From positions 12,651,934 through 12,715,933 of the forward strand of contig OZ316899.1 in the NCBI GenBank assembly GCA_973895155.1: a stretch of 64,000 nucleotides of DNA, read 5' to 3'. The position numbers and the translations under genes were made by a program. The notes beneath the pieces were generated by a model that was given only the letters and a program-made list of their open reading frames with translations, was not told the origin of the DNA and did no database searches. Each line of letters opens with the position of its first letter. Positions within the stretch are counted from its first letter, which is position 1. This document shows, one piece after another, positions 1 to 64,000 of this stretch. Source of the DNA: Marsupella aquatica. Its lineage: Eukaryota > Plantae > Marchantiophyta.

Positions 1-49
1 AACCAAGCAGGCAGACGAAGAAGTCAGAAGACTTCTCCACCTACATGAA

Positions 50-2185
50 ATGCTCGAAAAGATTCCAGACTCATTTAACGACGCTGCAAATGTCACAAGA
101 TCCCACAACTTAGCAGCTAATGCGCCATCGCGAGTACAAACCTCCTCGACACCGGCCAATGTAACAGCCCCCAGAGCAAAGCGAGGCAGACCACCAGGGA
201 TCAAGGACTCCCAGCCTCGCCAACGTAAAACTCCAGCAGCAAACTTGGGTACACCCGCGCTGGAACCAGCGATCACACTTAACGTGACAGCGATAAATCA
301 AAACGACCCACTGAGTGAAGAAAACGAGGAAATGTCAATCACATACATGCAAACAGGTAACATATATAAACGACTGACAACCCAAATTGATGAACAATTT
401 GCCTATAACGTAATACAGGAAATCACCAACGATATTCCTGATCCGCTCACTATAAACGAGGCAAAGAAACAACCAGATTGGCCAAAGTGGCAAGCAGCAA
501 TACATACCGAGATGGACGCCCTCATCAAGCGACAAGTATTCGGACCATTTAAAATGGCATTACCAGGTACACATTACACCGACTCTCGATTTACATTCTT
601 GAAAAAACGAAATGAGAAAGGCATAGTAGTAAGATATCGAGCCCGGCTAGTAGCCAAAGGCTACACACAAATCCCGGGCAGGGACTACGATTTAACATAC
701 TCACCAGTAATGGACGCTACTACATATCGCTATCTCACAGCACATTCAGTCCACCATAAACTGGTTAATAACCTTATGGACGTGGTAACCGCGTACCTTT
801 ACGGCACACTCGATACTGAGATATACATGACTGCCCCCCCGGAACTGATAGAGAGGGTCAAGCAGCACATTCAGGGGGAGACGTCCCAGAACCTGAATAC
901 AGAGATTAAAAAGGGCATCAGCCAAATAATACCTGATGGGGATACAAAGGCCCTCTTGATGCAAAGTGGAAATACACAGGCAATGCATACCAGAGGAAAG
1001 AAATTAACAACAAAACTTACAGTCCAAGTGTTACGTTCCATCAACGGACTTAAACAGAGCGGCAGAATCTGGTATCAGAAATTCCAGACAGAGATGCTCG
1101 CCCTCGGATTTACAAATAGCGGACTGGCCCCCTGCATCTTCATCAAAAAGCATATGGACGAAGTCCTGATACTAGCACTGTACGTGGACGATGTGAACTT
1201 ATTCGGGACTAAACAGATGATGAAAGACACAATACATACACTGAAAGGAGTCTTCGAGATGAAGGACCTTGGAAGACCCAACCACTGCCTAGGCCTGCAG
1301 ATCGAACACTTAGAAACAGGCATATTCCTTTACCAATCGACATACACGCAGAAGATACTTCATCAATTCAACATGCAGAAATCCTACCCTGTCTCCACCC
1401 CGATGGAACTCAGATCTCTAGACCCGATCAAAGATATGTTTCGGAAGCGCCAAGAAGACGAACCCATACTGGGATCAGAAAAACCGTACCTATCAGCGGT
1501 GGGCGCCCTTATGTATCTAGCGAACCAGACGAGACCTGACATATCGTTCGCCGTCAGTCTCTTAGCGAGACACAGCGCACAGCCCACCATCAGGCATTGG
1601 AACGGCATCAAGAGGATCATGAGATACCTACAAGGGACGATCGACCTTGGACTATTCTTTCCTAAGAATAGCCCCGATACGCTTACCGGTTACACTGATG
1701 CCGGCTACCTGTCGGACCCCCAGGACTCCAAATCACAGACTGGGTACGTGTTCTTACAGGGGACGACAGCAATATCTTGGCGAAGTTCAAAGCAAACGAT
1801 GACCACAACGTCATCCAACCACTCGGAAATCATAGCGTTATACGAGGCGTGCAGAGAAGCTGTATGGCTACGAAGCATTATCAATCATATTAGGTCCAGC
1901 ACCGGTAAACCACAGATAACAGAGCCAACCACAATCTACGAAGACAATAAGGCGTGTATCGACCAGATAACCAACGGAATCCTGAAGACCGAGAGGACCA
2001 AGCATATTGACCCCAAGTATTTCTTCACGCAAGAACAACAAGGGAAAAGTATCAATGTTGCATGGATCAAATCTCAGGACAATCGAGCAGACATGTTTAC
2101 GAAACCACTACCAGCCGGATTGCACAGAGCGCACCTCGAAGGCATAGGCATGAGCAGATTGTCCACGATCAAGCCCACCTCATAA
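50..2185 (+). CDS. copia pol: linker, reverse transcriptase (YVDD) and RNase H; 5'-incomplete
   Basis: RARLVAKGYTQ, MDVVTAYL, GLKQSGRIW, LYVDD, GYTDA, IYEDN, RTKHID and ADMFTKPL motifs in an uninterrupted 711-aa frame. Confidence 0.95.
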   Translation: MLEKIPDSFNDAANVTRSHNLAANAPSRVQTSSTPANVTAPRAKRGRPPGIKDSQPRQRKTPAANLGTPALEPAITLNVTAINQNDPLSEENEEMSITYMQTGNIYKRLTTQIDEQFAYNVIQEITNDIPDPLTINEAKKQPDWPKWQAAIHTEMDALIKRQVFGPFKMALPGTHYTDSRFTFLKKRNEKGIVVRYRARLVAKGYTQIPGRDYDLTYSPVMDATTYRYLTAHSVHHKLVNNLMDVVTAYLYGTLDTEIYMTAPPELIERVKQHIQGETSQNLNTEIKKGISQIIPDGDTKALLMQSGNTQAMHTRGKKLTTKLTVQVLRSINGLKQSGRIWYQKFQTEMLALGFTNSGLAPCIFIKKHMDEVLILALYVDDVNLFGTKQMMKDTIHTLKGVFEMKDLGRPNHCLGLQIEHLETGIFLYQSTYTQKILHQFNMQKSYPVSTPMELRSLDPIKDMFRKRQEDEPILGSEKPYLSAVGALMYLANQTRPDISFAVSLLARHSAQPTIRHWNGIKRIMRYLQGTIDLGLFFPKNSPDTLTGYTDAGYLSDPQDSKSQTGYVFLQGTTAISWRSSKQTMTTTSSNHSEIIALYEACREAVWLRSIINHIRSSTGKPQITEPTTIYEDNKACIDQITNGILKTERTKHIDPKYFFTQEQQGKSINVAWIKSQDNRADMFTKPLPAGLHRAHLEGIGMSRLSTIKPTS

Positions 2186-2680
2186 CACTGAAGCTCGAAA
2201 GGATTACCCAACGACGAAGCTGTCGCCCGATGAAGCCGCCTCCAGATGCCCGACCACCACACTCGGCGAGCGCCACACCACATCCCCGACGTGAAACAAC
2301 GCAAACCAACGCAAAAACGCCCGACTTGGCCTCACTAACCCAAAGCACAACACGAAGCGAAGCGCAATACGCAAAACGACATGAAGAACAACACGAGGCG
2401 CACACCAGGCAACGAGCTGAGGGGGAGACTAGACACCCATTAGGAACATTCACATAACCCCACTTAGCACATACGATTAACACTAACTAAGACATGGCAA
2501 AAAGGCTTAACCAGGACATTAGATATGGGAAACCACCTATATAAGTGATGGTAGCACTCTTTCCTCGAGAAGAAAGCGGCGAGGTTTTAATGAGGCTACA
2601 TCACACAGGTGGACCCCTAAACCGGATTATACCCTAGGTTCAAGAGATGTGGTTACTTTATGCTCCTCCATAAACTAACC

Positions 2681-2689
2681 AAGGGGGAG
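2681..2689 (+). other. polypurine tract of the copia element
   Basis: AAGGGGGAG immediately before the LTR TG. Confidence 0.85.
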
Positions 2690-2886
2690 TGTTGTAAACC
2701 CTAGTTTACCCCTTAACCATAGGGCGAGAACCCTTAACCATAGTATGAGAACTCCTAACCATAGGACCAGTATAAGGGCATTTGCCTACCATGTAACCAA
2801 GGGGATATATATATCCCCTCATCAATAGTAATGGATCTATCTTGTTGGAGTATCTTTGAGCGTTCCTTTAGTTGTCTATTACAACA
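2690..2886 (+). repeat. copia 3' LTR (197 bp)
   Basis: 8-bp terminal inverted repeat TGTTGTAA/TTACAACA. Three ~21-bp tandem units (CCCTTAACCATAG...) at ~2710-2765. Perfect 20-bp TATA-containing palindrome AGGGGATATATATATCCCCT at 2800-2819. Confidence 0.85.
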
Positions 2887-3823
2887 GTTTTTACGTTTTT
2901 ACGCTTTTAAGGGTTTACAGGTTCTTACTTAGCCATTTCCCGGCTTTTCACTTACTGAATCGTTATTTTGACTTTTTGAGGAGTATGAAGAGGCATGTCT
3001 CTTCGACCCTATGACCTCTTACTCTGTAGGTTTTTACTATAAGACCCCTCCACCACTAGTGTAGTTTATGGTTAAGTTATGCATTTCTGCCTCTTCCTTG
3101 TGTTAAACTAGTTGATCATGAATCTATGAGTTCAAGATCAGGTTTAACATTTGGAGAGACTTACCTCCTTATTGTGTTTTTACCTATGATTATAAACACA
3201 GGAAGTAAAATTCCTTTTGTGCAAATCTTTTGAGTTGTAATGACAGATTCCTTGTTGGTGACTCATTGCAATCTCTTGAGTTCTTAAAGTTAACTCATTG
3301 AGTTTAAGCCTTATTGAAATTGATGGATTTTCTTTCATGTTACTTAGTACCATCTAAATGTTGAAGTAGCTACCTTTTAGATCTTGTCTGAGTACCACTT
3401 AGAAAGAAAGGACAAGATGTGTTGACGGCACTTTAAAGGAGTACTCTAGTAAGCATTTTAGACCTAAAAAGCAATATGGATTTGAATCCTTAAGTCTTTT
3501 CATTTTGACTTATGTCTAAGGAGCAACCTTGGTCAATTCCAGACTCCCTTAGCGTACTTTGAGATTATTTTCTCTTGTGTTTTGTTAATCATTTCCTTTT
3601 CATTAATTTATGTTCACATGATGCTGAGTTATCATTGAAAACTACTCACCGTTGTGGAGCGATCTTTAAAATACCTTATTAAAGTAATCAAATTTGATTA
3701 CTATGTGTGGAAAACATCTTTAGTTCTTTATTATTGTTTAAATCTATCAAACCAACCCCATCTTGTTCTTTACGGGAACGAATACCGAGTTTGAAGACCA
3801 TTAAGTGTGTTTTTGGTTCTTCA
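2887..3823. repeat. probable LTR fragment of another retroelement (insertion target of the copia element)
   Basis: Non-coding, T-rich tract ending ...GGTTCTTCA, just before the decayed gypsy coding region. No partner copy in the window. Confidence 0.3.
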
Positions 3824-3830
3824 TAGCAAA

Positions 3831-4493
3831 CTACACCAACTCATCCGAATCAGAACCAGTCAAGCCACTTTCGTAACTCAAGTCCAACGGATGCGCCTGG
3901 ACCAGTGCCTCAACTTCAAACTCACTCAAGTTGGAACTTGGGTCCATTTCATCTCTAGTTTGCGCCTTGCAAACCTTCACTCTCTCCTGTATGTCAACGA
4001 CTCGATAGTCAATCCAATCAAGATCTTGAATCTGCCTCTTCAAGTTGTGATGGATCCCTCGATTGACAACATACTCTTGAACATCCCAATACAAATCTGG
4101 CCACCAATACTCCTTTTGGATCTGCTCACAGACCTTCGCCCTTATTCCTTTCAAACCACCTTTGACCTCAGCATCATAGACTTCCTCCAAAATCCGCTTT
4201 TTCTCATCCTTAGAATCGACAACTCTCCTCGGTACTAGCATGGGGCCCTTAGGTTTCCGCCAAAGGTAGCCCTCTCTAAGAATGAACTTATCAGAATTCA
4301 CTCAAATGTCTTTGAACTCTTCACCATCCTGCTTAAACCGCTTCCCAAAGTCACTCAGGTACTTCCCAATGTCCAGTAGCTCTCCTGAGTAACACTCTTC
4401 CTTGAACACTAGACTCCCCATCTTTTGGTCCGCAATTGGCTCCCCTTTGAACTTTGCACTTAGATCCATCTTAGCATCTTGGTTCTCCCCCAT
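3831..4493 (-). pseudogene. integrase N-terminal (zinc-binding region) remnant
   Basis: KFILREGYLWRK...PRRVV...KKRILEE...YWWPDLYWDVQEYV; His/Cys ligands and catalytic core are absent. Confidence 0.6.
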
Positions 4494-4598
4494 AGCAATG
4501 CCAACTTCTGTCGCTGTTGGATCTCGCAGCTGCTTTCGGTTCCTCTCATTTCCAAGTAGAACTGCCGGAAACTAAACCACCTCCTTATCATCTTTGCC

Positions 4599-4922
4599 TC
4601 AAACTTTCACCATGAAGGTAGTATCGTCCAGAACCTTTGTCTCCATCCTCCATTCAGTGATGAACGGCATGCCCAGTATCATTGGAAATGACAAGTGCTC
4701 ATGAACAAAAATGTTACAAGCCTGCTTGACATTCCCGAACTTCACCATCACATTTGGACATCCGCCCCAAAGATAGTCCTTCATTGAACTCACTGAGTTC
4801 ACACTCCAAAGCAACTCATTATCCACCGGCCAATTCCCCTTTTGAAACACCTTTGGATCCATCAAGTTGATCTCCGAGCCAGTATCAATGAGCGCCCGCA
4901 CCTTGCCTTCCATTCCTTCCAA
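4599..4922 (-). pseudogene. retroviral-type aspartic protease
   Basis: ALIDTGSEINLM ... ILGMPF. Confidence 0.85.
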
Positions 4923-5095
4923 CTGGCACTCGCTCTCCGGACTTGCTCGAGCCCAATATCCATCTTGCTAAGCATAACCGTTTCCTTTCATTGAGCCCAT
5001 GACATGAATGGTTCTTGATTGCGCGGTAATGCCTTCTCGCTCTTTCCCTTCAGCCGGGACCCTGTTTGCCATAGACTTAGCTTCGCTTTTGGTTC

Positions 5096-5180
5096 CCATG
5101 AGCTCCTCTTCCGCATCAAAGAACTCATCGTCCAAGTCCATGAGCTCCTCTTCCGCATCGAAGAACTCATTGTCCATCAG
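5096..5180. repeat. 42-bp tandem duplication (encodes EFFDAEEELM twice on the minus strand)
   Basis: CCATGAGCTCCTCTTCCGCATC..AGAACTCAT occurs twice, 42 bp apart. Confidence 0.8.
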
Positions 5181-5612
5181 CTCCCCTCCAAGGGACTTGA
5201 TCCTCTTTGGCATCCCCAAGCCTGACTCTTCGGGGCCAGCAAACTTGCTTCCTGAACCCATGGACACCCCAGCAGTGTCAGTTTGGAAACTCCCTATTTC
5301 CATCTCGCCAGCCTCCCCCATCAACATGTGAGGGCCCTCTTTGTAAATCCGTTTCCTCTTGGATCTCTCCAAGATTGCCTCATGGATCTCCCGCCTCATG
5401 CTGCCAAAGAACTCGGCATTGGTAAACACTTGAGCCTATTGGTTCCAGAACTTCTCAGCTACAACCTCTGGGTACATAGCCTAGTCAACATCCTTGCCAA
5501 GCACCCAACCCGGATCCTTCATGATCGGTTTCCCTTTCTCCGGTTCTTTCTCAATCATTTCCTCTTCTTCGAACCTAACCCTTCTTTCCTTGTCTCGAGT
5601 ATCCCGCCTCTC

Positions 5613-7011
5613 TCAATCCCCTGATTGAGACGGAGTGTCATCCTCGTCGGTTTTCTTCCTTTTTGACTTGACCAAGGCATCCCAACTAGCCCCAACCTCA
5701 ATTGTTATCGCATTGATCAGTATCAGGTCACTCCATCCGGATCTCTCTCGCACCAGATCCGCCAAGCGCTTGTAAAACTTGTCCATTTCCATCACGGGGC
5801 CATCCAACTCCACATTGTAAACATTTGCTTCCAGGTGCGAAGAGGACGCCTCTTTGACTCGCTTCCCAGCTCACTTCTCAGCCAAAGCCTTCATGCCTCC
5901 CTTGTTGGAGTTGAATTGAATCGGCTCCTCAGTATCGGCAAATGATATCTTTTTCTGACCAAATTCACCGATGAACTTGATCAGCCCTTTATCCGCAGCT
6001 TCCCTCAGGTCCAGGCACTCCCGTTTGTCATGCTCTTTGCTATTGCACCACATGCATGGCCAACTTTGCAACTCTCGCTTCCACTTGAGAGCACTCACAA
6101 CCCTTGGTTTTTGGATTCTCAACCACATGTGCCACCAAGATCTTCAAGTTTTGCATCATTTCCGCGAGATCATCCACCAATGGTTTGATCTCATCCTTCG
6201 CTGGTTCTCGCTTCCCTTTCCTCAATGTTGGTTCCAGCGGCCTTAGGTCGAGAGTGGTAGCCTCCTTTTCCAGCTCTCACTACCGGTGTTGATTGCTCAC
6301 TTTTGACACCGCTTTCTCAACTTGGTTCCAGTTGTCAGACAAGGTAACTCTCGAAGGTTCCAGTAGCTCCATCGCGTTCTCAAGCTCCTCTCGAAGGTCC
6401 TCATCGGCTGCCCTCAAGAAGAGCGTCGAGCGCTGCAACTCGATGATCCCCACATCCCGCTTTGGTAACTGAGACACCCTTCTCTTGAACTCCCTTAGGA
6501 GCTCTTGCGGCCCCTTCAGATTCTTGTTCCTGTCATTCACCCAATCCAAGAAGGTAGCCTGCGTGACCCGATCATCATCCTTCGCTTGGAACTCCTCTTT
6601 CATCTTCTGGTTGAAATCATCCCAGCCCTCAGCTGACTCAACGATAGTCCGCACCGTCAAACTCAACTCCTTCTCAACTAACACCATGAACTCTTTCACC
6701 GCCGTCCCTTTGTCCAACTTGTAGACAACTGCTTTTGTCAAGTAAGACTTAAGGTAGTTTGTCACATTTCTCCCATCGAACTGCCCATTCTCCTTCAGAA
6801 CCTCTTGGAGACACCAAGTAGTTCTATTCGCTTCCCTGTTTGCCCTTTCCGCCTCAAGCTCTTCCTTCCTTATGGTTCTCATCATCGACATGACGATGCT
6901 TGAGATCCGATCGACTTTGTCATAGTCACCCATCTCATCCAATTGCCCCAAGGGATCCCCAATATGGTTGCCAATGTCGCAAGGACTTATAGTTAGGGGC
7001 TCCTCGGGCAA
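5613..7011 (-). pseudogene. gag with CCHC zinc knuckle
   Basis: FDGRNVTNYL gag-like motif; CMWCNSKEHDKREC knuckle; broken by stops and frameshifts. Confidence 0.75.
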
Positions 7012-7152
7012 ACTGCGCGTTTCTGGCTACGATTGGGACAGGCAACAAGCACTTTTTGAAGCGAACTCTCACTCCTTAATTTTTTTTACTTTTCTCACAA
7101 AGGTTACAATGGGTGCCCTCGAGTAAGCTTGCCCACAAGAGTCTGGTAGCTG

Positions 7153-7171
7153 GCCCTACGGTGGGCCGCTA
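7153..7171 (-). other. degenerate primer-binding site (tRNA-Lys-like)
   Basis: Minus strand reads TAGCGGCCCACCGTAGGGC, against the canonical TGGCGCCCACCGTGGGGC. Confidence 0.45.
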
Positions 7172-7318
7172 CCTCTAACTTGTCGAGTTGAACTCCTTGA
7201 GTGACTATCTACTCAAGATCTGATGGAAAAACTCTCCTCCTTAGCTCACAAAACCAAAATTTGACTAGCTACTCCACTAGTCTAAAACAACTCTCACGGA
7301 ACTCGGGCCTGGACCAAC

Positions 7319-7430
7319 GAGGCTCCAAACTCAAGAAATCCCCGCGTGGATCAACAAGGCTCCAAACTTGAGAAATCCTCGCTCGGATTGACGAGGCTCC
7401 AAACTTGAGAAATCCCCGCCTGGATTGAAA
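7319..7430. repeat. 37-bp tandem repeat x3 in the probable 5' LTR region
   Basis: GGCTCCAAACT..AGAAATCC at 7321, 7358 and 7395. Confidence 0.8.
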
Positions 7431-8785
7431 ACTCCACACCTGGATCCAACACTCGCACAGAACTCCAAAACCGCCGCACAACAGTCGAGTTCCGCAGAAT
7501 GGAGCGGAACTCATAGAAGGAAACTCAACAGATCTCAATAGACAACCGCCAACCTCAATGAGCCAAGGCTCAAGTCTTAAGTAGCATCGGAAACCCAACC
7601 ATCCAGCCTGAGCCAGCTGCCATCAGCGAGGCTCATCCAAACTCCAAGCCTGGTGACTCACCCAAACACCAAACCTGGTGACGACGAGTCATCCAATCAC
7701 CAAACCTCAATCCATCCAACCAAGCAACCCCTCCGAGTCAGCATGCACGCAACCCAACCGGGAGGCCTCGCCCATCATCCCCTATAAAAGCCATTCCTGA
7801 GCCAATTTTTTTTGGCACGACAACGTGAAAGCGCTTCCCACACTCTCCTACAATTCATATATAGAGGCTATCCATCATTCTTGCACTTGGCTCTTATACA
7901 ATCCATGAAGAGACACATACAACACAAATGTAATAGCCTCCCCTCCCCTCCCCTCCGCCCACGCCCCCCACCCCCACCCACCCACCCACCCTGTGCTTCT
8001 TAACACGAAAAAGGAATCAAACTTGAAGTCCAACTCAAGTCTTGATCACATAAGCCTCATAGCAAGAAATCCCTGCAACTATAAATGTCACACCGTGGTG
8101 CTGGAACAAGAGTTTATGTTTAAAAGTAGGTACGCATAACGTGGAAATCGCTCTTCAGTCTCATTACCTAAAGGTCGTGTACAAGAACAATGGCAGATGC
8201 CAATACCAATCAAACTGGAAGATGAAGGATAAACTCTGCAAATCAAACATCTTTGTTGAGAATGTATTCAAGGTCGTTTGGTCATATCAAATCCAACAAA
8301 ATGACATTCATACAAAATTAATCATACCTGGCTGAGGACTATTGCCTAAAGCAGTCCATATCCAAAAGTTCCATCGAGTCAGCTCCGTTCCCGTGTTGGG
8401 AATATGGAGCTCAATGGTACAGTTTTGAGAAATACAATCTTACCTGTTTGACAAAGGTTCAAATCAGTCTAAGTAGTGCAATCTTGCAGACCCCTCAAAT
8501 TTCAAGTCTCATCTTTCCTTCCCATGGACTAAGGAAAGAATATTCATTACGTAAAGGCTCTATTGGGGAAACCTTGCCCGGGTAGAAGAATCTCAGCTCA
8601 GCGTAACAGTTGGAGGAAGCCCTAGAAGCATAGCAGTAGCAGTATCTTCTCCGAGATCAATTCCTCCTGCTGGACTCTTTTACGAATCATCCAAGCTTTG
8701 CCATCAAAACTTGAGAATCAAAACTACAAGTTCTGAGAAGAAAAAGTATGAGAAGATCTTCCATCCAAACCCCAAAGCAACCCAC

Positions 8786-8986
8786 CCTTACTGTGAGCGG
8801 GTGTGGCTTCAGCTGGAGGAGAAGCTGATCAATTACCAAGTGGAGAAAATCAACATGCGGTGCTACGGTGAGAAGCCGGATTGGTACAAGCGCATGGTGC
8901 CCTCAAGGTTGCTCCCAACGGTCATGCTGGACGGCGAGCTGCTCACAGAATCTATGGACATCATGTTGATTCTAGAGCTTAAGTTC
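8786..8986 (+). pseudogene. glutathione S-transferase N-terminal fragment, Cys-type (Iota-class-like)
   Basis: PYCERVWLQLEEK..YQVEKINMRCYGEKPDWY...LLP...DGELLTESMDIM matches the GST thioredoxin-fold domain. The first Cys of CPYC and the C-terminal domain are missing. Confidence 0.8.
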
Positions 8987-9150
8987 TTAAGCTTTCACAA
9001 AATCAACTCCGCAGCACTTTGCTGCATACTAGTGGATAAATTTTCAGTCAAAGCATCCAAAACTGACATCCATAAGTGAATATTGCAGCTTACCAAAACA
9101 TTGAAATTCATCTTCTAAACTTTTCTTCTGGATCACAAGAGAAGACATAC

Positions 9151-10057
9151 TTGGCTGAACTAGAAAGAGGTCCAACTAGAGATGTTGACAAATTTCGAAG
9201 AAAGCAAAGCGAGTTGAGAACCTGTAACTACGGCCACATCAGAGGTTAATAACTAAAGGGATTGAAACATATCAACCACAATAATAGTGCTAACAGATGG
9301 TATCGCCCCGCGAGAACTAAGATGACCAACATAGTAATGAGAAAGCTTTGTTACCAACTTGGAACCAGACCATATTAAGGGCAATGCCACATTATAATCA
9401 TCCGATGAATCAAGTCCCAAGAAAGGCTCACCTCTTGCTCTAAACTCCGTGATAGCTTCTTGTCCATGCCTGCAAGCTTGCCTGAATCAATTAACCAACC
9501 ATAGAAGTTGTAAGAAAGCGCAAGACAAAAACACTCCCTCCAAAGGTTGAGGCAGAATGTTAGAACCTCAAGGGATCAGGTGGAATAGAGCCCACGGTTC
9601 ACTCCCCCTGAAACTACCGTTGATTTGAAAAGAAAACAATGACCAGAATCGATTTAGTGACTACAAGAGTTTAATTGAGGAATGCTTGTCCAGAAACTGC
9701 AACATACAACCCGTGCGCCAAGCTTTGAAGACTGAGAAACCGTAAACTTGCTGAAAAACTGCTACGTGGTCCACGACAAAGGTCCAACCCAGTGTAACAC
9801 TATAAGATCAAGAAAAAGACATAGGCGTGACTGCTGCAGAGGAAGGAGGACTATGCCACAAGACTCAATCATTAGCTGCCTCAGAAGTCATCAAACGCAA
9901 AGGAGTAGAAGACCGTTTAGACCATTACTCTGTAACGGAGTAGTTATCGATCTACACAAACACAAGACCTAGAAGTTGAGACTCACAAGAATAGGCCTCT
10001 AGCGCTCCTTGTATGAGGCAGTCGCCGAGGTTGACATTGGACAGGAAAGCGTTTATT
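9151..10057 (-). pseudogene. MAF1: MAF1 (RNA polymerase III repressor) gene fragment, 3 consecutive exons
   Basis: AG/GT-bounded, phase-compatible exons 10057-9987 (INAFLSNVNLGDCLIQGALEAYS), 9481-9432 (CKLAGMDKKLSRSLEQE) and 9221-9151 (VLNSLCFLRNLSTSLVGPLSSSA). The downstream YPDYDFS exon was not found. Confidence 0.85.
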
Positions 10058-11055
10058 CTGCACAAGAAAAGCGACAAAAATCAAATTACAATTCAACGTT
10101 CTTATGATATAAGGTCGACATGATGAAAGACTCTTTCACAAGAACTCTCAAACAATTGGCACATACACACATGTTGAATAAATGCAGTACATAATAGCAT
10201 GTTCAATTTCCATAATTATAATTGAACATTGGGGACCGACTTGGACAGAATTGGGACTAACAACCTCCAAACTTCCATTAATAACAGAATCAAAGTACCA
10301 ATGCCATACAAGACAACGAGGAAAAAAAGGAAACGAAAGGACATACAAATGTGAGAAGAAGCCTACCTTGCAAGCAGGGGGTATAACAGCGGTGACAGGA
10401 AACAGGTAACAGAATTCCTGTTATCAGGTAACTCTTAACTGGTAACAGGAAAGTCTTATGGTAAAAGTGTACTTTTTGGCTAAGTTTGCCAAAAATTAAC
10501 GTCATTTTCCACCACATCATCAAGTTGAATGTCTTCTTAGTGCCAAATGTGACGCGGTCAGATATAAGCCAAGGGTGTGGTCACAGCTGCAAAGAGAGGT
10601 TCCAAACCAAGTGTCCATCTGTTCTACACACAACTAGATTTTGTTGCGTCGGATGCTAACAATACCTCCTCATACGTTTATAACTACGTCCGACGTAACG
10701 GCGATGTCGGAGAAATCTAAGCGCCGATTGCCCCCATTTTAACGTCGCTGGAAACACGTTTAAAATTAACGTCTCTGGATGAGCTGTCCTAAACGTCATT
10801 TTGGTCGTCGTTCAATATTAACGTCGTATTAGAGGACATAATGTGTTTAGGGTATAACAACGTCAATGTTTACGTCGTGGAGGGAGCCGTTAAAGTGGTA
10901 ACGTTGCTCTGTAGGACGTTCCAATTGAATCAAGCCATGTTAGACGTTGAGTACATTGGTGTGGACGACTTGAATGAGGAGTAGTCCATGCTGACTCGAG
11001 TATAGCTTCGGTTTTCTATGGGAGGATTTTGGTTTAAGAGTGCTGAGACCAAAGT

Positions 11056-11669
11056 ATGCTTGCGTTTGTGATTTTTGGAGAATGCACTCTTCCTGAGTAC
11101 AGAGAAATTGCAGCGTGGGATAGACTCAGTATTCAATCATGGTGCGCAAGTTCTTCAAGGATGTGCATTGTTGCTTCCTTCCACTTGGTGAAGAGGACAA
11201 GACTATCCGTGGGTTCTTTTGTCGGGGAGGCGTTATTGAGAAGTTGTGTACCTCAGAAACAGACTACTTGCTGGCCTATACGTGGAAAGAAGTTGTTGAG
11301 CACTTCAATGACTACCATGGATTGATCGAGCACTTTGCAGAGACAGTTCATTTCATTTCTATCCGTTGGGTAGAGTGCTCAATTATGGCCAACAAACAGT
11401 TAGATCCAGGAGACTTCCTGCTACATCCAGGTGATGATCAGATGTTGGATGAGGCGCCCAACCCAGATGATGGGGAGGCATATCCACCTACATTGCCCAA
11501 ATGTGAGCTGTCTCCGACTGAGCTTCACATTGTCTTGTATGATTACAAGGAAAGTTGTGCAGCTGAGGTTGAGGCTGAAAGGCTAAAGGTTGGGGAAGAG
11601 GTCGTCCGGAAGAAATGGAACCAGAGGCAGAGGCGTGATTCTTACAAAAGAAGGAAGGCAGATGATTGA
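11056..11669 (+). CDS. unknown accessory ORF of the CACTA-type element (probably frameshifted near 11139)
   Basis: 176-aa open frame plus an overlapping upstream frame, between two repeat clusters; basic C-terminus; AATAAA at ~11828. Confidence 0.4.
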
Positions 11670-12218
11670 GGAGTACTACTGGTCTGGTGAAGGAACTCCT
11701 TAAGTAGCAACAATCTGGATGTCAATGGATGAGGCAGTTTAGTGATTTGGCTAGGTTATAGTCGCTTTGTGGTGGACATGCAATGTGCTTTGTAGGACCT
11801 TTGTATCTCTATATCATACTGAATCTGAATAAAGACTCCCTCATGTTTTTCATTTTGAATGCATGTGCCAATTAATGTCACCACTGTCATTAACATCGCG
11901 CGGATATAGTAACGTTGCAATACACGACGTCTTTGGTTTAATACGTACCCTAAAACAACGTAAGTTAGTTTAATGTCGTTTTAAGTGGAGAATCAACGTC
12001 GTGTGGAGTAACGTAAACTGGGTCGTGGCTAAATTAACGTCTTTGAAGGCTCAATAAAACGACGTTAATTGGAATTAACGTCTGGCTGGTACGACGTAGT
12101 TTGAAGATACATTGGTCTACCGAACGTAATAGTCATACAACGACGTTACCCACAGATGCTACAAACCCACATGAAGGTGGCCATAACAAATATATACATG
12201 CACTGAATACATTTATGG

Positions 12219-15200
12219 TCATGGATCCATATCATCTACAATTACTGAAGCCATCAAACCCTTCCTCCGTCGTGGGAAGATGGGAATGACGATGGACCAT
12301 CCTCTCATAGTGTGCATCGGAACCATAATACACTGATCCACCTGGCTAGGAAATACTATAGTGTCACTAACCTCAGTCCCAGATGGTGCTACACGAGTTG
12401 TGTCTACCCGATAGAACCCACACTCATCTTTCACCATGGTGGCTCTATGTGGAGGTGACATGATGGATTTGTGCCACCGCACCTCTAACACAATAGTAGT
12501 AAATGACCCAAAGTGAACGTCTAAAATATCCAATATAGTGCCACAATAGGGAATCTCAACATCACCTGGGTCTGTCAACATGAACACTCCTGAGTTACAT
12601 GTACTCTTCTTCATGTGATCTGTCCTCCAAGTGCGAAAGTGGTGCCCTAACTCATACATGTGTGTATGGGTCGTTGCCCACAACCCTGGTCCCCTAATGA
12701 TGTTCTGTACATCAATGGGAATGGATAAGGGTCCATGCGCTGCAAGGAGCCTATCCATGCGCTCCAATGCCCATACGCAAAATAATGCATACCGTCGTGC
12801 AACTATCGGTTGCTGCTCCAAGAATGCACTGCAAAAAATGTATGAATCCATGAGAATATTGCGACCTCATCCACAGAAGTGCTCCTTGAACCCACTCTAA
12901 CTTCTACACACATAGAATGTAGAACAACGTCTATTGTTAGATTAACATATATATAGAGTTGCATATATGTACCTATGCAACTCCCTCCACTGAGACATCT
13001 CTGGGCGATTTCCCAACACATAATTGTGGATCTATAGGCAAAGTATGTTGTCATGTAGTGAACGCTTTTTTGATGCACCCATCAAACGCAACCCACCATT
13101 GTCATCATCTTGTGCCTCTTCCCAAGCTGTGGGAGCTTCTGTGTCCAAACTCCCTATCATCCCTCCGGAATAAAAGAGGCACTCCGACATGATATACCCC
13201 GTTGCCATACTTCCCTCTGGTCGAGCTGGTTGACGCACCATGGACTTGAGCACTTTCATGAAGCGCTCTACCCAATACATCCAACGTGCATGGACAGGAC
13301 CAGCAATCGCGACCTCATCCACCAAGTGACATAGTAAATGCAATTGCGTGTCAAATATGCATGGGGGAAACACCTTCTCCATATTGCACATCACGCGAGA
13401 TGACCTCTCCCTCATCAAAGGAATCTCAGACTCCTTTATCTCCTTAGCGCATACCCACCTATGTTCCTCCTCAAAACCATCAAAGATTTTGTATATCAGA
13501 TCCACATAGGGCCATAGAAAAATGAGTTTGAAATACTTGTTGAATTACATGGCTCCTCAAGCGGTAACAAGAACTTGCAAGAGAGCAATGGAAGAGAGGG
13601 TACGTTATCATACCTAAAAATGGAGCACATCTCATATATAGTCAGACGGAGTAAACGACGCTCCCGGGAATCATCACAACAATGCAACACTGCTGGTAGC
13701 ACATGTTGTATCAACTTGTGATAATCATGAGACTTCAACCCTATTGGGGGTATGTGATCATTCCTTGTAGTGCACCCACAAAAACTAGCTCTGTAATGGC
13801 TAGGGAACTTCATCTCGCTTATCATCCCATTCATGTCCTTCAAAACCTCTCTTGGAAAAATCCAAGGACCAGGAGGTTTCTCCCCAGTACGTGTTATCCA
13901 ACAACTCTTCACTACTCCAACCCTCTCAGCATCCTCTCGGACTCCACGAGTGTCATTCGTCCCATAAATGTGCTTCACCAAGTTCTTAGCAACATTCACT
14001 TCAATGTGCATGGGGTCCAACAACCATCAAACCTGGAGTCTCTGGAAATTGAAATAACATATTGAATCAGTTGCAATCTCTAAATTAAGCATTTTATTGG
14101 TCTAATTTGCTGTAAAGGAACCATGCACTTCTATCACTTACCCTCCAATAAGGCAAGTCCCACATAGCTAAGCGTTGGTTTACTCCACAATCCTTGGGTT
14201 TCAGTAACTTTGCTTCCACCTTCTCTGCCATTTGAATTCGTCCTTCAGCTGAAGGGCCATTAGGACATGGCCGCACTTCAGTCTCTGCCCAATGTGTTGT
14301 GTTTTGTCGCAAGTGGTCATCCATTGCCAACCGGACCCTACTGCCCTCATATGTGGTTTTGTGCAGTAGTCTTGGGTACCTCCCACGCAACTCTGGGCCA
14401 CATGAAGGGCAAGCTGAAAAACCTGCCACCTTCAGGCCATATATTGTCCCCATACCTGCCATTTCATTGAACCATGTTCAGACCACAAATAACCCCAACA
14501 CTTGCATTGTACATGACATTGTGCAAACAATAGTCATTGGGTTGCCCAATGAATTACCTGGACCATCTGTGGTGCAATGAGTGATCATCACCCTCATATT
14601 GAAGGTCCTGCCATTGCCTGCTTCACGAGTGACATCTGTTGTCACTGCTCCAACCTCCCATAGATTATGTAGCTCTTCATAAGCTGGAGCCAAACAGATA
14701 TCAGGATTCTTACAGGCCTTGGGTCCAGGAATTATAGCTAATAGAAGCACATGACCCTTCTTCATTGCCAACCATGGAGGGATGTTTTGATTTATCAAAA
14801 GAACAGGCCAGATGGACTTAGGCTTCCGTCGTTGTTTATACGGGTTCACTCCATCGATTGCCAACCCCAAACAAACATTTCTTGGCTCCTGGGCAAAATT
14901 TGGCCAAGTGGCATCAATGTGCTTCCACGTTGGACTATCTTGGTGGTATTGCATTATCCCTGGTGGGGATTTGTTCTCCACATGCCAAGTCTGTAGTGTG
15001 GATAAGTGCTTTTGTCGGTAGAGATGCTGAAGTTGGGGAGTGATTGGGAAATAACGAAAAACCTGCCAGATCCAATGTAACGTCGTCAATTTGACGACAA
15101 TCACACTAAACGTCCTTCCACACTACGTATTATTAAAACTAACATCGTGGAGGACGACGTTTCTTACATACGATGTACCATGCGACGTTAGTTATTGCAT

Positions 15201-16208
15201 CCCATACGACGTAAAAACAAAAAAAACGTCAGGTGGAAAGACATAAAGTGAGATGGATGACGTAAAGTAATCAATTACATAGTCATGTACGACATTGTTT
15301 GAAAGAATGCAACGTTAAAAGTTGAACTTTCTTGTTCTCACATTGCGTTGAGGAAAACATTACCTTTTCTGCAATCTTGTCTCCAATGGCGTCTGGTCGA
15401 TACCGTGGAAGCCTACAATGCTCCTCTGGGCAGTGAGTGTGATCCTTGTACACCCCTCTATACAAGATGCACCCACCTGGGCACATGTGGATAGTCTCTA
15501 AAGCCAATCCAATTGAGGCTAACAACTTCTTAGCCTCCCTCACACATCCAGGGAGAGTGTTTGGTTGGGGCAAGAGTTTTCCATGGAACAATTGGAAGAG
15601 TGCATCTGTATGGACATCTGAACCATTGAAAACTCCTTGCAAATTCAACATCAACAAAGTTGCACCCAACCTGGATTTGCAAAACCACAAACACCAGACT
15701 TTTTGCAGTTAGTCCAAGTAGCTAGATGGCATGCCTGGCACTACAACTTAGACTGCCCAATATTCACTGGATGAAATTCCAGAGTTGTGATAATTTTAGG
15801 ACAACCTTACAGTGAGGATGGAGATCCCTCAAATAGTGGTGTTCTGGCTTCAGTCTCCAAGTGATCCCAATCTTCTTGATCCACTTCCATGATAGGGTGC
15901 TCGGCGTCAGGTGCACGAGGTCCAAAGTGAACGTCAACAAGGTGGGCAAAGGCATCTTCTTCAAGGATAGGGTCATCTCCCTCATCTCCCTCGTCGTCAA
16001 CATCATCATCCAACTCTCCATCATCATCCAACTCTCCATCATATGCGTCATGGTACTCCTCATCCTCATCGTCCATCTCATCATGGTCAAGGGGCTGACC
16101 CTCAGCATCCTCCTTGTCTGAGAAATGTAAGGTGGCACGTACATGAAAGGCACGGGCTGATGTAGTCATCATTGATGGGTGAGGTGTGGGAGTAATATGT
16201 ACACCATC
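12219..16208 (-). pseudogene. EnSpm/CACTA TnpD (Tnp2) transposase, multi-exon (Transposase_21, DUF4218 and DUF4216-like regions)
   Basis: IHMCPGGCILYRG, YFPITPQL, DSPTWKHID, EPRNVCLGLAIDGVNPY, LDPMHIE, GLKSHDYH, RWMYWVERFM..RPEGS, FPSQVDQ. GT-AG introns, e.g. 15810-15671 and 15363-15063. Confidence 0.9.
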
Positions 16209-16341
16209 CTAGAGTTTTCAATATGCAATGACAAATCACAATTAGAGAAAGGGTTTCCGTGATAAAGCTTACAGTGAAACATCAATAATGAAAAATGCAA
16301 GGGTCACCCCATAATGAATATGTCATGTACACATGTAAACA

Positions 16342-17168
16342 TCAATGCCAATCATAATCTACGAGAATCTCTTCCCCTGCTCTAATGGTGCGGGTAGCAT
16401 GTGTCAAGATGTAATGCGTGCATGCTATAGGCAACGAGGGTGACTCTGGTCATGGAACTCGTGCCACTCAGCGTTTGGCCTAAACCCTGAACGCCGAGAA
16501 CCAATAGTGCTGTTGATGTAACCCGCCAAGTTCCCCGTGCGAGGTGGGTAACCATCAATCTGAGCATACCTAGGGTCCAACTTTAGTGACATGCCATATC
16601 AACTAAAGGTTGGGCACTGTCGGGACAAGATGTGCCATCTCGCCGCCAAATACTTGGGCCCATAGAATGGAAACAACTGAGGCAAATCATCGGGTGCACA
16701 ACCGGTAGGGACCACGATATCCACAAGAGCAAATACTCCAAGTCCTACATGAGTCCCCAATGTGGAGGGGAGGATGACCCATGGGCGGTCCCAAACTATA
16801 ATAGGCTCCCGAAGCGGGAGGTCCATAGGGAGTCCAAACTGGGCTGGGAAGGAGTCCTTTAAGATGTCCAAGGCTCTCCCTCGCAACTGTCTCGGTGCTC
16901 GGGACACCGATGCATCAAGAAAAGGGCATCGGGGCGGAACAATCCTAGGTGGACGGGACTCAATCGATCGGGGTCTAGTGGTCACCACTACTCCCCTCTC
17001 AATAGGGTGCATCCTAAACACTCTCCTCCTCCTCCGAAATACACGGTCTATCTCCCTCAATGTGGCTGGCAAATCGGATGGATGGACAAGTGGTGCGAGT
17101 GCACGATATGCAATGTCTCTCAAGCGGTCCACAGGCGAAGATCGCACTACAATAGGAATCTGTTCCAC
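16342..17168 (-). pseudogene. SET-domain protein (lysine methyltransferase-like) inside the CACTA-type element; one stop and one frameshift
   Basis: Manual translation gives STLGTHVGLGVFALVDI...FYG, then (through TGA 16599-16601) IDGYPPRTGNLAGYINST...PNAEW, then (1-nt frameshift ~16440) ATRTIRAGEEILVDYDWH*. These are the SET motifs in the correct order. Confidence 0.8.
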
Positions 17169-18286
17169 ATGTTCACCAAAACAAGTTCAGAATATGACAA
17201 TCAAAAAACAATTCAAGGAAGGAGATGTTATCATAATTGCAATACCCAACAAAATTGTATTACCTCTCGGGTCGGGGGGGTGTAACGACCATGGATCCCT
17301 AAATGGCTAAGGACAGTGGTCCTCTCGTGTAAGACAACACCCTTGCATCGTCTGCAAGGGCAAGGCATCTTGCGAACTGGCCAATCCCCTGAAGAGCAGC
17401 CATGGCCTCTCCAAATCCATCAGCATGATGGGGGCTCCGGCCTCTCCTACCCCGGAACGATATCTGCGTCGACGACACCTGGATCGGTGATGCCTAGATC
17501 GATCATACATGTCTGGTGAGTAATCTCTCCCGGTTCAACAGGTCGTCCCTCCCCCTATGATGATGGTCATCTCTGCGTCGGGTGTAAGTACCCCCACCAT
17601 GGTCCTCATAGGATGAGTCATCCCTCCTCCTCCCTCCCTCGTCATCCCTCCTCCTCCGCCGCTCGTCATTGCTCCTATAGCCCGATGAAGCTTAACTCCC
17701 CCTATGCCGATGATGGTGTCTATGTTGGTGAGAAATACCGCCATGCTCATCGTCATCATCACACGAGTCATCCCTTCGCCTATCCGACTCATCATACGTC
17801 CCCCTATGATGATGATGGTATCTGTGCCGATGATGCCTGCCCCCATCATGGTCCGATGCATAGGTTGCCATGTCCCCTGTGATCAAATTTACAAAGGCCC
17901 CCACAACATATTAAACCCCAAGCATAAACGTATCCCGCTACGTTAACCAAAATAACGTCCATCCACACGATGTTCTTCTAAAATTAATGTCGTTTTTTAG
18001 GTTGTGGGGAGGTTGCTGAATTTAGTTTACGTCATAATGTATGACGTACTTAATAAGTTAACGTCATTTGGTATGACATAATTATGTGTAACGTCGCCAC
18101 TAAACCCTACACCCCTGGTTAACGTTGTGATTAATGACGTTAAATTAGGGTAACGGCGGGTCTCCAATGTTCGTGGGCTACGGTTGTTTTCCTTTAACAA
18201 AACACCGGGAAGTGACTCAAATGTGACTCACATTCAACATTCAACACTTCCCCTCTCCCCCTCTCGACCTCCTATCTTAACAGTGA

Positions 18287-20620
<2,334 letters not shown>

Positions 20621-21699
20621 ATTAGGGTATACCATGCATGACTAGGTGGACGTCCACCTGCATTTTGTACATTTTTGGCAAAAACTTTTGACGCCATCCA
20701 TTTATAGTGGCATTCCGGACTTCATATGTCTATTTTATGTGTATTCCGTGTGTATATGAACCTAAACCTAAAGCCCACCCAACTAAGGTAGCTTGGAAGG
20801 ATGTTCCATACAAGATTAATGTTTACCACAAACGACACTCCATTCACGTCTCTCCATTCTTGGTACTATTTTCAAACATTCTCGTTAACACCATTTTTAC
20901 CAAGCCTCACACGACTTACTACTCATACGTCCTGGACAGACTCATCATTAACAAAGTCACAAACTACGTAATCTGACATTAACGTCGTTTTAAACGATGT
21001 TATCAGCTGATTTCCCTATTCAATCTGCGTCCAGAATAACGTCTTTATTTACGACGTTAATATGTAACGTAGTATGGACCGACGTATGTAATGTCGTTTT
21101 GGACGATGTAAACTGTAACCTTTGTTACTTTGTACAAAATGTGCCCTCATTCACGTCGAGTATGTCGCCTTTCTTTAGTAGCAAGGAGACGTCGGGCTTA
21201 ACGTCTTCATGTAACACATAAAAAGTCCTGATAATGTAGTTGTGACATGAATAATGTTGTCATTGAATATCCCTGCTATTTAGATACAGCATCATGTCAT
21301 AACAGTCCAGTTCAGAAAGCGCAGTTCAGCCTACGAGAAGGAAAAATAAAATCCATGCAGGGATGGAGTAATTTATGGTGGGACCCACCCTAAATCCAAT
21401 TATAGGCTTAAAACCGATCGGCGAAGAAGAGTTCTGGCATTTGCAATATTGGAGCCGGACAGAATGTGAAAACTAGCGCCAGGCACTAACAAAGCTTTAA
21501 CAGGGACAAAAGTTTAAGTTAAGGGACAACAACATGACAATAACCAGATAAAATTTAAAATTTAACAATATTAATGTTCTGGAACCAGCACCAGGCGCTA
21601 ACCAAAAGCAAGAAAAAACCAGTGTAATATCCGTTGACTACAGACAAAAACCATAGTATCCGTTACAAAAAATGACAGTCTCTAGAATGTCATATTACT

Positions 21700-24600
21700 C
21701 TACAAACCATTCGCGTTCTGCCTATCCAGCACCAGTCTGACTTCCACAACTATGAAAATGGGCTGGCTACACAGGGTAGACTCCTCTACATGAAACTTGA
21801 AGACATTTATAAACACCCAATACAAATGTTTACAAGGCATATATGGCTTGCCACAAGAATGACGACGGAAGAAATCCTCACAGGAACAGGTTGGGAAGAC
21901 GCAAATTTGGACAAAGTAAGTGTTTGGGGATCGAAGGTTATCGTGGGTCCGGATTTTGAATTGCTTCCCAAATGCAATTCCAATACCCACATCCCACTCG
22001 CCATCCAAAGTCATAGCTTCTTTCCGAGCCGATTCCATTTGTGTACTGTGAGCCAAAGTTAGATTTGATCAAGGTCTAGAGTTTCTCCCATTCCTGGTCC
22101 GAAGGCGTACGTTGGGGTTGGCGAAATTGATTCTTTCAGGAAATGCGTTTACATTAATTCTCAAGTTGAATGGAACAGGTGCATCTCGAGACGTCACAGC
22201 TGTTTGGACCATTGAGACTCCCTGTGCTTCAAGGATCTCTACCTCGACAGGTGACAGGTTGGTCCCTTTCACAACTGGCAAGATATCCGGCACAGGAGGA
22301 AGGCGTTCAACACCACGACGCGGGCGGCTCTTGTAGCATGTTTTGTTTGGGCAGAACCATATCATTTCTGCAATGGGTGTGCCTCTGAAAATGCGATGTC
22401 TGCTGACAACAATGCCGACAACACCTATTGCCGAATGGAACCCAACTTTTTTGACAGGATTTCAACACTCATCCCTCTCAGAATTTCCAGGCAAAGTCCC
22501 ATTGCACTGAGGCCCTGCACCATATTTGGCCGTCCGCCGCAAATGCCAGGTCCCTCTAGGAACATCCATTTCCAAAGGAGTTGACTCTATTGGCAAACGT
22601 TGAAGAACAGCCAGAGCACTGAGTGGGGGTTGCAATGATGTTGCTATTCCTCTAGCTTCAGGGGTGTTCGCGAGGAAATCACTTCCATTCGTTGAAGTGT
22701 CGCTCCCGCCGAGGTCAACTATGGGATCTGTTACATTTGCGGGAAAGGAAGTGAAGACGGTGTTGTTGAGATTCTTCCGTTTGAACCCTTGAGTATTGGG
22801 TGTAGTGATGAGAATGGTGTCATGCCGATGGGAGTCTTGTGGCAAGACAATCCCAGTTGCAAGTCCCTTCCTCTTAACCGACCTTGTGATAATATCTCCA
22901 TTAAGAGGAGAGCTCCTATCCAGATCCAAATCAGCAGAGTTGGAAAGAATCATGTTGGTTGCTTCTTCAAATAACTTGGGTGAACCAGATTGGTCTGCGG
23001 ATTGGAATGCTAATTCCCAGATAGTTGGCCCCTTCCCTGTATTGAGTCCCTTTTGATATGCGTTGTAACCCGCAACTTGTGACAAAGCTCAATTTTGATC
23101 AACTTTGCATGCTTCAAAGAGACCCACCATTTTTTTGTAGCCCATGCTTTCATGGAGGCGTGCCTTGACTCTGACCTGGTACAGTTTGGAATGAGCGCAC
23201 CTTCTTATGCGCTTTTGCTCTGCAATAAAACCCGTCTAGACAAAGTTTAGTTCTTTTGTATAAGCAGCGCCAAGTGCTAGCAATGAGTAGGAGATAATAA
23301 AAGAAGGTTTATTGGTACAAGTTTCTTTTTCTGTAATGTTTGAAGGTTTTTTGAGTGAAAATTAAAGCAGCGCATGGCGCTAGTATAAACACACTGAGGT
23401 TTGACTAATAAATGCATCAGGAAAACTTACCACACAAATGAAATTCCCCCACTAATGCCATCGAACAACCCATTGAGATATCCAACTCTGCAACATCATC
23501 AACTTTCCTGGGACACAGTTTCTCGCTTGCCACCACAACACGATCTCCCTCGAAACTCGATACGCCGCAACAAACGTTGGAGCATTCCGCAGTTTCTCCC
23601 ATAGTTGCCGATGGTCTGGTTGCTTACCCTCCAAAACTCCTTCTGTAGAATGTCGATGGAAAGACTGGTAAAAGTGAAATGCATCAGAGCGTTCAACCCT
23701 CCAAAAAAGACATTGTGAACGGCGATCCATCCAGCCTGAGCATTGTCAACCATAAAACCTTGAATGACAACGTCCTATAACCCATTTTCCTTACAAACCT
23801 CAATCATAATTCTCCACGCTTTCTCAAAGGACTCCATGTCTTCAACTTTTAGTTCGCATGTGAAGATTGTACAAAGAGCTCGGAAGTTGTGATCGTAAAC
23901 GTGTGCATTGAAAGTAAACCAGTCGGTTGTCACTCGCTTCATCACATCAAAACTCACCCAAGTTCCTTCCAATCTTTTGCTGGGTTGCATCTGCCGGAGA
24001 AGATCTACACCAGATCCATGACCCTTGACTGTCATTTTGAATATATGGGGCCTATCTGCTACACAACCCTGACCCGATAGGAGGTACCTTTGGAGGAAAG
24101 AAATGTTATTTGACCTTTGCATCCGAGCTAGGAAATCTAACTCACCACAACCAGCCTAGTCCATTTGAACGCTAACCCCAATGTTTTCGCAAAGAGCTTT
24201 CACGAGCAAACCGGTTGCAGAATTCAAAATACCAGTTGGCTTTGCTAGAGGATTGGCTTCATGATTTTTTCTTATCAAATCCTCAGCTATCTTCTCAACA
24301 CTCCTTGAGAAAACTTTCCTACTCGGATGGTTATGCTCACCTATATGAACTGCGAGCCGAGACATGTGACTACAAGTCTGTGTATCAAGAAGGACTTGAG
24401 GGTACATATAAAACAAGCGAGCAGGGCAAGACTTCACACAGAAAGGAATCTGCTCACAATAGTGACAGACTACACCACCCTCTTCAATCAACAAACCCAC
24501 CATGTGCTGGCCATTGAGTTTAGGAGCACCATGCCAGGCCTTTGCATTGCATCTCTTCTTTCGCTGAAAGTACTCACAAAACTTGTTCCTGCACTTGATG

Positions 24601-25031
24601 AACCCGATACACGTAACCTTACCAAATTCCCAATGTTTCTTTGGATGCACGTTCGCAGTTGTCGGAAAAATTTGGGTCCAAATGTAACAATCTTTGGCGC
24701 GGTCCATGTCACGAAGTCTAAATCCCTTGGAGAGCGTTCCCTCAATGGGAGGCAGTTCAAATACAACATTTCCGTTGTACTTGTCTGGCAAACAAGGAAC
24801 TTGCTCATGCCGGAAGTCCCCTGTCGAGATAAACCTTGACAGTTCACTATGTCTCGTGGCCTTGAGTAAGGCGTCCATCACACTCCTCCGGTAGACTTTA
24901 TGACGACCTCCGGAGGTAGCCACCGGCTCATCCTTAACAAAAGCGGAAACCGGAACTTTGTACTGCAATGAAGGAGTGGGTGCAACATCACCATCTTCAC
25001 TGTCAGATATGTCAACAACAACAACAGGAAT
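21700..25031 (-). pseudogene. MuDR/Mutator-like transposase (GCM/WRKY-like Zn domain, DDE core, C-terminal SWIM), main part
   Basis: SCPARLF...HIGEHNHP; WVSFD, FMVDNAQA, DAFH, SESRHAS; SWIM CSCEDF...CKHLYWV; intron ~23430-23236; several stops. Confidence 0.75.
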
Positions 25032-26612
25032 TGTGATGCCTAGCCAGGAATCACTAGGCCGGTTTACATGGTAAAAGCAGGAATGTACCCTAGAAACACC
25101 TTAGTATAGTAACAAGACAAGGAAAATATAAACAATTAAGGGTGACAATGGAACCCGGGCCGAGGCCGGAAGTAAGGACGTCGGGGGAGAGAACACGATT
25201 AGGGTTAGGGCGCACTAAGCATCGGTGGCTAGGGGTGACCAACGGGAGGGAAGACCAGAGGAGGAGAGGGGTAAGGACCGCTCGCGAGGAATGGTGGCTC
25301 ATTTGCAAGCACGAACTGGGCAAACGACTACGGGAGGCCAAATACTGTCAGCTGCTTAGGCAAGCACTCTGGGTGGGAACAGATACCAACGATCGAGTCA
25401 AGGAGGGTATGAGCAACGTCAATCAAGCGGCACATTTTTGGGGATGCCTGTTCGAACGGGCAACTGAGTACATTGGGACTTACGAGGACGAAGAATCAGA
25501 GAGAGCAACTCGAGAACGGCAGGAGCTCGCTCGACTGTGGGAGCTGCAGAAGTTTGCCTTCTTAGGAGGAGAACTCATCAAGGCTGAGTTCTTGTGGACT
25601 CCTACTGCCAATCAGCTCGATGACCTTCTGTTTTGCGAAGACAGAATCGTCGGCATTCGGGAAGCCATCAACCGCTGCAACGACGTGCACTGGGAGTTGA
25701 AGGGTAGCACGGAGGGGTGGACAAAGGCAACTGTGCTAGGAGAAACATCCACGACAACCGAGATGAAGAGGAAAGGAAACAACAACGAAGAGGCCACCCT
25801 AGCAAAAAGAACGAGGTTGGCGGCACCAAGGAAGCTAGCAGAGCAGCAGAGCAGGAGGCAGGGAGAAGCCGAAGAGGAGGAGGTTGATCCCATCAATGCC
25901 ATTCCAACAAAGGGTGACACCTGGAAAGGCTGGGCGGCGACCCTACCAAAGGAAGTGCAATTACATTTTGCACGGGAGGAGGATGCATGCTTTACGGCCA
26001 TGCAGACCAAGAAGTACCAGGGCTTCATGGCCGAATCCAGCTTGGAAACCTTCGTAAGATTACCATGGCTGAAGCCGGAGGTGCCGGACTCAGACTTATT
26101 AGAATTTGTGGGATCATGGGAACCCGAGACCAATTCCACGAGGGTGTATGGGAAGGATTTCTATCTCACTCCCCGGGTGATTGCCGAGGTGTTTGGCTTG
26201 CCGATGGGTAATAAGACCAAGGTTGATACTAGGAAGACCTTACCTGACAAGGAGTTCCGGTCGTTCCCAGGACCATCAACAAAGAATGGCTTCTTCCGGA
26301 ACACCTGCACCAACCCACACATCGGAGAGATGATCAATTTCTTGCGGGTGACCATGCATTGTAACTTGCCAAGGGCAGAGATCGGCAAGGCTCAGGTCTA
26401 CCTGGCAGAAAGGCCAGACCCAAGCCGGGATTACAACGGGTACCTCCTCAACCAACTGAAGAAGATCTTGAAGGAGGAACAGCAGGTGATCGGCGTGGGA
26501 AGCGTGTCCCGGCTTGGCTATCACATGCCGTTGTTGTGCCGGTATGCCAGAAGTCAAATCTTTGCCCCAGTACTTCCCCTATCGGCAAGGGCACCGGAGG
26601 AGGTTCTGGAGC

Positions 26613-28112
26613 AGAGGCCGGCAACAGAAGAGCCCAACCAGCCTGCCAGTCCTACAATCGAGCAAGTGTTTTGACCAAGGAAAGAAGACTTGCCGATGCA
26701 GCAATCAGGCATGCAGAATCTGCTGAAAATGCTGGAGAAGGAGAGAATGGCACCAGCAACGGCAACGGCACCGGTACAGGACACTGCCCCAGAGGCCGGC
26801 CTAAGCCGACTCAAGAGGGAAAACCCCTTTACCGGAGCCAAGGAGAGAAGGAGGCGGGACACAAGCCGGGAGTGCAAATGTATGTGGGAGCCTCAAGCCC
26901 CGAATCGGAGGCAGAGCAGCCTAAGACTCCTTCCCGAGGAGAGCAGAGGGAGAGGACAGCCTGGAACCCATAGGAAGAACAAGAGCCCGTGATCTGTGAG
27001 GCCATTTTCACGGCAGGACCAGGGGAACAGAGGGGGAAGCCGGGAGTCCAAGCAGTGGAGGAGGCAGTGGAGGACTACAGCAATGATAACTTTGGCTATG
27101 GGTCGGATCATCATGTTCCAGGAGTAAGGACCTGTGACCAATTTATCTCCACGCTTCCAAGAGTAGTTCGAGGGGACCCCACCCAACAGAGTAGCCTCGA
27201 GTCTCCCCCACCAGAGGTTGCTCCCTCGAGCTTTGACGGCATAAAGCAGACGGCACAAGAATTTCAGGAGCGACTTAGGGAGGAAGAGAAAGCAGCCCTG
27301 GCTAGGGAGAAAGATTTACCGGGAGGAGATTGGCCGGAGGACATCAGGCGGCTTGCCAAAAAAAGAGGCCGGCAACAGAAGAGCCCAACCAGCCTGCCAG
27401 TCCTACAATCGAGCAGGTGTTTCGGCCAAGGAAAGAAGACTTGCCGATGCAGCAATTAGGCATGCAGAATCTGCTGAAAATGCTGGAGAAGGAGAGAACG
27501 ACACCAGCAACGGCAACGGCACCGGTACAGGACACTGCCCCAGAGGCCGGCCTAAGCCGACTCAGGAGGGAAAACCCCTTTACCGGAGCCAAGGAGAGAA
27601 GGAGGCCGGAACAAAAACCGGGAGTGCAAATGTATGTGGGAGCCTCAAGCCCCGAATTGGAGGCAGAGCAGCCTAAGGCTCCTTCCCGCGAGCAGAGGGA
27701 GAGGACAGCCTGGAACCCAGAGGAGGAACAAGATCCCATGGTCTGTGAGGCCGTTTTCACGGCAGGACCAGGGGAACATAGGGGGAAGCAGGGAGTCCAA
27801 GCAGTGGAGGAGGCGGTGGAGGACTACAGCAATGATAACTCCGGCTATGGGTCGGATCATCATGTTCCAGGAGTAAGGACCTGTGGCCGATTTATCCCCA
27901 TGCTTCCAAGAGTAGTTTGAGGGGACCCCACCCAGCAGAGTAGCCCCGAGTCTCCCCCACCAGAGGTTGCTCCCCCGAGCTTTGACGGCATAAAACAGAC
28001 GGCACAAGATTTTCAGGAGCAACTCAGGGAGGAAGAGAGGGTAGCCCTGGCTAGGGAGAAAGATTTACCAGGAGGAGATTGGCCGGAGGACATCAGGCGG
28101 CTTGCCGAAAAA
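26613..28112 (+). repeat. ~751-bp tandem duplication found only in the 5' LTR of A
   Basis: AGAGGCCGGCAACAGAAG begins at both 26613 and 27364; single copy in the 3' LTR. Confidence 0.9.
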
Positions 28113-29386
28113 AGAAGCAACCCTCTTGCCACCGTAGAAGAAATCCGCAAGGCGGCTTGGGAATAGAGGCCGAGGTGGTTGATGCCGATGACTTCTACTT
28201 ACTCCACCTATGCTAAAGATAGAGCCATGGAGTACGGGGAGATGTGTGGGGACCTGGCGCTCAGCATCTTTGGGGAGGAGTTGGAGCAGGGACCTTTCTA
28301 CCAGAGGGAGAGGTTGGAGAAGCACCGATTAGAAGAAGCGGTGGCTTTGGAGAGAAGCAAGAAGGACGAGGTCATCCGGCGGCTTAGGGAGAAGGAAGCC
28401 GAGGTGGAAGTCATGCAGGCGGCCAAGAAAGCCCAAGATGAGCTGCGGATTAAGCGGCATGAGCTAAACATCATGCAGGGGCAGTTGGATACCGCTCAGT
28501 CTGACAATCAGATTATCAAAGATAAACTGACTCGGACCCAAGGAGAGTTGGCCGGCGCAGTCAAGGAAAGAAAGAAATGGAAGCGAGAGCTAAGGGACGC
28601 AGAGGAGGCCCACTTAGCAACCAACAATCGGGCCATGACGGAGAACCAGAGAAGGGAGAGGGCATTAAAGGGGGAACTCGAGGATATCCGCAGAGCCCTT
28701 GAGCAAAAGGAGGCCGAGTTAGGGAAATCCTATCAAGGGATTATTGCATTGCAGCAGGAGCTTGCGTCCCTGACGGCCAGCTTCAAGGCCGACCTCCGTG
28801 AGAAAGACGACCAGCTCGACCAGACTTATGCCAAGATGAATAAGATGGAGTCTGAGGTCGTAGCAGAGCTCAACAAGGAGCTAAGAGCAACCCAGGAGGA
28901 GAGGGCTACCTTAAAGAAAGAATTGGAGGAAGCCAAAAAGGAGCTGGAGGAGGCGCGCAAGGACCTGGATGAGACCCAGGAGGAGTTGGAGGAAATCACA
29001 AGGAAGATGGAGAACCTACAGCGGCGGGCCGACAACCAAACGGAGCGGCTGAAGAAACAAGCCGCAGTATTTAAATGCTTGGCTTCATCAGGTCCAACTC
29101 CAATTGGGGCAACCCAGTTACCAGGGGTAGTATTGGCCGAAGGACAAGCCGAGACACTCACCCCGGTGCCGGAGGTAAGTGGCAAGGGGAAGGAACCTGC
29201 TGTCAAAATAGGGAAGAAGAAGAAGCGGAAACCTTCTAGGTCTGGGAGTTATACGGCTTCTCAAGCCGTTGTGACCGAGAAGATAAACCCGGCACCAACC
29301 TCCGGCATCGACACGGCAGTGGATCCACCAGTCCTAGGAAGTGGGGATGGCAAGGCCGAGGCCGGGACAACCAGTAATGAAGCCGA

Positions 29387-31614
29387 TGTCCTGAGGATAA
29401 GCAAAGAGGTGGGAAAGGGCCTCAAGGGACACGCAGGGTGTATGGCTGCTTGAGATAGGAAACGGTTGCAAACAAGACAAAGTATCTACCCTAACCTTTC
29501 ATCCACATCATCACAAGCAAGCAAGCATGCTTTCGAAACTCAAGCCATTTACATACTCATATCCAATCACAATCAAAATAACTAGTTCAAGCTTCCCAAT
29601 GTAATCCTCACAAGTCTAAGCCCAACATTCAATTGGTCACCATTCCTTTTCCAACACTTGATTGCACACAATCCCTTGCAACCCTCTAAGGTACACAAGT
29701 TCAAGCTTACATCAATGTGGTCAAGTTAAGGGTCACTCTTGGTTGTGGCTAAGACAAGTGGGACATCCAAAGGTATGCAAGGCATCTCTATGCACCATTC
29801 AAACATCCAACTGTTGAAACATGGAAAACTACTTTCGAAAAGTGACCTAGGGTTGGTCAACAAACTCCTTAACAAACATGGAATTGACCTTAGTCCCTTC
29901 CTCTAGTAGAACCACCAAGTACAATCCACAAACAACCCATTCCATCAATCGAAAATGCCTTCACTCTTTACTCTTGCAACTTCCCTCATGTATAATAACT
30001 ACTTTCGAAAGTACCTTCATCCAACCCATCTACTTTCAAAAACACCTTCAAGCTCACAACAACATTCGAAAATGGCATGAAGACATTCATTCTAATTATT
30101 CCATCACTCATAGCCAAAGCAAGGCATCAACACACATCTCAAAAACGAGGATACCTCTCCTCTAAATGCATAGCAAGAAGGCACATGTAGCATCATGGCC
30201 TCCAAGTAAAAACATGGGTCACAAGCAAGACCCTCCTAGCAAAAATGAATCATCACCAAGTCTAATCATCAACCAAGCATTCAAAATCCCTCCATAGCCT
30301 ATCCAAGCTTCAAAACCCTAGTCTCCTTATCTCATACTTCCTTCTATCAACCAAATCTACTTTCGAAGCTTCAAGTCAAGGAGTTTACAAGAGAGTAGGC
30401 CTTCTTAGTGAGCCATCTCTAATGCAAGACTCCCAAGCTTCAACAAGATTAGGTCTCATCTCCTCTAAGCTTTTGAAAATCTCCTACAAGTCCATTCTCC
30501 TCAAAACTTGAAGCAACAAACCTACATTCGAGTATGCCTTCTTGTGGGCAATCTCTCATGCAAGCTCCTTATACTTCCTACTCACATCCTACCTCCTTCC
30601 TAAGGCTTTGAGTCAGCCTCTCCTACATTCGAAACCTCTCTCCAAATCCCTAGAAAAACCGTCACAAAACTCAATCTCTTCACATTCAAAGCTTCTACTC
30701 CATCTATCTCTTCACAAAATCGCCTCTACATCTCCTACCCTCAAAATCCTAAGGCCACGGCCAAGGAGGAGGGCTCCCCCTTCACTCATGCCTCATGCTC
30801 GAGCTCCCCTCAAGAGGTTCGCTCCTACAACTAAAAATGGGACTTAACACTCCAAAATGGCAAAACGGCAGCACTTCAGCAGCATCTAACCTCCGAACCC
30901 TTGGCCACTCGAACTTCCTCCTTTAGTACCCAAGTGGGAAGGCCCAGGGCACCCACAAGCTCCTCCACTTATGGTTTTAATCCTCGTTGAATCACAGCCC
31001 TCGATCTCACACCAATTAGATCAAACGGCCAAAAATGAGCCAAAAAACCCCTCCTTAGTAACTTGTAAACCAAATGAGCTTCGACCTTTTTGAAAAAGCC
31101 ACGACCTCCACCAAGCCCTAACTCACATCTCCACCTTCAATCCAAACCATCCATTAACCAAAACCAAGATCCACCGTTGAAGTAGATACATTGAATCTGG
31201 TCCATTTAACACAAAAATCTGAATCTGGTCCAAATCTCACAAAACTGATGCACTTGGACCAAACCCTCTTACATGCCTTGAACCTGGTCACCTCCTCCAT
31301 GTATTCAATGAACCTGGTCACCATGTTGCCAAAACCCTAAATACCTTGCTTGTTGAGCAAGCAACCTCCATTCCACCAATCCGCCAAATGATAACTTAAT
31401 CACTGGTCACAAATGAAAAACATACCCCACAATAGTAACAAGGGTGGGTAGGCTTGACCTCATCCCTACCTTGACCCTCATAACTCTACTTCCTCCTTCA
31501 CCTTGGTCAAGTTAGCTCAAGTCAAGTCAACTTGCCCAAGTTAGAAGCAAAATAGGTTTCAACTTCCTTCACAAAACATGAGGATTCCTCCTTTAGGATG
31601 GAAACCTCATGACA
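29387..31614. mobile_element. solo LTR C (2,228 bp, unrelated family) inserted in the LTR-A gene
   Basis: Ends TGTCCTGAGG/CCTCATGACA; 4-bp TSD CCGA; empty site GAAGCTGAGGTACC in the 3' LTR (~61290); no convincing coding region. Confidence 0.85.
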
Positions 31615-32732
31615 CCGAGGTACCAGATCCTCCACTAGAACATGTCGGGGAGGCCGTGGCCGATGCTGAGGCCGAAGCCGAGGGTGTACCCAGTCAGGCC
31701 GATGAAGAGTTGACTCGGTCCGGGGCAGGTAATCTGTCAGAGGACGGACCAACGGCAGTGGCTGCGGAGGAAGCATTGGGGGCGTCCATTGAGGACCAGC
31801 CACCGGGGTCGTGACGGTGTAAGGGAGTCGTCCCTTTTAGGGAGGGTGGACGTGGAGGTAGGAGGCGTGAGTGGGCAGGGCGGGCGCTGATCTCCAAGTT
31901 TAGACTAAGGATCAGGACCAGGAGACTGCCCTGACACTTAGATTAGTGGGATTGCGGATCCACGAGTAAGGGCGACACTTATGCTCCTGCCTCGCTGTAC
32001 ATAGGTAGATTATAGTTAGGTAGATTACAGATAAGTAGATTAGGCTTACGCTGCAAGGAATCAGGCGGATCCACAACCAGGATACGTACCTGGGCTGCGG
32101 GGAGTTCAGGGCCTCTTCTTTAGCAAGTTTTTAGTTGCACCAGCAGGGCTGGGATCAAGTAGTAAGAGAAGCTCTCGGTTAGTTATACAGTGACCCTTGT
32201 GTATATTCATGTTTCCTCATGCCTAAGAACTGAATAGAGTTGACCTCATGGCTTAGTTTGCAGAGCTTATGTATGAGATGTACTGTTTGTATGGCAAGTG
32301 CATGGTATAACTCAGTCAGAAGGAGTCATTTTGCTATTTGTGTGTCGCATTAACTTGTGTGAAGAGTGCCCACATCAATGAAGGGAAGTAGCAAGGGAGT
32401 GAGAGTTGGATGTGTTGAGCTGAGAGAGGTCTTAGCGGCTTAACCAAGCCAATTGAGGATCATTCCGGCGGCGGAATCCAAACATACCTAATGGAAGACA
32501 AGGAGAGAAATACAAGGGAGGGCCTAGAATAGGCCGGCTAAGTATCTCATGACCCGATGAAGGATCTGTCCAGTATATGTGTGTAAAATGTTAATAGTAG
32601 TAGTAGAGGTGATTAGCAGCGTCCCATGCCGCTAAGCCACGGAAACGGCCTCGTCAAGGATGAAACCTGCGGGAATCGGCTTGTGCGGGGGGGGTTCTTG
32701 GGTTTGGGGAGCCATGGGACGCACCACATTTT

Positions 32733-32750
32733 TGGCGCTAGATGGAGGGG
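32733..32750 (+). other. primer-binding site of element A (tRNA-Asn-like)
   Basis: TGGCGCTAGATGGAGGGG, 4 nt after the LTR; one mismatch to the complement of the plant tRNA-Asn(GTT) 3' end as I recall it. Confidence 0.8.
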
Positions 32751-32764
32751 GCATTTTCTAAGCC

Positions 32765-35256
32765 GTGAGATATGAAGTTAGGAAGGAAGCGTGGGTAATG
32801 ACTGAAACTACGCCAAGAGAGGAAAGAGCGATTCAACGGGAGAGAGCTCGTCTGCAGCAGCTCGTCGGGTGGCATGATACACAACGACTGAGAGGGGCAG
32901 AAAGAGCTAGTAGCTCTGTAACTAAAAGTGGCATCGAAGAATACATACCAGAAGAAGGGTGGGTAAGGAGAAGTGAGTCTCCAACCGACATGGGGGAACC
33001 AGAGGCACGGCCAGATGAGAGGCCAGGGACCAGACTGAGCCAACGGTCGCATATTCATTACAAGGCCTTTCATGGAAGAGGAGATGAGGATCCGGACAAA
33101 TGGTTGGATGACTTCGAAGGAACCGCTGCAGCAAATGGAGAATCGGCCATCAAGATGCAAATTCTTCCCGGCCTGTTCAAGGGTGAGGCTAGGCCTTGGT
33201 ACAGAGCATTGGACGTAGAAGATCAAGCCATCTGGAATACTTTCAGATCACTATTTATCAAGGAGTTTCGACCCATTGGAACTTCAGAGTTAGCAGTGCT
33301 GAAGTTGGGACAACTTCGGTTCAAGGAGAACAAATCCTTTAGGAAGTTCTTGCAACGCTTCCAAAAGCTGGTAAGACGTACAAAGACCAATGCATCTGAA
33401 GGTATGCAACTTCAATGGTTAGTGAATGCTTTGCCACAGAAGATGAGTTTTGCAATTAGGAAGGAGAACCCAGAGACTTTAGCCGAGGCAATTAAGGATA
33501 TTCAATTATACATTAATGCAGATATCACAAGCCGAAAGAAACAGCTTAAGTCTGAGAGTTCCTCATCGGAGGAAGGATCACCCCATAAGAAAAAAGATAA
33601 GAAAAAGAAACATTCTAAGAAGTCAAGAAGTGATAACTCAAGCTCGGATAGTGGGAGTAGCAAGAGTGAGTCATCTTCTAGTTCTGAAGAAGAAAAAACT
33701 AGGAAAAGGAAGGACACAAGGAGGGGAAAGATGAAAGTCAAACTAGAGGCTAAAACACCAGATAACATCGTAGCCCTTACCGAGTAGCTTAAGGCTATAA
33801 TAGCAGAGGTAAAACCAAAGAAGAAGGTAGTACAGGAGGATAGCTCTGTATGGTGTGCCTTATGTTATAAAACCGGACACCATAAAGATGCGTGTCCTAA
33901 ACTTAATACTAGTCATGTTTGGCATGTGGCTGAGGTCAGACCATGTCAGGGAGAAGTAGAGTACTTTTTAGGGGATGTTGCTGATAGTGTTTTCGGCATC
34001 AGTGAGACTGGAGCACGAGACCTATCCAACAGACCTGCATCTCTCTGGTCAGGATTAAGGAACAAACTGGGAGAGATGTATCCTCGGATTATTCAGAATC
34101 CGTCAGTACCTCCTAGGCCAAATGTGCAAATATTTGCGGCATGCTATAATTGTGGTCAACCTGGTCATTTTGCTAGAGAATGCCCGAATGCACGCAAACA
34201 AGGTGATGGACAACCAGCTTAGCTATGTATGGGATGCCGACAGGAGGGTCACATGCTAGGACAATGTCCTACTTGGTTGGCAGGCCTGGCCGCAAATCAT
34301 AAGCTCTTGCTAGTCAAGGTTTTACCGCCAGGTACTACCCCCGGAGGAGTTCAAATCAACCACATTGAACTTGGATGGCAAATAGATGCCGAAGCAGAGT
34401 TCGGACCATCCGATGATGAGGCCGAGGCCCTATCAACCTTCTCAGAGGAGGATTTGGATCATGATTGCTACTGGGTCTCTACTCGATCTACCAGAAGGAA
34501 GGAAAGGTGGGATGGGCTGGCCAAAAATAAAGGGAAGGATAAGGAAGAAAGAATCGACTCCTCGTCAACATCAACAAAAGGGGAAGGAAAGGCGCCGGCA
34601 ACACATGTAAGCCATGAGCCCCCCCATGAGCCCAATCCTTCACAGGAGAGCGACTTCAATCGAGATCACCCTAGGTTGGTCTACCCCTCTATTACGGCTA
34701 GTGTTAAGGAACAATTGCGAGAATTAGAAACCCTGGAGAATACCGAAGCTATAGCCAAGGATGTGAAACGAGCAAAAGCGTTGTTTGCTTTGGAGGATCC
34801 AATGGCTATGGAAACCAACGTGGAAAAACAGGCTGAAGCCAAGATGAAGACACCGCTAGAAGAGAAGCCGATAGTTCCCTATGACCTGGCTAAAGATGTG
34901 CTAGAATCTAGAGTCTCGGCAACCGTAGGTCAACTATTGAAAAATAGCCCGTACTTCCGGAAGCAGTTAAGGAAGGCGATTCTTGGCAAGACAAGATTAC
35001 CCAAGGTAGCAACCAAATCCGATGTGCTCATGATAGAAGAAGATCAAGGAGCCCCAACATTACCATTAATGATTCAAGGAGAAATATTATTGCGAGTACC
35101 CATTGATGGAGGATCCGGGGTATGTATTATGATTGATTCAACAGCAAAAGGATGGGGTCTAACGCCGGAGATGACTGGAAGAGTGTTAAACATGGCCAAT
35201 GGGTATCAGGTCATTCCCACGGGAGTGTTAACCGGCATCAAGACTGAGATAGGAGG
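32765..35256 (+). pseudogene. element A gag (3 CCHC knuckles) and protease N-half
   Basis: FHGRGDEDPDKWL gag motif; CALCYKTGHHKDAC, CYNCGQPGHFAREC, CMGCRQEGHMLGQC; IDGGSGV; two TAG stops; interrupted by element B at TEIGG. Confidence 0.9.
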
Positions 35257-35615
35257 TGTGACGCCGCCGGTACGGCGAGTAATGAGTAATTCAGTCTGGA
35301 CCGCGCTTAGCACGCACGTTAGGGGTATCTTAGGCCGCTATTATTAGCATAACGACAGTATTTAGGTAACCATTATGAGTAGGAAATCATTAGTTAATAA
35401 GGGGAAATCATGTTCTGACTGGCGGCGTGTTGCCATTCGCACGCCCGGGTTGCGAGCGTGGAGGGGCCCCTCCCTCGGGTCCGTATAACGAACTTAGGGA
35501 AGCGGCCACTGACACGCGCTGACTCAGACCGGCGGAGTGGCCGGTACACTACAAGCATGAACGGTTCAGCCTATAGGCAACGAGGAGACGTCGGGTGATC
35601 GACAAACCCTCAAGG

Positions 35616-35623
35616 TATAAAAA
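35616..35623 (+). promoter_or_regulatory. TATA box upstream of the LTR-B gene
   Basis: TATAAAAA followed by a CT-rich leader and ATG at 35724; conserved at 50393-50400. Confidence 0.55.
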
Positions 35624-35723
35624 GGGAGCCGACCCTTTGTAGTGCACCAGTCCATCAATCCACACGCCAGCTTCGACCCCAGCTCTCTCGTTCTCTCTTA
35701 GTTGCCACTGCTATCTCCTCTTA

Positions 35724-38347
35724 ATGTCGCACACGATCCTCTCCAGTTTGGCCATTCGATTCTGGACGGAGTTCCTATCTACCGGAAGACACTTGGCTGA
35801 CTCATTGAAACACGCCAACCCGCGCCAATACGAAATCGAACGCGAGTACGAGAGAGCCATCTGCCTAGCAGGACGACACCACTATATCCTTAACTTTGAC
35901 TACCCGTCTTAGAGCGAGCTTTACCGACCAGCAGAGGTATCTGGGTACTTCTTCAACGGAGACAAATATATCGGTTTCTAGGAAGCATTGCTTTGGCTTC
36001 CGGACGAGGTCTTCAATATCCTGGGTACGATCGACTTGCACCGACATCACTTCGACCACATCCCTGCTCAGGTTCGGGCTATCATCAACAACGAGTCCAA
36101 CGCTACCCGTTCGACAAGGCCGTCTGCACTTGCTTCGGAGAACTTCTACCAGCACCTGCAGAGCTTCATGGGAACTAGACCCTCAACCGCCGGCGTCGGC
36201 CCAGTCGACCCCATACCCATATCCGCACCAACGCAGACTCAGGCTCAGCTTCAGTCTCAGTCTCAGCCTAGCCAACCCCACCGCCGATCGCCCCGCCTGT
36301 ACAAGTACGCTCCGTCATCAACGCTATGGACCTTAGCGACGACGACGAGGCTACCCCACCCTTGCTCAGGCGGCCCAGAGGAGCAAACACTCAAGGGGCC
36401 AACACTACAGTGTCCCCTCTCCATGCTCGGACCCAAGGAGCGGCTCCAGCAGACAACACGGTGACCGTGGCCGCCCCGGGCCCAATACTAACGGCGGTAG
36501 CACTACCTATGCCCGATCGAGAGGATGGGGAGGTGTCACCCTCCCCGAGCCAGTCACGGGGGAAGAAGAGGAAGGAACCCGCCGCTGCATCCGGGTTACC
36601 ATTGGCCACGGTAGCCGCGGCCAAGGTGACAATGCACCGCATGGGGGAAAACGTGCATAAAAACATCCTCCATCCCAAACATGCGGTGTACCTGAAGACT
36701 CAGGGATTTGAGCACCTCGCCTCTCTCCCCTGGAACACTTGCAGGTACTACGGGGAGGACATGACGGAATTCGTCAAGAATTATGATGACGCACGTCAAC
36801 ATACTCGGCTGCGGGGAAGGAATATGTCCCTCACGGAAGAATGGCTCAAGATGATCTTCGGGTTACCCGAAGGTGACCACCGAGTCAAATCATGGGCTCC
36901 CGGGGGCAAGGGAGCCAAGTACCAATCCTCAAGTTTTCCCTCAGAGGGAGCAGTGGACAATGGGTTCGTGATGAGGACCTGCCTCATCCCCGAGATAGCT
37001 GAGTGACTGGAGTTCCAAAGGTATGCCCTCCACATGATGGAACCCCAGGGGGAGATCTCCGCTGCCCAGGTTATCCAGGTCGAGAACTATCGACCTAGGA
37101 AGTGCGCGTCGTACTTTGCTAAGAAATTCCATGAAGAGATGGAGCGGCGAAGAAAGACGCTATACATTGGCGGGAAGGCGTATTTCGCTAGCCACATCGA
37201 GATCATTCTCGAGTGGTACGTTCGGTTTGATCGACGAACCCTTCCCTATGTCAACGTTACAAAGCTGGTCCCAGCTAGGTGGGTTTTCCCGGCCTTGGAG
37301 AGACGGCCCCAACCCGAGGCCCGAAGTCCAGTGGACACGCAGGCTTCACCCACCCCACCTCCACAAGTAGCTATAGTCGTGACCGAGGAGGTACCGGATG
37401 GGTCGGTAATTGCAACCGTAGATGCGATCCAACAGGCCAGGCCAAGTACAGAAGTTGGTACAACGGAGGCCTTACTCGAGCCCGGGTCTCCCAAAGACCC
37501 ACCGGTGGCTATTCCGGAGAACCGGACATTGCTGCAGGAGGACACTCCAACCCCTTCCAACACTACGTCCCCAGGGCTGGATGTCACTGCCCCGGCCCCC
37601 GCGTGTGTTGACGTTTGCCCGTGCCCAACTCTGGACAGGCACAACCTGGACCACCCGGAACTCTTCGTACCGGGTACATTTCTGAACGGCCTTCTGGGAG
37701 ATTTCTCTCATCAAATTGCCCGGGATACCGGGGAGTTCATGGCCCGGAAGGTAGCCTGTTTCTTCAATCAGGAGTTGGTTGTCGTAGTAAACGCAGGCCG
37801 GGCCCAGTCAGAGGCCCTTCAGAGGATAGAGTGGTACCGGGTGGAGTCCGTATACTTAAAGAACAAAGTTGCGGCTCAAGAGGCTGAGCTTCTACAACTA
37901 CGACCCAAAGTTGCAGCCGCCGATGAGTTGTTAGCAAAGGCGCACGCCCTTACCGCCCTAGCCAAACAGGCCAAAGCTGGGAACGAGGCCGAGATTGCAC
38001 GACTCCGGAACCAGATTGACAGTTTGAAGAATCAAACTGTCATCTGGCAGAAAGACCTGGAGGATGCCGAAGAACGGGCCCAGCGGGACACTACGGAGAT
38101 AGCCACGCTACAGGCCAAAGTGGCGCGGCTCCAAACCGAAGCCGAGAAGCAGGACCAGCTGGCGGGCAAGCTGACGAGCGACGCCCAGCAGCTGGAGGAG
38201 GCAGTGGAGGAGACGGACGCGGCAAAGCGAGAGAACGAATCTCTGCTGGACCAAGTCCAGCTCCTCAAGGCGGACAACGACAGACTTCATAAGCAACGGG
38301 ATGGCCGCTCCCACTCGGGCGGCTCTGGCAAGCGTGCCAGGCATTAG
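35724..38347 (+). pseudogene. LTR-B-embedded gene (~875 aa), 5' LTR copy
   Basis: Frames 35724-35912, 35988-, 36326-37006 and 37034-38347 join across point stops and one frameshift, none of which are in the 3' copy. Confidence 0.85.
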
Positions 38348-39259
38348 CGACAGAGTAGGAATAGAATAGGGTTAGGAATAGCTAAATCAGGCTATGGGGA
38401 CAAGAACCTGCCCTAGTTAGAGTAGCACCGCCATGCTGTCCAGTCTGCGTAGGTTAGGATCTTCTAATAAGACACAGCCGTTTTTTGGCCTGACAGTCAG
38501 ATTAGTTAGGACCTAAGTCAGTGAATCTTTGGGCGGGAGGACACTCCGTTCCTTGGCCCTTAGTATTTAGTGCACCCCTCGGTAGAGGCAGGGTTGGGTT
38601 TTTTTAGTCTCAGTATTGGACATCCGCGGTATGTGCGGGGAGTCCCGACCTCTGGGAGTGGAAGAGTACCAAGGGGAGGGTGTAAGACTAAGCTTATTGG
38701 GCGAGTACGGAGCCGGGTTCCATTGTAGTGTACACCCTCGACCTCGGACCTGTTCACTCCAGAGCATTCGGGTCAACTAAGTGTACGCATATGTCTCTTA
38801 TGGAGTAAAATCCCTTCCCGTTATTTCCTTCGTATAAATTGAGATTTTATGCTTGTGCGTATGTATGTGTGTGAATCTCGTGTATAGGTGCCAACGCTTG
38901 GCCGAACGCACTACCCAAGTAGTGCACGAGGTGCAGCTTGCGTGTACGTGGTTGCGAGCCCGGGTTGAGCACCCATTCCACCAAAATCCGGATCGAAGGC
39001 GGACAATATGAAGGCTTAGAAGCCCTTAAGCCAGGGTCGATCTTGCTATCGATTGAGGTACGTTCCGGCGGCGGAACACAAATCATACCTAAGAGGTGTC
39101 CGTATATGATGATAGGCGCACTTAGCGCTATTTTATGTAAGTTGGGTGCATTCCGTGCCTCCCTCCCTGCCCGAACCCTCATTTTGACAAAGGTTGTGCC
39201 TATTTAAGCCAAAGCCCGGAGTAAGGCCAAGGCTGACGACGTGACATAGGCTTTGTTTT

Positions 39260-39277
39260 TGGCGCTAGATGGAGGGG
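39260..39277 (+). other. primer-binding site of element B (identical to A)
   Basis: TGGCGCTAGATGGAGGGG, 13 nt after the LTR end. Confidence 0.8.
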
Positions 39278-39492
39278 GCACTCTACGTGTAGTAGAGGGG
39301 AGACATGTGCGGGTGCACCTGGGCAGAATACACCAGGCCCGTGTGAGTTACTAACCATCGCGTGTATATGAGTAAATGTCCGTCACTCGTTCTCAAGCAG
39401 CCTACTTGAGGAGATTGACTAGCGAATGAGAGAGTGCAACCACAGCAAGCTCCGACTCTTTAGGATCGGAGGATTCGCAATCACCTCGGCAA

Positions 39493-42400
39493 ATGAACAT
39501 ACCACCAGGACCCTCGGGGTCCGGTCCAACCGGTCCTGCTCCAGTTCCTGCTGCACCACCGCCACTAGTACCTATGGCAGCCACCCCGCCGATGGCCCGC
39601 GTTGCCCAAGCTCCTCCACAAACATCGCAACGGTCGCGGTTTCATTATCGACCTTTCAAAGGGCATCATGGGGATGATCCGGATGAATGGTTGGATGAGT
39701 TTGAAGCCACTGCTAAGGCTAACGGGGAAGACGCCATTAAGCTAACTGTCCTCCCTGGAGTGATGCGGGGAGAAGCTCGTCCATGGTACAACTCACTGCC
39801 ACCCGGTACTACATGGGCACAATTCCAAGTTGCGTTGCTGCAAGAATTTTGTGCTATTGGATCCGAGCAACGCTCTTTATTAAAGATCGGCCAGCTTCGC
39901 ATGGGAAAAAAAGAGTCCCTGCAAAAGTTCATTCAAAAGTTTCAGAAACTTGCTGCCAAGATACGGCCTAGGCCTGGTGACGCACTCCAGCTTACGTGGT
40001 TCCTCCATGGTTTGCCCACGAATATGCAATTCTGGGTGCGCCAGAATAACCCAATTTCAATGCAAGCAGCCATAGCGTGCGCCGAAACCTACCGGGAGTC
40101 CACCTATAATTCTTGGCGAAGCCAGCGGGCACACCGCAAGAAGGGCAAGTACGAGACCTTCAGTGACAGTTACTCTGAATCAGACGACGAGAAGAAGAAG
40201 AAGCGCAAGAAGAAGAAGAAATGCAAGAAGAAGAAGAAACATCGTTCGACCTCGTCCAGTTCGGAGACAGAATCTAGTTCAGATTCAACTTCAAACAGCG
40301 TGTCCTCCACCACCAACTCATCGGGAAGTGATTCAGAGAGCAAGAGCCAGAGCAAGAAGAAGAAAAGGAGGGTTAAGAAGGAGGGGAAAATCAAACCCCG
40401 TGCTTGAAGAACGATACCCGATCCAAGGCTGCCGAAGCAGACAAGCTTAACAAAATCACGGATCGCCTCAAAGCACTGTCAGTACATCTCGCGGAAAAGC
40501 CGGTGGAGAAGAAGAAGCCATCTGAGATCCGAGCCCATGCGTGGTGTTCAAAGTGCTTCCAATCCGAGCATGTCGTGCAAGAATGCCCAAGATGGAAGAA
40601 CCGAGTTCACCAGGTGGAATTAGATGATGTCGACAACCCGGGACCTGAAGCGGAGTCCACGGAGTATTTCTTTGAAGACCCTCCTGATTCGGTGTATCAG
40701 ATTTCAATGGTGGGTCCGCGTAACTTAGCAGGTAGCACTGCATACCCCTACCCAAACAATAGCCGAAGTTTCCAAGTTATCAGTAATCCTAGCATTACCC
40801 CTAAACCAGGGATTTGGCGATCCTCGGTTTGTTACAACTGTGAGAAGCCAGGCCACTTTGCGAGGGAATGCACAGAACCAAGACGCAGGGGGATGGCCGT
40901 GGCATGCCACTATGTCAAGTCTGCAAAATGGAAGCTCATTCCATGGCCAATTGTCCATTGGTAATAGCCGCTCGAACAAATGGAGCAAGACCAGCTCAGG
41001 GCGGACCGGCCACGAGCGATGCAATCGTCCAAATGACTGTTGTGGAATGGCAAGATGACAACACCGAGTGGGTGAATCTGGTGGATGTGGCGGAGCACCC
41101 TAATCCATCTGACGAGGCTGAGTGCTACCGAGTGTCAACAAGAGCCGAACGGAAGGAAGAGAAGCAGGAGGAGAAACGCAGGAAAAAGCAAGATACTACT
41201 CCGGTGCAGCCAGCGATAGACATACCCCCAGAGAAAGATGATGACTACCGTAGGGACGACCCGAAGCTATTTTTCCCCCGCATCAAAGAAATGGTAAAGA
41301 AACAGCTGGAGGCCTATGAAGCTCGAGAATACCAGAAGGCAATCGATAAGGACATCAAAGCAGCTGAAGCCGCCTGACGACAGGAGCAAGAAAAGCAGGA
41401 GGAAGGCAAGCAGCAGCCGAAGGAAGAAAAGAAGGAGGACTATGATATTAAGGAAGACGTGAAGAGTTGCCCGGTTACAGCAACAGTAGGACAACTGCTA
41501 CAAAACAATCCACAGTACCGACGGCAACTGAGGGAGTTGCTTATGGGTCGATGACGGAGGCGACTACCCCGTGTTGGGATCGCGGATTGCAACATGATAT
41601 GCGAGGACCTGGGAGCGCCCGACATCTTGATTGAAATAAATAATTGTACCATCAAGATGGTTCTCGTGGACGGAGGAGCAGGCGTCAACATCATGACTGA
41701 AGAAACATCAGTCAAGTTATGATACCTCACGTATCAACCCACGGCCCGAGCTATCAGATTAGCAAATAGGGCAAGGGTCCTCCCATTAGGCACGCTCACA
41801 CGGGTGCTCACTCTGGTGGGAGGGGTGGAGTTCTATCTCAACTTCCTAGTCATGAGGAAGGTTCGGCCCTCCTCTTATCCGGTCCTCCTAGGCAGGCCGT
41901 GGCCATACGGTGGCCGTGTAGTCACGGATTGGGGAAAGAAGGAGCTACGGTTCGGGACACCCACAGTACGGGTATCATGGGCAATGGACGATTACCAGGG
42001 CAAAACTCCACAGGGACCCGAGGAATATGATTCGGAGACCTCGGAGGAAGAGGAACTCAATATGATTGAACTCATCTCGTCCCTGTCCGAGGAAGATGTC
42101 TTTGGAGTTGAGGCAACCCGGGAAACACATCTCCTGAATTACCCGAAGGCTGCTATTGAGTCCACCCCGAGCACCTCCACCGCCCGGGATGAGGAAACGC
42201 AAAAACAACTGATCAATACGGAGGACACAGCTCCAGCTAAGCAGGGCGCCGATGTTGCTTCTACCAGTGCAGAGCCTCGTGACCACGAACCGGCCAAACA
42301 ACCGCCCGATGCCAAAAACCTGAGACCAAGACATAAGAAACGAGTTTCCTGAGATCCGTCCATCCCACAATTGGAGGAAGTGACTCCAATCCCGAAACCA

Positions 42401-45280
42401 ATCCCGGTTCCACCCATGTACGGAGGAGTTCGGTTAGCTGAACTCGATGCGAGCCTGGACCCAAGCTTGCGGAACCAGGTTGAAGTCATCAGGAAGGAGC
42501 ACTACCGGAAGTACACCATTGGGATGGATAAGTCTTTTAACCTGGGCCACGCTCTGACTGGGGAGGCAGAAAAATCTATCCAAGCTTTGCTCAAGGAATA
42601 TGAAGATGTGTTTGCATGGAGCCATCATGATTTAACCGGAGTCTCCCCCGAGTTAGGAGAACACACGATCGATTTGAATTTGGGGGCCCATGCAGTACGG
42701 CAGCGACAACGTTGCATGAACCCGAGGTACTCCATCTTAGTGAAGGAGGAAATTGATCGTCTCCTCGCTGCAGATATCATCTCCCCAGTAATGGCCAGCG
42801 ACTGGGTCTCTCCCATCGTCATTGTACCAAAAAAGGGAGGTACGGACGGAAAACCTAAGATCCGGATCTGTCACGACTATCGTAAGCTAAATGACGCGAC
42901 CAGAAAAGACCATTACCCGTTACCATTCACGGATATGGTTCTAGATATGGTAGCCCGAAATGAAATTTATACATTCCTTGATGGGAATGGGTTATAACCA
43001 AATCTGGATTTGCCTCTCGGATCAGCTCAAAACAACGTTCACTACAGAATGGGGGACTTTCGCATTTCGGAGAATGCCGTTCGGACTGTGTAACGCTCTG
43101 GCCATGTTTCAGCAACTCATGATGAATATCTTCCACGATTTCCTACGGGAATTTCTGGAGATATTTATCGACGACTTTGCCATCTTTGGAACCGTCGCCA
43201 TGCACCCCAAACACCTAAGACGTACGTTGCAACGATGCCGAGAGGTTAACCTCAAACTACATCCCGCCAAATGCTTTTTCGGGGTAGAGGAGGGGGTGTT
43301 ACTCGGGCATCGTGTGTCCAAACGGGGTATCGAGGTGGACCAAGAGAAGGTCGCGGCCTGGATGGCGGTGGTGTTCCCCGTGGATCAAAAAGCGGTACGA
43401 TCCTTCTTGGGTTGTGTCGGGTATTACTGTCGGTTCATTAAAGACTTTGCTAAAATTGCGTTGCCCTTAACTGAGATGATGAAGAAGGACGCGGTGATCG
43501 AGGAGACACCCCGAAGACGGATTGCTTTCAAAGAACTCCGTAAACGACTCACCACCGCACCTATCATGATCACTCCAGACTGGAATAAGGAGTTCCACGT
43601 GTATGTCGATGTGTCAGGGTTCTGTATTGGATCCGTGCTCAGTCAGTTTGATGAGGACGGATGCGACCACCCCATCTACTTCGCTAGCCGTCAATTATTC
43701 ACAGCCAAAAAGAATTATTCCCCCACTGATCGAGAAGCTCTGGGAATAATCTACTCGTGTAAAAAGTTCCGACACTATCTGCTTGACTACAAGGTCATAT
43801 TCCACACGGATCATGATAGCCTGAAGTACATGGTCAACAAAGTGGACGTGACGGGACGGATAGCCCGGTGGGTGCTACTTCTCCAGGAATTTAACTACGA
43901 AGTTCGGGTTTGGCCAGGAAAGGTACACGTCAACGCCGATTTCTTTTCAAGGCTGGACGACGTACCAGTCGATCAGCCAATTAATGATATTTTTCCGGAT
44001 GAGGAATTGTTCCACGTAGGGGCGGGGACGCCAACGTGGTACGGTTCAATAATCACCTTCCTCTTAACAGGCCGCATCCCTGACGGCATCAATCAGGAAG
44101 CCGCCGCTGTGTTTTTAAGGAAAGCCGGGCCTTATGTCATGATACAGGGCCACCTACATAAGGAAGGAGTTAATGGGAAATTATGACGCTGCTTAGAGTA
44201 TAAGGAAACACTTATCGTGATGCGGGCCTTGCATGAAGAAGAAGCTAGAGACCATTTCGCGGCTATCATGACAACCCAAAAGATTCTGGACTCGGGGTAT
44301 TGGTGGCCTACGTTGCATCGGGATGTACAATGCTTCATCAAAGGTTGTGACCTGTGTCAACGGGCTGGGGCCCCGAGACAAGCTCATCATCACCCTCTCA
44401 CGTCCGTGCTTCCCTTAGCACCTTTCGAAAAGTGGGGTATTGATTACATCGGGCCGTTCACTCCCGTTACCTGAAGGCAAAGATGCAAGTACATCCTGCT
44501 AGCTATAGATTACTCCACCAAGTGGGTCAAAGCGCGGGCTACGGTGAAGGACGACGCTGCAACCAGCGCCAGGCTCTTATATGAACAGATTTTCACCCGG
44601 TTTGGACCGCCCTTAGAGTTGGTAAGCGACCGTGGAACACACTTCCTCAATGACACTGTAGCCCAGCTTACGGAGCGTTACCTAGTCAAGCACCGCAAGA
44701 CTACCCCGTATCATCCTAAAGCCAACGGGATGGCAGAGAGAGCCAATGGTATCATTGGGAAGATCCTCAACAAAACTGTAGCTGCGCACAAAACGGATTG
44801 GGATGATAAGTTGTACGCAGCGGTGTACTCGTATAATCTAGCTTACAAAACTACTACGAGTCATAGCTCGTACTTTCTCGTGTTCGACCAACATTCGTTG
44901 GTGCCCGTCGAGTTTGATGTACACACTCCACGGGTCAGCATTCGGGATCGCTTGCCCGAACCTGAAAGTTTGTCAGACCGAGCTTATCAGATTGAAGCCT
45001 TAGAAGAGGCACGGCTACTAGCATCTCGACACGCCGTACATCAGCAAGCAACTTCTACGAAGCGCACGACAAAGGACTACGGAAGGTCGATGTCGTGACA
45101 GGCGATCTGGTCCTTCTGTACGATAGTAGGTACATGCAGTTTCCAGGGAAGCTTCATACCCGTTGGTTAGGGCCCTTCCTAGTCAATCAGATCTACCCCA
45201 ACGGATCTTTGGAGCTTGCGACGTACGCCGGCGATTTACTCCCCACGCGAGTCAATTACGATCGTGTAAAGAAGTACCAC
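39493..45280 (+). pseudogene. element B gag-pol (gag, 3 CCHC knuckles, PR, RT, RNaseH, integrase); multiple lesions
   Basis: DDPDEWL, VDGGAGVNIM, DYRKLN, MPFGLCNA, FIDDF, NYSPTDRE, YWWPTL, WGIDYIGP, SDRGTHF, WLGPF. Confidence 0.95.
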
Positions 45281-48200
45281 TGTGGTGCGTCCCATGGCTC
45301 CCTAAACCCAAGAAACCCCCCAGCTCAAGCCGATTCCCGCAGGTTTCGCGCTTGGCGAGGCCGTTTCCGCGGCTTAGCGGCATGGGACGCTGCTAACCTT
45401 CTTCTACTACTACTATTAACATTTACACACATATACTGGACAAATCCTTCATCGGGTCATGAGATACGTAGCCGGCCTAATCTAGGCCTTCCCTTGTCTT
45501 CCCCTCCGTCTTGTTAGGTATGTTTGGATTCCGCCGCCGGAATGATCCCCAATAGGCTTGGTTAAGCCGCTAAGACCTCTCTCAGCTCGACACATCCAAC
45601 TCTCACTCCCCTGCTTACTTTCCTTCCTCTATTAGTTGATGTGGGCACTCTTCACACAAGTTAATGCGACACACAAATAGCAAAATGACTCCTTCTGACT
45701 AAGTCATACCATGCACTTGCCATACAAATAGTACATCTCATACACAAGCTCTGCGAACTAAGCCGTGAGGCCAACTCTATTCAGCTCTTAGGCATGAGGA
45801 AACATGAATATACATAAGGGTCACTGTATGACTAACCGAGAGCTTCTCTTACTACTTGATCCCAGCCCGGCTGGTGCAAACTAAAAACTTGCTAAAGAAG
45901 AGGCCCTGGACTCCCCGCTGCCCAGGTATTTATCCTGGCAGTTAATCTGTCCAGAACTTCGCTGCGTAAGCTTAATCTATCCTACCTGTAATCTACCTAA
46001 CTGTACAGTGAGGCAGGAGCACAAGTGTTGCTCCTGCCAGTGGAACCGCAATCCCACTAAGCTAAGTGTCAGGGCCGCCTCCTGGTCCTGATCCTAATCC
46101 TAAACTTGGAGATCAGCGCCCGCCCTGCCCACTCACGCCTCCTACCTCCACGTCCGCCCTTCCTAAAAGGAACGGCGCCCTTGCACCGTCACGACACCGG
46201 TGGTGGATCCTCAATGGATGCCCCCAACGCTTCCTCCTCAGCCACTGTCGTAGGTTCGTTCTCTGACAGATTACCTGCCCTTGACTGAGTCAACTCTCCA
46301 TTGGCCTGACTGGGTCTACCATCGGCATCGGCGTCGGCTCGGGAATCATTCTCGGCTACGGCCTCAGCCTCGGCTATGGTCTCCCCGGCCTGCTCAAGAG
46401 GCGGATCTGGGATACCGGCCTCATTATTGAGTAGTTCGGCTTGGGCCGCGCCATCCTCACCTTTGGTGATAGCGGGATCTATTGCCGTGTTCATGCCGGA
46501 GGTTGGTGCTGGGTCTACCTCCTTGGTCACCACGGCCAGTGGAGTCGTATTACTCCTTGACCCTGAAGGTTTCCGCTTCTTCTTCTTTTCTGGTTTGGCA
46601 GCTGGTCCCTTCCCCTTCCCACTTACTTCCGGCACTGGTGCAGGTGGCGCGGCTTGTTCTTCGGCCAGTACCACTCCTGGTAACTTGGTTGCCCCAATTG
46701 GAGTTGGGCCTGATGAAGACAAGCACTTAAATACTACGGCTTGTTTCTTTAGCCGCTCTGTTTGGTTGTCGGCCCGCCGCTGTAGGTTCTCCATCTTCCT
46801 CGTGATTTCCTCCAACTCCTCCTGGGTCTCATCCAGGTCCTTGCGCGCCTCTTCTAGCTCATTTTTGGCTTCCTCCAATTCCCTGTGGGCTTCCTCCAAT
46901 TCCTTCTTGGTGGTAGCCCTCTCCTCCCGGGTTGCTCTTAGCTCCTTGTCGAGCTCTGCAATGATGACAGACTCCATCTGGTTCATCTTGGCGTAAGTCT
47001 GATCGAGCATCTCGTCCTTCTCCCGTAGGTCGGCCTTGAAGCTGGCCGTCAGGGACGCAAGCTCCTGCTACAGCGCCATAATCCCTTGATAGGATTTCCC
47101 TAACTCGGCCTCCTTCTGCTCAAGGACTCCGCGGATTTTCTCGAGCTCCCCCTTCAACGCCCATTCCTTTCTTTGGGTCTCCGCCATGGCCCGGTTGTTG
47201 GATGTTATGTGGGCCTCCTCTGCATTCCTCAGCTCCTTCTTCCATTTCTCCCTGTCCTTGATTGCGTCGGCCAATTCTCCTTGGGTCCGCGTCAGTAGAT
47301 TCTCGATCATCCGATTATCAGATTGTGCGGTATCCAACTGGCCCTGCATGATATTTAGCTCATGCCGCTTAATCCGCAGCTCATCTTGGGCTTTCTTGGC
47401 CACCCTCAGGTCCTTGATTTTGGCTTCCCTTTCCCTAAGCCGACGGATGACCTCGTCCTTCTTGCTTCTTTCCAAGGTCACCGCTTCTTCTAATTGGCGC
47501 TTCTCCAACATCTCCCTCTGGAAAAAGGGTCCCTGCTCCAACTCCTCCCCAAATATGTTGAGCGCCAGTTCTCCACACATCTCCCCGTACTCCATGGCTC
47601 TGTCTTTAGCATAGGTGGAGGAAGTAGAAGTCATCGGCATCATCCACCGCGGCCTCTGCTCCCAAGCCGTCTTGCAGATCTCTTCAATCGTGGCTAGAGG
47701 TTTGCTTCCTTTTTTGGCTAGCCGCTTGATGTCCTCCGGCCAATCTCCTCCTGGCAAATCCTTTTCTCTAGCCAGGGCTGCCTCCTCTTCCTGCCTGATT
47801 TGCTCCTGAAATTCCTGCGCCGTCTGTTTTATGCCGTCAAAGCTCGGGGGAGCAATATCTGGTGGGGGAGACTCAGGGCTACTCTGTTGGTTGGGGTCCC
47901 CTCGTACTACCCTTGGAAGTGTGGGGATAAACCGGCCACAGGTCCTTACTCCTGGAACGTGATGGTCCGACCCATAGCCGGAGTTATCATGGCTGCAGTC
48001 CTCCACTGCCTCCTCTACTTCTTGGACTTCCGGCTTCTCCCTCTCCTCTTTGTCCGTAGGAGCTTCAGGCAATTCTGCCTCAGATTCAGAGCTTGAGACT
48101 CCTACGTACATTCGAACACCCGGCTTGGATTCTGGCCTGATTCTCTCCTTGTCTCCAGTAAAGGGGTTTTCCCTTGTAAGCCGGTGTAGGCCTACCTCTG

Positions 48201-49965
48201 GAGCAGTGTCCTGCATTGTTGCCGTTGCCGTTGTCGTTGCCGATGCCGATCTCTTTTCTTTCTCCAGTAGTTTCAGCAGATTCTGCATGCCTGGTTGCTG
48301 CATCGGCAAGTCCTCCGTCCTTGGCCTAAACACCTGCTCGATCGTAGGGCTAACAGGTGGTTGAGGCTTCTCTGCTACCGGCCTCGGTGCTGGAACTTCC
48401 TCGGGTGCCCTTACCTGCAGGGGAAGTACTGGGGCAAAGATCTGACCTCTGGCATACTGGCACAACAGCGGCATGTGATAGCCAAGCCGCGACACGCTCC
48501 CCATGCCGATTACCTGCTGCTCCTCCTTTAAGATCTTCTTCAATTGGTTGAGGAGGTACCCGTTGTAGTCCCGGCTTGAGTCTGGCCTCTCTGCCAAATA
48601 GACCTGTGCCTTGCCGATCTCTGCCCTCGGCAAGTTACAGTGCATGGTCACCCGCAAGAAGTCGATCATCTCTCCTATGTGTGGGTTGGTGCAGGTGTTC
48701 CGGAAGAAGCCATTCTTTGTTGATGGCCCGGGGAACGACCGGAACTCCTTGTCAGGCAAGGTCTTCCTGGTATCAACTTTGGTCTTATTGCCTATCGGCA
48801 AGCCAAACACTTCGGCAATCACCTTGGGAGTAAGATAGAAATCCTTCCCATATATCCTCGTGCAATTGGTCTCGGGTTCCCATGACCCCACGAATTCTAA
48901 TAGGTCTGAATCCGGCACCTCCGGCTTCAGCCATGGTAATCTTACAAAGGCCTCTAAGCCGGATCTGGCCATGAAGCCTTGGTACTTCTTGGTCTGCATG
49001 GCCGTAAAGCATGCATCCTCCTCCCGTGCAAAATGTAATTGCACCTCCACCGGTAGGGTTGCCGCCCAGCCTTTCCAGGTATCATCCCTGGTTGGAATGG
49101 CATTGATGGGATCGACCTCCTCCTCTTCGGCTTCTCCCTGCCTCCTGCTCTGTTGCTCGGCTGGCTTCCTTGGTGCCGCCGACCTCGTTCTTTTTGCCGG
49201 GGTGGCTTCATCATTGACGGCTCCCTTCCTCTTCATCTGTGCTGCCGTGGAGGTTTCTCCTAGCACCGTTGCCGGGGTCCACCTTTCCGTGCTACCCTTC
49301 AATTCCCAGTGTATGTCGTTGCAGTTCTTGATGGCCTCTCGAATGCCGATGATTCTGTCTTCACAAAACATAAGATCGTCGAGCTGATTGGAAGTAGGAG
49401 TCCACAAGAACTCGGCGTTGATGAGTTTGCCTCCTAAGAAAGCCGTCTTCTGCAGCTCCCACAATCGAGCGAGCTCTTGCCATTCTCGAGCTGCCCTTTC
49501 TGATTCCTCGTCCTCGTAAGTCTTGATGTACTCAGTTGCCCGTTCGAACAGGCATCCCCAGAAATGTGCCGCTTGATTGACGTTGCTCATACCCTCCTTA
49601 GATCGATCGTCGGTATCTACTCTCTCCCCGAGTGCTTGCCTAAGTAGCTGACAGTAGTTGGCCTCCTGTAGTCGTCTGCCTAGTTCGTGCTCACAAATGA
49701 GCCACCATTCCCTGCAAGCGCTCCTTACCCCTCTCCTCTTCCGGTCCTTCCTCCCGTTGATCCTTCCTAGCCGCCGACGCTTAACGCGCCCTAACCCTAA
49801 TAGAGTTTCACCCCCAGCGTCCTTACCTCCGGCCTCGGCCCGGGTTCCATGGTCGCCCCTAATTGTTTATATTTTCCTTGTTTTGTCCCTATACTAAGGT
49901 GTTTCTAGGGTGCATTCCTGCTTTACCCACTTAACTGGCCGAGTGATTCCTGGCTAGGCATCACA
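45281..49965 (-). mobile_element. solo LTR A' (4,685 bp, diverged A-family subfamily) inserted antisense at the end of the B integrase
   Basis: Reverse complement of LTR-A end to end; TSD ACCAC (45276-45280 and 49966-49970); no PBS or internal domain. Confidence 0.95.
46189..49590 (-). pseudogene. LTR-A-embedded gene, nearly intact solo-LTR copy (1,133 codons, single TAG at 47068-47070)
   Basis: The 840-aa and 273-aa ORFs are in the same frame; the other LTR-A copies have CAG at the stop position. Confidence 0.9.
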
Positions 49966-50020
49966 ACCACCATCAAGACGACAACGCCAAAAGTGATGTT
50001 TGCGAGGATGCTTCACAGTT

Positions 50021-50033
50021 AAGCTGGGAGCTA
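50021..50033 (+). other. atypical PPT of element B
   Basis: AAGCTGGGAGCTA before the LTR TG; matches the equivalent tract of A. Confidence 0.6.
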
Positions 50034-53000
50034 TGTGACATCGCCGGTACAGCGAGTAATGAGTAATTCAGTCTAGACCGCGCTTAGCACGCGCGTTAGG
50101 GGTATCTTAGGCCGCTATTATTAGCATAACGACAGTATTTAGGTAACCATTATGAGTAGGAAATCATTAGTTAATAAGGGGAATTCATGTTCGGACTGGC
50201 GGCGTGTTGCCATTTGCACGCCCGGGTTGCGAGCGTGGAGGGGCCCCTCCCTCGGGTCCGTATAATGAACTTAGGGAAGCGGCCACTGACACGCGCTGAC
50301 TCAGACCGGCGGAGTGGCCGGTACACTACAAGCGTGAACGGTTCAGCCTATAGGCAACGAGGAGATGTCGGGTGATCGACAAGCCCTCAAGGTATAAAAA
50401 GGGAGCCAACCTTTGTAGTGCACCAGTCCATCAATCCACACGCCAGCTTCGACCCCAGCTCTCTCGTTCTCTCTTAGTCGCCACTGCTATCACCTCTTAA
50501 TGTCGCACACGATCCTCTCCAGTTCGGCCATTTGATTCTGGACGCAGTTCCTATCTACCGGAAGACACTTGGCCGACTCATTGAAACACGTCAACCCGCG
50601 CCGATACAAAATCGAACGCGAGTACGAGAGAGCCATCTACCTAGCAGGATGACACCACTATATCCTTAACTTTGACTACCCGTCTCAGAGCGAGCTTTAC
50701 CGACCAGCAGAGGTATCTGGGTACTTCTTCAACGGAGACAAATATATCGGTTTCTGGGAAGCATTGCTTCGGCTTCCGGACGAGGTCTTCAATATCCCGG
50801 GTACGATCGACTTGCAAGGACATCACTTCGACCACATCCCTGCTCAGGTTTGGGCTATCATCAACAGCGAATCTAGCACTACCCGTTTGACAAGGCCGTC
50901 TGCACTTGCTTCGGAGAACTTCTACCAGCACCTGCAGAGCTTCATGGGAACTAGACCCTCAACCGCCGGCGCCGGCCCAGTCGACCCCATACCCGTACCC
51001 GCACCAACGCAGACTCAGGCTCAGCTTCAGTCTCAGTCTCAGCCTCAGCCTAGCCAACCCCCACCGCTGATCGCCCCGCCAGTACAAGTACGCTCTGTCA
51101 TCAATGCTGTGGACCTTAGCGATGACGACGAGGCTACCCCACCCTTGCTCAGGCGGCCCAAAGGAGTAAACACTCAGGGGGCCGACACTACATCGTCCCC
51201 TCTCCATGCTCGGACCCAAGGAGCGGCTCCAGCAGACAACACGGTGACCGTGGCCGCCCCGGGCCCAATACTAACGGCGGTAGCACTACCTATGCCCGAT
51301 CGAGAGGATGGGGAGGTGTCACCCTCCCCGAGCTAGTCACGGGGGAAGAAGAGGAAGGAACCCGCCGCTGCATCCGGGTTACCATTGGGCACGGTAGCCG
51401 CGGCCAAGGTGACAATGCACCGCATGGGGGAAAACGTGCATAAAAACATCCTCCATCCCAAACATGCGGTGTACCTGAAGACTCAGGGATTTGAGCACCT
51501 CGCCTCTTTCCCGTGGAACACTTGCAGGTACTACGGGGAGGACATGATGGAATTTGTCAAGAATTATGATGATGCACGTCAACATACTCGGCTGCGGGGA
51601 AGGAATATGTCCCTCACGGAAGAATGGCTCAAGATGATCTTCGGGTTACCCGAAGGTGACCACCGAGTCAAATCATGGGCTCCCGGGGGCAAGGGAGCCA
51701 AGTACCAATCCTCGAGTTTTCCCTCAGAGGGAGCAGTGGACAACGGGTTTGTGATGAGGACCTGCCTCATCCCCGAGATAGCTGAGCGACTGGAGTTCCA
51801 AAGGTACGCCCTCCACATGATGGAACCCCGGGGGGAGATCTCCGCTGCCCAGGTTATCCAGGTCGAGAACTATCGACCTAGGAAGTGGGCGTCATACTTT
51901 GCTAAGAAATTCCATGAAGAGATGGAGCGGCAAAGAAAGACGCTATACATTGGCGGGAAGGCATATTTTGCTAGCCACATTGAGATCATTCTCAAGTGGT
52001 ACGCTCGGTTTGATCAACGAACCCTTCCCCGTGTCAACGTTACAAAGCTGGTCCCAGCTAGGTGGGTTTTCCTGGCCTTGGAGAGACGGCCCCAACCTGA
52101 GGCCCGAAGTCCAGTGGACACGCAGGCTTCACCCACCCCACCTCCACAAGTAGCTATAGTCGTGACCGAGGAGGTACCGGATGGGTTGGTAATCGCAACC
52201 GTAGATGCGATCCAACAGGCCGGGCCAAGTACAGAAGTCGGTACAACAGAGGCCTTACTCGAGCCCGGGTCTCCCAAAGACCCATCGGTGGCTATTCCGG
52301 AGAACCGGACTCTGCTGCAGGAGGACACTCCAACCCCTTCCAACACTACGTCCCCAGGGCTGGATGTCACTGCCCCGGCCCCCGCGCGTGTTGACGTCTG
52401 CCCGTGCCCAACTCTGGACAGGCACAACCTGGACCACCCGGAACTCTTCATACCGGGTACATTTCTGAACGGGCTTCTGGGAGATTTATATCATCAAATT
52501 GCCCGGGATACCGGGGAGTTCATGGCCCGGAAGGTAGCCTATTTCTTCAATCAGGAGTTGGTTGCCATAGTAAAGGCAGGTCGGGCCCAATCAGAGGATA
52601 GAGCGGTACCGAGTGGAGTCCGTATACTTAAAGAACAAAGTTGCGGCTCAAGAGGCTGAGCTTTTGCAACTATGAACCAAAGTTGCAGCCACCGATGAGT
52701 TGTTAGCAAAGGCGCACGCCCTTACCGCCCTAGCCGAATAGGCCAAAGCTGGGAACGAGGCCGAGATTGCACGACTCCGGAACCAGATTGACAGTTTGAA
52801 GAATCAAACTGTCATCTGGCAGAAAGACCTGGAGGAGGCCGAAGAACGGGCCCAGCGGGACACTACGGAGATAGCCACGCTACAGGCCAAAGTGGCGCGG
52901 CTCCAAACTGAAGCTGAGAAGCAGGACCAGCTGGCGGGCAAGCTAACGAGCGACGCCCAGCAGCTGGAGGAGGCATGCCAGGAGGCAACGGAGGAGACGG

Positions 53001-54028
53001 ATGCGGCAAAGTGAGAGAACGAATCTCTGTTGGACCAGGTCCAGCTCCTCAAGGCGGACAACGACAGACTTTGTAAGCAACGGGATGGCCGCTCCCACTC
53101 GGGCGGCTCTGGCAAGCGTGCCAGGCATTAGTGGCGGAGTAGGAATAGAATAGGGTTAGGAATAGCTAAATCAGGCTATGGGGACAAGAACCTGCCCTAG
53201 TTAGAGCAGCACCCCCATGCTGTCCAGTCTGCGTAGGTTAGGATCTTCTAATAAGACACAGTCATTTTTTGGCCTGACAGTCAGATTAGTTAGGACCTAA
53301 GTCAGCGAATCTTCGGGCGGGAGGACACTCCGTTCCTCGGCCCTTAGTATTTAGTGCACCCCTCGGTAGAGGCAGGGGGGTTTTTTTAGTCTCAGTATTG
53401 GACATCCGCGGTATGTGCGGGGAGTCCCGACCTCTGGGAGTGGAAGAGTACCAAGGGGAGGGTGTAAGACTAAGCTTGTTGGGCGAGTGCGGAGCCGGGC
53501 TCCGTTGTAGTGTACACCCTCGGCCTTGGACCTGTTCACTCGAGAGCATTCGGGTCAACTAAGTGTACACATATGTCTCTTATGGAGTAAAATCCCTTCC
53601 CGTTATTTCCTTCGTATAAATTGAGATTTTATGCTTGTGCGTATGTATGTGTGTGAATCTCGTGTATAGGTGCCAACGCTTGGCCAAACGCACTACCCAA
53701 GTAGTGCACGGGGTGCAGCTTGCGTGTACGTGGTTGCAAGCCCGGGTTGAGCACCCATACCACCAAAATCCGGATTGAAGGCGGACAATATGAAGGCTTA
53801 GAAGCCCTTAAGCCAGGGTTGATCCTGCTATCGATTGAGGTACGTTCCGGCAGCGGAACACAAATCATACCTAGGAGGTGTCCGTATATGACGATAGGTG
53901 CACTTAGCGCTATTTTATGTAAGTTGGGTGCATTTCGTGCCTCCCTCCCTGCCCAAACCCTCATTTTGACAAAGGATGTGCCTATTTAAGCCAAAGCCCG
54001 GAGTAAGGCCAAGGCTGACGACGTGACA
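50034..54028 (+). repeat. 3' LTR of element B (3,995 bp)
   Basis: colinear with 35257-39246. Confidence 0.95.
50500..53131 (+). pseudogene. LTR-B-embedded gene, 3' LTR copy
   Basis: Same protein as 35724-38347, with different private lesions. Confidence 0.85.
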
Positions 54029-54033
54029 GGAGG

Positions 54034-57000
54034 AATCTTCTTTAGCATTAACTATGTAGTAATGAAGCCGGTAAACCCTACGTCGTTCCGACTATTAATT
54101 GGCAGGCCATGGCTGTACCTAGCCAAAGTAATAGAGGATTGGGGTAAGAAGGAGTTCACCTTTGGGGCCCCATCTATCACGGTATCCTGGGACACCAAGG
54201 ATGACCGCAAGAAAAACATCAGGGAGATAGATGGGTACGACAGTGGACTGGAATCCGCCGATGAAGTACGTTGGCTAGAATGCCTCACTGACCTAACCGA
54301 AGAAAGTGTGTTTGGACCGGAAGTGCCCCCCAGCGGACTATGGCACGAACCTATGGAGAGTAACTTGGAGGAAGGTGAAGAAGAGACCGAGGATTGCTTT
54401 GCCATAGAGTCAACATTTTTAGCTTCAATTCCGGAGGAGACATAAGAGGCAGATCGGCTAGATGAAACGGCTAGGTGGGGAGCTACACCAGAGACAGTGG
54501 ATTTTCCTCGAGCGTTGTGGCAGAGCCGACAGGATCCACAACGCCGTCTATCATCGGCAACAAATTAAATACCAAGGGATCGACTTACAAGCCAATCACA
54601 AGGGCAGAAAAAATTGAGGCCCTGCTAGAAGCCGGAAGAGCACGACGGCCTGACCCTCAAGAAGTAGGAATAGATAAGATGCACGGGAAGAAACCAGAGC
54701 CGAGTCAGGAAGGGGAGCCGACAACCAATTCAAAACCAAGCATAACGGTAAGGGAACAGTCTGTTAATAACCAGGGAGAACCTAAGTCAACCAACTCGGC
54801 TAGTACTGCCGAGATTCCAATCTATGGAGGTATGAGACTGGAGACGCTGGAGCCGAGTTGGACCCAAATTTGAAGAAGCAGATTAATATGATCCAAGCAC
54901 GGCAATACCGGAAGCTAGACTTAGGAGAAGGAAGGGAACTGAACTTGGGGCGGGACCTAGCACCTGAGCTTGAGAAAGAGATCAGTGAATTACTAATTGA
55001 ATTTCAGGATGTGTTCGCATGGAGTCACCAAGATCTGAAGGGAGTAGACCCAAAACTAGGAGAACACCGAATTGATCTCATGTTAGCGGCCAAATCATTT
55101 CGACAACCGATTCGAAGGATGAACCCTAAGTATTCTCTGATGGTCAAGGCTGAAATCGATAAACTAGTGGAAGCCGGATTCATCACTCCAGTCCTGCATT
55201 CTGATTGGGTGTCTCCAATTGTGATAGTTCCCAAGAAAGCTGGACCCGATGGTAAACCAAAGATCCGGGTTTGTCAGGATTACAGGAAGTTGAATGAGGC
55301 TACGTTAAAAGACCATTTTCCCTTACCCTTTACTGATATGGTACTAGACATGGTAGCCAGTCATGAACTATACTCATTCATGGATGGATACTCTGGTTAT
55401 AACCAAATCAGGATTAGGCAGGAGGACCAAATCAAGACAGCCTTCATCACGGAATGGGGGATCTATGTCTTCAATCGTATGCCGTTTGGACTCTGTAACG
55501 CACCAGCTATGTTCCAACGATTGATGGTGAACATTTTTCATGACTACTTGAGAAAATTCATGGAAATCTTCATTGATGACTTTGAAGTATTTGGGAAGGC
55601 ATCAAAACATGCTAAATACCTCAGGAAAACCTTCATGAGATGCAGAGAGGTAGGCCTCAAGTTACACCCAGATAAATGTTTCTTTGGCGTAACAGAGGGT
55701 GTGCTACTAGGTCACAAGGTATCAAAAAAGGGCATTGAGATTGATAAGGGTAAACTAGCAATGTGGCTAGATATCATGCAACCTAAGAACATAAAGGATG
55801 TGAGATCCTTCTTGGGTTGCATTGGTTATTATCGCCGGTTCATCAAGGATTTTGCCAAGCTAGCTTTACCATTAACCAACATGCTCAAGGCAGGTGCAGA
55901 CTTCGAACCCACACCAGAACGAGTAACAACAGTAGTAGAATTGAAGCAAATGTTAGTAGAGGCCCCAGTCATGATAGCACCAGACTGGAACAAGGATTTT
56001 CATGTCTTTGTAGATGTCTCAGGCTTCTGTATCGGCTCAGTACTAAGTCAGTTAGATGAGAAAGGAAGGAACCATCCTATATACTTTGCAAGCCGCCAGC
56101 TTGCCGATGCCGAACAAAACTACTCCACCACAGAAAGAGAAGCATTAGGAGTCATTTATTCCTGTAAAAAGTTTAGGCATTATCTGCTAGGGTACAAGGT
56201 AATCTTTCATACTGATCATGAAAGTTTAAAGTACCTAGTAAATAAGCCGGACCTTACAGGCAGGGTAGCAAGATGGATTTTGCTATTACAAGAGTTTGAC
56301 TACGAGCTAAAAATCAAGCCGGGAAAGTTACACGCCAATGCCGACTTCTTTTCAAGGATCATAGATGAACCTGCCATGGATTGCATCGATGATCGATTTC
56401 CCGACGAGGAGCTATTTGTTGTGGAAATAGCTGATACATGGTACCCTGAGATTTTACAATTTCTCAGCACTTCCAGATTACAGCCCGGACTAAGACGAGA
56501 GCAAGCCGCAGTCTTTTTGCGGAAGGTCAGACAGTATGAGTGCATCAAGGGCGTGCTACACAGGCATGGAATCAGCGGCACGATTCAAAGGTGTTTGGAG
56601 GAGGGAGAGGTAAAACGAGTCTTACGAGCTATGCATGGGGAGGAGGCCGGGGGACATTTCGCTCCAGTAACCACTTCTAAAAAGATATTAAATGCCGGTT
56701 ACTGGTGGCCCACCTTGCACAAAGATGTCTATAAGTTTATCAAACAATGCGATCCTTGTCAACGAGTAGGAGGACCAAGGGCATCCACAAGACATCCACT
56801 GCACCCTATTCTACCTCTGGCACCATTTGAGAAGTGGGGTATTGATTACATCGGACCCCTGAAACCATTGACCCATCCTCGAAGAAACAAGTACATAATC
56901 TTGGCCACAGATTATGCAACTAAGTGGGTAGAGGCCAGGCCGACAACGAAGGATGATGCAATTACTACGGCTCGATTCATGTATGAGCAGATCTTCACCA

Positions 57001-57749
57001 GGTATGGTGCACCCTTAGAATTAGTTAGTGATAGAGGAACCCATTTTCTGAATGATATAATTAGTCGTTTAAATGAGCAGTATTTAGTTAGAGATAGGCC
57101 TACTACTCCCTATCACCCAAAGGCAAACGGGTTGACCGAACGAGCCAATGGAATTATAGGAAAAATATTAAACAAAATTGTAGCCCAGAACAAACTCGAT
57201 TGGGATGATAAATTGTTTGCTGCTCTTTTTGCTTACAATTTAGCCTATAAATCCACTACCGGTCATACACCTTTTTTCTTAACCTTTGGACAGGAAGCCT
57301 TGGTACCCATGCAACTTGAGATCCCTACATTTCAAGTTACAATTGAGGAGAGAACCTCATAGTAAGAAAGCCTAAAGGAGCAAGAATATAGGTTAGAAGC
57401 TTTAGAGGAGGCAAGAATGATTTCAGCCGAGAGAGTAGAATATAGACAGAATACCATGAAGCAACGGTATGATAAAAGGTTGAAACTAGTTAGTATTCAC
57501 ATAGGAGATCTTGTATTACTTTATGACAGTAGGTATAGTAGGTTTCCGGGGAAACTTTACACTCGCTGGTTAGGACCTTTCAGGGTATCAATGAAGTTCT
57601 CTAATGGCTCTGTGCAATTGGCCAACATAACTGGAGAGGTGTACCCAGTTCACATCCATTACGACCGCCTCAAGAAATACTATATGGACGAAGATGAAGT
57701 TGTTCGCGAGGACGCTTCACAATTAAGTGGGGAGCTATGTGATGCCTAG
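54034..57749 (+). pseudogene. element A pol (protease C-half, RT, RNaseH, integrase with GPF motif; no chromodomain)
   Basis: LLIGRPWL; 834-aa frame with DYRKLN, FMDGYSGYNQI, FIDDF, RNaseH, HHCC and DDE motifs; the frame terminates inside the 3' LTR. Confidence 0.95.
57725..57737 (+). other. atypical PPT of element A
   Basis: AAGTGGGGAGCTA before the LTR TG. Confidence 0.6.
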
Positions 57750-60700
57750 CCAGGAATCACTAGGCCGGTTTACATGGTAAAAGTAGGAATGTACCCTGGA
57801 AACACCTAAGTATAGTAACAAGACAAGGAAAATATCAACAATTAAGGGTGACTATGGAACCCAGGCCGAGGCCGGAAGTAAGGACGCCAGGGGAGAGAAC
57901 ACGATTAGGGTTAGGGCGCGCTAAGCATCGGCGGCTAGGGGTGACCAACGGGAGGGAAGACCAGAGGAGGAGAGGGGTAAGGACCGCTCGCGAGGAATGG
58001 TGGCTCATTTGCAAGCACAAACTGGGCAGACGACTACGGGAGGCCAGATACTGTCAGCTGCTTAGGCAAGCACTCTGGGTGGGAACAGATACCAACGATC
58101 AAGTCAATGAGGGTATGAGCAACGTCAATCAAGCGGCACATTTTTGAGGATGCCTGTTCGAACGGGCAACTGAGTACATTGGGACTTACGAGGATGAAGA
58201 ATCGGAGAGAGCAGCTCGAGAATGACTGTGGGAGCTGCAGAAGTCTGCCTTCTTAGGAGGAGAACTCATCAAGGTCGAGTTCTTGTGGACTCCTACTGCC
58301 AATCAGCTTGATGACCTTTTGTTTTGCGAAGATAGAATCGTCGGCATTCGGGAAGCCATCAACCGCTGCAACGACGTGCACTGGGAGTTGAAGGGTAGCA
58401 CGGAGGGGTGGACAAAGGCAACTGTGCTAGGAGAAACATCCACGGCAGCCGAGATGAAGAGGAAAGGAAACAACAACGAAGAGGCCACCTCGGCAAAAAG
58501 AACGAGGTCGGCGGCACCAAGGAAGCCAGCAGAGCAGCAGAGCAGGAGGCAGGGAGAAGCCGAAGAGGAGGAGGTTGATCCCATCAATGCCATTCCAACA
58601 AAGGATGACACCTGGAAAGGCTGGGCGGCGACCCTACCAGAGGAAGTGCAATTACATTTTGCACGGGAGGAGGATGCATGCTTTACGGCCATGCAGACCA
58701 AGAAGTATCAGGGCTTCATGGCTGGATTCGGCTTGGAAACCTTCGTAAGATTACCATGGCTGAAGCTGGAGGTGCCGGACTTAGACTTATTAGAATTCGT
58801 GGGATCATGGGAACCCGAGACCAATTCCACGAGGGTGTATGGGAAGGATTTCTATCTCACTCCCCAGGTGATTGCCGAGGTGTTTGGCTTGCCGATGGGT
58901 AATAAGACCAAGGTTGATACCAGGAAGACCTTACCTGACAAGGAGTTCCGGTCGTTCCCAGGACCATCAACAAAGAATGGCTTCTTCCGGAACACCTGCA
59001 CCAACCCGCACATCGGAGAGATGATCGATTTCTTGCGGGTGACCATGCATTGTAACGTGCCAAGGGCAAAGATCGGCAAGGCTCAGGTCTACCTGGCAAA
59101 AAGGCCAAACCCAAGCCGGGATTACAATGGGTACCTCCTCAACCAATTGAAGAAGATCTTGAAGGAGGAACAGCAGGCGATCGGCGTGGGAAGCGTGTCC
59201 CGGCTTGGCTATCACATGCCGCTGTTGTGCCGGTATGCCAGAAGTCAAATCTTTTCCCCAGTACTTCCCCTATCGGCAAGGGCATCGGAGGAGGTTCCGA
59301 AGCAGAGGCCGGCAACAGAAGAGCCCAACCAGCCTGCCAGTCCTACGATCGAGCAGGTGTTTCGGCCAAGGAAAGAAGACTTGTCGATGCAGCAATCAGG
59401 CATGCAGAATCTGCTGAAAATGCTGGAGAAGGAGAGAACGGCACCAGCAACGGCAACGACACCAATACAGGACACTGCCATAGAGGCCGGCCTAAGCCGA
59501 CTCAGGAGGGAAAACCCCTTTACCGGAGCCAAGGAGAGAAGGAGGCCGGAACACAAGCCGGGAGTGTGAATGTATGTGGGAGCCTCAAGCCCCGAATCGG
59601 AGGCAGAGCAGCCTAAGGCTCCTTCCCGCGAGCAAAGGGGGAGGACAGCCTGGAACCCAGAGGAGGAACAAGAGCCCGTGGTCTGTGAAGCCGTTTTCAC
59701 GGCAGGACCAGGGGAACAGAGGGGGAAGCAGGGAGTCCAAGCAGTGGAGGAGGCGGTGGAGGACTACAGCAATGATAACTCCAGCTATTGGTGGGATCAT
59801 CATGTTCTAGGAGTAAGGACCTGTGGCTGATTTATCCCCACGCTTCCAAGAGTAGTTCGAGGGGACCCCACCCAGCACAGTAGCCCCGAGTCTCCCCCAC
59901 CAGAGGTTGCTCCCCCGAGCTTTGACGGCATAAAGCAGACGGCACAAGATTTTTAGGAGCGACTCAGGGAGAAAGATTTACGAGGAGGAGATTGGCCGGA
60001 GGACATCAGGCGGCTTGCCAAAAAAAGAAGCAATCCTCTTGCCACCGTAGAAGAAATCCGCAAGGCAGCTTGGGAACAGAGGCCGAGGTGGTTGATGCCG
60101 ATGACTTCTACTTACTCCACCTATGCTAAAGATAGAGCCATGGAGTACGGGGAGATGTGTGGGGACCTGGCGCTCAGCATCTTTGGGGAGGAGTTGGAGC
60201 AGGGACCTTTCTACCAGAGGGAGAGGTTGGAGAAGCACCGATTAGAAGAAGCGGTGGCTTTGGAGAGAAGCAAGAAGGACGAGGTCATCCGATGGCTTAG
60301 GGAGAAGGAAGCCGAGGTGGAAGTCCTGCAGGCGGCCAAGAAAGCCCAAGATGAGTGGATTAAGCGACATGAGCTAAACATCATGCAAGGGCAGTTGGAT
60401 ACCGCTCAATCTGACAATCAGATTATCAAAGATAAACTGACTCGGACCCAAGGAGAGTTGGCCGGCGCAGTCAAGGAAAGAGAGAAATGGAAGCGAGAGC
60501 TAAGGGACGTAGAGGAGGCCCACTTAGCAACCAACAATCGGGCCATGACGGAGAACCAGAGAAGGGAAAGGGCATTAAAGGGGGAACTCGAGGATATCCG
60601 CGGAGCCCTTGAGCAAAAGGAGGCCGAGTTAGGGAAATCCTATCAAGGGATTATTGCGCTGCAGCAGGAGCTTGCGTCCCTGACGGCCAGCTTCAAGGCC

Positions 60701-62406
60701 GACCTCCATGAGAAAGACGACCAGCTCGACCAGACTTATGCCAAGATGAATAAGATGGAGTCTGAGGTCATAGAAGAGCTCGACAAGGAGCTAAGAGCAA
60801 CCCAGGAGGAGAGGGCTACCTTAAAGAAAGAATTGGAGGAAGCCAAAAAGGAGCTGGAGGAGGCGCGCAAGGACCTGGACGAGACCCAGGAGGAGTTGGA
60901 GAAAATCACAAGGAAGATGGAGAACCTATAGCGGCGGGCCGACAACCAAACGGAGCGGCTGAAGAAACAAGCCGCAGTATTTAAATGCTTGGCTTCATCA
61001 GGTCCAACTCCAATTGAGGCAACCCAGTTACCAGGGGTAGTATTGGCCGAAGGACAAGCCGAGACACTCACCCCGGTGCCGGAGGTAAGTGGCAAGGGGA
61101 AGGAACCTACTGTCAAAATAGGGAAGAAGAAGAAGCGGAAACCTTCTGGGTCTGGGAGTTATACGGCTTCTCAAGCCGTTGTGACCGAGAAGATAAACCC
61201 GGCACCAACCTCCGGCATCGACACGGCAGTGGATCCACCAGTCCTAAGAAGTGGGGATGGCAAGGCCGAGGTCGGGACAACCAGTAATGAAGCTGAGGTA
61301 CCAGATCCTCCACTGGAACATGTCGGGGAGGCCATGGCCAATGCTGAGACCGAAGCCGAAGGTGGACCCAGTCAGGCCAATGAAGAGTTGACTCGGTCCG
61401 GGGTAGGTAATCTGTCAGAGGACGGACCAACGGCAGTGGCTGCGGAGGAAGCGTTGGGGGCGTCCATTGAGGACCAGCCACCGGGGTCGTGACGGTGTAA
61501 GGGAGCCATCCCTTTTAGGGAGGGTGGACGTGGAGGTAGGAGGCGTGAGTGGGCAGGGCGGGCGCTGATCTCCAAGTTTAGACTAAGGATCAGGACCAGG
61601 AGACGGCCCTGATACTTAGATTAGTGGGATTGCGGATCCACGAGTAAGGGCGACACTTGTGCTCCTGCCTCACTGTACATAGGTAGATTATAGTTAGGTA
61701 GATTACAGATAAGTAGATTAGGCTTACGCTACAAGGAATCAGGCGGATCCACAACCAGGATAAGTACCTGGGCTGCGGGGAGTTCAGGGCCTCTTCTTTA
61801 GCAAGTTTTTAGTTGCACCAGTAGGGCTGGGATCAAGTAGTAAGAGAAGCTCTCGGTTAGTTATACAGTGACCCTTGTGTATATTCATGTTTCCTCATGC
61901 CTAAGAACTGAATAGAGTTGGCCTCACGGCTTAGTTCGCAGAGCTTGTGTATGAGATGTACTGTTTGTATGGCAAGTGCATGGTATAACTCAGTCAGAAG
62001 GAGTCATTTTGCTATTTGTGTGTCGCATTAACTTGTGTGAAGAGTGTCCACATCAATGAAGGGAAGTAGCAAGGGAGTGAGAGTTGGATGTGTCGAGTTG
62101 AGAGAGGTCTTAGCGGCTTAACCAAGCCAATTGGGGATCATTCCGGCGGCGGAATCCAAACATACCTAATGGAAGACCAGGAGAGGAATACAAGGGAGGG
62201 CCTAGAATAGGCCGGCTAAGTATCTCATGACCCGATGAAGGATCTGTCCAGTATATGTGTGTAAAATGTTAATAGTAGTAGTAGAGGTGATTAGCAGCGT
62301 CCCATGCCGCTAAGCCACGGAAACGGCATCGTCGAGGATGAAACCTGCGGGAATCGGCTTGTGCAGGGGGGTTTCTTGGGTTTGGGGAGCCATGGGACGC
62401 ACCACA
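57738..62406 (+). repeat. 3' LTR of element A (4,669 bp)
   Basis: colinear with the 5' LTR; followed by the TSD. Confidence 0.95.
57854..61492 (+). pseudogene. LTR-A-embedded gene, 3' LTR copy
   Basis: ORFs 57848-58147, 58283-59569, 59570-59830, 60092-60931 and 60989-61492 are colinear pieces of one protein. Confidence 0.85.
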
Positions 62407-62699
62407 GGAATGTTCCCAACTGCTGGTTCCGGAGCGACACGTCTGACATTAAGCATGTAACTAAGCCCGACATTCATATGCCAAAAGCGTACTCCCTCAT
62501 CTACATTGAATGCCGCAGCCCGTTGAAGTTCTCCACTCGTCGATTCCTACGGAACAATGGACTCAATATCATTCATCCTCAAATCAAATCTCCCGCAATG
62601 GTAGGTTTCACTAACTTGCTTGTAAGCATCACAAACTTGCACGGGGATCTGGACGATGTCTCCAATACAAGCACGTGTAATTACAATTGAGCGAGACAT
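62407..62699 (-). pseudogene. N-terminal part of the MuDR-like transposase
   Basis: MSRSIV...PAVGNIP reads in frame across the GGAAT TSD into VVVVDISDSED...LQYKVP of ORF 24156-24968 (one internal TAG). Confidence 0.7.
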
Positions 62700-62931
62700 T
62701 GTGGAGAAAATAAAGGAATCAACAAAGTGAATTCCTCCCAAATGGAATGCTTATACTAATGCGTGAAGACAACTGACCGTTATAAAAGTCGTTTGAATAC
62801 GACATAGAATTGTGTTTGTTGAAATCATAAATGTAGAGTTTGTCCTTTTTTCCCCAGTAAGTGCGGGTGTCAGGGATATTTATTTTGTCAAAATGAACAC
62901 ATATAGGCCAAGATAATTCACATGATTTTAG

Positions 62932-63321
62932 CAGCGCCTGGCGCTACCAAAAATTCCAGGATTTATGAGGTTAGAATTCAGTCACACACCAGACTAGCGT
63001 CGGGGGCTAGCATTACAGTGGACACCAATAAGTCTACTTTTTTGTATCTAAAAATGCAATATCGCCCAAATTTAAGCACCATTCAGGGATATATGTACTA
63101 GCGTCGGGCGCTAGTATTGGTACACCATATTTAAGGACCAAATGTGAACAAAATCAAACTTCCTACGTCCTAAAGTTCTTCATTTTCAAAAATTTCACAT
63201 AAACTGGGACCAAAAACAGAATGGTGAATAGACTACGGAATGGGTGGCGCCTGGCGCTATCTATTGAACACATTAAACTTTATGACCAATGTGGGTACAG
63301 TTTGACTAGCGCCCGGCGCTA
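62932..63321. repeat. cluster of 15-bp palindromes TAGCGCCNGGCGCTA (5 copies)
   Basis: Copies at 62932, 62995, 63099, 63245 and 63307; related copies at 21474, 21586, 23265 and 23368. Confidence 0.8.
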
Positions 63322-63508
63322 GCAATGCATTACCAAGTTTTAGTAGTCTGGTCAACGGTAATATTTAACGGTAACTACGGTTAGCGTGATCTTCACAAAA
63401 ACAGTTTAGCGGATTTTATATTAGTATCTATCACAGTTCTTAGATTGCCGCTTTGTTTTAACGATCATTAATACCCAATTTCATCGTAACGTCTCTTAAA
63501 TAGATTAC

Positions 63509-64000
63509 ATGGAGGGAGATAGCACTGATCAATCGGGTATAATACTCCATCAACTATTAATTTGGCACGGAGATTCAGTACTCGATCGTGAGAATTGTAG
63601 TGTACGACCGTTCATACAACACTCATCGCGGGAGACGATGGATGCAGTCCCCTCCTTGTCGAGGGGGTATAGTGTTGTTGGGGATCGTGATCGTGGCTAT
63701 TGCGAGTCTTCTGAGTCTTCATTTTCAGGTTTGGTGTATACACGTTGAGTGACAAGGTCAAGCGCATCGCTTGTTCCCATCTCAAGTAATTCATTTCCAA
63801 AGCCGACGCAAAAAAAGATGGAGAATGTTGACACATTTGCAATCGGAGATGTCTCGTTCTCGGAGACCGACCTTATTTCAAAACATGTCATGTTCTTTGG
63901 GAAGGATTTCCGAGGGTTTAACAAAGAGCCTCCTAGGATTCCGCTATGTCGGTTGGTGCACATGGAGGTCGTCCGCACTTTGCAGAAAGATAGCTCCTCC
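63509..64000 (+). pseudogene. divergent second ORF, probably of the MuDR-like element; runs off the window
   Basis: Frame continues past a single TGA (63746-63748) to ...PPRIPLCRLVHMEVVRTLQKDSS. Confidence 0.4.

Follow-up and report, generated by a model that had tools for sequence, protein, structure and literature searches.

Two Ty3/gypsy families of the liverwort Marsupella aquatica were found to carry a long gene inside the LTR itself, and the conserved core of its product is predicted to fold like VANC21 of Arabidopsis. On the evidence of a structure model, the core family is best read as a new bryophyte branch of VANC/PMD-fold nuclear DNA-binding proteins. As to what the gene product does, we lean towards a nuclear, family-specific DNA-binding factor with a VANC21-like core that would counter silencing.

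Nested elements in the window

Self-comparison and boundary reading of the window (the whole stretch analysed, 64,000 nucleotides of contig OZ316899.1, assembly GCA_973895155.1) revealed three nested insertions: element A, element B inside A, and a solo LTR-A inside B. A and B are Ty3/gypsy families with true LTRs (TG..CA ends, 5-bp TSDs, PBS and PPT), LTR-A being ~4.67 kb and LTR-B 3.99 kb long. Their parts are as follows.

25032-62406 (+): element A; TSD GGAAT at 25027-25031 and 62407-62411
25032-32728 (+): 5′ LTR of A, broken by a ~750-bp internal duplication and a 2.2-kb insertion
29387-31614 (no strand assigned): unrelated 2.2-kb TG..CA insertion in the 5′ LTR-A; 4-bp TSD CCGA
32733-32750 (+): PBS of A, identical in B (39260-39277)
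32762-35256 (+): gag of A (capsid, zinc knuckle) and the beginning of its protease region, as far as the B insertion
35257-54028 (+): element B, inserted in the protease region of A; TSD GGAGG
35257-39246 (+): 5′ LTR of B, 3990 bp; TATA-like boxes at 35616 and 38833
39430-50033 (+): gag-pol of B, broken; the integrase 3′ end holds the solo LTR-A, and pol reaches the PPT and 3′ LTR
45281-49965 (−): solo LTR of a diverged A subfamily; TSD ACCAC; K2P 0.14 to LTR-A3 (the 3′ LTR of A)
50034-54028 (+): 3′ LTR of B with the second gene copy; TSD GGAGG
54804-57752 (+): pol of A with RT, RNase H and integrase; it crosses the PPT and stops just inside the 3′ LTR
57702-57737 (+): PPT junction of A, 31 of 36 nt identical to the B junction (49998-50033)
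57738-62406 (+): 3′ LTR of A with the third gene copy

The PBS of A and B is one that we take to be tRNA-Asn-like. With Pfam, gag, zinc knuckle, RT, RNase H and integrase were recognised in the two elements; neither a chromodomain nor an extra RNase H was among the matches. A gag-RT-RH-INT order with neither of these domains and with a 5-bp TSD is that of OTA elements without aRH, going by the table of lineages in PMC6317226. By their sequence, the host elements would fit Athila or an aRH-less Tat (Tat Z), and Tat Z2 of liverworts is also reported to be without aRH (PMC13468544). K2P within LTR pairs is 0.039 for B and 0.032-0.048 for A. Pol of both elements crosses the PPT and enters the start of the 3′ LTR, which leaves no space for an ORF between pol and LTR.

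The 2.2-kb insertion in the 5′ LTR-A is probably a solo LTR of another family; NCGN target sites are described as typical of Phygy (PMC6317226). It is strongly depleted in CpG and CHG (o/e 0.28 and 0.32), the LTR-A/B regions having a CpG o/e of 0.64-1.07 and a CHG o/e of 0.85-1.09, a gap for which age or lineage could be as good an explanation as anti-silencing. The ~750-bp tandem duplication (26613-28118) occurs in the 5′ LTR-A only, with a K2P of 0.058 between units. Elsewhere, the window holds an open 727-codon frame at 2-2185, by eye resembling a Ty1/copia pol at its RT-RNase H end; more gypsy-like fragments at 3800-7500 (−), with a gag-like stretch at 6280-7026 by eye and Integrase_H2C2 at 3834-4301; a fragment of a glutathione S-transferase N-terminus (8555-9079); CACTA transposase fragments (Transposase_21, DUF4218) at 12219-15122 (−); a (GA)n microsatellite of ~100 units (20200-20396); and a Cys/His-rich ORF of 314 codons at 24156-25100 (−), which was severed by the insertion of element A and has no Pfam match.

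The LTR gene and its product

Between its TG and CA ends, each LTR holds one long ORF, sense to gag-pol, whose start lies ~380 bases (A) or ~470 bases (B) from the LTR head. At ~1130 codons in A and ~870 in B, it fills ~66-73% of an LTR of 4.0-4.7 kb. Each element has two copies of the gene and the solo LTR one; all five in the window are broken, the cores at 25952-26581, 48418-49047 and 51406-52074 being free of stops.

25409-31814 (+): LTR-A gene, 5′ copy; broken by a stop at 26672-26674, frame changes and an insertion
25412-25726 (+): N-terminal helical domain of this copy, common to A, B and liverwort homologs; profile 27.5 bits, shuffle maximum 4.7
25952-26581 (+): conserved core of this copy, predicted VANC/PMD-type fold; 94% identical to the modelled solo copy
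35724-38347 (+): LTR-B gene, 5′ copy, ~870 codons; three stops and a frame change
35745-36062 and 36623-37291 (+): N-terminal domain and core of the 5′ LTR-B copy
46189-49590 (−): LTR-A gene, solo copy, the best kept; 1133 codons, one stop
49255-49590, 49183-49233, 48418-49047 and ~46711-47415 (−): N-terminal domain, bipartite NLS-like segment, core and coiled coil of the solo copy
start 50500, core 51406-52074 (+): LTR-B gene, 3′ copy; broken
start 58115, core 58643-59272 (+): LTR-A gene, 3′ copy; six stops

The product reads, in order, as N-terminal helical domain, NLS-like linker, core, disordered linker and coiled coil, with NLS-like patches N-terminal and coiled-coil-like segments C-terminal to the core. 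A hydropathy scan of four window reading frames found no 19-residue window above 1.6 as would mark a transmembrane segment (maxima KD19 0.90-1.31). An earlier, sequence-only reading of this DNA had described just such an NLS-like patch and C-terminal coiled coil and the lack of a transmembrane helix. Basic segments recur in homologs, positions 83-116 being net positive in 38 of 48 rows and positions 161-204 in 34 of 41.

Homology and selection

The same reading had proposed that the A and B proteins share a conserved core, and the alignment bears this out. By BLASTP, the two cores are identical at 48 of 184 positions (26%; E 1e-18) with no large gaps; the Smith-Waterman score of 184 was reached by 0 of 1000 shuffles (mean 29.6, maximum 54; z 32.7). 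The A protein it quoted agrees letter for letter with 25952-26581 (+). Its B quote, given as 36720-37080, is a mosaic: the 5′ copy has an in-frame stop at 37004-37006, where the quote follows the 3′ copy, as it does at one other residue. A second domain common to A and B, at the N-terminus, was absent from that reading. Six homologs from outside the window were picked by eye, and a profile of their first 115 residues scored the A N-termini at 27.5 and 25.3 bits and those of B at 43.2 and 47.1, with a maximum below 5 in the control (250 shuffles each, 210-229 scored). The relation is significant by profile only, the pairwise A-B alignment of this domain not being significant (one of the two tests was in the wrong frame).

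Identity between A and B falls from 69% in RT-RH to 44% in the capsid and 26% in the core. Such faster divergence of the core between families is expected for a family-specific factor. The gene of family A was under purifying selection. Its core has a dN/dS of 0.10 between the 5′ LTR-A copy (A5) and the solo copy, with 36 of 50 differences synonymous, against ~16 under neutrality (0 of 1500 simulations reached this value), and dN/dS between A subfamilies is 0.22 for the N-terminal domain and 0.26 for the coiled coil. The A5/A3 pair, which split after insertion, looks neutral (8 of 21 differences synonymous, p ~0.38), and the B pair is borderline (11 of 22, 6.7 expected, p ~0.05).

An unindexed HMMER search of 1.84 billion representatives returned 65 homologs of the core at E ≤0.001, to which word-indexed searches added none, one of them giving just two proteins that were already known. 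Twenty were looked up; the nine with a species name are all from liverworts (seven from Calypogeia fissa, two from Riccia sorocarpa) and are annotated as unnamed or hypothetical proteins. A tree was built of 34 cores, with 30 shorter rows left out; in it A and B belong to separate supported subclades, each with different neighbours, and Calypogeia fissa carries several further subfamilies; deep branches are unresolved. The two Riccia homologs (P0054, P0059) are annotated with a DDE_Tnp_4 (Harbinger-type) domain, so the core is also found outside LTRs, which suggests that a DNA transposon carries it too. In metagenomes, 460 pattern matches to the core yielded no confirmed case, and a sequence-profile search of the PDB gave nothing relevant.

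Predicted fold and family membership

The A core was modelled from the solo copy with 63 sequences (pLDDT 91.8, pTM 0.88). Over 48,161 representative chains, VIA-align found a single one above Z 5, the VANC21-DNA complex 9LNK (Z 8.9, which barely clears the range that the tool labels "may be a common arrangement"; rmsd 3.9, 199 of 210 residues aligned, 8% identity), the next reaching Z 2.1. Foldseek likewise ranked VANC21 (9LNJ) first (TMq 0.52, prob 0.60, E 0.43), with TMq ≤0.19 in the other listed rows. The predicted model, which covers the A core only, therefore has the VANC domain fold, at 8-11% sequence identity to VANC21; no PMD chain appears among the listed matches of either tool. A viral fold for the core was rejected (best E 0.047, unnamed, rmsd 18; none at E ≤0.001). 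The N-terminal domain gave a model of pLDDT 62.6 that matches generic helical bundles only (best Z 6.3).

Sequence models place the protein differently. No Pfam model matches the window cores, and neither PF10536 (PMD) nor PF09331 (DUF1985) reaches its cut-off in the window proteins or the 65 homologs; ATHILA (PF03078) has no match in either set. Transposase_32 (PF20167) scores 17 bits, against a cut-off of 45, in 2 of the 65 homologs and in none of the window proteins. Neighbours in the ESM Atlas, at the level of leads only, are Transposase_32 (0.89) and ATHILA (0.88) for A, and PMD and DUF1985 clusters (0.85) for B. By the defining tests of these families, the LTR protein is not a member of the VANC, PMD or Athila ORF families. 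A structural homology of VANC and MAIN is reported (PMC13547354), as is one of the PMD-C of MAIL1 with the DUF1985 of VANC (bioRxiv 2024.09.27.615353). Taken together, the structural match, the Atlas leads and the published kinship speak for a single superfamily, in which the core is a branch outside all Pfam models, and from the model we regard kinship by fold with the VANC/PMD superfamily as very probable. The sequence-only reading, which had assigned the core to the PMD, Athila and plant transposon protein group, is thus borne out by fold and Atlas leads and not by Pfam membership; its preference for a nuclear over an envelope role agrees with VANC21 being the only clear structural match.

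The LTR tail and the placement of the gene

The LTR DNA of A and B, which had been described as looking unrelated, has a 40-nt motif as the sole stretch common to both tails. Identity is also seen just before the 3′ LTR, in the 31 of 36 nt of the PPT junction, a stretch that also codes for the end of pol.

32452-32491 (+): 40-nt tail motif of A; hairpin or palindrome TTCCG-N4-CGGAA at 32463-32476
39052-39092 (+): 40-nt tail motif of B; hairpin at 39063-39076
45529-45542 (−), 62141 and ~53845: other copies of the motif

In both families the motif sits 184-266 nt from the LTR 3′ end, and its A-B score of 36 was reached by none of 300 shuffles (maximum 32). From its sequence, TTCCG-N4-CGGAA is a candidate RNA element or factor-binding site. 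The motif occurs at 44 metagenome loci, none with a PBS, gag, pol, core or N-terminal domain, and these are therefore chance matches. A hammerhead suspected by eye was dropped, since Rfam on the window gave one match, at E 0.93, and no ribozyme.

The gene occupies the same position, on the same strand and with the same domain order in both families, and PPT junction, PBS and tail motif are shared. For these reasons its LTR location was likely inherited from a common ancestor of A and B, as had been suggested before, a comparison of two families from one window. At 38671-38688, and at the matching place in the 3′ LTR-B, a PPT-like purine run is followed by TGT, which could be the remnant of a shorter LTR-B. 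As a relic inner PPT that would mark a shifted LTR boundary it was not accepted, this being the one candidate in B (38671) and the A tail having none.

Discussion

An anti-silencing factor encoded in the LTR, the reading towards which we lean, would work as follows. Transcription would run from a promoter at the LTR head to polyadenylation in the LTR tail. The protein would oligomerise through its coiled coil, enter the nucleus, bind short motifs in the LTRs of its own family and counteract, in cis as well as in trans, DNA methylation or Polycomb silencing by the host. Recombination between LTRs would remove gag-pol and leave a complete expression cassette, which a solo LTR would keep because the gene lies within the LTR. 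B has a TATA-like box ahead of its ORF (35616), as do two of the three A copies (25127), the box being altered in the A3 copy. The second TATA-like box of B, at 38833, leaves two placements for the ORF, in U3 with a promoter of its own or in a very long R; with either, a solo LTR would keep promoter, ORF and 3′ end. A sigma-70 promoter scan was set aside as inapplicable to a plant.

Published work on the fold describes effects in both directions. VANC is reported to bind non-coding DNA of its own family and strip silent marks (PMC10398659), and PMD-C proteins to sit on DNA motifs and oppose Polycomb (bioRxiv 2024.09.27.615353). In contrast, the host proteins MAIN and MAIL1, of PMD fold, are reported to promote silencing of some loci, their mutants releasing silencing (PMC5418596), which counts against fixing the direction of effect from the fold. 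Sharing the fold shows no function. Also counting against the anti-silencing reading are the Foldseek E of 0.43, the 8-11% identity to VANC21, the lack of VANC-type motif arrays, the five broken copies and the borderline selection in B.

We also considered a chromatin or DNA binder of VANC/PMD fold with another job, be it an LTR transactivator, a self-limiting repressor or a tether directing integration to elements or heterochromatin. The evidence from fold and NLS applies to it equally, as do the MAIN/MAIL1 mutants, and a scan of the non-coding LTR parts, taking in three A and two B copies, all old, found no VANC-type tandem or enriched short motif arrays, the mark of VANC targets, and no k-mer above the shuffle maximum, the lone tandem unit being one of 15 bp x2.8 in the LTR-A tail. 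The insertion of B in A and of solo A in B would fit repeat targeting, although such nesting is expected in any repeat-dense region. In the literature covered, moreover, the one TE-encoded protein of this fold whose function was tested is described as anti-silencing (PMC10398659, bioRxiv 2024.09.27.615353), and we rate another job as possible but rather doubtful.

A role in handling RNA or the particle, as in genome export, packaging or reverse-transcription chaperoning, for example via the tail hairpin, appears unlikely. The 40-nt hairpin motif alone being common to the two LTR tails, and the basic segments and long coiled coil of the protein, would suit such a role; the structural match, however, is a protein solved on DNA, and a site common to A and B is no better explained as the ligand of two proteins that are 26% identical than by a host factor or an RNA structure.

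Functionless cargo, that is, a captured host gene or nested transposon fragment copied with the LTR, might be suspected from the five broken copies and from the DDE_Tnp_4 domain adjoining the Riccia homologs. It is made quite improbable by the low dN/dS of the A subfamilies in all three domains, by a placement, strand and domain order that agree between two families whose synonymous sites are saturated, and by self-comparison, which showed no inner terminal repeats around the ORF. An envelope-like or movement protein, as which Athila-type 3′ ORFs have been labelled (PMC7264820), is very improbable despite the lead-level likeness to Transposase_32/ATHILA clusters and the coiled coil, given window proteins without a hydrophobic segment, only 8 of 68 homolog sequences marginally above 1.6 (maximum 2.08), the NLS-like patches and no viral fold match at E ≤0.001.

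Among known systems, VANC21 of VANDAL21 (Arabidopsis; DUF1985) is the closest in predicted fold, over 199 of 210 residues, and is likewise a TE-encoded accessory protein with a coiled coil (PMC13547354) and fast divergence between families. VANC is, however, carried by a VANDAL/Mutator-like DNA transposon and described as dicot-specific (PMC13547354), whereas the gene studied here lies inside the LTR of a liverwort Ty3/gypsy retrotransposon, and its product lacks a DUF1985 HMM match, has an extra N-terminal domain and came with no tandem target arrays that we could find. PMD proteins (MAIN/MAIL1/MAIL2) are linked to the core by the published structural kinship of VANC and PMD (PMC13547354, bioRxiv 2024.09.27.615353) and the Atlas lead of 0.85, and PMD-A is reported to be encoded by gypsy elements (PMC5418596); unlike them, our proteins do not match PF10536, and the published PMD phylogeny covers angiosperms (PMC5418596). 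The Athila extra ORF (PF20167, PF03078) resembles the LTR gene in its host element, a non-chromovirus with a 5-bp TSD and no extra RNase H, in its coiled coil, in the Atlas leads of 0.88-0.89 and in the weak Transposase_32 matches of two homologs. That ORF is described as lying between pol and the 3′ LTR (PMC7264820), whereas here the gene is within both LTRs, pol abuts the PPT and scores fall far under the Pfam cut-off.

In architecture only, MMTV sag offers a parallel, an accessory gene in the LTR U3 that survives in solo LTRs (PMC4667437), though in an animal retrovirus, with an unrelated protein and function, and without the gene filling most of the LTR as it does here. Long LTRs together with an accessory ORF are also reported for Retrosat2/RIRE3 (LTR >3 kb, ORF0), Ogre and Retand (PMC3485330, PMC6317226, PMC11963269), but their ORFs are described as preceding gag or as lying antisense in the interval from pol to the 3′ LTR, and not as taking up the LTR (PMC3485330, PMC11963269). 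Phrase searches of the literature, in which subscription journals are thinly covered, found no report of a plant LTR-encoded gene or of a VANC-fold retrotransposon protein. Gypsy-encoded PMD and Athila ORFs were already known; what would be new is the placement within the LTR and the VANC fold in a retrotransposon.

In the literature covered, the plant sequence-specific anti-silencing systems (VANC, TnpA) are all reported from DNA transposons (PMC10398659, bioRxiv 2026.08.24.746577), and accessory ORFs of LTR retrotransposons are described as having no known function (PMC7264820). A VANC-fold protein in a retrotransposon would offer a concrete, testable function for such ORFs. Extending the fold to bryophytes also bears on the host or gypsy origin of PMD, presented as an open question in PMC5418596. 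Tentatively, one may go a step further and propose that the liverwort gypsy LTR is a self-contained anti-silencing gene, with two copies per insertion and a solo LTR supplying a VANC-type protein in trans, and that the fold predates angiosperm PMD and dicot VANC. If this is true, retrotransposon proteins had the VANC/PMD fold well before either of these arose, which would favour a transposon origin of MAIN/MAIL1. Solo-LTR formation, usually thought to disarm an element, would here retain the gene.

What the first reader, a model, noticed from the sequence alone, without database searches (positions are those of the whole stretch)
45281..49965. Solo LTR that keeps a near-intact 1,133-codon gene showing signs of purifying selection
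Seen: this TSD-flanked solo LTR has only one CAG>TAG stop in the ORF. Against LTR-A, a 20-codon sample (YEDEESERA.RE.QELARLW) shows 5 synonymous and 2 non-synonymous changes. The indels I checked keep frame, including one extra 21-nt heptad (EEAHREL) in the coiled coil. Inference: LTR-LTR recombination, which normally deletes all retroelement coding capacity, cannot remove this gene. Solo LTRs could therefore supply the protein in trans or seed domesticated genes.
Basis: partly seen in the sequence, partly recalled or inferred. Interest (0 to 1): 0.72.

Follow-up and report, generated by a model that had tools for sequence, protein, structure and literature searches.

The report
VANC-fold gene inside retrotransposon LTRs
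A jumping gene, likely from a liverwort, carries inside its terminal repeats a conserved gene whose predicted fold resembles a known plant anti-silencing protein, so a leftover single repeat keeps the gene, but this leftover copy is broken and shows no sign of selection of its own.

Summary
In detail: 45281-49965 is a TSD-flanked solo LTR with a 1,133-codon ORF and one premature stop. The reading needs correcting. Purifying selection (dN/dS 0.24-0.27 against element A) belongs to the replicating family. The solo copy's private changes (14 non-synonymous, 7 synonymous, 1 nonsense; small sample) fit neutral decay, the stop is private, and one stop is what its youth predicts. Supply in trans or domestication is unsupported for this copy and untested genome-wide.

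The gene itself is the stronger finding. It lies wholly inside the LTR in both window families (A, B) and, at the same position, in two metagenome relatives. All 8 named homologue clusters (of 20 looked up) are liverwort proteins. Its domain folds confidently (pLDDT 90), and its one clear PDB match is the anti-silencing factor VANC21 (Z 8.4, next 2.3). Family-specific CCG-containing motifs are enriched: WGCCG in A, ATCCGGA strongly in the relatives. It is likely a DNA-binding, self-protecting accessory factor moved into the LTR; function untested. This scan earlier noted LTR-embedded genes of unknown fold in two other genomes.

The parts
45281..49965 (-). Solo LTR of the A-type Ty3/gypsy family, 4,685 nt, TG...CA, inserted in the last codons of element B's integrase
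45276..45280 (.). Target-site duplication ACCAC, left
49966..49970 (.). Target-site duplication ACCAC, right
46189..49590 (-). LTR-embedded ORF, 1,133 codons, LTR positions 376-3777, sense to gag-pol in full elements
48400..49080 (-). Conserved globular domain (codons 171-397), dN/dS 0.07, predicted VANC21-like fold
46756..47673 (-). Predicted coiled coil (about codons 640-945), with the extra 21-nt heptad
   Evidence: 3.6-residue periodicity, 42% E/K/R/Q
47068..47070 (-). Premature stop at codon 841, private to this copy
   Evidence: about 99% of laid depth reads another letter in 4 of 4 runs
46567..46587 (-). Basic cluster KKKKRKP, possible nuclear localisation signal, downstream of the stop; a second basic stretch begins at codon 120
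   Evidence: function inferred
49866..49871 (-). Only TATAAA in the LTR (position 95), upstream of the ORF; candidate promoter, untested
25032..62406 (+). Element A, full-length Ty3/gypsy, TSD GGAAT, host of the nest
25032..32728 (+). 5' LTR of A: same gene, 2 stops, a 751-nt duplication and a 2.2-kb insertion; PBS follows
57738..62406 (+). 3' LTR of A: same gene, 6 stops; PPT precedes
35257..54028 (+). Element B, second Ty3/gypsy family nested in A, TSD GGAGG, pol 66% nt identical to A
35257..39246 (+). 5' LTR of B with a homologous broken ORF (domain 36623-37225)
50034..54028 (+). 3' LTR of B with a homologous broken ORF (ATG 50500; domain 51406-52020; 26% aa identity to the solo domain)

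Best explanation
This is a young, ordinary solo LTR whose 1,133-codon gene was kept by selection in the replicating retrotransposon family and is now likely decaying neutrally in this copy; the gene is predicted to encode a VANC/plant-mobile-domain-fold protein that likely binds DNA and helps the element resist silencing. Shown: the nest (A holds B holds the solo LTR), the gene inside the LTR in families A and B, lineage-level purifying selection, and a private stop. Predicted: the fold. Inferred: the gene began as a sense extra ORF between pol and the 3' LTR, as in Athila, and entered the LTR when a polypurine tract upstream of it was adopted; it is transcribed from a promoter at the LTR start; the protein oligomerises through its coiled coil and binds a short CCG-containing motif enriched in its own family. 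Every LTR, solo or not, inherits the gene, and each copy loses it by mutation within a few percent of divergence. Odds by step: neutral decay of this copy 0.85, VANC/PMD-type fold 0.85, anti-silencing role 0.45.
For: dN/dS 0.24 at codons fixed in A, 0.07 in the domain; 182 of 365 changes synonymous against 35% expected, p about 1e-8. Private solo changes at 90% or more family share: 14 non-synonymous, 7 synonymous, 1 nonsense against neutral fractions 0.62/0.34/0.05 (p=1.0). LTR pairs of A (p=0.83) and B (36 of 91 synonymous, p=0.38) also decay neutrally. Nesting makes the solo copy younger than B (LTR distance 0.040). 65 homologues of the domain. Model pLDDT 90, pTM 0.86. VANC21-DNA crystal structure is the only Z>=5 match among 48,161 chains: Z 8.4, rmsd 4.2, 205 aligned, next Z 2.3; Foldseek gives it TM 0.45 against 0.21 or less for other listed rows. 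Atlas leads for both families point to Transposase_32, ATHILA, DUF1985 and PMD. No transmembrane segment. L001 and L002 show pol, PPT, LTR start, then a sense ORF 515-660 nt inside the LTR; the L002 ORF matches the domain profile (hhalign E=1.3e-4, 164 columns). ATCCGGA occurs 26 times in 1.4 kb of the L001 LTR (shuffle maximum mean 4.5, 0 of 50) and CCGGA is enriched in their pol beyond synonymous shuffles (z 8-10). WGCCG: 14 per kb in the solo ORF, 3 in B, 1.5 in the flank; thinned count 37 vs 18 +/- 3, 0 of 500.
Against: The private-change test is weak: only 44 ORF sites were listed (22 at 90% share or more), picked by the tool as best supported, and the ratio is not significantly different from the lineage ratio (Fisher p=0.18; p=0.053 at 95% share). 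The fold match is moderate: Z 8.4 is near the level the tool calls common, identity is 9%, and Foldseek E=1.5; a shared fold shows no function. No Pfam family reaches its cut-off, and the direct test against one Transposase_32 domain was not significant. No VANC-type motif array in the non-coding parts of the solo or B LTR, no significant motif in B, and WGCCG was chosen after looking. CG sites in WGCCG decayed as fast as others in element A after insertion (7 of 65 vs 23 of 210), so no protection of that copy is visible. The same fold serves silencing and anti-Polycomb roles in MAIN/MAIL proteins (passages). No expression data.
Confidence: 0.62

Rival explanations
1. One reading: solo LTRs are a working reservoir. 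They keep gene and promoter, are expressed, supply the protein in trans, and some become domesticated; this copy is one, perhaps as an 840-residue truncated protein.
For: The solo copy keeps the only TATAAA upstream of the ORF and the whole domain lies before the stop. It has fewer stops than either A LTR (1 vs 2 and 6). The private-change test cannot exclude moderate constraint. Gypsy-encoded PMD is a proposed source of the MAIN/MAIL genes (PMC5418596, passages).
Against: The stop is private, private changes fit neutrality and one stop is expected. The copy sits inside a nest of decaying elements and about 60% of its differences from the family are of the methylation-deamination type (50-56 of 85-94). 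Full-length elements already carry two copies each.
Confidence: 0.1
2. The protein is a DNA- or chromatin-binding accessory factor with another job: a transactivator of the element's promoter, a tether that guides integration, or a nuclear-import helper, not an anti-silencing factor.
For: Same fold, basic clusters and coiled coil fit these roles. Nuclear, regulatory roles are proposed for other plant extra ORFs (PMC7264820; PMC11963269). No motif-linked protection from CG decay.
Against: The only clear structural neighbour with a tested function on its own transposon is VANC21. Family-specific CG-containing motifs are spread through the relatives' LTR and pol, which fits protein-motif co-evolution better than one promoter site.
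Confidence: 0.22
3. The gene is an env-like or virus-particle structural protein.
For: Sense extra ORFs of Athila are often called env-like; long coiled coil; Athila-domain and VANC pentamers were modelled (PMC13547354, passages).
Against: No transmembrane segment (maximum 19-residue hydropathy 0.9) and no hydrophobic N-terminus; the fold matches a DNA-binding protein; no viral fold match at E<=0.001.
Confidence: 0.04
4. The solo LTR is an assembly collapse of a full-length element, or arose other than by LTR-LTR recombination.
For: No genome or long reads were available to check the junctions; no laid contig spans the stretch.
Against: Exact 5-bp TSD, clean termini, and B's integrase continues on both sides as in A. 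The neighbouring LTR pairs at 96% identity are resolved. The origin of the solo state does not change the conclusions on the gene.
Confidence: 0.02

Closest known systems
VANC21 anti-silencing factor of VANDAL21 (Mutator-like DNA transposon; PDB 9LNK/9LNJ; Hosaka 2017, PMC5735166)
   Same: Predicted fold of the domain (Z 8.4, rmsd 4.2, 205 of 227 aligned); transposon-encoded; coiled coil alongside; family-specific short motifs in the element.
   Different: Here the carrier is an LTR retrotransposon, likely of liverworts, and the gene is inside the LTR. 9% identity, no DUF1985 Pfam hit. Motif dispersed and partly within coding sequence, not in non-coding tandem arrays, in family A. PMC13547354 calls VANC dicot-specific. 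No function tested.
Athila ORF-1 / Transposase_32, Ogre PMD and Retand TRP28 extra ORFs of OTA Ty3/gypsy elements (Neumann 2019; Vicient and Casacuberta 2020)
   Same: Extra gene of a non-chromovirus-like Ty3/gypsy element, conserved under selection; Atlas and weak Pfam leads (3 of 43 members, best E=0.006) point to this group of domains.
   Different: In the parts I read those ORFs lie in the internal region, 5' of gag or between pol and the 3' LTR, and are lost in solo LTRs. Here gag starts just after the PBS, pol runs into the LTR, and the gene is duplicated in both LTRs. Below all Pfam cut-offs.
MAIN/MAIL plant mobile domain proteins (Ikeda 2017; bioRxiv 2024.09.27.615353)
   Same: Reported structural kin of VANC; protein-DNA motif modules; proposed origin from Gypsy-encoded PMD.
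   Different: Host genes of angiosperms; no PMD Pfam hit here; this copy shows no sign of domestication.
MMTV sag, a gene in the U3 of a retroviral LTR
   Same: A protein gene within the LTR, present twice per element.
   Different: Animal retrovirus, membrane superantigen of about a quarter the size; no homology implied.
Tat Z1/Z2 and Athila lineages without an additional RNase H (PMC10508981, PMC13468544)
   Same: RT-RH-INT with no second RNase H seen; best named pol matches are liverwort proteins.
   Different: Lineage not placed on a tree; the parts I read do not mention LTR-embedded genes.

Membership tests
Solo LTR | TG...CA ends with one target-site duplication directly flanking | tested here: met
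   ACCAC both sides
Solo LTR | Full-length homology to the LTRs of a complete element, with no PBS, PPT or internal sequence attached | tested here: met
   84-87% to both A LTRs; flanks are B integrase; family contigs continue into a PBS at this end (loose ends)
Ty3/gypsy retrotransposon (parent elements A, B) | gag, then RT-RNase H-integrase order, PBS and PPT, 5-bp TSD | tested here: met
   Pfam and junctions
Tat clade with aRH (Ogre, Retand, TatI-III) | Additional RNase H domain | tested here: inconclusive
   None between RH and integrase in A's pol; protease-side and broken stretches were not all scanned
Athila vs Tat Z1/Z2 | Placement on an RT/INT tree with reference elements | not tested
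   No reference set at hand
VANC anti-silencing factors | VANC21-type fold | tested here: met
   Z 8.4, rmsd 4.2, 205 aligned, next Z 2.3; moderate, from a predicted model
VANC anti-silencing factors | DUF1985 sequence domain | tested here: not met
   No Pfam family for the window domain at E<=10 or for the 932-aa frame at 0.01; Atlas lead only, 0.89
VANC anti-silencing factors | Encoded by a VANDAL Mutator-like DNA transposon | tested here: not met
   Carrier is an LTR retrotransposon
VANC anti-silencing factors | Dense family-specific target motif in the element's non-coding tandem repeats | tested here: inconclusive
   None in solo or B non-coding parts; dispersed WGCCG in A; dense ATCCGGA in L001 and L002
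VANC anti-silencing factors | Sequence-specific DNA binding and induced hypomethylation in trans | not testable with these tools
   Needs binding and methylome data; indirect CG-decay test showed no protection
Athila ORF-1 / Transposase_32 extra ORF | Pfam match at curated cut-off | tested here: not met
   0 of 65 homologues at E<=0.001; 3 of 43 weak, best 0.0058
Athila ORF-1 / Transposase_32 extra ORF | Position in the internal region between pol and the 3' LTR | tested here: not met
   ORF is inside the LTR; pol ends at the LTR boundary
env-like proteins | Transmembrane helix or signal peptide | tested here: not met
   Maximum 19-residue Kyte-Doolittle mean 0.9
Domesticated transposon gene | Intact ORF | tested here: not met
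   Private stop at codon 841
Domesticated transposon gene | Purifying selection on the copy after insertion | tested here: inconclusive
   7 synonymous to 14 non-synonymous fits neutrality, but power is low
Domesticated transposon gene | Expression and orthologous conservation | not testable with these tools
   No genome; no RNA holder listed

The most novel reading that the evidence does not exclude
A whole clade of early-land-plant Ty3/gypsy elements has turned its LTR into a self-contained anti-silencing cassette: promoter, VANC-fold gene and the motif the protein binds all sit in the repeat. The host's main way of deleting retrotransposons, solo-LTR formation, then leaves young cassettes that go on de-silencing their family in trans, and the VANC/PMD fold has a retrotransposon history reaching back to liverworts.
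Probability: 0.17. Interest if true: 0.88.

Novelty: new variant of a known kind. Interest (0 to 1): 0.6.

Why it matters
The function of extra ORFs in plant LTR retrotransposons is an open question (PMC7264820). Here a structural match names a function to test, sequence-specific anti-silencing as in VANC, and the elements offer candidate target motifs that differ by family. The position inside the LTR doubles the gene in every element and lets it outlast solo-LTR formation, which I did not find described for plant elements in ten searches of the held library. It also extends the VANC/PMD-type fold to retrotransposons of a likely liverwort, which bears on whether PMD genes came from Gypsy elements (left open in PMC5418596). 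The single solo copy is not itself special.

Tried and rejected
No whole genome is held, so solo and full-length copies could not be counted. No RNA holder listed; this says nothing on expression. Word-index protein search with the domain found nothing; the last such search covered only 1,368-3,905-residue proteins and was uninformative. A fold from three sequences failed (pLDDT 32). PDB by sequence gave only coiled-coil noise; the viral fold library gave no match at E<=0.001; the second-look structural comparison did not complete. Direct profile tests against one Transposase_32 domain landed on the right stretch but were not significant (hhalign E=0.14; below shuffles). An 87-codon N-terminal extension was considered and rejected (dN/dS about 1; polymorphic indel). 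Exact motif arrays in non-coding LTR parts of solo and B: none. Protection of motif CGs from decay: none. Laid depth was not used as copy number. The default-filter profile scan missed the L002 ORF; it appeared only with filters off and by hhalign. The L001 ORF is cut by the contig end after about 70 codons and is assigned by likeness to L002, by eye. L003-L005 hold no 3' LTR and were uninformative. The VANC21 structure paper is not held and may discuss retrotransposon homologues; no supplements were read, and the eORF tables of Neumann 2019 could bear on novelty. Whether the ORF lies in U3 or in R/U5 could not be settled.
Full report
Structure. Self-comparison of the window shows three nested pieces. 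Element A (25032-62406, TSD GGAAT) has LTRs at 25032-32728 and 57738-62406. Element B (35257-54028, TSD GGAGG, 4.0-kb LTRs) is inserted in A. The finding, 45281-49965 on the minus strand, is inserted in the last codons of B's integrase. It has TG...CA ends, the TSD ACCAC, 84-87% identity to both A LTRs, and no PBS or PPT beside it. A and B are Ty3/gypsy elements (gag, RT, RNase H, integrase). The closest named pol matches by identity are Calypogeia fissa (63-64%) and Riccia sorocarpa (53-56%), so the host is likely a liverwort; this is an inference.

The ORF. It runs 49590-46189, 1,133 codons, LTR positions 376-3777, with one stop at codon 841. Over 1,094 ungapped codons NG86 dN/dS is 0.27 against either A LTR, 0.24 at codons where both A LTRs agree, 0.07 in codons 171-390 and 0.51 at the C-terminus. 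Indels keep frame in 4 of 4 cases inside the ORF and 1 of 9 outside. The gene is real.

Where the selection acted. Solo and A differ by 14.5% (K2P), the A LTR pair by 3.4% and the B pair by 4.0%. Because it sits inside B, the solo copy has had at most about 2% of its own decay; most of the 14.5% is divergence between replicating subfamilies. Changes private to each A LTR are mostly C-to-T or G-to-A in CG and CHG context. With that spectrum the neutral split is 0.62 non-synonymous, 0.34 synonymous, 0.05 nonsense, equal to an NG86 ratio near 0.53. The A pair (0.57; p=0.83) and the B pair (36 of 91 synonymous; p=0.38) fit it; solo versus A does not (p about 1e-8). Contigs of four public runs laid on the stretch (5,182-23,632 records each) show a multi-copy family whose majority differs from this copy at 85-94 of 5,085 places, 50-56 of them deamination-type. 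At the stop about 99% of depth reads another letter in 4 of 4 runs. The two calls listed 51 places, 44 in the ORF (40 of 107 rows, 18 rows, overlapping). The 22 ORF places with 90% or more share in both X1 and X2 split 14 non-synonymous, 7 synonymous, 1 nonsense. That matches neutrality (p=1.0) but is not significantly different from the lineage ratio (Fisher p=0.18; 0.053 at 95% share), so the test leans one way without closing the question. For 45-70 private changes 2.1-3.3 stops are expected and P(at most 1) is 0.16-0.37. Near-intactness therefore needs no selection on this copy.

The gene is a lineage trait. Both B LTRs hold a homologous ORF, 26% identical in the domain, with the same order of domain, low-complexity linker and coiled coil. 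A profile of the three window domains found 65 proteins at E<=0.001 among 1.84 billion. Of 20 looked up, 8 clusters carry an organism name: 7 Calypogeia fissa and 1 Riccia sorocarpa. A metagenome scan with a pol relative (P0009, 56% to A's pol) gave 5 loci. The 2 that reach past pol, L001 and L002, both show pol, a purine tract, an LTR start and a sense ORF 515-660 nt further in. The L002 ORF matches the domain alignment (hhalign probability 53%, E=1.3e-4, 164 columns; 10.4 bits against a maximum of 7.7 in 1,000 shuffles). Neither contig spans a whole LTR, so that these ORFs end inside the LTR is inferred.

What the protein is. No Pfam family passes its cut-off. Atlas feature searches give leads of 0.87-0.89 to Transposase_32 and ATHILA for A and to DUF1985 and PMD for B. 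With 43 sequences the domain folds at pLDDT 90, pTM 0.86. Among 48,161 PDB representatives the only match at Z 5 or more is VANC21 bound to its target DNA: Z 8.4, rmsd 4.2, 205 aligned, 9% identity, next Z 2.3. Foldseek ranks the sister entry second at E=1.5, with TM 0.45 against 0.21 or less for the other listed rows. The Z is moderate, but the match covers the whole domain, stands far above the rest, and agrees with the Atlas leads. VANC21 binds a short motif dense in its own transposon and causes local loss of methylation (PMC5735166, passages). VANC and MAIN/MAIL domains are reported structural kin (PMC13547354 and bioRxiv 2024.09.27.615353, passages). The protein has no transmembrane segment and two basic clusters.

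A prediction of the VANC-like model is a family-specific motif. In L001 and L002 it is strong: ATCCGGA 26 times in 1,394 nt of LTR (shuffle maximum mean 4.5; 0 of 50), and CCGGA 80-100 times in pol against 34-36 under synonymous shuffles. In family A it is moderate: CGGCA is the top 5-mer of the solo ORF (z 5.0, null maxima 2.4-3.5), and WGCCG runs at 14 per kb in the ORF, 7.7 in the LTR tail, 4.7-7.0 in A's internal region, 3 in B and 1.5 in the flank. Against this: no array in the non-coding LTR parts, nothing significant in B, the motif was picked after looking, and its CGs decayed at the ordinary rate in A after insertion (7 of 65 vs 23 of 210). Conservation of motif CGs between lineages is weakly higher (31 of 35 vs 90 of 132, p=0.02; the reverse test p=0.13).

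How it likely works. Gag starts just after the PBS and pol runs through the PPT into the LTR, so the internal region has no room for an extra gene. The simplest history is that a sense 3' extra ORF of the Athila type entered U3 when an upstream purine tract was adopted (inferred). The only TATAAA of the A-type LTR is at position 95, upstream of the ORF; B has TATAA boxes at 228, 360 and 3582 with its ORF starting at 467. Each LTR may thus be a transcription unit for the gene, and a fresh solo LTR could express it until mutation or methylation stops it. That is possible by geometry and untested.

Comparison with print. Vicient and Casacuberta 2020 (PMC7264820, parts 1-2 of 3 read) and Neumann 2019 (PMC6317226, passages) place plant extra ORFs in the internal region and report LTRs up to about 5 kb without naming genes in them in what I read. 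Biryukov and Ustyantsev 2023 (PMC10508981, parts 1-2 of 3) and PMC13468544 (passages) describe liverwort Tat Z1/Z2 without aRH, the likely lineage candidates with Athila. PMC11728184, PMC11963269, PMC5418596 and PMC12885004 were seen as passages; PMC10968565 gave nothing relevant. Ten searches turned up no report of an LTR-embedded gene in plant Ty3/gypsy elements or of a VANC-like fold in bryophyte retrotransposons; the library lacks most subscription papers, including the VANC21 structure paper. MMTV sag as a precedent is recalled. This scan's notes hold two LTR-embedded genes of unknown fold in other genomes and no look-alike of this protein.

Verdict. Observation confirmed; interpretation partly supported. 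The solo copy is an ordinary young relic. The family-level layout, an accessory gene with a predicted VANC/PMD-type fold inside the LTR, is a new variant of a known kind. It likely works like VANC but is not a member of that family. Interest 0.6.

Noticed in passing
L001:1-1394 and 3145-7311; L002:1913-6058, 6148-6662: Two related metagenome elements are saturated with ATCCGGA/CCGGA in LTR and coding regions, far beyond dinucleotide and synonymous shuffles; better candidates than this window for a protein-motif test.
   Followed up: partly
window 57600-57750 and 49971-50060: In A and B the integrase frame runs through the polypurine tract and ends only inside the 3' LTR; there is no 3' untranslated internal region.
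   Followed up: no
window 32729-32760 and 39247-39280: A and B share the same PBS core (TGGCGCTAGATGGAGGGGGCA) although pol is 66% identical; in B it lies about 12 nt from the LTR end, in A about 4 nt. L001 and L002 use a different PBS.
   Followed up: no
window 29383-31614: A 2.2-kb AT-richer, CG-poor insertion in the 5' LTR of A with no long ORF; not identified.
   Followed up: no
window 26613-28118: A tandem duplication of about 750 nt in the 5' LTR of A breaks the frame; the two units differ by about 6%, more than the two LTRs of A differ from each other (3.4%), which is unexplained.
   Followed up: no
window 58223, 59966, 60355: All three deletions private to the 3' LTR of A (15, 27, 3 nt) keep frame although this copy has six stops; chance, repeat-guided deletion or gene conversion.
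   Followed up: no
window 45973-46005; 32001-32042; 61679-61720: A 15-nt tandem unit in the LTR tail varies in copy number (2.1 in solo, 2.8 in A).
   Followed up: no
window 8555-9079: Exon with a glutathione S-transferase N-terminal domain (Pfam E=3e-15), probably a host gene.
   Followed up: no
window 13032-15122: Fragments of a CACTA-type DNA transposon (Transposase_21, DUF4218), minus strand.
   Followed up: no
window 24156-25100: A 314-codon Cys/His-rich minus-strand ORF with no Pfam hit directly beside A's insertion site; may be the interrupted target.
   Followed up: no
P0172, P0176: Two homologues of the domain are joined to a weak DDE_Tnp_4 (Harbinger-type) fragment, one annotated in Riccia sorocarpa; gene-model fusion or capture by a DNA transposon.
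   Followed up: no
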